A stretch of DNA of 64,000 nt, from positions 750 to 64,749 of the forward strand of contig QPMI01000151.1 of the NCBI GenBank assembly GCA_004431415.1, written 5' to 3'. The notes beneath the pieces were generated by a model. That model saw only the letters and a list, made by a program, of their open reading frames with translations. It had not been told where the DNA came from and made no database searches. Within the stretch, counting starts at the first letter, position 1. Every line of letters begins with the position of its first letter. Position numbers and translations under genes: made by a program. Positions 1 to 64,000 of the stretch are shown piece after piece. Source of the DNA: Cyanophora paradoxa CCMP329. Lineage: Eukaryota > Plantae > Glaucophyta.

Positions 1-233
1 AGCCTGGCCATGGTACCGATCGCTCCGGTGCAAACTGTCCCGATCACGCCGACGCAGCCCTCGCATCGGACATCGCGCACTTCGTTCGGGACGTCAACGC
101 CACGACGGCACGCAGCCGGTAACGTCGCGGCGGAGAGGACGGCCCCCGTCCCGTCGCCATCCCGTCGCTGAACCCGCGTCGCCGTCCCCTCGTCGACTCA
201 CGCGACCGGCCCGTCGTCGCCGGCCCGTCTGAC

Positions 234-3200
234 TTGTCGACAGAGATGGAAACGGGAAGCCGTACTGCGGCCGAGTCCCGTGTTTCCAATTCGGTGTGCG
301 CAGCCCCGGCGGGCGTCACTGCCGGCAGTATCCGCGACCTCATCAACGCTGGCCTCCGCCGCACGACCACACTCGCATGTCCGCCGCCTTGGCTCCCGTC
401 ACGTCCAAGAAAACCCCGCTCTTCACTCGAAACTTTGGCCGTATGCACCGCCCGCGCCCGAACGCCATCAATCCGTCGCCCGCGTCGCAGTCACGAGGTC
501 GCTCACCTTCGCGGCCGCCCCCTCGGCGAAGAGCACGAACTCCGACGCTGACTCTGTGCGGGAGCCGAAGACCCGGACGTACTGCGCCCTGGGGACCCCG
601 TCACAGAGTCGCCGATGGACACTGCACTCGGCCCGCTAACCTCCAAATCGAGCACCGACTCCCCCGCAGCCACCTCGCAGCAGGAGGGAACGTCTCGAAG
701 GAAGTGGGCGGCCGAACCCGAACTACAAGGCCCCGCCGCCAAGATGCCCGAAATCGACTCGCTACCGGCGGTCGAGGGCTGCGAGTCCTTGGTACCCCTT
801 TGCACTGACTGGCTCGACAACGTTGCTTACAACATGCACACTCGCCGTGTTAACAACCGCATGCACGTCGACGGCATCCAGTGCACTGACTGGCTTCGTG
901 ATGGCATCCCTTCGAGCGACCAGCGCCAGATCCACGCGCGTACCATCCTTTACTGCCCGCCCTCCAGATGCTCACGACGTACCTCGAGCCGAAGGGCCCC
1001 GGTGTCTGCTGGCTCGCGTCCGCAACGCTATCGATGCGGAAGGCGACTCGGAGGAGGCGCGCGCGCACCGCTTCCCCAAGCCCCACGACAACATGTACCC
1101 CGTCTTCACGCAGGCCTCCAATTACCGTACCGCGGTATTCACGGAGGATGCGCACATGCCTCGCCGTCGGGACCTGTCTTTCGCCAACGAGACGTGTGCT
1201 GACTGCCACCCCCATGTCGTCGGCCGCCAGGAGAATGGTACCCTTGTTGCCCGCCCCATTCCCTCGGCACACCGTCGTGACGCGCCCAATGACGGACTTC
1301 GTACTGCTCACTCCGCGCTCATCGCTGCGCTTGAAAGCCTCCCTACGTCGCACCCCGTTCGTGACCCGACCAGGGAGATGGAGTTCTTTGTGATCGCCCG
1401 CGACATCTCCGGACACGCGAAGAACGGGCGGTTCCCGATCCGCCGGCGCTCGACGTGAACCCCGGCATCCCGTGCGCTGACGCACTCACGCTCACCACAG
1501 CACCCGCATTGGCACTTGCTGGCGACCCGCCCGCTCATCAACCCGAAAGCCACAGTGAGCACAAGCGTCTGAATGCGGCCGTCACACGCATCATTGCAGA
1601 CACGGCCACTGAGGATGACGTGACAACGTTGCGCACGTGGATCGCAATCGCCCGTGAGACGACGACTATCGCGGCAATTAACACTAACATCTCGAACACC
1701 AACGAGCAGCTTCGCCGCCCTACCGGGGCTGAGGGCGAGCAGCTGTTACACTTGGTTGAAATGGCAGCGATGGCCATCACGAACACGGGCGCCCCGCCGC
1801 CTCGCACGCGGCAGGCTGCGGCCAACCACGTCACGAGTGTACTGCGTAAGGAGCTCGAGGCATTCGATGTTGACACTACGGTTCAGGCAATCGTCAACGC
1901 TCTGTGCGCCCGTCGTGTCTTCACTTCACCGACGGCGCCATGGACACAACCGACGCGCCGCCTGCACCTACGACAACGCTGACGCTCCCAGGAGTGCTGT
2001 CGTCGAGTCCCTCCTGAACCGTGTCAAGACGTCCTTCACGACGCGCGTAACCGCAGCCCAACATTCATGCGCCCCAACCGACGAACGGCCGCTGTCAATT
2101 ACGTTGAGAGCACACTCCGCACGTACCTCCGTGGCTACGACGTCGAGTCTACGATCCTACTTCTCGTCTACATTCTCGAGCGCGAGGTGAGCTACGTTCG
2201 CCTCAGGCCCTGACGCGACTTCGGCAAAGGCTGCTGACGCCTACGCTCGTTTCGTCGCGGCAAACGCTCCGACCGACCCCGTCGCCGGACCCAGCTCTGT
2301 CGCGACGGCAGAGGGCCTCGCCCTGAGGACAAGACGCCAATCGTCCCGCCGACCACGCCCACTCCACCCGCGCCCGCCGTACTGCGGCCCAAGGCGTCGG
2401 AGGACAGGGCTGACAATGACCCCATCAACCGCAACCGAAGTTGCGCGAGATGCTGATGGACATTGCGGAAGACTCGATCACGCTCATCGCTCGTCGCCAC
2501 CAGGCAGCGGGAGGTATGAGCGCGAGGGTGGAGACCGCGTCTTCGCCTCTCGCACGGTCGAGAAGATCATGGTCAGTGTTGGGGACAGCAAATTCTTCTC
2601 TTCCTGTCGCCAGTCGACATGCCTGCACCGTGCCACACGTGCAGCATCGGCCCGATGGCTCACCCGTCATCGTGAACCACCGGCTCCGTGCATCAGTGAT
2701 CAGCATTGCGCACCGCTACTACGAGTACATCGACTCGACCACGGGCAACACGGTGACAATGACTAACGTCGAGCTTCAGGAGCACTGCCGCCTCTGCACA
2801 ACGCCGCCGTACATGGAGTTCGTCCGCAATTGCCCCGTACCGTCGCCAACCTCACGCCAGCGCACGCCGTACCCGAGTACTCTGCGACCTGACGATGCAC
2901 CGGCGGACATCACGCTCGACGCTCTGTACGGAGTGACGATGGAAATGAAGACGCTCTTCCTGCGGATTATCGGTCTGTTAATGGATATCACCCCACAGGG
3001 AACGACGTCTTGACGGGGAACGACGACTGGCCTCGGGTCGCTGACATCTTCCTTAACGTCGACGTCGGCCCCTTCACCGTCCGCGCCAGCACCCTCCGGC
3101 CTGGCGTTCGCGACGCGAGTACTGGACCGATAGGCACTCGGCCAATCATTCTCGCCCCGGAGTTGTCAACACCTCTGGGCAGGACACGTCCCGACTCGCG

Positions 3201-6200
3201 CGAACGACTGTGAACGCGTCGCTTCCCGTCTGCTTGTCGGCACCGGCGTTCTACCATGCTCACGCGTTAATGCACCCCGTCGATGAGCCGAACACGCGCC
3301 TCGCCCGACACCAACTGATCTTCTGCCCTACCCGGTGCCTGAGACCACGGTCGCTGCAGCTGGGGAGTGAGCCGCAGTTGGCGTCGATTTACGTCGCTGC
3401 CGTTCTACACGACTGGCCGGCTCGACAGCGGGACAAGATTAAGCCGCATCTCACTCTCCGAACCAACGACGTCGACATGGAGTACTTGCGACTCGCCGCC
3501 GAGAACGCGCGACTTCGGGACCCGACGCAGTTTTCGGCGAGGTACCTCGAGTCCACAACGTGTTGACAGACATCCTTCGTCGCCGCACGCCTGGAACGCC
3601 GTCCCCGACCACTCCGCCCGACAAGCACGCGCAGCTGCTGGCCGACGAACAGCTCGCACGTGAACTGCAGGCTCGCCTCGACGCCGAAGCTGCCAAGGGA
3701 GAGGACCGGTGCAGGCCGCGGCGCAAGCCCCCTACTTGCAGGCTGCAATCGGTGGTATTGCTCGTGCCGCACCATGGACGCCCGTCGCCGTACTGCGGCA
3801 GCACAGGCTCCACCGCGCCAATCGGCGAGGCACGGGGAACGGTCAGGGGCCGCGCCGCGCGCTCCCGATTCATACCAGCCGGCCCCAGACCCCGGGCAAC
3901 CCTCACTACCACGACGACGACATGACGTGCCCAACGGCACCGGTGACACCGCCGACCGACGCCCCGGAGCCCCCGGCCCCGCGGAACGACCCACCCCCTG
4001 CGCCCGAGGTGACGGCCTCGTCGACGGACACTCCGGACGCCCAGCCCGTTGCACCCGCGACGACGACTCCGGACGCCCAGCCCGTTGCACCCGTGACGAC
4101 GACTCCGGTGGCCCCGACGCCCGCTCTCGAGACGCGGTCTCGTCGACGGCCGCTCGAGATGCTTCGCCCATCGCACCGGCGATGGCGACCTCGCTGACGA
4201 CCCCGCACAGCGTCCCGTCCCCACGGCCGTGGCTGCGGTCTCGACGGCCCCGTCGCCTGCGCCTGAGCTACTGGCCCCGTCCGACGCCCCGCCAGCCCGG
4301 CCACGACTGTGACGGCGGCCCCGCCGCAGAGCCCGCCCAACCCCCGATGCTGCCGATCCCGTCACTTCACCCGACTACACTGCACCGACCGACGCGTCGA
4401 TGCCTGACTCGACGACTGCCGACTCGTCGGGCACTGAGAGGACCGAGGACGTGCCCATGGGCGACCCGCGCGTTTCGAGGGGGATCATCGTCGACACGCC
4501 GACCTTGCCGAGCCCTCACGACGACCGTGACAGTCCTCCTGACACCGACGAAGACATGTCCAGCGACTCGGAGCCCGAGATCAAGGACGTGGCCGCCGAC
4601 CTTGGACACCGCCACGCCTGGACGATCCTTCGCCTCAAGCCCGTGGTGCACAACCAGCTGCGTGCGTACCTGGACACGCCGCGACGCTTCATGGTCACAA
4701 CGACGACGACGGATTGGCGCAAGACCCCTGAGACGCCGACCCTCTTCGCCGCCAGCGAGCTCACGAGCTGCATGCACCTCGCAGCTGCCCGCAGCAACAC
4801 GCCTACTGGGCAACCGTTGCTGGGTACTCGCCCGAGTGACCAGGCTCACTACCTCCTTCAACATCTGACCGAATTCCGCTCCGTCATCCACGTCATCATG
4901 CGCCTCGCGCGGGCTCAGCCCTTCGCGCCTGGGGAGACGGCGACCACGTGGCCTCACCCGAACGACCGCTCGCCGATGTCCTCGGACGGCCAGAGATGCT
5001 GGAGCTGTTTGGTTTGACACCGACAGAGTTCACTCTTGTACACCAGTCCAAGACTCCAGTCGTACCGTGCATCCTTCAGGTGGCTGTCAACCTTGCCCGC
5101 AATCTCCGGACGCTGCACTACGACGTGGAGATGACGGAGAGCGATGAACGGTTCTTGAACTTCGACAAGATCACGAACACGGCGACGCGCCTTGCAACAA
5201 TCAGGCAACTGGTCCAAACTGTCAAGTTCACGGCCCCGCTCACAGGACCTGACGACATCTATCTGTCTACGCTTCGACACGGTTCACCGCCGCCCGACAT
5301 CGCCTTGTCGATGCGTTCGACGGCCCTGGCGCGGGCGTGGGACATCGCTGCATACTTCGACCATTACAAGTGGGACGAGACGCGCGACCGCTACGGGGAT
5401 AGCCGATTTGCTCACCTCTACGACGTTCGTGACCCAGCACCGAGCTCCGACCGTCCATGGCCGACGAGTCACGCGCCGTTGCTGTCAATGCTCACCGAGC
5501 AAGTCGAGAACGTACTCCGCCTCGTCAACATCACAGCCGACGTCGAGGGCCCCGGCAACTTCCTGCGCCGTTACTACACGTCCCGTTTCAACCCGAAATC
5601 CGACGCGAACCCGGCTACGAACCTGCGGGCGACCGCCGAGCTCGCGGAGGAGATCCGGCTGAACAGCCAGTTAGCAGTGGTCGCGGCACGCGATGTCCAT
5701 CGTCTGCGCACGCCCCCCGTCAGCGAGTCCGACCTACACCACTGTCTTCGGCACGGACTGTCCCGTCACCGCTCCGGCGTCCTCCCCTCAAATTTCACGA
5801 ACGTCGTCGCCGCGTCTGTCACGGAGACGACTGCGCTGGCAAGGCTCGCCGAGCTACATGACACCACCGTTGTCGCGATGTCAATCACTACGTTCATGCA
5901 CAAGCGTCAACTCGCCAAGAAGGGCAAACCGATCCGTCTCGAATCGCGACTGCACGCCCCCGTCTTCACCCCGAAGCAGCCCGAGCCAGCTGTCGAGCTC
6001 TATTACAACTCTGACCGTTACATAATGGTGCACCCTGAAGAGGCGGCGCTCCTGGCGTGCAAAACTGCGTGGCGCTCCCATATCCTCCAGCTGACTCTCG
6101 AGGCCATGCGTCGCGCGTACAAGCTCGAGACGGAGTCAAGCACTCGTACTGCGAGCAAGCTTGCTTTCGGCCTCGTCGCTCGACTCGACACTGCACTTAG

Positions 6201-9200
6201 CAAGGCTACGACCACCCAGCGCTTGGCGGTAACACGGGCCTTCCTCCTGGACGCCGAGCATCGATTGAATCTGTTCTACTGCATGCTTTACCCGCGCTAC
6301 CGCGATCACCTACTCCCTGTCCTCCCCAGTCCGATGGTACCCGTCACCGACCCTCTCGCCGTCCCGGTCCCACGGCCCCTGAGCGCGACGTTGACGAGTA
6401 CGGATACCTGACACAGTGGACGTCGACGGCATCGACATCTTGCCTCGCGTTCCTGACTGGGATTCCCTCGTTGGACTTGTCGACGACATGAGCAAGGACA
6501 CTTTCTGGAACTCCAACACGTACTTCGGGCTTCGCGCCCGCGCTATGGTCTACGGAACAGAGCGCAAGCGCCCCCGCGAGAAGCGACCGAATGACGAGAA
6601 GTTGCAGAAGAAGGAGCGCAAGGCCGCCCGGCTCACTCCCGAGGAGGTCGACTCCATCATCTCCAGAATTTTGAGCGAACTCCACACTGTTCCTTTCAAG
6701 GAGGTGCTACTCTCGGAGAACGCTGACATTCCTGACGTCTATTTCTGGGCCTTCCTCAACGAGGAATGGGCGAAGGGCTTCACGGTCGTCGACGGCGCTG
6801 GCTACCAGCACGGAGTGTGGCCGGATCTGAGCGGCGTGATGGTCCGACGGGAACCGCGACCTGATTCGACGGAGAACGAGCGCGACACGTTCTATGCGGG
6901 TTTTGGACGGCGCAACAATCACATCAACGGGGAATTATTCGCCCAAACGATCAACGACTGGTACCCAATCCGTCTCCACAATCCTCGCCCCCACTCCCGT
7001 ACGGCATGCGCACATACAGCCCCGAGGAGACGCGAGCTGGAGGTGACTTCCTACCTCTGGATACTGATCCGGGACGGGATACCTCCTATCACATCTTCAT
7101 GACACCGCTTCTCTTCACGAACACGGACTTCCTGGCCACAGCGTACTGCAAAACGATCCAGGAACATGGGCGACACGCGCCCCACATCTTCGCCGTCGCG
7201 GCTCACATCCTCGGAGGCCCAGCCCGTTCGGACAGACGGCTGATCTGACCGAGGAGCTCACTGTGGAGGACGGGCACAGACCGGAGGAGCTCCCGGAGCC
7301 GCCGCCGGTCGAAGAGCTGGAGGGAATCCCGACTCGGGACCCACCCCCAGTTCATCCCGCCACCACGACAAAGAAGTACATGCACGTCCTAGGTGAGGTC
7401 CACATGCCATACGTGCTACTCGGCGACTCTGTCTTGAGGCATTTCTCCGGCGCGTCCCGTACATGCGCCCATTCCTCATGAAGATGCACGTACGCTGGTC
7501 GAACTTCTCGCGAGCACTCAGTCGTGTCCTACGCTACGGCGTCGGCCCGGCACCTACCCGTACCGCGCCGGTGCTCCCGGCCATGGCGAACTCAGCCAGC
7601 ACAACCGCGCGGGCCTGCCCTTCCGATCGTTCCTGATCACGGCCGCCGACGAGTTCCACCCGGCCAACAAGTATGCCGACTACTTCGACTGCATCTACGA
7701 CGAGGACAACCACGCGCACCTCCGTGACTCCGCTTCACGTCAAGATGTCGAACGATGCTTCTACGAGATTGCCATGCCCGACGACCTCAACGCGCCGCCC
7801 ATGACTCTTACGCCGGCCAATGCTGACCTGTGCGGCCCTCGAATCGTCCGATTCACGCACGTTGCACCGGCCGGACCCAGCCGCGGTGCCCCCAACACGA
7901 TCCAGAACCGCTCGCACATCACTATCTTCGACGCGAACAACCGGAACACCTGGCAGCAGATCATCGCGGGCACGAGGAAACCCCAAACGAGGCGGCGGGC
8001 CGCACCCGTGCGGCCCCGACCCCAAGTACTTCCCGGTGTCCGTCAATGACTACACTGGCCCTGGGGGCGTCGTCGTGTCTCTGCGTCGTCGCGGGCCCAC
8101 GGGCACCGCGCCTGCAACGCCCCCGTCGTCCACCAGGTCCTGGGGTTCCCGCTTTCGGTACACACTTGGGTGTACGGAATCGCAGCGTACCTGGCGGCGG
8201 CAGTCAAGCTGCACGGTGCCTTGTCGTTCTTCCTCGAGCCCCTACCGGGGAACTCGGGAACATCATCATCGACTACGTTCGTAGCCACGAGGATGAGCTG
8301 CACTTCCGCTTCACGGCTTCAGGCGAAGTGGCGCGCAGTGCCAAACTCGACAAATGGTACGAGGTCGAGTACCCTGACTGCGAACGCGTCGACCCGGCAC
8401 ATTTAATCACAGCCTTCGAATCCCTACTGCACAAGGCAACCAACGACTGGTTGGCGGTCCAGATCAAGCACGAGACACCCCGGCGGCTCGCGAAGATGTC
8501 GACATGGATCGAAACCACTGCTGGCCCGTAGCATTCCGACTCCCGGATGGAGTCATCAACGCACTCAACGCCCAAGTCCGGGGCGCTGACTTCGATCCCA
8601 CGAACGATCCGTCACACCCGCATCGTCCCAGTGTCTATGACGTCAACGCGAGCGCAGTGCGCAACGCTATTATGGATTTCGAACAGCGATACGCCGACAT
8701 ACACGAGCAATTCCGTCACGCCGAATATGGCAACTTCACATTCGATCCATTCTACAATGAATTCGGCGCCGCCATCTTCAGTCGCGAACCGCAGGCGCGG
8801 GCGCTACTCCACGGTTGGTTGGAACAATTCGTTTACAATCACGCCACCGTCGACGCGGCGACGAGGCGGCCCATCACGTTCACTAGCCGCGAAGCCTACC
8901 GGGCGGTACAGATCGTCGACGTCCTCCCCTGCGTCACTCCCTGGGCGATCCGGACAACGACAGCCTCCTTCGTCAGATCCCCCACATTTACATTGGTCAC
9001 GGCCCCCACGGCGCGCCTGTCGACCCGTACGAAGGCCGCACGCGCTTCACTAACATCATGAACTACATCACTACGACGAAGGCAGAGGAGTCGCGCGCGT
9101 ACATTTGGGACCCGCGCCTCGACGGCAAGATCAAGCTCGTGGGCACGGACGAGTACATTCGTCGGAACCCTGGGATTGCGCGCAAGCCCTTTGTCCGACC

Positions 9201-10560
9201 CTTCGTCGTCTGGTCGACCGACTTCAAGGATCTGCGCACCAACGAGCCGACGGGACTGGCACGCTTCGGTCACATCCAGGGTGTTGTCTTCAAGCCATCT
9301 GGCAGTAACAGGCCTCCGCGTCGTAGTCCTACGGGGACCGAGACGACGGGAACCTCTGACGGCGACGACTCCAGCTCGGACAGTGGTGGCTCCACCGCCG
9401 AGTCCGTAGCTCCATCGGAGACCCCGTCGGCCGGGACGCCGAGCCTAGCCTCGCGCGTGCAGTCGTCCGCGTTCGCCCCCCACGGCCTCCTTGGACCGCT
9501 CACACGGCAGCACACGTACACGATCGCATACAACGACCTCACTAATCCCAGGACGTCGACGGATCTCACGATGGGCTGCTGGCTCCTCTACTCTGGACGG
9601 GGACCGGACTACGAGCGGATCACGTCCGCGCGATACCGTGCCTTCGAGGACCCTGAATTCGCTGCCAGTTATCACTTGTACGACTGGTCGCCGCTTCAGC
9701 GGTCTCACCAACTCAACGCCCACGCAATCCTGGAGACGCTCCACGAGATCGAGAACTTTCGGTGGGATTTCACAACCTCTCAGGGCCTGTCAGCCGACCT
9801 CGCTTTCACTCGCGCCTTGTTCACTCGGGCGGCCTTCATCCTCAATTCAATCGGCCTCGCGGCGTGGGACGTGGTCCTCCACAATGACTTCCGTAGTCAT
9901 GACGCTCAACGGACACGTTTCTACGAGCGGCACGTACTCCAACGCGACACGCGCCTCCGCCACGCTTGGCCCCAACTCGTCAAATATCTCCGGGCGTCTC
10001 TCTCGCGCCACCGCGAAGCCATCCCGTTCCGATCCCCCGGAGAGCCTGGCTACCGGCCGGCTGAACGACGGGATGGCGCAGCGGGGACCGAAGTTGACGC
10101 GATCAACGAGATTCACTATGGCTGGCCCAGCAACCGCCACCTCAACAAGCTCGCAAACGCCGACTGCAAGCCCATCCTTGGCGTCGGATACTTTTCAGCC
10201 ACAATGCGCAATCACCGGCCCCCGCTGCGTCTGTCGGCAGCTCCCTGCAGGGCACGCCCATTCGCCGCGACGGACGTCCTCATGAACGTGCACAGGCGGA
10301 CAACCACGCGGAAGCGACCTCGCCTCAAGCGGACGGCACCGCTCCCGCCAGCCAGCGTCATCTCCGGTTCGACACCGTGCACACCGTATGAGCAGAGCTA
10401 CCTCGCCTCGCTTCGCGTCTGCGCGGCACGCATGTTGGGATTTGACGACGTCGAGGACCCCCTTGACGTTCCCCTCTTCGGCGACGGCGGCCCGTCAGTA
10501 CCACACCCCATTGCGCGAATGACGGACACGAACCGCACGCTCAGAGAGCGCATCAACGAC
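234..10560 (+). CDS. N-terminal polyprotein region of the retroelement, function unknown, broken into ~20 frame segments
   Basis: ORFs 615-1202, 823-1458, 1455-1982, 2441-3013, 3010-3213, 3210-3566, 3560-3925, 4400-5017, 4948-6411, 6416-7102, 8504-9061 and 9058-11283 abut or overlap on one strand and mostly step by -1. Example at ~1435: TTCCCGATC plus one C reads F-P-D-P-P-A-L-D-V into the next ORF. Confidence 0.65.
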
Positions 10561-10990
10561 GGCCGAATCTGCGTCAACTTGCACATCGCCGCTATCGATC
10601 ACCGACGACAAGTCCTTCAATACCTCCTCACCAAGGCATTGGTGGATACAGGAGCCGCTGCGGACGTACTCGACGGCAGTATCGCCGACAAACTGCCAGG
10701 CCTTCGCTACAGCAACGCTCCGCGCGTGCACCTCACCGGCTTTGGAACGGACATGACTGCCTATGCGCGCATCGCATTCATTGCAATTAAGGTTGGTCCG
10801 GTCACAATTCCGCGGAAGGTCCTCGTCGTCGCGCCTGGTCTCATGGGCAACACTCCAATGCTACTCGGCCTCACAACGCTGGTGGCGCTCAACGCTCACA
10901 TCGTGCTCGACCCAGCAAATTGGGGAATGACGATCACGTCGCCTGACTCCTCGGATGGCGAACGATTCCACGTCCCTTTTCGGCTGCGGG
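10560..10990 (+). CDS. Retroviral-type aspartic protease domain
   Basis: KALVDTGAAADVL (DTG at 10645), LTGFG flap and PMLLGLTTL (ILGxD-like) in ORF 9058-11283. Confidence 0.9.
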
Positions 10991-11018
10991 CCAGCACGAC
11001 GGCGGCGTTCTGGTCCGA

Positions 11019-14000
11019 TTGGCGAAGGACATCACTGTACGGCCGGGTGAATCGCTCGTTCGATGTTACATGCCACAAACGACTTCGAACACGACTCTCG
11101 GCGCACCGGAAGTCCTCCTCACTCCGCCACCACTCCTCCTCGACGACGACGGCTTCGACGGAGCCGACGAAGTCGAATTCTTGGTGCCATACCAAATTCA
11201 CCGCAACCCAGCACACGGCACGTTTTTCGTGCAGATCTGCAACCCTCACAGGCGGCCTGTCCGCCTGCGAGCCGGAACTGTGATTGCGGAGACTGAATTC
11301 GGGACTTGGCCGGAGTCCGAATTCCGTCCACACGAGAATGTCGAGACCTACCCCAAGGGGTGTTACAGCTCCTGGACACCTCAACAACAACTGACATTCC
11401 CGATCTCTTCCGTAGCCGCGCAAATCTATGAGAACTTCAAGCCTGTTGTCGTACCCCGACGCTCGCAACCACGGCGCTACATCTCCCGAGCCCGACGCCT
11501 CTACCCGGAGGTCTACCACCGACGACCGCCCGAACCCAACTGCAAGGAGGGCGAGGCGGCGCATGTTGGCTCCGTCGATGCTGCTGCCGACATCCCGCTA
11601 TCCCACGAGGCCAGCGAGCGTCTCATGTCGTACGTCGCACGTGTCGTCACCCCTTACACTGCTCGAACCGGCGATCACTTCAACGACAAGGAGCTCATGG
11701 AGCTGGCCAGTTTCTTCGAGCCTCACTTCGCCCGCTTCGACTCCGAGCCGATGCTGGTTGGCCCCGCAGTCGGCCCCACGGTGCCCATCGCGTCCGTCAA
11801 TGCCGACGCTCGAATGGAGCCCCCGTCGAGTGACACTGCGCCTCCTACAAAGCCATCGCCCGAGACCATCAAGGCGATGGTGGACGCCCTGTTGAAACCA
11901 TCGGAGTCGAACCCCGACGCCCTTCCCGAGGATCGCACTCAACTCCAGAACCTTCTCACGCAACGCCAGCACTGCTTCGCCCAGAACATCAATCCACGCG
12001 AGCTCCTGAAGTACAAGCACAGCATCCGACTTCTGCCCGGCGTCCCCGCCAAGCACCTCCCGCTGTACACCGTCCCTCGCCGGCTCTCTCCGCCTGCGGA
12101 GAAGGCTGCGAAGGCGGAAATCGAGAAGCTGCTACGCGACGGTCTCATCGAGCCTTCGCAAGCTGGTTTCGGCAGCCCCGTGGTGCTGGCACCGAAGAAG
12201 GATGGCACGATGCGATTCTGCGTCGACTACAGGAAGCTCAATTCCCTCACGGAACGTGATGTCTTCCCGTTGCCACGCATTGAGGACCAATTGGAGCGCC
12301 TACAGGGTGCGTCCACGTTCTCGACTGGCGACGCAACGTCGGGTTTCTGGCAGTTGGAACTCGACGAGGAGTCACGTGACCTGACGACATTCATCGTCCC
12401 CTGGGGAATGTACAGGTGGAAAGTGACCCCTTTTGGTATCACGAACGGCCCAGCGGCGTTCTGTCGAGCCGTGACGTCAATTTTGGGCAACCTTTTGTCC
12501 ACCTGCGTCGTGGCGTACGTCGATGACCTCACGGTCCACTCGCCGAACGTCAAACAACACCTTCTCGACCTGGAGGCCTTCTTCGCTGCGATCGACCGCG
12601 GTAACCTCAAACTCAAGCCCAGCAAATGTCGTTTCATGGTGCGGGAAGTCGAGCTGCTCGGATTCCGTGTCAGCAGCGACGGCATTCGCATGGACCCCAA
12701 GAAGGTTGAGATCATCTCCAAGATCACGGCGAACGAACTCCAGACTGTCGAGCAACTCCGCAGTTTCCTCGGCCTCACGGGCTTCTACCGGCGCTTCGTA
12801 CAGAGTTACGCGCGACGGGAACTTTCCCTGCGAGACCTCCTCACGGACGCACTACGAGCCGACCGGCTCAACTTGGTGTGGAATGACGAGGCTCTCGCTG
12901 CGTTGGACGACCTCAAGAAGGCGATGTGCGAGGACATTGTGCTGATGCTGCCCGACTTCACGAAGCCGTTCATCATTTACACGGACTGGAGCAAACGGGC
13001 CATGGGAGCGGTGCTCATGCAGGAGGACAAGGACGGCCGCGAGCGCCCGATCGCATTCATCAGTCGTACTCTGACAAACATGGAGCGCAAGTACCAATCA
13101 CCAACGGAGGGCGAATGCATTGCGGTACTCTGGGCGGTTAAGGTCTGGCACCACTACTTCGTCTGCGGCCACCCGTTCACGATCCGCACGGATCATTCGG
13201 CGTTGCAATGGTTGAAGACACAGGAGCTGGCGAACAACAAGACGCTTGGGCGCGCGGCCATCGCCCTCAACCACTACAACTACACTATCGAGTACCGCAA
13301 CGGGCGGTCGAACGTCGTTGCGGACTGCTGCTCTCGCCTTGCGGAGACACACGCAGTGTACAAGCCTGGCGGCGCTGACGGCACTGACATCACGACTTCG
13401 ATACCAGACGGCGCTCACGGGTTCGGTGTGCCCGATGCGGGAGACTACGACGATCCACGCGAACTCTACCGCGTCGCCATCCACCGCACCTCCTCGGCCC
13501 TGCAACATACTCTGGACGGGCCGGCGTGGATCCCTACTGGGGATAGACGCCGCGCCACCACGCGACCCGAGCACCTTGCCCCGGCGCCACCGCGCCGAGA
13601 CCGCGACGACCCTCAGACTTCACGGCGACGTCCAAGGTCGTTGACGCCCGACACTCAGCGAGTGCGTGACATCGTCGAGAACGGCGGCCTGGAAGACGTG
13701 GAGTCCCAGATCACGCTGGAACGGCTCCACGAGAACGGCGCCCTCTCTGCCCCCGACGTCGTACCCATGGAAGTTGACACGCCTGCACCGGCCGCAGCGG
13801 CAGACGAGGCGGGCGCGACGGCCCCTCCTGCACGGCGACGCCGCGGGGTGACGAACCTCGAGCATACACTCGACGGCGCGGCCTGGCTACCGGCCGAGGG
13901 TCGCCGCCGCCGACTTCAAGTTCGAGGACAGGAGAGCTCCGCTGACGGGCTTCAAGCTCGAGGACGGGAGAGCTCGGCCCGGAGGCCTCGGTCTCAGTCA

Positions 14001-14920
14001 CCGGAAGGAGGGGGAGGGGGTACAGACGAGGAGAGCGAGCCGTCAAGACGGAGCACGGCTTGGAGTGTCCCGCGCCAATACCAGCGACGGCTTGAAAAGG
14101 ACTACGCTGACCGCCTCGCCAGTGATCGCGACAGACGTTCGCGTGCGGCCCGAGATCTGCACGAAGCCTCGCGGGAGAGGACGGCGACGACGCTCGAACG
14201 GCGACGCCAACTGGCAGAGATGGGCCGTACCCCGTCTGAGATCGACGCGCTCGTACCCCTGCCCTCTGTTCGGAACCGAACCCCGGAGGAGCGGCGCAGA
14301 CGGCGACAATCCCGCAAGGCGCTGAACGCCAAGGCATGCCCCGTACCGCGGGTGAAGCCTCCCAAGGGCAAGAATTCACGGCAGTCTCGATATGCCATTG
14401 CGCCCCCGTCGCATCTCGACGTTGCTGACGAGGAAGAGTACATGCACTTCCTGCAGCAAGAACGTGACCTCGGTCGTCCGCGACCTGATCCCACTTCTAG
14501 CAGCGCTATCGCCCCGCTGGACGAAGGTGAAGGCGCCCAGAATGAGCCGACACACGTTCGCTTGCCGCGTGGCACCGTTGTCATGGACACCTGGAGCGAG
14601 GGCCCCCGCCCCCTCGTTGACGTTCCTCCGCCACCGACGATCCGTGAACTTGTTTCCGATGGGACCGCGGTCATCATGGCTCAGGCTCGTGACCCTCTTT
14701 GCCAGATGGTGTTCGCACTTCTTCGCGAGAAGGAGAACCTGGCGCGCTGTCACTCCCACTACACTGCTGGTGAACGTGACCCGGAGGTGCTTGGGAGCTG
14801 CATTCTCTGCAAGTCTGCACGCGATCGCTTCGCTCGTGAAGCTACTCAGTACACGATCGATGAGCAAGATACCGTACTGCGGTTGCCCTTGCTCCCCACT
14901 ATGCGGCCTCAGATCGTTGT
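11019..14920 (+). CDS. pol: Pol: reverse transcriptase, RNase H and a low-complexity insert
   Basis: RT motifs [42 protein letters not shown] and AYVDDL (12516). RNase H motifs IYTDWS...GAVLMQ...TEGECIAV...TDHSAL...ADCCSR. Confidence 0.97.
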
Positions 14921-16180
14921 ACCCCAGAGTGGCGGGAGAAGATTGTTCACGCTTACCACGATGACTGGGCTCACCGTGGTGCCCCCATTGTTGCTCGGCG
15001 CATCGCCTCACGGTTTTGGTGGCCGGGCATGACGACTGCTGTCCATCGCTACGTGAAGACGTGCCGACACTGTCAGTTTGCCAAGGCTCACAAGAAGCCG
15101 AAGTCACAATTCACTGTGATCGAGTCTGAGCATCCTGGCGACTTGCGTCAAGCCGATCACTTCCCTATGGCGCCCTCTGAGAACGGTCGACTTCACCGTT
15201 TCACACTTGTGCACATTGACGTCGACGCTTTTACCAAGTACCCTGAGATTTTGATGCTGACGGAGGCTGATGGTCGTGCCTGTGAGTGGGCTGCACAAAC
15301 TGTGTACGCGAATCACGGCCCTTGCAAGCGGTATCTCACGGATAACGCCAAGGTCTTCACGCCTACTAGTCTCTGGGGCAAATTCTGGACTCGCCAGGGT
15401 ACTCGGTTGATTTACGCTCCCACGTCCCACCAGTCCACGAACGGCGGTGCTGAGCGGCTTGGTGGCATTTACAAGCGCTTGGTGTATGCTCTTTGCGATG
15501 AGAACGGGGAGGACAATTCCCATTGGCCTTTCTATCATTATCGCGTGCTCTTCGCTCTCCGGACCACGATTCACGCTGCCACTGGTTTTTCACCCGCCGC
15601 TCTGCACTTTGGACGAGAATTGATGTTGCCTGGCGATCTTCGTCTCGACCTCACCCTGCGCGAACCTCACGAAGATCCCGTTTCTCTCTACGATTACGCT
15701 TTGTCGGTCGCTCGAGCCGCCCGCGACCAAATCTCTGCCGTCCGAGAACACCGCAAACTTTACAACAAGAAGTTGCTTCGCTATGGCACTGGCCGTGAGC
15801 CGCATCGTGTTTTCAAGCCTGGTGACAAAGTGTTGTGCTGGATTATCAGCGCGAAGACCAGTAACGTCAAGCGCACTGGGCCTCGCAATGGTTGGACTGG
15901 CCCTTACACTGTCACTGAGGTTCACTCTCACGGTCTTTTGTACACTGTCCGAGGCGATGACACTTCACTGGTGTATCGCTCGCGCGAGGTTCTCATGCAC
16001 GTTGATCTCATGATCGCTTTTCACGAGCGTCCTGCCAATGTTCTCGCTCCCCGCAAAGCCGGTCGCCCTCGCAAGGCCCCCGTGCCTGTGCCGCCCGATC
16101 ATGAGGTCCCCGTGCCTCCGCCACCTGCCGTTGATCCCGATTCACTTTCCGATGATGACACGACGGATGACGAGTCTTGA
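14921..16180 (+). CDS. Integrase (H2C2 zinc finger, DDE core, GPY/F motif, C-terminal AT-hook)
   Basis: In the frame of ORF 15029-16180, extended upstream: EWREKIVHAYHDDWAHRG...RFWWPGM...YVKTCRHCQ, then ADHF / TDNA / GAER catalytic triad, WTGPYTV and RKAGRPRK. Joined to pol by one missing C in GTACCCCAG (~14920). Confidence 0.95.
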   Translation, partial: TPEWREKIVHAYHDDWAHRGAPIVARRIASRFWWPGMTTAVHRYVKTCRHCQFAKAHKKPKSQFTVIESEHPGDLRQADHFPMAPSENGRLHRFTLVHIDVDAFTKYPEILMLTEADGRACEWAAQTVYANHGPCKRYLTDNAKVFTPTSLWGKFWTRQGTRLIYAPTSHQSTNGGAERLGGIYKRLVYALCDENGEDNSHWPFYHYRVLFALRTTIHAATGFSPAALHFGRELMLPGDLRLDLTLREPHEDPVSLYDYALSVARAARDQISAVREHRKLYNKKLLRYGTGREPHRVFKPGDKVLCWIISAKTSNVKRTGPRNGWTGPYTVTEVHSHGLLYTVRGDDTSLVYRSREVLMHVDLMIAFHERPANVLAPRKAGRPRKAPVPVPPDHEVPVPPPPAVDPDSLSDDDTTDDES

Positions 16181-16388
16181 ATCACAGCCCGTACTGCGGT
16201 TTACCGGATTCACTTCCGTTGTCGATGACGTGCCCTTCACTGGGATGTGGCTTGCGAGTTTCGGGAATTCTCTCTTGGCGCTGGGTCAGCGGCTGATCAC
16301 TGCTGCCTGGTTTGCCCTCAACCAAATGCGCAGCTCTACATCTCTTCTGATCCAGCCGCGTGGAAGCGTCTGTGAGGACCTGGAGAGC

Positions 16389-17485
16389 TGTTGCCGATAG
16401 GGTTTCCTAGCCGTTAGTGCTTCGTTTGCACTTCGTTCGCAGTAGTACCGTGACTTGACCCGCGGCTTCTCGCGATTTCCTGAGTCACTGTACCCCTGTA
16501 CGAAGATGCGACCCTAGCTACTTTTTCTGACTCTAGCTTGATACTTTCCGGTAGCCGTGTCCTAGGGTACACAGTAGTCTGTGATTAGCAGCTTTCTCTT
16601 GCAACGTGACAGCCTGCTCGCCTGCTGCTGGTACGCTACGGGAAGGTTGCTAAGGTCTACTGGGACGTATAAAACCTCCTAAAACACTCCTCCCGGACTC
16701 GTGGTCGTACCCGTCGCCGGCTTGCCGAGCCTACGGCTCCTTCTACTTCCCCCCGGCGGTTTGCCGGGCCGGACCCTCCGGCCTTTGTTCTTGATACCGG
16801 ACTGCCGCCTTTGCCTTCGTCTTCTGCTTCGCTGGTCGCGATCGTATCCCGCCGGCGCCGGCGTACTTCTTCGTCTTCTAGTTTAGTTCGGTCTGGTTCG
16901 GATTCTGATCGTAGTGTTGATGCTAGAGTTAGTTTCAATACTAGCTATAGTCCTCGTGCTCGACCTGTTGTTCGCCGTCGTTTGCAGTTCGATTGCCCGC
17001 CTCGAGCCCGGCCGGCTTTAGTGATTCCTTTGACTGTCCTTTTGCCTGCTCTTGATCCGCCTGCTCCGCCTCCTGTGTCCTCCTCGACCTCGTGCCGTAG
17101 CTCTGCCCTTTCGCATCGTCCTGCTTCGCCTCCGCCTCCATGTCGTCTTGTTGTTCCTCTTACTTGTCTTCTTCCTGTTATTTATCTTTCTCAATTTTGT
17201 CCCCCGCTTCTTAGTGATGTAATTCCTTCTGATATTGATGGTATCTCTAGCTCTGGCTCTTCTTCGTGTCAGTTATCCTCTGTCCCTAGATCTGCTCGAT
17301 TTATCGTCTCTTCTCGCTATCGATCTGTCTCGAGCTCTGTGTCTTTCCTTTTTTATTGTCGATTTTGGCTCTTTGTCTTATCTTTCTTCGTGCTCTTGTC
17401 TTAGTTTTTTTGCTTTTTTGTCTTTATGCCCCCTGGGCAGCCCCCGCAGTGCTGGTGTCTAGAGACTGTGGCCGGTAATTCACCA
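16389..17485 (+). repeat. Candidate 3' LTR / terminal region of the retroelement
   Basis: Starts with TG after a weak purine tract (GGAGAGC), has TATAAAA at ~16668 and ends CACCA. The last 55-165 bp are repeated elsewhere. No 5' partner is visible, so the left boundary is a guess. Confidence 0.35.
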
Positions 17486-18115
17486 AAAAAAAAACCGCGG
17501 CACTAATTATAACGCCGCCAGCTGGCGCCGCCGCGGCCCGCCGGCCGCCGCCGCGTTATGCTGGTAAACGGTTGCGATCAAGATTTCGCTTACCAAAAAA
17601 AAGATCTCTATATACTATATAGCTGCAATATTTTCCATACATAAATCATTGAAATCTAACGACTAACCGCAGGACTTGCGCGCAGGCTCGCGGCGGCCAC
17701 TGCAGCTGCAGTTCCAGTTCCGCAGCGCCCGTCCCCCCGCGCCCCTTGTCCCCGTGCGCGCGCTCCACGCCCGCACGCCGTCCCCCGATGTGTGCGCTCC
17801 CCGCGCCGCGCTCCCTCCGCGGCCCCCCGCGCCCCGGCTCTGATGCCCCCCGCGGGCCCCACCGGTCCGCCGCGCCCCTTGCCCATCCTCAAGCCCCCCC
17901 GCCGCGCTCCTCGCCTTCCCCCCCCGCCCTCGGTGCGCGCCCGGCGACCTTCAAAATCCAATCCATCAATCGATGCGCTTCCGGCTCTATAGCTAGATCT
18001 GCTCGCTTTTGTGGATACCCATGATATTTACCGGCCATGCATGTGGCGAGTAGTGGTGCTTTTCGAATCTGACCGGGCCGCGGCCGGGCCGGCACCCGCG
18101 CCGGGCGATCGCAGC

Positions 18116-21100
18116 TGCCGCACACGCTGAAGCTGGACGACCACTTCGACTGCGGCGAGCTGCGCCGCCTCGCCGACGCCGGCAGCGCCGTGCGGCCCGG
18201 CCCGCCCCTAAATATGATGCTTATGCTTGCATGCGCAGCCATAATACGATGCTTATAATTATTATGCTTGCAGCTATATATAGTACGATAGGCTCTCTAA
18301 ATACAAAGCCTGCGCCGCGCGACCCGCCCCGCGAGCCATGCAGATGGCTAGCGCACATAGGCAGCCCCTTTGGTGCTGCAGCTGGTGCCCAGTGACTGTG
18401 GCTAGCGCTGGTGCCGACACGCGGCTCGGCGCACGCGCGCGCAGGTGGCGGCGCGGCTGCTGGTCTGCCGGCGCCACTGGGACGCCGGGTTCGCCCTCTG
18501 GCACGCCGGCCGCATCGCCGAGGCGGTGCGCTGGGTTAATGTTGGGAGCTGGATCAGAGCTGCAGCAGCTGTGCAGGAGACCTAGGCTTAGGCCTAGGGG
18601 CCACCCTCGCTGATTGTGATCGCGATTGCCGGGCCGGCAGGTGCCGCACATGGCGTGCGAATTAAAACCTGCGCCGAGCGGCCCGCCCCGCCCCTTAATA
18701 TGATGCTTATAGTTAAAGCTATGCTATGATAGGCTATGCAGCTGCGCATGCGCAGGAGATACTCTAAATTAAACCTCGCTGATAGCGATACTGATTGCCG
18801 GGCCGGCAGGTGCCGCACATGGCGTACGCGGTGAAGCGCGAGAGCTGCGTGGCCGTCGTCCCCCAGCCCCTCGAGGGGCGCCTCCTCGTCCGCCCGCGGC
18901 CGCCCCCTAAAGTTAATTAGAGAGAAGGAAGTTAAATTAGCGCTCCTACCTAAGGCTCCTACCTGGTCCGCGAGTATTATTTATGTATCGAGGGCCGCCT
19001 CCTCGTCCGCCCGCCCGCCCCCTTTCTTGATATCGATAAATATATCCACTTGAACGTTATAATTAGCTTCTCCTCGTCGTTATAATACGTTATAATAACT
19101 TGAGGGCGCCTCCTGGTCCGCCCGCCCGCCCCTCCCGCCCGCCCGCCCGCCCCGCCCCCTTAAGCTCTCTTGATATGCGTCCACTTGAACGTTGACTTCC
19201 GCCCGCCCCTATCGCCCGCCCGCCCGCCCGCCCCGCCCCTTAAGCTCTCTTGATATGCGTCCACTTGAACGTTGACTTCCGCCCGCCCCCTATCGCCCGC
19301 CCGCCCGCCCGCCCCGCCCCTTAAGCTCTCTTGATATGCATCCACTTGAACGTTGACTTCCGCCCGCCCCCGCCCCCCCCCGCCCCCCCCCCTATTCACT
19401 CAACCTTCTCGTGATCATGATCGATTCTCGCTTCTGTTGTTCGCGCAGTCGGAGGTGCGCGGCTTCGCGAGGGAGAACCCGAACGACCCCGACGCCGTCG
19501 CTCTCCTCTGCTGCCTCGTGCGCCCCGGCCCCGCCCTCCGGTCTATAATTAGACGCACAACCTCGTGGTCGGCTGCCTCGTACGCCCCGCTTCGATCTAT
19601 ATTTAGATGCACAATGCATTTTTTCCTTCCGGAAAGCGCCCGCGCCCGTGCACGTCGGCAGCCACCTGGTCATCTCGCTCCGATCGGCGCCTCGAGACGG
19701 CTCACGGCGCGCGGCCGCGTGCGCAGGACCCGCGGAGCCGGAGCGCGCCGCTGGTGGCGGCGCAGGCGCGGCGCGCCCTCGCCCTCGCCCCGACGACTGG
19801 GCCCTCCACTCGTCCGTCCGGGCCCCGAGCCCCCGCCCCGCCCCGCGGCCCCGCCCCGCCCCGCCCGCCCCGCCCCGCCCCGCCCCGAGAGAATTTTGAG
19901 AGAGGCGCCCGGCGCGGGGCCGCGGTCGCGGCTGACCGCCCGCCCGCCCTCCGGATCCGCGGCGCGCGCAGGCTGGCGGCGAGCCTGGTGGTCTTCGCTC
20001 AGGTCCGTGCCCGCTCGATCGCTCGCGAGCTCTCCAGGGCAGCCGCGTCTCGCTCTAAATCTCTAGATCTGCTGCCTTCCTCGTATGAAATGATGTTTTA
20101 CTTAAAGAGACGACGTCATCGAAATCGACGATGCTTTCAATAAGAAGGGGCCAGCGCCCGCGCCTGACAGCAGGGCCGCGCAGGACTTTGCGGAGGCGGC
20201 GCGGCTCCTGCGGCGCGCCCTCGCGCTCCTCGGCGGCCCCGGGCCCCGAGGCCGACGCCCCCACCGCCCGCCCCTCCTCTTCTTCCTCGGCTCCGCGTGC
20301 GCCCCACAAATATTAATGACCACAACTTTATAGCTGCAAATTAGCTGCGTGTACAATATCCCCCTAGGTCCCAATCAGGCAATACCTTGACCTGTGAGAT
20401 TATAATAAGCTAGCGAAGAAGAGCTAAGCGGCCTTGAAGAAGAACTAAGCCCGTGCCCAACTTGAACGAGATACACGAGTTCTAATCACGCGTGTTTCGC
20501 GATCGCAGGGAGTCGCGGGTGCCGGGGCGGCGGGCCGAGGGCATCGCCGCCCTCGAGTCGTACGTCGCCGTCGCCTCCCCGACGACCGGTGCGCCCTTAT
20601 ATTTGATTGTAAGCTAAAGAAAGCTTGAGGGTCATTGACGCTCTAAAGAAAGCCTCAGTTCGAGAAATCAGAGGGCTAGGGAATTTATAATATATAACGT
20701 TAACATGAATTCCTTGGCGCAGGGAGTTTGCGGAGGGGCACTTCCAGCTCGCGTACCACTGCATGCAGGAGGCGAGATCTAGATGCCGCCTCCGATGCCG
20801 CTTCTTCTTCTTATTTCGAGGGTCGGCATCGCTGATCCGCTGTTGAACGTTGACAGGGGCGCCCCGCGGACGCCGTCCGTTGGTACGAGAAGGGGCTGGT
20901 GAGCCCCGCCCTCGACACTGACTTCCTTATATACATAATTTGTTATCCTATGCAACCTTCCCTTATGATAACTTATATAATGGAGCTGGTGAGCCCGGGC
21001 ATGGCCCCCGGGCATAATCCTTGAGCTTTGCGGCTGGCGTATACAATCGCCTTCAGCTTTGTCCTCGGCGGTCCCAATCGCCTTGAGCCTTAATTTTATG

Positions 21101-21874
21101 CCCGCCCGTCCTGGGACTATGTCTAGACCAGGCCCAGGCCCTTATGTTATGTGATTAATAAGCTCTTATAATTCAATTATGCCCGGCCGGCCCGCCTGAT
21201 CTTCAGCTTATGTTATGTGATTCTCGCAGGAGGCGGAGCGGGGCGTGCTGCGCGTCTTCTCCGCGGCCGGCCTCTGCGACTCGCGCTTCAAGGCGACCCT
21301 CCAGGGCGCTCTCGCCGGCCTCCGCGCCCAGGCGAGGGCGGGCGCGGGCGGACGCCGCAGCGCGGCCGCCAACGCCACCGGCGCCACCGCCGGCGCCGGC
21401 GGTGGCGCCGCGGGCCAGGATGAGCGCCCTCGCGCCCAGGCGAGGGCGGCCCGTGGCCGGGATCGTGATCAAGATCAGCACCAGGCGAGCGCGAGCGGAC
21501 GCCGCAGCGCGGCCGCCGCCAGCGCCGGCGGCGGCGCCGCCGCCGCGGCCCAGGATCAGGATCGTGATCAAGGGAACTGCGAGCGCGCCGACGCCCAGGC
21601 GGGCGTGCAGGCGTCCGCCCACCGCAGCGCGCCCGCGGGCCATGATGATCAGGACCCGGACGAGGGGAACTGCGCGGCCTGCGGCGCCATCGGCTCCTCG
21701 CTCCGCTGCGGCCGCTGCCGGTGCGCGCTCGCTAAATCTTGGCCATGGGTCTGATTGGTATTAATATTGCGTGCGACAAACCTTCGACTCAGATCGGAGT
21801 TCTACTGCTCGCCGGACTGTCAGCGCGCGCACTGGCGGGAGCACAAGGCGGCTTGCCGCCCCGCCGCTTACTAA
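18116..21874 (+). CDS. Multi-exon gene for a protein with a C-terminal MYND zinc finger (start not resolved)
   Basis: The last two exons splice to NCAACGAIGSSLRCGRCR|SEFYCSPDCQRAHWREHKAACRPAAY*. Upstream GCAG-bounded small exons at ~18116, 18811, 19449, 19727, 19971, 20184, 20509, 20723 and 21230. Confidence 0.85.
19161..19380. repeat. Intronic ~80-bp tandem repeat (about 3 copies)
   Basis: TAAGCTCTCTTGATATGCGTCCACTTGAACGTTGACTTCCGCCCGCCCC... at 19161, 19241 and 19322, with a degenerate copy near 19025. Confidence 0.9.
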
Positions 21875-22986
21875 GATAAGATTGCTTACAAATTGAGGTC
21901 TCTAGGAGAAACTTTGAAAGCACATCGATATGAATATCCTCGATCCCTCTTTACGTGCACTCTATTTTCTGGTGGCCTTGATACTTTAAACTCGGAAATT
22001 TAACGGACATCTGTTTTTATTCAAGGCGCGCGGGGGCGCCCGCCGGATGGGCTTCAATCCGGGGGCTGCACCGGTACCCGGGGCCGTGTCGACGAGGAGG
22101 GGGCGGCGGCGTGGCTAGCGCTGTCGGCGGGGCGCTGGCCATGGGGGCCGCGGGCGTGGGGGCGGCCAACGAGGGGGTGGGCCGGGGGGGGGGGGGGGGG
22201 GGGGGGGAGGATGCTCGCCGGTATCCCCGTGGGCGGGGGGGGGGGGGGGGGGCGCTCCTGGCGGAGGGGGGAGGAGGCGACGTCGAGGCGCGCGCGCCCT
22301 TCCACGGAGGTCGGAATTCGAACCGTGAAACAGGCCGTACTCTTCTACGACGCCTTCGAATTCTTTTACGGCGTTCATTGCGGGGTGCAACTCGAGCAAC
22401 CGGTCTGACTACGATTTAAACGCGGCATGCGCACTGGTGCGTGCGCTAGCGGGGCGCTAATAAATAGTTCAGAACAGGATCTGGTTTCGAGCCATGATCA
22501 TCGGATCATGATAGCTTTCATGATCAATTGCCGACCGCGAGCTCGAGTCATGCGCTGTGCTTCTATCGCAGGTGGACTGCTCAAGCCTTTTCAAGCTTAA
22601 GCCATTAGTATTCCTCTTCTTTCCTGGCTTTGATTTGCCTAAATTAAGCTTCTTTCCTGGCTTTAATTCGCCTAAATTAAGATAGCTGATTCGCGTATCA
22701 TGCATATCTCGCGATTAGTCGCGGAGTGAAATAAAAAGCCGTCTAGAGAAGGCCGCAGTTGCAGTTGGCCAGTGATGTAGTGGCGAGCAGTACCTTAATT
22801 AAGTGATTAATTTTATTTGCTGATATACATGTTCATATGTACGGCGAAAACGAAAAGCGAAAGATCTTATATTATCGATATCTCACTCACTGTGGCGAGC
22901 GCTTGCTGCTGAATTCGAATATAAGGATTATGCTTGCAATGGTATTCTACCTGCAATCAAAGCTGATCATGAATTGCAGGGCTGCC

Positions 22987-25472
22987 TCACAGCAGCTGGG
23001 GCCGGGAGAGCGCCGCGTTGGCAATCGCAAGAGCGGAAGCAAAGGCAACAGCCGCGCTCCAGATTGAAGACGCTTCTGCGCCTGCAGCTGCGGAGCTTGA
23101 GACAAAAGGCCTGCGCTCGGAAATATAACAACCATCAATTGCAACTCGACGACGAGTCGACGACACGGGATCAATATTTCATCGGCGTTTAAATTATTCT
23201 GATCGAGAACGGACGCACACGGACGCGATCGTCGACGTCGGGGTCCACTGGAAGGCCTGCGTGCAGGAATTCGAAAGAAATGATTAATGTTCGGGTCACC
23301 GGCGGGAATTCGAAGGGTCCAGAATCGAATACGATCTCGCGATAAAATGGCTCAGAAATTCGCGCACGTTCTGGAGGGTGAACGCCTGCGCGCGCGAGTT
23401 TGAAGTGAGCACCCAAGTGCAACCCGGTCCGTCATCCAAATTATAAAGCGGACAACACTTTTCGCGCAAGAAAGCGGATTATAAAAAGGATTATAAGGCG
23501 CCAAATTATAAAGCGGATTATATTATTAAAGTTCGAAGGAAGCGCAAGTGCAACCCGGTCCGTCATCCAAATCATAAAGCGGATAACACTCTTTTCAATT
23601 ACTCAAACGTGCTCACCTGAAAGGCGTCGTTGACGCTCTTGATCTGGATGCCGTAGCCAGTCCCCTGGGAGAATTGGAGGAGGCTGCGCGCCGTCTGCCG
23701 GTTGCAGTTCGCCGAGAAGGGGGGGACGCCTGCGCACATACGGATTACATATTATATATATATAATTTAAGATGGCGTGAAACTTGCGAAGTTGAAGCAT
23801 CGAAATCGATCTCGCAAATTCAAAATCAAGCTTTTGTGCGCACGGAAGGTGATTTGGGTCGAAGAAAAGATGCGGGGGTTGAGGGCGGGGCAGCTCAGGC
23901 CGGACGACGCGAGGATCAAGATCTCGATAGGCTCCCCGGCAGGGAAGTTTTCACCGAACAAACTCACTTCTCCGCCCGTCTGCAGAAATAGAAATCGAAT
24001 TGATTACGTATGCGAGCTTAGCCATCGGATCGTTTTCCGAAGTTAATTAAACAGCGGGGCGATATCGATGCGCACGGGAGGGGCCTGGATGACGGGGCGC
24101 GTGAGGCGTGCCGAATTCGTCGCATCGAACTCGAGGGTGACCCCGGGAAGGCCCGTGTTCACGCCTTGCACGATGATCCTCGTGATGTTGAGCGTCTGCG
24201 TGCGGGTTCCACGCGTACGTCAGCATGCGCAAAGCAGAACAACATCGACATGTACACATAAGGCTTCCGATGATCACGAAAAGTTGAGTAAATTCCATGA
24301 GCATGAATTCGAACCTTGTGAATTGCGGGCGGCGCCGGCTTAGCTGTCGGGGTGGGAGTTGGTGCAGAGGGCGACGTGGTCGGGGTTGTTATTGGGGCCG
24401 CGTCAGGGCTTGAGGTTGGGGTCACAACGGCGGCCGTGGAGAGCGACGGGCTGGGGCTAGCACTGGGCGACGGGCTAGCGCTGGGCGGCGGGCTAGCGCT
24501 GGGCGAGGGGCTTGCGCTGGGCGACGGGCTTGCGCTGGGCGACGGGCTAGCGCTGGGGCTGGGCGAGGGAGACGGGGAGGGCGAGGGAGAGGAAAGACTG
24601 ATAGGCGTAGGGGGAGGTTTGGGAGGGGCCACGCAGACGTTGCTGGAATTGATGTTTGGCGACTGGCAATCGCAGAGAGGCTTGCCGTCTTGGGAGACGA
24701 TGGGGCTGTTTGGAGAGCATGCGGGGCGCACGCAGAGATTTCCACTGTATATCAGAGGAGAGTCGCAGACGCATAGAAGCTTGCCTTCACCGCTGAAGAT
24801 AGAGTCGTTGGGAGAGCATAATCCGATAGGAACCTTGCTGTTCTTGCAGAGGAAACAGGCAATTGCAGATAGGGGTGCCGGTTTCGCTGTTGAAGACAGG
24901 GGCGTTTAGAGAGCATGTTTGGACACAGTAGTTGTTTCCATCGGTGTGCACAACGAACGTAGTTGTTTCCCCGAGGTCGCCGGCGCCGGCTTGGCAGCAG
25001 CATGTGCCGTCGGCACGCTGTCCAGTCTTGCAAGGGGCAAGACCTTCGCCGCAGCCAGGATATCTGTGGGAGATCGACTTCGCACTGACGTAATTGTGAT
25101 CGAACTTGCGCGTGCGGGGTGCACGCGCACGGTCTGCACCTGCAGCTGCCAAGGCGGATTCGGATTGAAATTCGTTCATGTATATATGTGCGGGCGCTGA
25201 TCATGAATTGATCATGACGCACGTGCAAAAGGCTGTACAAGTGTAGAACTAGTGCGTAGGCTTGAGGCTGCCGGTGCGGAGAATTCGACGCCCACGCGCT
25301 CTGAAATGTCCGAGTATACGAAGCTATAGTTGGTGCATTTCGGGTGCTGGAACCAGTGGAACGACGCCTCAGACGCGTTCGCGACTGAGGCGCTGGCCGT
25401 AGCAAGGAAAAGCAGGCCGAAACAGGCGAACGCCGCGACACCCCACGCACACGAACGCGTGCGGTCCATCAT
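22987..25472 (-). CDS. Secreted/surface protein: signal peptide, Cys-rich repeats, (SP)n stalk, IPT/TIG-like domain, hydrophobic C-terminal tail
   Basis: N-terminus MMDRTRSCAWGVAAFACFGLLFLATASA; three CS..G.P.C.C..P..C units; SPSPSPSASPSP; TGGEVSLFGENFPAGEPIEI...SSTQITF; last exon ...WSAAVAFASALAIANAALSRPQLL*. One apparent frameshift near 24820. Confidence 0.75.
23414..23590. repeat. Intronic ~46-bp direct repeat
   Basis: CAAGTGCAACCCGGTCCGTCATCCAAAT(T/C)ATAAAGCGGA(C/T)AACACT at 23414 and 23545. Confidence 0.85.
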
Positions 25473-27486
25473 GTTGCAGATTGTGCTGCCGCAGCGCTCC
25501 GCGGCGGCTGCAGCTGCGCGTACTAGCTATATATAAAGCGCTAGATCGCCTGCTGCCAAGTTGCCGCAGTGCCACGTGCGCGCGCACGGTGCCGCACTGC
25601 AGCCGCAGTGCGCATGCTTCGATTCTGCTTCCGAACTTCGCGTAAGTTCGATCGCGATCTAGATCTGCAGGGGCCAGGGGGCCACGGGCCACGGCGCGGG
25701 CTAGCCCGGCGGCCGCTGAGCGCTACCGTGGCCTACTAAGTAGTAGATCACTGCAGCTGATGAGTCTAACTTGAAAAGAGTCTACAGTCAATATATATAT
25801 ATAATATACGTACGTATACCAGGCCCGGCGGCGGGCCGGCGCCCGGCGCCGGTTAGTGCGGCCACCGTGGCCGCACCGTGGCACTGCGCCGCCGCTCATA
25901 AACTTAGTAAATCATGATCCAGGGCATTGATCATTGCCAGCAAGTTGAAAATTGCAGGCTCGAGCTCATATGCATGCACTGCCATGCAGCAGCTGCGCGC
26001 AGCAGCAGATAGCCTGCAGGCTGCAGCCTCAGCCAGCCTGCAGGCGCCAGGCGGTGGCAGGCTGGCAGCCTGCAGCTGGCAGGCGCGCAGCTCATGATCA
26101 GCGGCTGGCGCCGGCTGCCACTGCCTGCCGGCCACTGGCAGCCACTGCCAGCCAGTGCCAGGGCGCGGACTCGCCGAGTCGCAAGTTCTCGCAACGTCGA
26201 GTCGTCGTCGACGTTGCGACTCGACGTACTAGTACTCGGCGAGCCTCGGAGCCGGCCGCGGCGAGCGCTCGCCGACTCGGCGAGCGCACAAGTTATTAAC
26301 TATTAATAATGATTCTTATAAAGACCCTTTTTTGGGGTTTATTATTAATTCCATCACTGCGAGTGACCCGTCACTGGGCCGTCAGTGCCCGTCACTGGCC
26401 CGTCAGTGCCGTCAGCCGAGTCGATCGCGACTCGCGAGCTCGGAGCTCGAGGCTCGAGCTCGAATTACGAGATTCACGACTCACGGGCTTGCGATTCAAG
26501 TAACTTGACAAGCGACTCAAGTTGCGACTTGACCATGAATCCGAGATTCAGGAGTCAGGACACAGTGCACGTGACTCAGTGACTCAGTAATCATTGCGAC
26601 TCGCGATCGATATCGCGAGACGCGATCGTGCATATGAAACGCGTATATTCACTGTATATACTTGAATATATACTCTGCGAAGCGGCAGTACTAGCTAGCA
26701 GAGTACCAGTATCAGTATTCGCTTCGGCGCCGGCAGTACTCTGACTAGCTACTCTGACAGTAACAGAGTCTGACTAGCTACGTATACTCTGACTGAGACT
26801 GACTCTGACTAGCCGCCGAGTCAAGCGTTCAACGGTCAACGTTTAACGTTAACCGTTGAACACACGTGCCGGTTTGAACACTTGCCAATTGCAAAAAGCT
26901 GCCAAGTTAACAGACGAACTGGGTACACGAGAGCGCCCCCTGAACATGAGGAAACAGACGAACGTGCCCCCTAAAGATGAACAGGCTCCGGCCCGGCCGC
27001 GCACGTACCGTCGTCGGTCCGTCGAACGTCCGGTCGGGCCGGCGGGTCGGCCCGGGCGACCGCGCGGGCCGGCGGGCCAAGCGTTCCGAAGTTCAGGCCC
27101 TGTCCAGCGGCTCATGCTCACCGATCGCCGCGCGACTCGCGAGGCCCGCGCGCGAAGCGCTGATCATGACTCAGTGAAGCTAGGCCAAGCCGCTGAGCTT
27201 AAGTTGGCCAACTGCAAGCCTTGAAGCTATTAACTAGTAAGAGGGACCGATCGCGACCGGCGACGATACCTAGATATTGATCTAGATATATAGAGCTGCA
27301 AGTTCGCCTACCGAGCTCGAGGCTGAAAACGCCTCATAGAAAAGGTTTGGCTGAAGCGAGGGAACGGGAAGCAAGCTGGGAGAAGCCCTTCGGTCTTCGT
27401 CCCCCCTTGCAATTTATAATTAATGCACAGCGTCTATACATGTACATCAGCTTATATATACTGTGATACGTATCAATATAGGACCG

Positions 27487-30400
27487 TCAACGTCGTGTGG
27501 AGAAGAGTACGTATACCGCGACGACATGTGCAGCAAGCAGGGCTGCCAGCTGAAGCTTAAAGGTGCCCCCATGGCCAGCCAGGCTCAGATCCAGAGCGGC
27601 GCCGGAGAGTTGAGGCGCCGCGGTGGTGGATGCCGCGCTGCCCGGGGCGAGATCCGTGCTCACGCTCCAGTCGCCAAACTGCAGTTCGCTCATTATGTCG
27701 GTAGCGATTTGTATGATACTCATGATTTCGATCGATTTTTGAGTGATTGTGTGTGAGGGTAGCTATAATTATAGAATATTCAATATTAATGGAGGGCGAC
27801 GCACTGTGACGGAAGTGATGCCCAGCGAAGCCCCGGCGGCCTTGCCAGCATCCGAGTCCGTGTAAGAGACGATGGCGAGGAGAATCGCCTCGGCAGGGGC
27901 CCCCGGGATCCCCGTGCTATTGAACGATGTGGTCTGCGAAAGGTCCGCCCACATGCGCGGCCATGCCGGGGCGCTTGTCATCAGGAGCTTGAGCGCTAGC
28001 GGGCCGCGCCATATATATATATACATATATAGAAGAGCGCACGAAGCTGTAGGTCATGGTGGACTGCTGGAGGAGACGTCGACTTCGGCCGCGGGCAGAG
28101 GAGCGCGTCGCCACAGTCAAACCGGCGACGAGCAACGAGTTCGTGCTGGCGGCGAGGGCTTGCTCGCAGTTCACGATCACATCCGCGAAGGTAGCTATAG
28201 TGCAGACCGCCTGCTCGTTCACGATTCCTTTAGACACGGTTTCTCTCCGATGATGTACTACAGTATAATACTACAGAATTCATGACCAATCCACCTTGAC
28301 AGCATGGGCGATTGAAGCAGCGCGCGAGGCCGCCTGCGTTGCTCCGTTTGCTGCTCCGTTCGGACAAAATTAATTATGTAAAGAATCAGAATATGTATGG
28401 AGCGGCAATTTAAAATATACATCGGCGGACCGCGGATGTAAAGGGGCCCAGCGGAGCTGTCAGACTCGTGGCTCGAGGGAACAAGGACGGAGCCGTTCTG
28501 CGAGTATATATAGGGCGCACGTCACATGTACGGTTATACGTATACGTGCTTTGAATTCAAGCGAGCGTCACTCAATGGCAAGCGCAATATGATTGCTAGC
28601 TTGCCGTGAGTGCGACTCCGTCGACAATGATCTCTTCGGGGCTGGAGGCGACGGCGACGCCCGCGATCGCGAGGTCGGCGAAGGCGCCCTCCTCCTTGAC
28701 GCTAAGAAGCATGTCCGCCGCGATCTGCGCACGAAACCGAATAATTTACAGGTGTTCGACCCTTCTACAACGACGAGAAGGGTCGACGTCGGGGTGCTCT
28801 GCATGCGCAGCTCCAGGGGGCCGTACGGACGGACCTCGACCGCAGTGGTCTCCCTCTCGTCGTCGTCGACGATGACAAGGTCCAAGAGCGCAGTGCTGGT
28901 GCCGCCCACAGCCGCGGCTAGCAGCTCCCTAGCGACAAAGAACGCTGAGACGATCTCAAGATTAACGGCCCGAAATATGAATCGGAGCGGACCGCCGCGT
29001 TGGATTGGAATCCGGCAGCTGCCTGCACGGCGGTCTGAATCGGAACTGAATGCTATTGGACGAAGCCGCAGCCGCTTCTTGAAGGTCGGCCTGGTTTCGA
29101 GCGCGCGAAATGTGGCGTGATTAGTATGCAGTTGGATTCGCGTCCGGCATTGGCATTCGGATCAACCGAGGGCCAGCCGCAATTTTGATATTAAAGCACG
29201 CACGAGAAAGCGACTGGACTGCACATTGCACGCTTCCGCGAGCGAGCCCGCCGCGACCGTGATAACGAAACTCACCTGCGTTCTCGCAAATTTAATTCAG
29301 TAACTTCAATTCCCTGCAGCTGCACCGCTAATGCACCTGCACAGGTCCGGAACCTCTGAAACGTGTTCGAGTGCACTTCACAGAGAGAGTCGAGAAGGCC
29401 CCTGCGAAGCCCGCAGCGGCCGCGGGGTCCGCGGCCGTTACTGCGCATGCGCATGCCGCAGTGCTCGTGATCGCGAGCCTCGGAGTCGTAATTATGAGAA
29501 GACGCACACTGTCCGCGGATCGTTGATCTCGAGCTCTTGACGACATTGCCTGTGCGGTCCGTCGTCGCCTGTATCTGCAAGGTTTTCATGATCACGCTTA
29601 CAATTAAGATCGATTTTCCGGATCCGGAATTGATCAGATCGTGATCATATGCATCACATGTACATACATAAAACTAGTTAGCTCAGCGACTTGTCAATCA
29701 ATAATGAATGAGATCGAGGAATTCGAACACTTTAATTTGCACCTGTGCAATGCTCCAGAATGCTCTCATAATCAACTGGCCGTCAGTTGTGTTGACGGCG
29801 ATATCGATTGAGGCGAAGCTGCGGTGAACAAGCGAAGGTTAAAGGGAAGTGCGCGTGCACAGCAAAAAGGCTATGGCCATGATCTATCGGAACGTGCCAC
29901 TAGTACTGTGTGGGGAATATCCGCGGCGCCTGGCCGGAATTCGAACGTGTACATGTAATTGAATAAGGTATATATTTGATCCAATTTGAGTACTACGCCG
30001 TCAGTATCTAGGAATGCTGGAGCGCAGATCGTAGTTTTACTATAGCTAGTTTAGAAGTACATGTTGCTATTCGCGCACCCGTTGTTGGAGGCCAGGGCGG
30101 TCAGACCGGTGCTGTTGAGGCTGAGGGGGCTGGCGAGGGTGGCGACCGTCGAGCCGGCCTCGCCCACGGCGCCGGCTCCAATCAGGCTCTCGATGCGATT
30201 ACTGGTCAGCGACGCCCGCGGCCGGTCCGGAAGCACCCTCATTGAGGTCATAAACGAGTAGCCAGTGATCGTCGCCTTAATCTTGTTTGCAATCGGGGAC
30301 ACGTAAATCGGCGGAGTCGGAGAAGGCCAAGGCGTGGGGCTGGCCGTGGACTCGGTCGCCACGTCGGGATCGGCAGATTGCAAGGCCGAACGCGCACGCG

Positions 30401-31700
30401 CATGCGTGCGGACGCGCTGGGGCGACGGGCCAGTCGTATCTTGAGGGATTTCCGGGAGAGGGGTACCGGGCGAGGGATCCTCAGGGATATCGATGGAAGT
30501 CGGCGAGGGGCTGGCCATGGGAGATGAGGACGGGCTCGGGCTCGGCGACAGCTGCACGATCGAGCTCGGACTTGCAGCAGGCGACGGGCCTGGGCTGGGC
30601 GTCGGACTCGGATTCGGGCCCGGGCCTATAATTAAGCTTGGATCCGGACTCGGGCTCGGGCTGGCTGTAGCCATGGTTTGCATGGGCGTCTGATACCGTA
30701 TCTGCGAAAGCGCATATGTGCAGCACGATATCAATCACGATCGCGATACGATCACCACGACCGGCCGCGGTACGGCACCATGATCAAATTAAAAGAATCT
30801 ATAAATAGTAATGGGTAGAAGATCTAGATCTAGATCAGGTCCCATCATCTGGACTCTGAGACGTCGGGGTCAATCTAGATCCGATCTAGCCCAGGGACGC
30901 ACGGAGAAAAGGCCGAGGCCACCTGTGGAGGACAGGGCCCTGAGGGTCTCTGAAGAGCTGTTGTCCACATGCATGGCAATTAAAGCCTCTGCGCAGTTCG
31001 CGAGGGAGTACGCGAGCGTCTCGTCGCGGGCCTTCTCTAGGACCGTCCCGCTCATGAAGCGAGTTCTCGAAAACTTTATCTGAGCGCGAAAAAAGTCGGC
31101 ACCAGTACTCATTATTCGAATTCAGACGTTGCGATTGCACTAGTAGGATATATATATATATGTATTAATATCGACATAGCGGCGACGAGATCAGTTCCGT
31201 GGATGCTTGCTTGAATTGGGCGAACGCGATCGCGAGCTGGTAATCATAATTATGAGGACACGGCTGATTTACACACCTTGAGAATTTTGCCGGCGGGTTT
31301 TGACTTGGTTTTGAAGATTCCTGCGTGTCAAAGAGGAGGAATCAAGATCTAGCTATAGGGCTATATCTATATGAGATTCTGCAGTCGTGTGTTATTGTAT
31401 TTATTAATTTTAATTACACTCATTTGTACAACTGAAAGCAATCACGTGCACCGGCGTTTCTCGTTTGGAGGGATGACGGCTGCGGTACTGTGAGAGCACC
31501 TGTCTCGCCACCCAGATCAAACGAATTCGCCCTTGTTGTCAAGCTTAAGGTGCGGTTGCTGAAGACCTGCAAAAGAGGGCCCGAAGGGGAATTCAAAACT
31601 CGGAGGATTCCATGCACTCGGTGCGTTTACATACGTGTACGTACCAGGGCGTTGAAGCCGCCTTCGCCATCGGAGCTGAAAATGGCCAGGCCTGCGCACG
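27487..31700 (-). CDS. Multi-exon Ser/Pro-rich surface-protein-like gene with an RRLLQ motif (ends approximate)
   Basis: Exon-like pieces in ORFs 30051-30734 (SPSPSP stalk), 28568-28909, 27917-28237 (RGRSRRLLQQST) and 27487-27723 (hydrophobic tail LAALLAAHVVAVYVLF), with CAG acceptors. Confidence 0.6.
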
Positions 31701-33844
31701 CGCACAATCGCAAGTAAGTACTACCTATATACGGTATGAGCTTCATATTATGACCAGAAGCTTATGGGCCGGTCGCGGCCGAAAAACCGGCCGACGGCTG
31801 GCCGCCGGGCCATGGACAATCGGCGACTGCTTTTAAGGCCGATATATATTGAACTTCGGAATGAATGATTTGCCTGCCAACTGTGGATACCACCGCGACC
31901 GTCCGCTGCTGAAGACGCGCGTGTCTTGCGATAGAACGGCGTAGAAGTCGACTGCGCAATTAATATTGCAAGGCGAAGTACCAGTCAGCAGTCCGAATTT
32001 GAAGGCCGCGCGCGCGCGCGGCTGCCACGCTTCAGCTGCCGCAGCGCAGCTGCAGCTGGCCTATGGCTGCATGCATATGCGCAGCCAAGACTATATGTGT
32101 ACGTATGTATATGACATGCCATGATGATGTCAACATGCGCATGCATATGGCCGCGGCCGCCATCAATCTCACCGGTGCCGGCATTCGCGTTGCAATTGTG
32201 CGCGACTGCGAGAACCTCCAGGAGCACGAGCGCCAGCTGCAGGCCCATCGATATTGCAAGGCCGAGGTCCACTGGGGCCAGGACGAATTCGAACTGTCCG
32301 CGGCCGTTCGCCGGCCGCGGCCGTACGCGTCGGACGAAACATGAGCTTGGAGGCGCCGGCCGCGGGCGCCGGCTCGGACGTCGACGCTCCATATGCGATT
32401 GTCGACTCGCGATAGGCATATGCATGCGCAACTTCAGCAGCGCAAGGTATCGCCAAGGTCGCTGAAGCTTCCAGCCTCAGAGCCTGTTCCAGCCTGAAGA
32501 ACTTCCACTGTCTTCCAGTCCCTGATCACAGGGATGGCCCTGCACAGTCTGCCGGCGCCGCAGTTCGATCGGAGGATTCGGAGCTCGAGGACAGGTCGGA
32601 GGCCCGACTCCCGAGTCCCGACTCCCGACTCAGAGTCCCGAGGGCCGAGGGCCGACTCGGCGAGGCCCGGAGGCCCCGGACTCGGCGGAGGCCGGCGGCG
32701 GCGGCGGGCCGACGGCGGCCCGGCGCCAGCCCGGCGCCGGCTTGACGGCTCCGATGATCGATCCCGCCCGGCGGCCGGGCCGGACTCTCGAGCGGCGGAT
32801 CCGGATTCCGGAGCCTCGGAGATTTACCAATACCGGTACGTACCAGGGTAGACATGTACAGCCGCACTGTTGGCAGTCTGCTACCGGGTAACCGCAGCCG
32901 CGGCGCATGCGTCGGCGACTCCGAGGCTCGGCGACGAGTCGGCGACTCGGCGTATAATAGTACTTGTATGACTCAGTGATCATGACCGCGGCCGGCCGCG
33001 GGGCCCGAGGGACGGCGGGGACTCGCCGCCGGGCCGGGGAGTCTGTGATCATGGTTACATGGTATGGGCGGCATAATGCATATGGGGCTTAAATTGGCCC
33101 GGCCCCTCTTCTGAGCATAGAGAATGCCATGGCCAGTCGACGTCATGATCATGTGCATCATGGCCAGTAATATATATGTAACGGTAATAATGTTACGGTA
33201 TGCATCATGGCATATGCGCGATTAATATTGGGGGCCGGACCGCGCGCGGCGGCCCACAGCCTGGGCCACAGGCCGGCGCCCGGGCCGGGGCAGCCGGATC
33301 CGGAGCCTCAGGGCCTGGCCCAGCCTGGCAGCTGCAGTGGCCAATGGCCATGGGGGCCCGGCGGCCCCGGCCGCGGCCGCCCGCGGCCGGGGGCCGGGGC
33401 CCACTGGGGTGACTGGGCCCCCACGGTGCCTGGGGGGAAGCCAGAGTCGACGTCCGACGGTCGGGGGCCCGGAGGCCTAGGCCTAGGCTAGCTATAGGGG
33501 ACCATATTAGGGGTCTAGTAGGGCACTGTAGGGGAGCTCATGATCAACTTGGCATTGTTGGCAAGCTTCAGCTTGCATATATGGACCATATATATTAGAT
33601 GGTATATAAGCTAAGCTAAGCTTGCTCAACGTATATATACGGTACGTATATACCGTGAATCTCCGTGATCGATTCCGGTGCGATCATGATCATTATCTGA
33701 TCATGATCATATCATGATCATGATCATGATCCGGATCCGGATCCGCGGTCGCCGAGTCGAACTTGGAAATTCCGAATTGGAATATTTAATGAAATTCGAA
33801 TTCCGATCCTCGGAAGTTCAAATTTCGAACTCGCGAATCGCTAG

Positions 33845-34084
33845 CTGTCAGTTCATTATGTTAGACGGATTCTTAGTTAGACGAGTATAGACGAGCGAAC
33901 TGATTCGTCTAACTAAAACGATCATTACAGGTCGTAGACGGGGCGCTACCATAGTAATGCCTCATAGCAGCGATACCCGGTGTGTGACCAAGCTCGTCTA
34001 TCATTGACCACGTCTATCGCGCGGGGGCTGCAAACGTCTAAGTTCGGTCTAACAAAGGCGACGTCTAACATAATGAACTGACAG
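33845..34084. mobile_element. MITE with perfect 23-bp TIRs
   Basis: CTGTCAGTTCATTATGTTAGACG (33845) and its exact reverse complement (34062-34084). Repeated internal TAGACG/CGTCTA motifs; TA on the right flank. Confidence 0.9.
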
Positions 34085-34454
34085 TATCGGATCGCCGATC
34101 GACGGGCCCGGCGCCGGGTACATGAGCGCAGGCGTTGGCACTGCGTGCACGTGAGCGGCAGTGTAGTTACAGCCAACTTGCAGGCTCCCGCCGCCGGGCC
34201 GCGGCCGCGGCGCGGCCGCGGGCGCCGGCCGCCGGACCACCGCCTACCTGGTACCCGGCCCTACCGGTACCGTACCGTAGACTCCGTAGTACGGGACCAC
34301 CGGTCCCGGGTAGCGCTGATATATCGTCGTAATATCGATCGCCGGCGCTCGAGCTCTGCTTCAACGTTATAATTACTTCGGCAAGCTTTTAAGGGCCCCG
34401 CGGAGCTCGCCCGACATCGACGCACGCTTCTTAAGTTACTCTTAACTGACAGCC

Positions 34455-35630
34455 ATGAACTACGACGACGCCCCGATGTTACGCACCGCGCGCGGCTTCG
34501 CCGTCGTCGAGCCGCCGGCCGCGGTGAGCCTCGGAGATCTAGAGCACTTAAGCTTGCTTGCAATTAAGTCTTGAGGTCTAGAGACATGCATCCGTGACCG
34601 GGTGTAATTGAATGATATCGCTGATCATGACCGTCGGACGGCCGCGACCGCGGCTGCCGCGGCTGCTGCGGCCGCAGGACCAGCAGTATGCGAACCCAAC
34701 GAATGCGGAAGCGGATCTGAAGGCAACCATCGCGGGCCTGAGCGACGGCCCGAAGTTCTGTTCCCAGCTGGAGGACCTGCAACACTGGGCCCCCGTCTCG
34801 CAGCCGGTCTACAAAATCGTGCGCCCCCGGCCCGGCCCGATTGCGAGCTTTGCCCCGGGCCGGGCTCATCCTCGCGATCCTAATGCGTGCACGTGATCCC
34901 CGTGCAGACGTGCGTCAGTTATCCCGTGCACGTGCCCGCGCATGCGACCACTGCCGCTCCTGTCTTAAATTAAAGAGCGCTTTGTCGCAGGAACGGGCAA
35001 GCGGTCGCGTTGGACAAACTGGAGCTCGAGCTTCCGTCAGCAGCCAAAGTTACCGTGCCGGCCGTCTGCTGCCCGGATGACAACCTAATCCGGGGTCCAT
35101 ACTACATCGTCCAGGAGGGCGGCTCCTACGATGCGCCCATCACGTGCTGCAAGTTCCAGCGGGGGGCGAGCTCCTTCGCCTCTGCGGACGACGCCGCCAG
35201 GCACTTCAGGTCGACTTGCCGCAGTGCGCCCGCGAGTCAATTCTAATACTCCTGCAATATTTGTGCTGCTGTCATCGCGCTGCCCTGCAGCCGACGACTA
35301 CCCTTATAATGACGTCGACGCGCAGGCGTTTACGGCATGGGCCATTCTGCTCAGCACGGGATTAAAGTGGAGAGGGCTCTGAAGGTTTTTGGGGCCCGCT
35401 TGAAAGCGGCCAACGACATGGCGGCGCCGGCGCGCTCCCGTCTCCAGCTGGAGGGGTACAAGCAGTACGTGGCTGACGCCGCCGAGCTCGACCTCGCCGC
35501 CTTCGACGACGGTACTCCCGCCCCCGCCGAGGTCTGCATGTACCCCCGCCCCGCTTTAATTTGCCGCATTGTACCCCCCCTGAACGCGTCCGCAGGGGGA
35601 TGACGCACTCCTCGAGCTCGACGGTGACGC
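34455..35630 (+). CDS. Small multi-exon gene of unknown function
   Basis: ATG at 34455 followed by GT..GCAG-bounded exons (DQQYANPTNAEADLK..., LDKLELELPSAAKVTVPAVCCPDD..., YKQYVADAAELDL...). No recognised domain. Confidence 0.55.
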
Positions 35631-36055
35631 GTGCGCCTCGGCCGCGGACGCCGATTGGGCGGCCTCTGCACTCGTCCAGTTCGCCGAGCGCGACGCGTAT
35701 GGGCCCCTCCTCTGAGCATGCTATAAATATATAGCTAATGCCAGTCGACGTCCTGTGCTTCTTCTGTTCGAATTCGAACTGGTATAGCGCGAATCGCGCG
35801 AGTGATTATGATTATATCCGCCCCTCAACACGAACGGCGGCGGGAGCGGAAGGGGACGGGGACGGGCTCCAGGGAAAAAATATCATTCCTCTATTGTTCA
35901 AGCGGATTGAATTCGAAAATATCATTCATGCAAGCCATTCCTCTCCACTCTCAATCCGAATTCTGCGGCGGAGGCGGAAGCGGACGGCGGCGGAGCCCGT
36001 CCGAATTCCATGGCCAATCATTAACTGCAGGGGTGCCCCGTTCCGGGATCCGCCC

Positions 36056-39000
36056 TCAAGCTTCAAGGGGCCGGCGGCGGAAGCGGAAGGGGACAGGCTC
36101 GAGGGGCCGGAACGCTCCGATCAGCTGCGCGCGCGCAGCTGCAGGTCAGCAGAGAGCTCGAGCGCTGCTAGAACGAGAATCTTGTTAGATGGAAAATCTA
36201 GAGAGCCTAGATCCGAATTATTGCGAAGAGAGCATTGCTGGTCTGGGAGGGGATGGAGGGGCGGGAGGGGTGGGGGTGGGGTGGGGGGGGGGGGGGGGGC
36301 GGGGTTGGGCATTGCTGGGCTGGGAGGGGTGGAAGGGCAGGAGGGTGGGGTGGATGGGGGAGGAGGAGGAGGGAGGGAGGGGGGGAGGAGAGGGGAGGGG
36401 GAGGAGGGGAGGGGGAGGGGCCGGACCTGGCGGGGGTTGACCCGCGGCTCGGCGAGGGGCTCGATCTCGAGCGCCTCCATAAGGAGGCAGCCCACCAGCT
36501 GCCGGGGGTGGGGGGTGGGGGGTGGGGGCGGACAGTCAGACAGACAGATAGATACTGTGTCGGACGGGCAGGGCAGGGCGGAAGCAGCCGGATTTTTGGC
36601 TACGAATATTAACTCAGGGGGCGGGGTCACTCAGGCCTTCTAACTCACCGGTACCCCGGGCATCGAGCGCCGGGGTACGGCAAATAATGAGGCGATCGCG
36701 AGGGGCGGGGACCCGGGGGGCGAAGGGGGGCGGGGGTACCTTGAACTCGAGGAGTGTGATGCGGGCCCCCGCGCATGGGTGCCGCCCCGCCCCGAACACG
36801 ATGTTCGTGCCCGCCTCCGTCCCTGCTGGGGCCCGGCCCGGGGCCGCGCCCCGCAGCATCATGATCAGGTAAATCCCGAAGCCTTGCGCTTAGACAGATA
36901 GACAATCGCGCTTGGCAAGGAGATCCCACAATCTTATAATTAAGCAGATAGCTCTAGATGAAAGCATTAACCGCCGCAGCATCCGCGTGGAGATCCCACA
37001 ATCTATAATTAAGCAGTCTTGGGAAAGCCGGCGGCGCATGCGCACCCTGGGAGTCCCACCGGTCCGGTCTGAACGAGAGGGGGTCCTCGAAGACCCCCTC
37101 GTTCAGGTTGATCCTGCGGGGGGTACAGTCGGAAGGGGGCGGGCGGGGGGCGCCTAGATACCGGGAGCTCTGGATGGGCCCGCCCGGCGGCCCGGCCCGG
37201 CCCGGACCGAGGTATATAGATAGCCAAGTGTGAAAGAGCATAAAACTCGTTAACTATAAGGTTTCTCGAGGCATGAGAGAGCGAATTATATGAAGAAAGA
37301 GAGAGAAAGGGAGCTCTGGAAGGGCCGCGCCGGCCCGGCGCGGACGTCCAGGCCCTTCCCAGGGGGGGGGGGGGGGGGGGGGGGGCGAGGGTACTGGGCG
37401 CACGAATTCCAGAGGAAGCAGCAGAGGCGCCCAGCCGGGATTCTGTACTTGCCCTGCGCCGCCGCCCCCCTGTGAGACGGAGGGCCCCGGGATGCGGCCG
37501 TGCCGCAGTAGTGCACGCCACTGAGATCACTATGGTCGGTTGGTATATATACGGCTGGGCCGGCGAGGTGCAGCTAGCCTGGCAGCCGCGCCGTCGACGT
37601 CCCCTCTAAACAGGGCGCGCCGTCCCTTCTGTAGTTATAGCTTCATTTTATGGGCGGTTTCAGTTCGCCTAGTAGTAGTTCCTTTCTTAGCCTAGTAGTT
37701 CCTAGTAGTAGTAAACTCAAGAAGGACGCACGTCGACCAAGGGATCCTATATTTATAGTTATAATTTCATTTGTGCACGTGGGTGGTCTTAGTCCACTTT
37801 TCCTTTGTTCCGACTATATGGTTTTCAAGTTTCAAGAAGAACGCACGTCGACCTCGACGTCCATTGTGTATAATTATAGAGTTATAGTTATAGTTTCATT
37901 TGCGGGTGGTTTTAGTTATCTTTCCCGCTTCAAGAAGAACGCACGTCGACCTCGAGGTCCTGGGTGGCCGCCCGGAAGGAGACTGCCGGCATGTTCAGGC
38001 GGATGATCTCGTACAGCAGCCTGCCCGCGACCCCGGGTCAGATCAGATCAGATCGGATGAGATCGGATTCGATCGGATTCGCGCGGCTCGGATATATTCA
38101 TCTTAGGGGGATCGATATCGCCGGGGAGAGGGACGGGAGACAGACGGGAGGACGAAAGTGCTAGAAGAGGGTTCGCAGTTCTTTGCGTACCCCTTGACGA
38201 CCTCGACGCGGTTCGCGGCCTCGTACCCCGCCCCGCCGCACTCCCGCGCGGCCGTCCGCCACTCGGAAAGTAGCTGGAGGGAGGGGGGGGGTATATAATT
38301 ACGAGGTTGGAAGAGTGGTACAAGCGGGGAGCGGGGAGGGGTACGGACCCGCTCCCGAAGTGCGGGCTGCTTGGCGAGGTGGTAGATGAGCCTGGGAAGG
38401 GGGGGGGGATCAGCGGCGGGGGGGAACAGGCGGGGGGTACCCGCATCGTACCAGCCGACGCTGGGGGCCGAGTTGCTCTTTGGACCGGCGGGGGTACCGA
38501 TTAGGGGCGCCGGGATTGAGGGTAGAGGGACCGGGGGGGAGGGGGGAGGGGGAGGGGGTACCGTCGCGCCGAAGAGCGTGCCCCACACCATGCAGAAGAG
38601 CTGAAAAGGGGTACGTCTTAGATTTGAAGGGCGTACGTCTTCTTTAAAGGGCGCGACTACGAACCTCCTGATCGTCGGTGGTTCCATCGGGGCGCCAGAC
38701 CTGGGGGGAGGGGGGTACACCCGTCGGGGGAAGTGCAAGCGCACAGCCGCCGGGCGGGGTACCGTTGGGTCGAGGGCCATGACGCCAATCAGGTCGTACC
38801 TACGGCAGCTCAGATTTTGGGGGGGAGGGGGGGGGGCAGCGGAGAGGGGATACAGCCCACCGCAGGATCGGATCGTCCATCCAATCGCTTTGGGGGAGCG
38901 CGAGCCTCCTCCTGATGAGCTGGGGCGGGCCGGGGGCGTCGGGGGGTACATACGCCCCACCAAACGGGGGGTACGGTACCGTTTTCGCGATATCGATGAA

Positions 39001-41168
39001 CTCCTCGCGCGCGCGCTTCTGCCGCCGGCTGTCCAGACCAACAAGGTATCTGCAGGGTACGCGTTAGAGCGTCGGGGTACGAGAACTGTCTCGGCAGGGG
39101 CGATTACCTAAGGGCCGCCGACGCGTCGCGGAACTAAGGGGGGTATGAGGGCGAGCGGAGGGTGCGCGCGCTGGAGGAGGGGTACAGGGAACGCGCCCTG
39201 TTCGCCGGATCCGCCGCTTCGTACGCCGCCGTTAGCCTGGGTGGGGATCAGGGGTACTGACGCGACGCAGAGGGGGTACAGGGTCCCAGCGTACCGCTCG
39301 AACATGCCGGGTACAACGAAGACGTCGGGGCCGAGCAGGATCCGGGCCTGCGGCGGAGCGGGGGGTACAACGTCGCTCAGGTCCCTGGATCTCTACGAAC
39401 CCGGCGGGATTCGAACCTGCATCCTGAAGATCGTGTCGTTGAGCCACGTGAAGATGTCGGCGCCCGTACCCTGGCTCGGGAGGCCTGCGTTCGCACCGAA
39501 GCTCAGGGGTACGGCCCAAGCAAAACCGCGGGGCAGGGGTACGGCACCGTCCAGGAACCCGCGGATGACGTCGACGACGAGGTGGGAGAGCTGGGGGAAC
39601 TGGGGCGGGCACAGAGAGACGGGTCAGCGCGGCTCGGTCGACTCACTGATGATGAAGCGAGCCATGGTTTATGCTTCAAGGCTTCAAGTGACGTCACGCC
39701 TTGGCGGTGGAGAAGGCGGGGAGAGAGGAGGGGCGGGTGGGGAGGGGCGGCTGGGGGGGTCCTTAGGGCGAGGCCGGGGGGCTTAGGCCTCAGGGCCATA
39801 GTAAAGCGGGACGGCAGAGCGGGGCGGGGCGGGGGGGGCGGGGCGGGGCGGGCACGCCTTGGCTGTGGATACGGCGCGAGAGATGGCGGGCACGCGGTCC
39901 CTCTCGAAAAGCTGCGCCGAAAGTCAGAGGGAGGGGGATCGAGCGCGGCCTGCCCTGCCGTGCGGGAGGTCCCGGCGGGAGGTCCCGGCGGGGAAGCGGG
40001 GCGGTGGCCGGGCGGAGCTGCGCGGGGCGCGCCTCGGGGGAGGGCTCCTCGGCGGGAGGTGGGGCGGGGGGCCTTAGGGCGAGGCGAGGGGTTCAGGCCT
40101 TAGGCTCGTAAAGGCGGGGCGGAGCGAGGGCTAAGGCTCAAGACAGGCGGGGCGGGGCGGGGCGGGGCGGGGCCGGGCGCGCCTTGTCGGGCATGAACTT
40201 GCCGCTGACCTGGATGATCCCTGCGGATGGCGACGGCGAAGTGAGATTTGATCCCAAGCTTGACGATCTGCAGAGGTGCAGCCGAGCTCGGTCCCGGATC
40301 AAATCTAGATCGAAGCTAGTCCGGCCGGATCAAATGTGGTCTGGACGCGGCGCACCCTCGTTGGAGAACATGGCGGGATCAAATCTAGATCTCTAGTCCG
40401 GATCAAATCTAGATCGAATCCTGTCTCGAATCTGGTCTGGGCGCGGCGCACCCTCGTTGAAGGACATGGCGGGGTTGAAGTGGTAGAGGCGACTGCCCTC
40501 CGGCCCCGCCAGGAACGTCACCTGAGCCACGAGCCACGAGTTAACGCGAGGCGCGCGCGGCCGGGCTGTCGGGCCGGGCTCCACTGCGGCGGCCGAGCGG
40601 ACGCGCGCGCGCGAGATGGACCGGCGGCCGCGGCGCACCGTCTTCGATGAGAGGCCCAGAGGAACGTCCACGTTGAAGCAGTCCCTGCGACGCGCCGTTG
40701 GGCCGGGCCGCCGTGCGCGCGGCGTCCGCGGCCGCCGCTCCGGCCCGAGCGTTGCAATTGCGAGCTCGCAATTGCAACCTTCGAACAAGGCCAGGGCCGG
40801 CGCACCCGTACTTGGCCCTCAGCGCACGGTCGAAGAGCCGCGAGTCGCGGAACCACGAGGCTAGGACGGCGAGGAAGCTCGCCTGCCGAGCCGCGCCGCG
40901 CGCGGATGACGTGACGCGCGGGCGTCAGCGCCGTCGCAGCGCCAGCCGAGCGCGGATCGCACCGCGGGAGGTTCCGGGAGCTCTCCATCCTTCGTGCGCC
41001 TCCGCCGCGGCCAGAAAGCGTACGCGGCAAGCGCCGCCGCGCCCGCCGCGGCGGCGAGGCCAGCGACGCCCAGCTCCTGCTGCGCGCGGCGACGCGGTTA
41101 AAGTGCAAGCGCGTTTGCTGGCACGCAATGGGGGAGGGGCGCACGCCCTGCAGCTGCAGTACTGCCAT
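36056..41168 (-). CDS. Cytochrome P450 (CYP7/CYP39/CYP51-like), about 20 small exons
   Basis: N-terminal anchor GLAAAAGAAALAAYAFWPRRRR; KYG|DCF; ExxR (LYEIIRL, ~38005); GKYRIPAG; PERF-like FEDPLSFRPDRW; heme motif FGAGRHPCAG (~36770-36797); C-terminus PVPFRFRRRPLEA*. Confidence 0.93.
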
Positions 41169-41326
41169 TCGGCGAGTGCCGCTGTACCCCGCAAGCCGGG
41201 CTCACACCTGGCTCGCCGGGCTCAGACGGTGCCGACCCGGCGACTACGAACGCATCACAAGCACAGCGCAGAGAAGCGCAGCAGGCGAGCGCGGCCGCGC
41301 GTGCCGTCGGCGAGAGCCCGGCAACG

Positions 41327-43568
41327 ATGGCCATGGATGTCGAGGAGAGCGGAGCGGCTGCGACGGGCGTCGAAGCTCTGCCGTCCGAGCTCCTGCAGCT
41401 CATCCTCGGCAACCTGGAGCTGCAGGATCGGATGCGCGCCGCGGCGGTCTCGCGCCGGTGGCGGGCGGCTGCCGCCGAGCCGCCGTTCAGCACGGCGATG
41501 ACGCTCTGGTGAGCCCGCTTCCGTCCCGGCGCCCCACTCGCATCGACCGCGCGCTCCGCCTGAGCCCGACCTCGCGCCTTCTTCGATCCAGGGTCGCCGG
41601 GGACGTCCGCGGCGGCGACCCGCGGCCGGCGCTCGCCGCGCGGCGGCGGCGCGCGAGGGACTTCGAGAGCCTGCAGATCAAGGACCCGCACCCCATCGGC
41701 CTGGCGGAGGAGAGCGACGAGAGGCGGGCGCTCTCGGTCCTGTCGGCCGCGGCGCTGCTGCGGCAGCCGCCGTGCGATCGCCTCTCCGAGCTGCGCGTCG
41801 TGCTTCTCTACACGGGCGCGCTCTACTCGCTCTCGTCGGGCACGTCCCCCGAGGCGGAGCTCCTCGACGAGCTGCTGGCCTCGGCGCCCGAGGGGCTCGC
41901 CCGCCTCGAGCTGGACGCGCCGGGGGCCCACGCCGGCCACTTCGGGCGCGTCTGCCGCGGCCTGCGCATCCCGCGGCACGCCCCGTCGCTCCGCGAGCTC
42001 GTGCTCCGAGCCTCCGGCGCCCCCGCCACGCTGGTGCGTTTGAATTCGAAACTCAATTTGATCTGCACTTCAACAATTTGATCCGAGCGCCGTCTTAGGT
42101 CCAGTTCAAGGGCCACCCTACGGTCGAGTTTCTGGGGGCAAAGCTGGTGGCGCACAGCCCGCCGGACCTGCTGCGCGCCTTCCCCGCCCTCCGGTGCGCC
42201 CTTCGAACAAACCACCGCAGTGTGTTTGCGCCGCCTAAAGCTTCAGGCCGTCTTAAGCTTGAGCGCTTATCTTCAAAAAGCTCTAAACCCGAAAGCCTTA
42301 GACCGTCCTAAGCTCGCCAAGTCAAAGTTAATCATCGAATTCGAAGCCTCGACCCCTCCTACGCTGCTGCCTAGCCTTGCCCTTGAGCCTCGAACTCGAG
42401 ACGGGGGCGCGCTGCTGCCTTGGCTTAAGCTTAAGCTGCCCTGGCTGCTGCCGCGCGCGCAGGCGGGTGCAGCAGCTCGCGGTCTCCGCCATCGAGTCCG
42501 GCGACGAGGCGGACGACGCGGCGGCGCGCGGCGACGCCGCGGCGCTCCTCGCCGCCGCCGCCGCCGCCGGCGTCCGCTGCCGGTGCCGCTGCCCGCCCCG
42601 CCCCCGCCCCGCCCGCGCCCCTTTCCTCCTTTGCGCTCTTTCCTTTCCTCCTCCTCACGGGGCGGCAGGGCGCTCGAGGCCAAGGGGCTCGACCTGAGCG
42701 CCGCCGCCCCCGCCGCCGCCCTCTCCTCCCTCCTCCGGTATACGTACCCCCCCCCGGCACCCGCCACTAGTACCCCCCCGTCTTCTGATCGTGGCGGCAG
42801 CTCGTCCTCCGATTGCGTCACCCGCGCGCCCTCGAGCTCCGGTACCCCCCTCGAGCTCTCCCTGCTCCGCTGCCGCCTGCCCTGCGCGTGGCCCCCGGAC
42901 GCCTTTCCCGGCCTCTCCAGGCGCGTCTTCCGTACCCCTCCCTGCGTGCCGTACCCCTTCGGGATGACGCACCCTGCAGGCTCTGCATCCGGGATCCCCC
43001 CTCCGCTCTACCCGCGTCCATGCTGCATTGGATCGTCGGTTCGAGTCTCCCCGGGCCCCCTTTCTTCGAGTCTTCGCATCTCCGAAATCTGAGGGTCCGC
43101 GCCTCAGGCGGGTCCCACGCGTGTGCCCTCCGCGACCTCCAGCTCGACTGCTCCTTCGAGGGAGTCGCCCCCGGTGCGCTTTTCTCTCTTCTTCTCTCGC
43201 TGTTAACGCTAACGTTTGCCCCCTCACTTTCTGGCCCGCCCGCAGCGGACCTCGTCGCCAGCCTCGCGGGGCTGCCGGCCGGCGCGCGCGTCTCGATCGG
43301 GCCGAACTGCATCGAGGCGTGGCCCAGCGAGCAGCTCTCCCAGGCGATCTTAATTTACATCCTCCGTCCCCGTCCCCGTCCCCGGCTAGCTGAGCTCGAG
43401 GCCGGCAGGCGATGGCGGCGGCGTGCGGGTCCGGGGCCGCCGGGACGCCGGCACTGCGGTTGCCCCAGAGACTGCGGCTCCTCGTGGGGCCGGCGGCCAC
43501 CGCCCGAGAGGCGCCCGCGGCCGGCGGCCGAGAAGCGCCGCTCTCTGGCTGCACTGCCGCCCGAGTGA
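41327..43568 (+). CDS. F-box protein with LRR-like segments, spliced
   Basis: EALPSELLQLILGNLELQDRMRAAAVSRRWRAAA (F-box), then LSELRV, LARLEL, LRELVL and LRNLRV motifs. The 3' end is approximate. Confidence 0.85.
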
Positions 43569-44302
43569 GCCTCGGAGGGAGGGAAGCGCTGGCGCTCTAA
43601 GCGCATGGCTCATGTGCACGCGCTCCCGACCTTCTTCTCTGAGCTTGAGCCACCGGCTATGTGAGCTCGAGTGTGTGTACATGTGTGTACGGTTAACTTT
43701 GGCGGGCGGGGGGGGGGGGGGGGGGGGGGGGGATGTTCGGGCGGGGGGGATGTTCGGAGGGGGGGGGGAGGGGGGGGCACGTAGTCAGAGGAGGTGGAGC
43801 ACCGTCACGGCGTGGAGGCGGCAGAATAATATTAATAGGAGGGGCAAAACGATGACCATTACTAATGCAGCGTGCAGCCTGTGCAGGTACCGTGCCACGG
43901 TGCACGAGGACAGGACAGCGCTCGAAGCTGGCAAATTAAATTCGAAGTATCTGAACTAAATTTCGGCGCGGTAACTTGGCCCAGTGGTATATATCGCGGT
44001 ACGTAAGTGCACGTGAGTGTGGCGGACCGGTACCGCCGCCGGTCGTACGTATACGTATACATACTTGCCGCGCGGCCGGTATACGTACGCATACGTATCA
44101 TAGCACTGCGGCATACCGCAGCCAGGATACTAGTATCTCTCAGATCTAGAGTCCGGATCCGACGGTCTGCCGATTCTCTGGGAGACCGATTTCGCACTTG
44201 CACTGCCGCGTATACGTAGTAAAATTGCCGCGGAGTTCTTAATTGATCTTGGACCGTCACTGAGTGAGTCTGAGTCAGTGCTGTACTGTGAGCCTGTACA
44301 TG

Positions 44303-44337
<35 letters not shown>

Positions 44338-44911
44338 GCGGTTGCGAGTGTGCGAGTTCATGAGTTCATAGCCTGCATGACCCGCATTCAAATAAACCCA
44401 CTGCCGGCGCCGGGCTCGAGCTTTTCAGTCTGCATGACCCGCGTTTTAAAAAACTGTTTGAACCCACCGCCCGGCTCGGGCTTACTGAAATACCCATCTG
44501 CAGGTTGCAATTGCCCTTCGAATTTCCGTTGAGATCTAGATCTAGATCTGATGATCTCTGCACTTCAGCGCGCAATGATCGCGAGGTCGAGGCACAATCG
44601 CGAGTCGCGGACTGTACTGCGGCACATGTACATGTTGTCTGTCCGACAAATTTAAACTATGACTAATGCGCCAAACTGCAAGTTTGTTTAATCTACAGAA
44701 GGCTATCTAAAGGCGCGATTTCAATCAACGTCAGAACAAAGGAATTCGAATTCGGCATCTTCGAATTCTCTGTAATTATATATAAGCGAAAGCGAAAGAG
44801 CGAAATGCAAAAGCGTATTTATCTGACGATATCGACGAATTGATATCGCGAGTTCACTGCATTGTGCGTGTGCTGTTATATATATATTAAGGAATGAAAG
44901 GCCTCACTGAC

Positions 44912-46410
44912 TCAAATGGCTCCGACGATGCATGCAGATGCTCGCAATCGCAAGCACCGGGGCTAGTATAAGTAGCCGCTTTCCTGCCATAGTCGGGCAT
45001 TCTTGTACGACACAGAATCTTGAATATCAGTACCAAAACTCTGCCAATTTGCATCTGCAACTTGGGAGCACATCGGGAAGGGCTTGAGCTCAACTTAAGC
45101 CTTAATTAAGGGAACCTCAACCTAATTCGAAGGGACCGGATCCGGAGATATCCAGGTCTGTTATATATTATCCTACCAATTAGGCCTCTGGTTGTGACCC
45201 CTAGATTATATCTGGGTTTTACCCGGATTTATCCAGACGCTCAATACGACCATCATGAACAGCTGCGCGTCGACGCCCCAAGGACAGTGAGCAAGCTTTT
45301 TGTTAAGTGAAGAGCAGCATTGAATAGAAAATATTCGATGGTGAATCTACGTATCCCGCACCGTCGAGGTTGAGGATGCAGCAGCAGCAGCAGCAGCGTT
45401 GGGCCAGTAGGGAACGGACGCGGTCTCCTGCAGCTGCTGGTACACGAACGCCTGCGCATGCCGCACGCGTCCAACAGCAACCTCAGCTGCACAGTTCTCA
45501 AGATTGAACAGCACGGCGCGCGCACGTTTCCGAGGACGAAGGCCCGGAAGGCAGGAGTGCCCGTGTTGCTGTCACTCTCGATGCGGAGGTTGTAGTTCTT
45601 GCCGGCGAGAAGCTGGAGGAGGAAGCGCGAGAGCAGCTGGCGGCCGTTCGAATTCCCTCCCCGGTTTGAGTTCAGCGGCGGGATCCTGAAGCGAATCTCT
45701 TTCGTCGACACGATGGACGGCTGGAAATTAAATGAATGCGCATGCACGTTTGTAAGTTGAAGCAAGCAAGTAGAAAATAACACAAAACGGATTGCCTGAA
45801 TGGTCGCGATTCTGTTCGACGGGTTGTCGGGGTCCTAGGCCTCGATGTAGATCTTGATCATGCATATGATGGGTTCTCCGACGGGCAGGTTCTCACCGAA
45901 AATGCTAATGAAGCCGCTCGTGCCGGTCTGCGCGAGCGTAGCATTTAGCGACGATGTTCATGAGATTGGTATATCTACATCTCTTCAAGCTTAAGGCTTC
46001 CAGATCACACCGTGGGAGCAGTCACGACGGGCTTGCTGAGCATAACCTGATCATGACCCACTAATGAGTGTGTGGTACTCTCGACGATATCGATCGGAGT
46101 AAGCAGCATGCGCACGGCCCGACCTTGACGCTGCCGTCCGCTTGGACTGTGGCGCCTGTGACGTTGAAAGTGAAGCCGTTGATGTCGACGTCGATGGAGA
46201 TTTGCACAATGTTGATGACCGGTACCGGCTGCGCATTTCAGATAATATAAAGCGGACGTTAGACCTGCGCAGGTGAATTGTAACGATCAGAAGACTTTCT
46301 TCACCAGCGGAGAGGGCGTCGGCGGCGGGAGGGTCGGTGCAGGCGTCGGCGGAAGGTCGGCGGGCGGTGTCGGGGCGACAGTCGGGCTCGGGGTCGGCGT
46401 TTCGGAGAGA
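44912..46410 (-). pseudogene. Inverted partial duplicate of the 3' half of the 53.1-57.4 kb surface-protein gene
   Basis: Exon- and intron-level similarity to 56200-57370. In-frame TAG created by a CCTAGG insertion (45834-45842); last exon split by a 290-bp insertion; no 5' exons seen. Confidence 0.85.
44959..45248. mobile_element. 290-bp insertion flanked by ACC/ACC
   Basis: Absent from the paralogous exon at ~57330. ACC at 44956-44958 and 45249-45251; no TIR seen. Confidence 0.55.
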
Positions 46411-47041
46411 GCTGCGTGCCAGCCAAGCACGCGATCGCTATTACGCGATCGACTTTTATTCCATCAGATGGCAAGTGGGGCGGAACTGGAGACGAGAGGA
46501 GAGGAGGCCGGGCACGAGGAAAGAGACGGAGGTGGTGGGGGGCGGTGGGGTGGTGCGGGCCGGGGGCCAGAGAGGATACCGAGAAACACAAGGGGCACGG
46601 GGTACTCGTCTGGAAGAAAGGAAAGGGGGTATACGTAGTACGGGCCTTGACGGGGGAGCGACAGCGCTAGCGAGCTCGACGGCGTGCGCAGTGCTAGCAT
46701 GCGCGCATGTGCAGACAGTGCACTGCGGCAGTACAAACGGCCTGCGCGACCCTCATGAAAAATGGGAACATGGGAACTTCACATTATCGATGATTTAGCG
46801 ATGTCTTCTAATCATTTGAATCACCCTCCCCTGGCTGCTGAACCTTATAGTACAGTATTAATATCATAGTATTAGCGGCGACCGTCGGACGCCGCGCGTG
46901 CTTCTGCGCTCCCTTCGAGCAATTCAACTACCCCTCCCCTCCCCCCCCCCCCCCTCCCCCCCCCCCGGGCCTCAGGTTTAATAGTATCAAAAACTTTAGT
47001 ACTCAGGCCTTGGAACTTTATACCCCACCTTGCCTGTATAC

Positions 47042-47094
47042 GCCCCCACAGTGCTGGAGTAGACTAGAGGCTGTGGCCGGTAATTCACTAAAAA
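47042..47094 (+). repeat. Degenerate copy of the retroelement 3' terminus
   Basis: GCCCCCACAGTGCTGG...CTGTGGCCGGTAATTCACTAAAAA matches 17440-17490. Confidence 0.85.
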
Positions 47095-47132
47095 CAAATA
47101 GTACTATAGCTACTAGCTAGTACTATTAATAT

Positions 47133-47489
47133 CCAACCTCTTAAATATTTCCTAGGCCTGCTTTACAGTATTTCCGAAAGTTCCCCCCGCCGCCGTTAAC
47201 GTTGGGGCCGCCCGGGCGGCCGGTAGTAGACTAGTATTAGTAGTACTAGTATACTAGTGGCCACGGACTCCGGGACTCGGCCGGCGCGGAGTGCCCACTG
47301 CCCACTGCCCACTGCCCACTGCGGCACTGCCCATTGCCCACAGTGCCCAGCGCCCAGCCGCCGCCCATGGCCACTGCCCAGTGCCCACTGGCCATGCATA
47401 CTGTAATTCGGGTAATATTTAAGACCCCAAAATAATTAGTAATCCCGGGGTTTGGTCGGTTTAGTAGGCTGATAATATTTAAGAGTTGG
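47133..47489. mobile_element. Putative MITE with internal CACTGCC repeats
   Basis: CCAACCTCTTAAATATT at the left end vs AATATTTAAGAGTTGG at the right end (one indel). Tandem CCCACTG units at 47294-47390. Confidence 0.6.
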
Positions 47490-47623
47490 CCGCGCGGAGC
47501 GCTCTAGTAGCGGCCTTCAGAAGGGCCTAGAGGGTGGGCGCGGCGCGCGCTAGGGGGTCTAGCTAGCTGTCTCCTCTAGATTTCGGCTAGCTCGTTGCGC
47601 GGTTCTGCATGGACTCGTTGGAG

Positions 47624-47773
47624 TTCTCCCTAGCTGTCATGCTCGATCTCCTCTAGATTTCCACTTCGTCGCACTGCGCCGCGTACGCCGCACGGAACCA
47701 CTTCTCCCTAGCTGTCTTGCTCGATCTCCTCTAGATTTTCACTTCTTCGCACCGCGCCGCGTACGCCGCACGG
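47624..47773. repeat. ~78-bp tandem duplication
   Basis: TTCTCCCTAGCTGTC.TGCTCGATCTCCTCTAGATTT.CACTTC.TCGCAC.GCGCCGCGTACGCCGCACGG occurs twice, with a partial third copy at ~47563. Confidence 0.85.
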
Positions 47774-50700
47774 TATCCGTGCCGCCTAGACTACTTTTCA
47801 CTGCATCAAGCTTTAAGCTTGCACCGCAGCACGTGTATCGACGCCCGCGCAGCCCCGGGCCCGTGGGCCGGAGTGTCCCGTATACGTACCGCGTAGCTTT
47901 TGCTCGCGATCCAGCCTCTGCTCGCAGCCGCACCGCTAGCGCTGCGGACGTTGTTGGCGCCCCGCGGCCGGCGGCTGTCCCTTCGCGCCGGGCGGTCCGC
48001 ACCCTCGAGTGTCGCCTCGGCCCCGCGCGTAACCGCCTCGGGCCTCCGGCGCCGGTCTTGCAAGCTGACCAGCTCTTGCGAGCGCATCAGCGGCAAACCG
48101 AGCGCTCGAATTGCGAATAACAAAGAGGGGCGCGTGTGCAGCTGCAGCGCGTGAACAGCGAGCAAGCGAGATCATTGCGTGCGCGAGAATTCGGGCGTTA
48201 ACTGAGCTTCGGAACTGAGCTTAACCAAAAGAAAGCGCCTCGGCAACGAACAAGAGAAAGCTAACATGGGACGAGGGCGCAAAGCTGGTGCAGAGCTGCC
48301 TGAAGGCATCGCTGAGGGCGTGAGCATACAAAATCCCCCCCCCCCCCCCCCCCCGAATCGGGAAAAAAACGCCGAAGCCGGAACGGCGCAATGTCGTCGA
48401 CCTGTCAACCCGTACATGATCGTGTGTACTGCAGGATCGCTCCAGCGCTCACGCGGAGGAAGTCGAGGTCGACACAGCATGCCGATCGCAAGCGCAAGCG
48501 ATGCCCAGCACGTTCGCAAGCGATGCTGAAGGCCGCCGACAGGGCGTTTCCATCCAGCCGTAGATCCCGTCAGCCCGCACGCGCGCCCCGCCTTCCCGCT
48601 TGACGCCCGCTTGCACCTGACGGTCCCTCCGCAGGCCGTTGTGCCCGTCAGTCGAACCGGCTGAGTTCTGCATCGAGTCGCCGTCTGAACGCGCCCTCGC
48701 CTGATCGTGACTCGTGAGCCGCCGCCCGCGCTCCCGGAACTCGCGCACCCCGTCTAACGCCTGATCGTGAGCCGCCGCCCGCGCTGCGGGAACTCGCGCA
48801 CCCCGTCTTACGGGCGCTGTGCGTTGCGTATCAGCCGATGCGGCTAGCGTATGCATGGACCCAGGTCCCACATCGTCCCTAGCCCCGTTAGTGCGGCCGC
48901 ACGCCCCGCCCTCCTCGTGGGCGCGCGTCTGACGGGCCCCGCGCAGGCCACCGTGCCCGTCAGTCGAAGCGCTCGGCGCCTGCATCCACTCGGCGTCCCC
49001 GTGAGCCTCCCGGCCCGCCCCCGCCCCCCGTGCCCTCGACTGACCGACGCTTTCCAGGCCTCCCGTCGTCGCTAGCCTCGCCGGCCGGGCCTGCTGCTCG
49101 GCCGGGCCTGCAGCCCTTTTCTACTCTTTACAATCATATATAATCTGTTTCTATCTTTACTACTTCAACCTGCCGCGCGCGCTGGGCCGGGGTCAATCTA
49201 CATCTGCCCCGTGCATGTTCGTGCCACTACTACTCTTTCATTAGATCCAGATTCCCCCCTTGCACCCCCGGCGCGCCAAAACGCGGCCGGGCCACTAGTA
49301 CTAGTAAATATTTCCCGACTTACAGTATGGTGACGCCGCTGACCGTGGCTGACCGTGACGCGAATTTCGAACGGACGGTCACGGCCCCACAGGTACGCCG
49401 GGTGACGCGTACGGCGCCGGGCCGGCGCGGCGCGCGCCGGCGCCGCGCCCGGCGGGCTCAGCGGCTGGCGGCGCGCCCGGATCCGAATTTCAAAACTCCG
49501 GCCCGGCGGCACCGACAAACTTGAAAGGTTAAAAAAAAGAAGATGGGGCCGGCGACCGGCGCGGGCCGGGCGCGCGGCGCGCGGCGCGGCCGCCGGGCCG
49601 GGGCGCCGGGCGCGCGGCGGCCGCCGGGCGGCGCGGCCGACCGCGCGGCGCCCGGCCGGCGCCCGCGGCCGTCGCTTTCAATTTAATTTTTGTTAAACAC
49701 ACCGTGATCGACGGGCCCAATACTAAGTTTTTTTTGGGAGGGGTGAGGGGCCACTGAGGGCATCGCCCCCACGGTGTTCACTGCCCAATGCGGTCCCCCC
49801 GCCCAGTGGGACGGCCGAGCCAAAAATCTTCGATAGCCTGATTGAGGTAACAAAACTTACCACTGAATTGGGCCCTTGGATCCGGACTCCGGAGTCGACG
49901 TCTCCGAGGCGCCACGGCCCACGTGCACTGCGCGCCAGTCAGGGTTCCACACTCGCAGTCCAGGCTGTCCCGGCCTGTACGACGGTCCATGCATATGCTA
50001 CCGTAGTACTCCATGCCAGTCCATGGCACTCCAGGCCATGCCAGCATCATGGCATGCGCAGCCGGCCCCGGCGCCAGCTACGTATATACCGGTAGCTATA
50101 GATGCAGATCCGATGATCATGCAGTACTAGTGCGCTGCACTGCGGCAGCTAGCGCTAGCTGAGCTAGCGCTGCGCGCATCACGCGGCGCATGCGCACTGC
50201 CTGTGGTTCGGGCTACCCCTACAAATTCCCGGCTTTAGCAGGCGGGAAATATTTAGTAGATCGTCCAAAACCTTTTAGTACTATAAATATGCAGCCCACT
50301 AAATATTTCTAGTTCTACAGTATACGCGAACGCTGTAGTATAGTACTGTAGTAGTACTTAGTAGTAGTAGTAGTACTGTAGTAGTACTTAGTAGTACTGT
50401 ACGCTACGAGTTATGGGCCTTAGGCGGAGTTTCCTGGGCCTGTGGAATTCGTCGTCTCGGCAATTCCGGGTTATCGTCTCGGCAATTCCGGTTTTTGTCG
50501 AATTCGGCAATTTAACTACCGTAGTACGCGGCAATTTAAGCATTCTTACAGTAGCAGCTATTAGCTATGCAGGCTACCAGTATAGCTACGTATACTGTCA
50601 CATGTACAGTGTAAACGTACCGTTACGTACGACTCGGCGAATTGAATATCCGCCATGGCCAGCACTTTATTTCGCCAAAACACGAAAATCCTGGCGAAAA

Positions 50701-50967
50701 TTAGTCCGCCAGCGTCTTGATTTCGCCACTGGGCCACCCCGCGACCCTCGCCATAGCCGACGCGTTGAACGAAGCTCCGCCGGCCGGGAGGCTACGTTAG
50801 CCTACGTATACGTTACCCTACGACGGGGCCTACGTATACTGCTCTGGTATGAACCGTATGATACGTAGCCTGGCAGGCGGGCCGCGGGCCGGGCCGTCGG
50901 CCTGTCGCCGGGCCGACGCCCCGGGCCGTCGACGTCGCCCGGCCGGCCCGTCGGCGGCTACCGTATA

Positions 50968-51213
50968 CTGTAAACGTAAAAATTTTCGTCGGGACTTAAT
51001 TTCGACAAAACCCGAAAGTCGTGACGAAAAGATGGTTCGCATATTTTCGTCAGCCCCAGGACTCCGCCATAGACGGGTCAGCCATTAGTACCCCTCTCCA
51101 TTCAAACTTTCAGGCTTTCAGTTCAAGAGTATCAAATATTCGTCAAAGTGCAGGTCTGACGAATATTAATATAGACGAAATGAAGACGCTGTCGAAGATT
51201 CCTACGTTTACAG
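50968..51213. mobile_element. MITE with TA target duplication (Tc1/mariner-like)
   Basis: TA|CTGTAAACGTA...TACGTTTACAG|TA with imperfect extension to ~22 bp; internal TTCGTC/GACGAA repeats. Confidence 0.8.
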
Positions 51214-51916
51214 TACGTAGTTGTACGGTAGTACTATACTACTAGTACGTACTACGTATACGCGGGAATCGCGGCGGGATCCGGATTCCGGAGCTTCCGA
51301 ATCAAAGTTCCGATTGCAACTTCCGGATGATCGATTCATTCAATTGCAAGTTCCGCGAAGTTCCGCTGCGCATGCCGCATGCAGTGCGCCGGAGCTTCGA
51401 GCTGAAGCTTAAAAGCTTAATTAATTATAAGCTTATTTTTTCTTCCGCCGAATTCGCGGGCCGCCGGAGTCGCGACCGCCGACCGGACGGCGGACACTGC
51501 CGGGACCGCGTCACGCACGGTGACGCACCGCGGCTGCCGCAGCCTGCCGGAGCTTCCGTAACGGCTTCGTCACGCTTTTTACCGGGAAATTGGGGGAATC
51601 CTTTTTTTTGCGAACTCGGGAATCCGTGAATTGATATCGGGCCCGGGGTCGGGACCGCCGGCCGGACAATCCGGCCCCCATTATCCGGGGTCCGGGCCCC
51701 GGGGAGTCCGGAGTCCGGATCGATATCGGACCGCGGCCTCGGATCCTATATATACCGTACTAACCGTAGTACTGTACGTAGGATTGCAATAATTGCCACT
51801 TTAGCAGCTGGTAAAACTTTGGTATGTCAATCTTGACAGGGCTTTTGTATGGCGAAGACGGGACTACCCCTTCAAATTCTCGGCTTTAGCAGGCGGCTAA
51901 ATTCTCGGCTTTAGCA

Positions 51917-52079
51917 GGCCACATGTACAGCCTGTAAACACCAGCACTGCGGGGGCTGCCCAGGGGGCATATACAACAAAGAGAACGACTGAAATAAGAA
52001 AACTAAGGCAAGAGCACTATGGACAAAGACAAAGAGCCAAAATGGACAGCAGAGGAAGAGAGTCCGAGAAGAGACGACA
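51917..52079 (-). repeat. ~165-bp fragment of the retroelement 3' region lacking the last ~15-20 nt
   Basis: Reverse complement aligns with ~17305-17473, including ATGCCCCCTGGGCAGCCCCCGCAGTGCTGGTG. Confidence 0.88.
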
Positions 52080-53102
52080 TATTTAGTGGATCGCCCCAAA
52101 ACTTTTAGTACTATATATATAAATATGCAGCACACTAAATATTTCTAGCTCTCTAGTATTTCTTAGCCAAGGGGGTAATACCGCGCGCGCTACCAAATTA
52201 CTCCGTTATAAAAAATTTGAGCGCGGTAATTTGGCAGCGCGGTAGTGGGAAGTCAGCGAGGTATATACTGCAGTAAGCCGTACACGGTATCCTACCGGTA
52301 CGGTAGTAAGGCGGCCCCGTCGCCGGGCCATAGGCCTCGAGCTCGCGCGCGCCGGCCCATGGCCCATGGGCCATGGCCGGCCATCGGCGCGGCAGGGCGA
52401 CGTCGACCCGTCAGGTCCGTCACAACATTGACTCACAAATGGAATCCGGAATGGCCTAGTGGTGGCGACTCTCACTGGCGAGTCACTGGCGACTCACTGG
52501 CAAAAGTAATTCACAAGTTCACTGCCGCGGGGGCGCCAGTGGCGAATCACCGTGGCACTGCCGCACTGGCGCCCGGCCGGCGAATCAACCGTTGAACTTC
52601 GGAACCTGAAGTTTATTTGGTTCGAATTCCTTGCAAGGCCCTGATCTGAGCTCGAGGACTCTGCAGAGTACGTGACTGTACCGTAGTATATATATACGTT
52701 CGACACTGTTCTCAGGACTCCGCAATATATATAAATATACAGCTGAAGTTTAGCTTAAGCTAAGTTGAAGTCCGACGGTCTGGGACTCATCAAGAGAGTC
52801 TTTCCGAACTTCTCGAACTTGCCAAAAAGTTGGGAGCAGCATCTAGATCTGAGTGCGTAGACATCCGACGGTCGCCGAGTCGGTGCCGCAGTGCGTCCAC
52901 GCGTGCGCGTCGCCGCCGCAGCTAGGATGCGTACGCGTGTAGGCACTAGTACTCCCTCAGGCCTACCGTACGCGTAGTACGCCTTCCGCATCCGCTGGCT
53001 CGCATGATCACTCCCTTCAGGGCTTCTGCTATATAGCTATCTTCAAACTGCTCCGTATAATACCTCGTGCTCATTAACAATATTAATGCCTGTGTGCTGC
53101 AG

Positions 53103-56070
53103 ATCTATATCTAGATTGGGGGGACACATCCGGCGATCATGATCATGCATACGGCCACGGCGAACCGCATACGCCCCGACCATGATCTGGTCATGGTCAG
53201 AGTGAAACTGGCCGTGTTCGTGATTGGCTTCGGTAAGCGGCCCGCTCTGGCCCGGCCCGCGGCCGCATTCGCGCAGAAGTGGGGAACTCGCCTAATCGAT
53301 ATCGCAACACACCCAGGCCTCTTCATGTCGATGATGCCGGCCGCGGCTTCTTCTTTCCCAGCAGACCCTGACTCCATCCCGCACGGATCATCGGCCTTCT
53401 GCGTGGGCTCAAATGGGACTTTGACTGGACTTACTGAACTCAGCCATGAAATGGACGGTCAGTGCAATTGTATTTACGTATAGCCGATACTATATAGCTA
53501 ATTATATAATTGCAAACACCCATTCAGGCCAAGGCACCAGCGCTCGCTTCTTGTCCATCCGTTCGCTCCATCACAGCGCTACTGATGGTACGAATTGAGA
53601 ATCGATATATACATATCTAGAGTGATTTCTGTTTCGGATCCTAATCGAAGTGCATCAAGGTCACTTGTACGTCGGAGCAATCGCTGCCGTCCGAAAGGTG
53701 GACGCGACATGCACGAGCTCACCGATCGTCGGCAACAGCACGAGATCTAGTGCGCGATGCAGATCAGTTTCATTTCAGTTTCGATGCACAATTGTGTTGG
53801 AGCTCATGATTAATGCACTATCGAATTCGTGCAGTCGAGCTACTCATGCGCGCGCAACGTCGGTCCCGGAAGCTCCTTCAAAGCCCTCAGCTGCTTGTTC
53901 AAGTCAACAATTCGCTGCCAGCACTTGGGAGCACTCTGCCTGCGTTGCAGGCCATGCCGCTGTGCGTCGCTGTACCCGTATGCGTGTCCTGCTAACAATT
54001 TAAAAGGACTATTGTGTCCATGCTGCTGTTAACGCTAACAAAGGATCTGTTGTTTTCTTCTGCAGCGGCGTTTCCGGCATCGAGACTGCCGGAACCAAGC
54101 TGCTTATTTCTGTCAGCGGTCGCATAGTTGGGTGCGAATATTAATGTGCCCTGGCATCTGAGTGCACTCCTGCACAATACAATGTTCTGAATCGTGTGCA
54201 CTTCCGCACAGTCCACCGGCGATCATGGTCTATGATTCGGCGGTTTCTCCTCCGGTTGTCAAGACGATTTTCCGGCGTGCGTTGCGATTTCTTGACGCTG
54301 TAAATCGCGATTGAATCGAATTGCATGCGCAGGGAGAGGGTTCTTTCAGATCATTTTCGACGTGGAAGCCCAAGGCACTACGCCAGAAGAAGAAAAGGCG
54401 ATTGTTCGCAGAGAGCCGTTGATTGACATGCCGCTCGGCATCGCCTATGCGGATCCCTATATCTACTTCCCTACATTCAGCCTCAACATTTCGTTTGTAG
54501 CGGCGCGTCGGCGTCACCTGCTGCAAGATCAGGACGCCTCAGAACTTCTGGACCGAGCGCTGGCAGATCTTCTTGCGGAGATGGGGGCGTCTACCTCAGC
54601 CGGCTCGAGCTCGGGGCAGCGCTCTCCGTCGCGCCGGTCGCTACTCCAAGGGGGATTAGAAAGCCCTGCGCAATGGCGAGTCCTTCGTATCAAGGCCGAT
54701 GGTTTGTAACTGCGCATGCTCACAATTACGTATACTGGTTTAAAAAATTTCTGCTGGCGCCAACATCGCTGCGCGTGCATCCGCGCGCTGCAGGCACAGA
54801 GACGGATGCAACGCCGATCTGGTCTCAGGTAAATTGATCTAAAATCGTCCAATCAGTTGAAAAATATTCGATTTATTGATAATCGCTGCTTAGTTTGTCG
54901 AGAACCCTGAAATTGCTCTTCAAAATTTGATCGGAGCGGGGGGGCGCGCGGCGGTGGCCATCGACCAAGCCGGCACCAGCGCGCACCTGTACTTCGCTTT
55001 TTTGGGCACTCAGATCTACAAGGTTCCTGCATGCGCATACCTCTTGTCGAATAGAATCTGTACTTATTGCCATCTGGGTCAGCTGGACGTCTCGAACCCT
55101 TCGAGCATCGGTCAGCCGGCAGTATTCAATACAAACGTCAACATCACAGGAATCACCGACTTGACGCTTGTCAAGTACCCGTGCGCGCTCGGATCATTTC
55201 GCCATATTATACAGTTAACCGCAGCGTGACATTGCCGACTTCAATTTACCGAACGCATCACGGATGTAGGGAGGACCCCAGCTACTGGCGCTTGTTTGTC
55301 GCCGACGCCACAAATAAGACCATTTTCTCGCTGAACGCTCAGGCCGAAATCAACGTGACCGAGTCTTTCGCCGGCCCCCCAAGGTGCGAGCGTTCTTCAG
55401 CAGAGCTCGAGCTCTCTTCCAAACCATAATATTAATCAATCACTCGCAGCCCCGTGCCGTTTGAAAACCCATCCGTGATCGATGTGCCTGCATGGGGTTT
55501 GTGTCGATTAATATTTCAAACGATTACCAAATAAAATTATCTCATCTCTGAATTTCGAAGCGCGTCTAAAATCACTAATTACGTGTACCGTGGCGCAGGC
55601 ATCACCACCGTCGCAGGAGGTCGGTACCCCGCGTTCTACGCGGCCTGGAGCTCGAGTGGCGCCGGCGCACCCAAGCGAAGCCGGCGTCTGGCGCAGGGGC
55701 CCGACGCGATACTTGGGTTCACGAGTGGTGCGCGGCTTCGAGTTGAATATTAATATTATAATTAATGCTATTTCTGCTGACCATATGCATCTATGCTTAC
55801 GCATATGTGCCGTCGCCCCCCAGCTGCCATCGTGATGGCCCACCACCGTGAGCAACCCCGGCCCATGGCCAGCTCATGATCATCGGCCCATTTCTAGATC
55901 TCGTGACCCACATTCGAATTCCTCACCATGGCACAGCTCACCACGTGATCGTCACTCCGACCCCGTCCCCCTCGCGTGAGCGCCGTTTGGCCGCCGGCGC
56001 CTTGATAAATAGGGAAGAATTCGAACTCAGCCCGCGAGCGTGCGCAGCGTCTCCGAGCCCAAGCCCGAGT

Positions 56071-56102
<32 letters not shown>

Positions 56103-57370
56103 CTCACGTGAGCGCCGCCCTGTTTGCTTGATTTCGAATCGATCGGGGATACGGAATAACGCTCGCGCGCTTGGCTGACGCACATGCCATTATGTACAGC
56201 TTCGCCCTCCGAAATGCCGACCCCGAGCCCGACGGTCGCCCCGACGTCGACACCGCCCGCTGACCTTCCGCCGACGTCGACGCCTGCACCGACCCTCCCG
56301 CCGCCGACTCCCTCTCCGCTGGTGAAGAAATTCTTCTGATCATGAGCGTTAGAATTTACGTGCACAGGCTTAACGTCCGCTTTATATTGTCTGGAATGCG
56401 CAGCCTGTACCGGTCATCAACATTGTGCAAATCTCCATCAACGGCTTCACTTTCAACGTCACGGGAGCCACCGTCCAGGCGGACGGCAGCGTCAGGGTCG
56501 GGCCGTGCTGCTCACTCTGATCGAATATCGTTGGGAGCCCCGCCCACTCATTCAGTGGGTTGTGCTCAGGTTATGCTCAGCAAGCCCGTCGTGACCGCTC
56601 CCACGGTGTGATCTGGCAGAGATTTCGATATAACAACCTCGTAATTACAAACAACGTCGCTAAACTTGAAATGCTCCGCTCGCGCAGACCGGCACAAGCG
56701 GCTTCATCAGCATTTTCGGTGAGAACCTGCCCGTCGGCGAGCCCATCAAGATCTACATTGAGGACCCCGACAACCCGTCGAACAGAATCGCCGCCATTCA
56801 GGCAATCCGTTCTGTGTAATTTACTACTTGCTTGCTTCAACTCACGCGCACTTATTTCCAGCCGTCCATCGTGTCGACGAAAGAGATCCGCTTCAGGATC
56901 CCGCCGCTGAACTCGAACCGGGGCGGGAATTCGAACAGCCGCCAGCTGCGCTCGCGCCTTCTGCTGCAGCTCCTCGCCGGCAAGAACTACAACCTCCGCA
57001 TCGAGAGCGACAGCAGCACGGGCACTCCTGCCTTCCGGAGCTTCGTCCTCGGAAACGTACGCTTTAAGCTCCAACCAAATACCATCATTCTAATTATATA
57101 ATCCAACGTTCCTTTTGTACTCTTGCTGCAGGCGTTCGTGTACCAGCAGGAGACCGCGTCCGTTCCCTACTGGCCGAACGCTGCTGCTGCTGCTGCATCC
57201 TCAACCTCGACGGTGCGGGATATGCATGTAGATTCACAATCAAATAGTTTTTACTGCTGCTCGTCACTTAACGAAAGCTTGCTCGAGCTCACTGTCCATG
57301 GGGCGTCAACGCGCAGCTGTTCCTGATGGCGCTTGCGATTGCCAGCATGTGCATCATCGGAGCCGTTTGA
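53103..57370 (+). CDS. Multi-exon surface protein: NHL/propeller-like strands, RxxLLQ motifs, (SP)n stalk, IPT/TIG-like domain, hydrophobic tail (start unresolved)
   Basis: AVAIDQAGTSAHLYFA, RLFVADATNKTIFSL, RRRHLLQ, RRSLLQ, SPSPSP, GFISIFGENLPVGEPIKIYI...VSTKEIRFRIPP and QLFLMALAIASMCIIGAV*. Confidence 0.72.
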
Positions 57371-57596
57371 GGCCTCTTTTCCTAAATAAAAACACGCGCG
57401 TAATGCAGTGACCTCATGATCACGATATTGATTCATCAATGTCGCGATCGATATCGTCAGATAAATATGCTTTCGCATTTCGCTCTTTCTTTCGCTTATA
57501 CATATATATCATAGTATGTTAAATAAGACGCCGACTTCGATTTCTTTTGTTCCGAGGTTGATGGACATTGCGCCTCCAGATAGCCTTCTGTAGATT

Positions 57597-57734
57597 CGGT
57601 TTTGGTGAATTACCGGCCACAGGCTGTAGACACCAGCACTGCGGGGGCTGCCCAGGCCTAGGGGGCAGGGGGCAACGTCAAAACAAAAAGCCAAAAACGA
57701 CAATACTGATAAAAGAAGAAAGACGCAGAGACTC
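57597..57734 (-). repeat. 5'-truncated copy of the retroelement 3' terminus
   Basis: Reverse complement reads ...GGGCAGCCCCCGCAGTGCTGGTGTCTACAGCCTGTGGCCGGTAATTCACCAAAACCG. Confidence 0.9.
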
Positions 57735-58183
57735 TTAAGATCACATTGAGGTGTCTTAACGGTGCCCGGCCCCTAACGTCTGCGACGTGCGCGTGCGTAC
57801 GACGGGTGCGTAATTCGTGGAGCTCTTCGAATTCTGCCCGTCGTTGTCGACAGTGAAAGCAGAGGCGCTTGTTCAGAGAGGCGCTTGTTGGGAACCGGAA
57901 TCGGGTTCGGCACCGACGGCACAAAACGGTTCACGTAGGAATCGTTCCGAAGTTCCTCGGGGGGAGGGGGGGGGGGGAGGGGGAGGGGAGGGGGGAGGGG
58001 GAGCGGGGGTCAGGGCAAGCGAGGTTGCGCACTGCGGCATGCGTGGGGGGGGATCTCGCGACCCGACCCCCGTATTTCATCGGTTGATTTAGGCACATCT
58101 GTTTAGATCCACTATGCCACATCGCCAAAATAACATCGATATCTACGATCTGCGCTACCTCGACAAGAAAACCCGCCCCGCCC

Positions 58184-64000
<5,817 letters not shown>

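Follow-up and report, generated by a model that had tools for sequence, protein, structure and literature searches.

A multicopy Gypsy-type retroelement of Cyanophora paradoxa that likely encodes a giant Gag-insert-protease protein and, through a predicted -1 frameshift, a longer Gag-Pro-Pol fusion

The window, the 64,000-nucleotide stretch of Cyanophora paradoxa DNA analyzed here, contains in positions 1 to 16180 most of a multicopy Ty3/Gypsy-type retroelement. The element's 5′ end lies beyond the window, which opens within ORF1, and we read the following features, all on the + strand.

1 to 743, + strand: Pro/Thr/Ser-rich linker after the Gag nucleocapsid, in ORF1; a net +13 contig letters fit the frames
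744 to 2095, + strand: first block of the insert, unrecognised, reading as 454 aa when X marks the missing letters
2096 to 4980, + strand: small globular pieces of the insert and a long P/T/S/A-rich linker (about 3700-4600), presumably continuous; net contig letter counts fit the codon-model frames, and P0124, P0001 and P0135 map here
4981 to 10570, + strand: main globular blocks of the insert, collinear with a sister family from about 6740 on
10571 to 10973, + strand: aspartic protease (Pfam, motif; DTG at 10645), the last ORF1 domain, start approximate
10974 to 11014, + strand: predicted -1 frameshift signal, with C CCT TTT (10974-10980), a 6-nt spacer and a hairpin (10987-11014)
10981 to 11283, + strand: zero-frame ORF1 tail to its stop, overlapping pol
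10980 to 11900, + strand: pol start, a beta-rich segment and then a linker
11900 to 13340, + strand: reverse transcriptase (RT; YVDD at 12516) and RNase H
13341 to 14860, + strand: ~550-aa linker between RNase H and integrase, low in complexity and internally duplicated, from contigs and sequence
14861 to 16180, + strand: integrase with H2C2 zinc finger, D-D-E core and GPY motif (Pfam, motifs); stop at 16180
16374 to 16686, + strand: candidate purine tract and 3′ LTR start (TG at 16389, TATA-like at 16668)
16687 to 17494, + strand: T-rich repeat of very high copy number, with a GC hairpin and an A tract at its end

Pfam matches fell in Gypsy order, with gag-asp_proteas (E 2.9e-6) followed by RT (1.3e-31), RNase H (7.7e-33) and integrase H2C2 (6e-15), and the catalytic motifs of this part were intact. 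The resulting order of protease, RT, RNase H and integrase (PR-RT-RH-IN) is that of Ty3/Gypsy LTR retrotransposons, and it bears out an earlier note, made from the sequence alone, that had claimed a giant Gypsy-type element. The nearest solved protein to the RT was that of Ty3 (E 4e-66, with the next different protein at 5e-40), and all 120 matches listed for the RT carry Gypsy-type RT/RNase H Pfam families. We think it probable that the element makes an ORF1 protein of ~4,500 aa, comprising Gag, an insert of ~3,700 aa and the protease, and, via a predicted -1 frameshift, a Gag-Pro-Pol fusion of ~6,200 aa.

Nucleocapsid knuckles before the protease, another Ty3/Gypsy trait, are present in other copies of the element. 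The gene model P0134 holds two CCHC knuckles (Pfam zf-CCHC E 2.5e-6, residues 553 and 572), and P0133 connects the Gag region of P0134 to nt 10 of the window at P0133 residue 726, which places a Gag of ~746 aa just upstream of the window. P0134 (g13696) and P0147 (g13698) sit on one contig, a second support for this link, which, like the sister-family layouts described below, comes from gene models with predicted introns on an error-prone assembly. The capsid fold itself was not identified in the Gag of P0134 or P0133. Thus, the earlier statement that no Gag CCHC knuckle is present holds for the window and fails for the element; extending upstream, as the same note had proposed, reached Gag through other copies and made the element larger than first thought. 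A candidate 5′ LTR start 213 nt upstream was rejected because the branch concerned corresponds to a tandem repeat within Gag; no 5′ LTR, primer-binding site or target-site duplication was seen.

After the protease, the reading continues in the -1 frame, and what had been expected to be one huge ORF is in fact two, Gag-insert-protease and then pol. We consider this frame change genuine because no short-read contig shows an indel there (4/4 runs). In contigs across 8490-14044 (2 runs) and 8759-14044 (1 run) the only gap is at 8925, and a fourth contig, across 5811-13819, leaves no gap to place at the protease/pol site. The heptamer C CCT TTT is in the right phase for a -1 slip, and its Pro-Phe is kept 103-109 aa after the DTG in three families. 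For the sister family, a single DNA sequence at the same -1 offset accounts for both the zero-frame tail and the start of pol (44/44 residues), and two models of a more distant family end 35 residues past Pro-Phe. The hairpin is not stronger than shuffles (fold z -1.3 at best, not significant alone). Pol might instead be reached by internal initiation or by splicing, as in Ogre, where, according to portions of PMC6317226, an intron that is partly spliced separates GAG-PROT from RT, and a predicted intron does bridge protease and pol in every gene model holding both domains. However, these introns vary from copy to copy, the two ORFs overlap by more than 300 nt (10947-11283) instead of being spaced, no joint was seen at the site in 4 runs, and no start Met common to the pol N-termini was found. 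Given also the phase and conservation of the heptamer, we regard both of these routes as quite improbable.

Under ribosomal frameshifting, the reading we prefer, an RNA of ~20 kb would be translated into ORF1, with most ribosomes stopping at 11283 and a minority slipping at the heptamer into pol. The protease would cut the product at the Pro/Thr/Ser-rich linkers, Gag would pack the RNA, and RT, RNase H and integrase would copy and insert it.

Relative to the window sequence, short-read contigs carry ~61 more single letters, and with X at the located missing letters, 744-2095 and 4981-11280 read open. We therefore attribute the upstream frameshifts to assembly errors. The earlier note had invoked homopolymer deletions arising from assembly error or decay, and the second of these causes does not fit copies that look young and intact. 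Missing letters were seen in all short-read runs compared (12 rows listed among 67), and in 21 of 22 single-letter cases the extra letter lengthens a run that is already there. Restoring the 12 read-supported letters located in 740-2095 left 744-2095 with no stops, as did 9 of 5000 random placements, and 4981-10570 is open once X is set at 12 places (10 of them located, 2 put within a 445-nt interval), which none of 2000 random placements achieved. With a net +60 letters, nt 10 to 10980 comes to exactly 3677 codons. Through 1-735 and most of 2096-4980, continuity is given by net letter counts and not by single indel positions; interval frame checks agree with these counts in 9 of 11 cases, and the other two differ from the local frame call, one being explained by the letters located in 740-2095 and the other by totals only.

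A codon model trained on pol alone found a + strand path through 1-16177 in which 30 of 38 steps are -1, in keeping with the earlier observation that successive ORFs nearly all step by -1. The shift at ~14920 did prove to be one missing letter, behind 14921 and seen in 4/4 runs, whereas Viterbi shifts at 13911 and 14017 are absent from the contigs and were rejected. It is very unlikely that the upstream 10 kb is a set of independent ORFs or of nested fragments that travel with the element, as could be argued from the stretches where single indel positions were not seen and from sister-family homology going undetected upstream of about 6740 (sister models may end short of that point), since two stretches totaling 7.6 kb read open, net letter counts keep the frame over the remainder, contig depth stays even across 1-16200 in each DNA run, and upstream codon use matches that of pol. 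Other copies, moreover, carry the upstream region rather than lacking it.

The beta-rich segment at the start of pol is conserved in 4 other Cyanophora models. It may be dUTPase-like; this identity was not confirmed by any Pfam or PHROG match. At 14044 the window is short of 144 nt that the contigs hold in frame. Near the candidate 3′ LTR start, a DNA unitig stops at 16418, which is 30 nt beyond 16389; others end elsewhere. The T-rich repeat that follows may complete the LTR or be a repeat in its own right: its depth is tens of times that of the element interior, it has loose ends at 16686/7 and 17493, and the window has 3 further occurrences of its final 55-110 nt. An Rfam search of 10800-17700 gave no match.

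For the insert, ~3,700 of the predicted ~6,200 aa, no known family was matched in the searches run, and the earlier estimate of ~3,500 unrecognised residues stands. None of 19 upstream frame pieces reached the curated Pfam cutoff, with only sub-cutoff matches such as EAD10 and LEM, and the insert matched nothing in PHROGs (0/10 pieces) or NCBIfam (0/8) and no named family among PDB sequences. An ESM Atlas search gave one lead, at 0.75, which was rejected, and nothing else naming the insert. A phmmer search with P0002 against 1.84 billion representatives returned 10 matches, all of them named Cyanophora paradoxa models; a word-index profile search, weak enough to miss known relatives, returned only P0130, and a JGI metagenome scan yielded no relatives among 600 pattern matches. 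AlphaFold and Foldseek, recommended earlier for the N-terminal segments, named no fold: two insert pieces modeled with AlphaFold2 from 3-4 alignment rows reached pLDDT 33 and 29, and the Foldseek and VIA matches of the first model, including weak capsid rows (E > 1, Z < 5), were noise.

Pieces of the element occur on at least 14 other contigs, and the copies are near-identical. The sister family is collinear with the insert over ~1,430 aa at 22-35% identity, with RT at 74%, and P0130 matches the insert at 27.5% identity over 592 columns; upstream of about 6740, homology of the insert to the sister family was not detected, and the sister models may not reach that far. In the distant family, the 4,924-aa model P0155 has CCHC at 560, DTG at 3008 and an RT 54% identical to this one, and between its ~2,400-aa insert, in the same slot, and the one here BLAST found nothing at E < 0.8. 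The nucleocapsid-protease slot appears to serve as a place for cargo, with unrelated proteins occupying it in different families. All 24 Cyanophora-type rows, several of them labeled by contig-name style, formed one clade (support 1.0) in a midpoint-rooted FastTree RT tree of 70 rows, built without reference clades or a Burro row after 5 of the 120 listed matches were dropped as short and every second non-Cyanophora row was omitted. This giant Gypsy clade is apparently undescribed so far, as had been suspected: no description was found in the papers searched, and Repbase, Dfam or paper supplements could hold an entry. Among the runs guessed to be RNA, X15 covers the element, X17 part of it and X19 none, which is no evidence for or against expression.

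As described in parts of PMC6431247, Burro (GYPSM1), a giant Gypsy element of planarians rather than of a glaucophyte, likewise has an N-terminal Gag with CCHC knuckles and thousands of residues before the protease, followed by PR-RT-RH-IN. Both elements thus share a giant ORF that opens with Gag and places its cargo ahead of the protease. They do not share Gag and pol in one ORF, given the real frame change at 10974-10980; Burro's ORF1 of 4,873-5,140 aa has pol in frame, while here pol lies in the -1 frame of a longer predicted fusion. The same parts of PMC6431247 describe a dUTPase-like piece between PR and RT, where our element has the possibly similar segment, and a cargo of BIR, MATH, ankyrin, BCL2 and env-like domains, none of which gave a Pfam match in our insert; the cargo here varies from family to family, and no domain in it could be named. 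In the plant Gypsy elements Ogre/Tat, portions of PMC6317226 report ORFs ~274 bp apart and joined by splicing, separate extra ORFs and an extra archaeal-type RNase H, whereas here the ORFs overlap at a slippery site, the cargo lies inside ORF1, and pol has one RNase H stretch and a low-complexity RH-IN linker. The retroviral pro-pol frameshift of HTLV-1 is, as here, a -1 shift between protease and RT, although viruses of that type, as sections of PMC5009743 present them, have env, a further shift at gag-pro and no giant insert. Yeast Ty3, the best solved relative of the RT-RNase H region, has the same domain order and a Gag-Pol of 1,547 aa, against ~6,200 aa predicted here. Its frameshift is +1 and is placed before the protease.

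Since the insert precedes the frameshift, it would be made at the level of Gag, once per capsid subunit. From position and analogy only, we infer a possible function for this cargo and suggest tentatively, with less than even confidence, that it is released as soluble accessory proteins acting on host control of the element, for example silencing or protein turnover; the host methylates its own repeats and has RdRP homologues, according to passages of PMC12344493 and PMC3700990, respectively. Alternatively, the insert may be structural, staying on Gag and enlarging or scaffolding the particle to pack the ~20-kb RNA. Production 1:1 with capsid would suit such a role, and packaging capacity is cited as a size limit for retrotransposons in part of PMC6431247, yet related families of similar size carry unrelated inserts, a poor fit to a scaffold, and we consider this unlikely. 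Very doubtful is an envelope or spread module by which the element would be infectious and virus-like, the proposal made for Burro with its in-frame env (env homology lies between BCL2 and protease in the parts of PMC6431247 concerned): a hydrophobic stretch near nt 8190, with hydropathy 1.62, recurs in the sister family (1.97) and in P0130 (1.18), but no clear membrane span was found in the insert of this family (19-residue maximum 1.62), its cysteine content is only 1-2%, and the inserts of two families are unrelated.

Taking the accessory-protein reading further, we can envisage, as a rather unlikely whole, that these giant Gypsy elements form a clade in Cyanophora that is still active and has the longest retroelement polyprotein noted so far (~6,200 aa). 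Its hypervariable nucleocapsid-protease slot would hold family-specific, new-fold proteins of 2,400-3,700 aa, which would be produced at the level of capsid and serve to counter host silencing or to spread from cell to cell. If the predicted fusion is real, it would be the second giant Gypsy polyprotein after Burro's and the longer of the two, probably of independent origin. Together, the two inserts represent ~3,700 and 2,400 aa of protein with no relative found outside Cyanophora paradoxa. Because the host alga can be cultured and holds several families and intact, near-identical copies, the questions of retrotransposon size limit, the role of large accessory cargo and cargo swapping inside Gag become testable. 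Many Cyanophora paradoxa gene models are pieces of these elements stitched together by false introns, and the published LTR share of 1.77% (PMC6704402) may therefore be too low.

Overlapping open reading frames (ORFs) span the + strand of 1-16180, and Pfam searches recovered the Gypsy order of protease, RT, RNase H and H2C2 integrase that the earlier note had recognised, with the DTG (10645), YVDD (12516) and integrase motifs intact. The upstream part is also unrecognised as described, with 0 of 19 frame pieces upstream of the protease reaching the curated Pfam cutoff. Trained on pol alone, a codon model threaded the whole region, mostly by the -1 steps previously noticed between successive ORFs. 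Judged by its coding sequence, the element has the features of the Ty3/Gypsy group and would be expected to function like its members.

Frame changes of this kind could reflect genuine shifts or letters missing from the assembly. At least half of the sampled words were present in 18 public sequencing runs, four of which we compared with 1-18000. All four carried one extra letter relative to the window at each of at least 12 places, including 14921, where a missing letter had been suspected, and a second contig comparison located 12 missing letters in 740-2095. With X at the missing-letter places, 744-2095 was open for 454 aa (as were 9 of 5000 random placements) and 4981-11280 for 2104 aa (0 of 2000), with 2 of the latter's 12 X places known only to within a 445-nt interval. 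Elsewhere, we set net letter counts of contig pieces against codon-model frames; 9 of 11 intervals agreed, and 1 more was accounted for by the letters located in 740-2095. With the total of +60 letters, the stretch between nt 10 and 10980 comes to exactly 3677 codons. Because continuity across 1-735 and 2096-4980 rests on these net counts, we infer it there. The upstream frameshifts are thus assembly errors, one of the two origins (the other being decay) that the note had proposed. At 5833-6165, a low-depth variant contig in two DNA runs, about 91-92% alike and skipping 43 nt (6008-6052), is an older, decayed copy of the same family.

The frame change between protease and RT, however, is real, so the coding sequence forms two ORFs and not the note's single huge one. 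Contigs crossing the overlap showed neither indel nor joint. In a sister family, whose RT is 74% identical, zero-frame tail and pol start fit one DNA at the same offset (44/44 residues). The heptamer C CCT TTT lies at 10974-10980 in the phase required for a -1 slip, 6 nt upstream of a predicted hairpin no stronger than shuffles. The Pro-Phe pair it encodes falls 103-109 aa beyond DTG in three families, and two distant-family models terminate 35 residues past it. These features suggest -1 ribosomal frameshifting at C CCT TTT.

Close relatives were EukProt models of Cyanophora paradoxa, the best pol models being >99% identical. Family pieces occur on at least 14 contigs, not counting that of model P0135, which may be the present locus. 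Rather than lacking the upstream region, the outcome that would have counted against the note, several models (P0003, P0004, P0005, P0123 and P0133) join insert and pol. Since the N-terminal region of P0133 continues into nt 10, P0134 shares that region (531/535 residues) and carries two CCHC knuckles, and the contig bearing P0134 also bears, two models on, the insert-matching P0147, a Gag of about 746 aa lies upstream of nt 1. The knuckle reported missing is therefore absent from the window but not from the element. ORF1 would comprise ~4,420 aa as far as the slip site, or ~4,520 aa if read to its stop, with ~3,730 aa separating knuckle from protease; with pol (~1,780 aa), the predicted Gag-Pro-Pol fusion is ~6,200 aa. 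The >5,300-aa polyprotein claimed is giant as stated, although divided between two ORFs. We consider this architecture probable.

Between ~nt 6740 and the protease, insert and sister family are collinear at 22-35% identity, and a part of the insert is 27.5% identical to model P0130; the insert has thus been retained as protein. In a search of 1.84 billion representatives, every match to P0002, which covers much of 4457-9058, was a Cyanophora model. In a distant family, with RT 54% identical, a model of 4,924 aa has CCHC at 560, ~2,400 aa of other sequence without a match to the present insert, protease at 3008 and then pol; the position between CCHC and protease thus appears to be a cargo slot in the Cyanophora clade. 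In an RT tree of 70 rows (5 of 120 listed hits dropped as short and every second non-Cyanophora row omitted, midpoint root without reference clades, several Cyanophora labels from contig-name style), 24/24 Cyanophora-type rows formed one clade. The distant family, to which P0155 (tig00020629_g12399) and P0156 belong, is thus a second giant one, its insert of ~2,400 aa likewise unrecognised. The low-complexity RNase H-integrase linker (13341-14860) is unusually long, and those of related families are long as well.

Profile, Atlas, PDB and fold searches yielded no usable match to the insert, which consists of globular-looking blocks alternating with Pro/Thr/Ser-rich linkers, and its function is a guess. 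Lying upstream of the frameshift, it would be synthesised at Gag level. It could be a scaffold or env-like; we found no clear membrane span in it, and cysteine is low. Our tentative preference, itself less likely than not, is for accessory proteins that the protease releases and that act on host control, because of the Burro analogy, the methylation of host repeats (PMC12344493) and the host's RdRP homologues (PMC3700990).

Burro has a similar layout, but in a single ORF, and at 4,873-5,140 aa (PMC6431247) it is smaller than the present ORF1 plus pol. The protease/pol split is not new by itself, since plants are known to have elements with GAG-PROT separated from RT-RH-INT, in Ogre joined by splicing (PMC6317226), and retroviruses to have pro-pol frameshifts (PMC5009743). 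The Cyanophora genome paper attributes 1.77% of the genome to LTRs, and "gypsy" has zero occurrences in its main text (PMC6704402). The literature searched, as distinct from repeat databases and supplements, held no earlier description, and the giant Gypsy clade, as the note supposed, is real and apparently undescribed.

The 3' LTR may start at 16389, where TG comes after a purine tract and one unitig ends nearby. To judge by the loose contig ends at 16686/7, a piece is probably missing from this copy at that point. The far more abundant repeat at 16687-17494, with an A tract at its end, is either LTR or a separate repeat. A GC hairpin terminus (55-110 nt), the end of a very abundant repeat of unassigned class, closes four different T-rich stretches, with an A tract next in 3 of 4:

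17432-17493, + strand, GC hairpin terminus
47042-47098, + strand, GC hairpin terminus
51927-52048, - strand, GC hairpin terminus
57600-57656, - strand, GC hairpin terminus

Elsewhere, a ~1.5-kb repeat is present at 44690-46351 and, inverted, at 56275-57596; the two copies lie ~10 kb apart, and their pieces are 83-98% alike. An exon at 61541-62308 (+) has an N-terminal motif that we take to be methionyl-tRNA synthetase-like, and Ser-Pro-repeat ORFs at 24159-24905 (-) and 30051-30734 (-) presumably resemble algal cell-wall glycoproteins.
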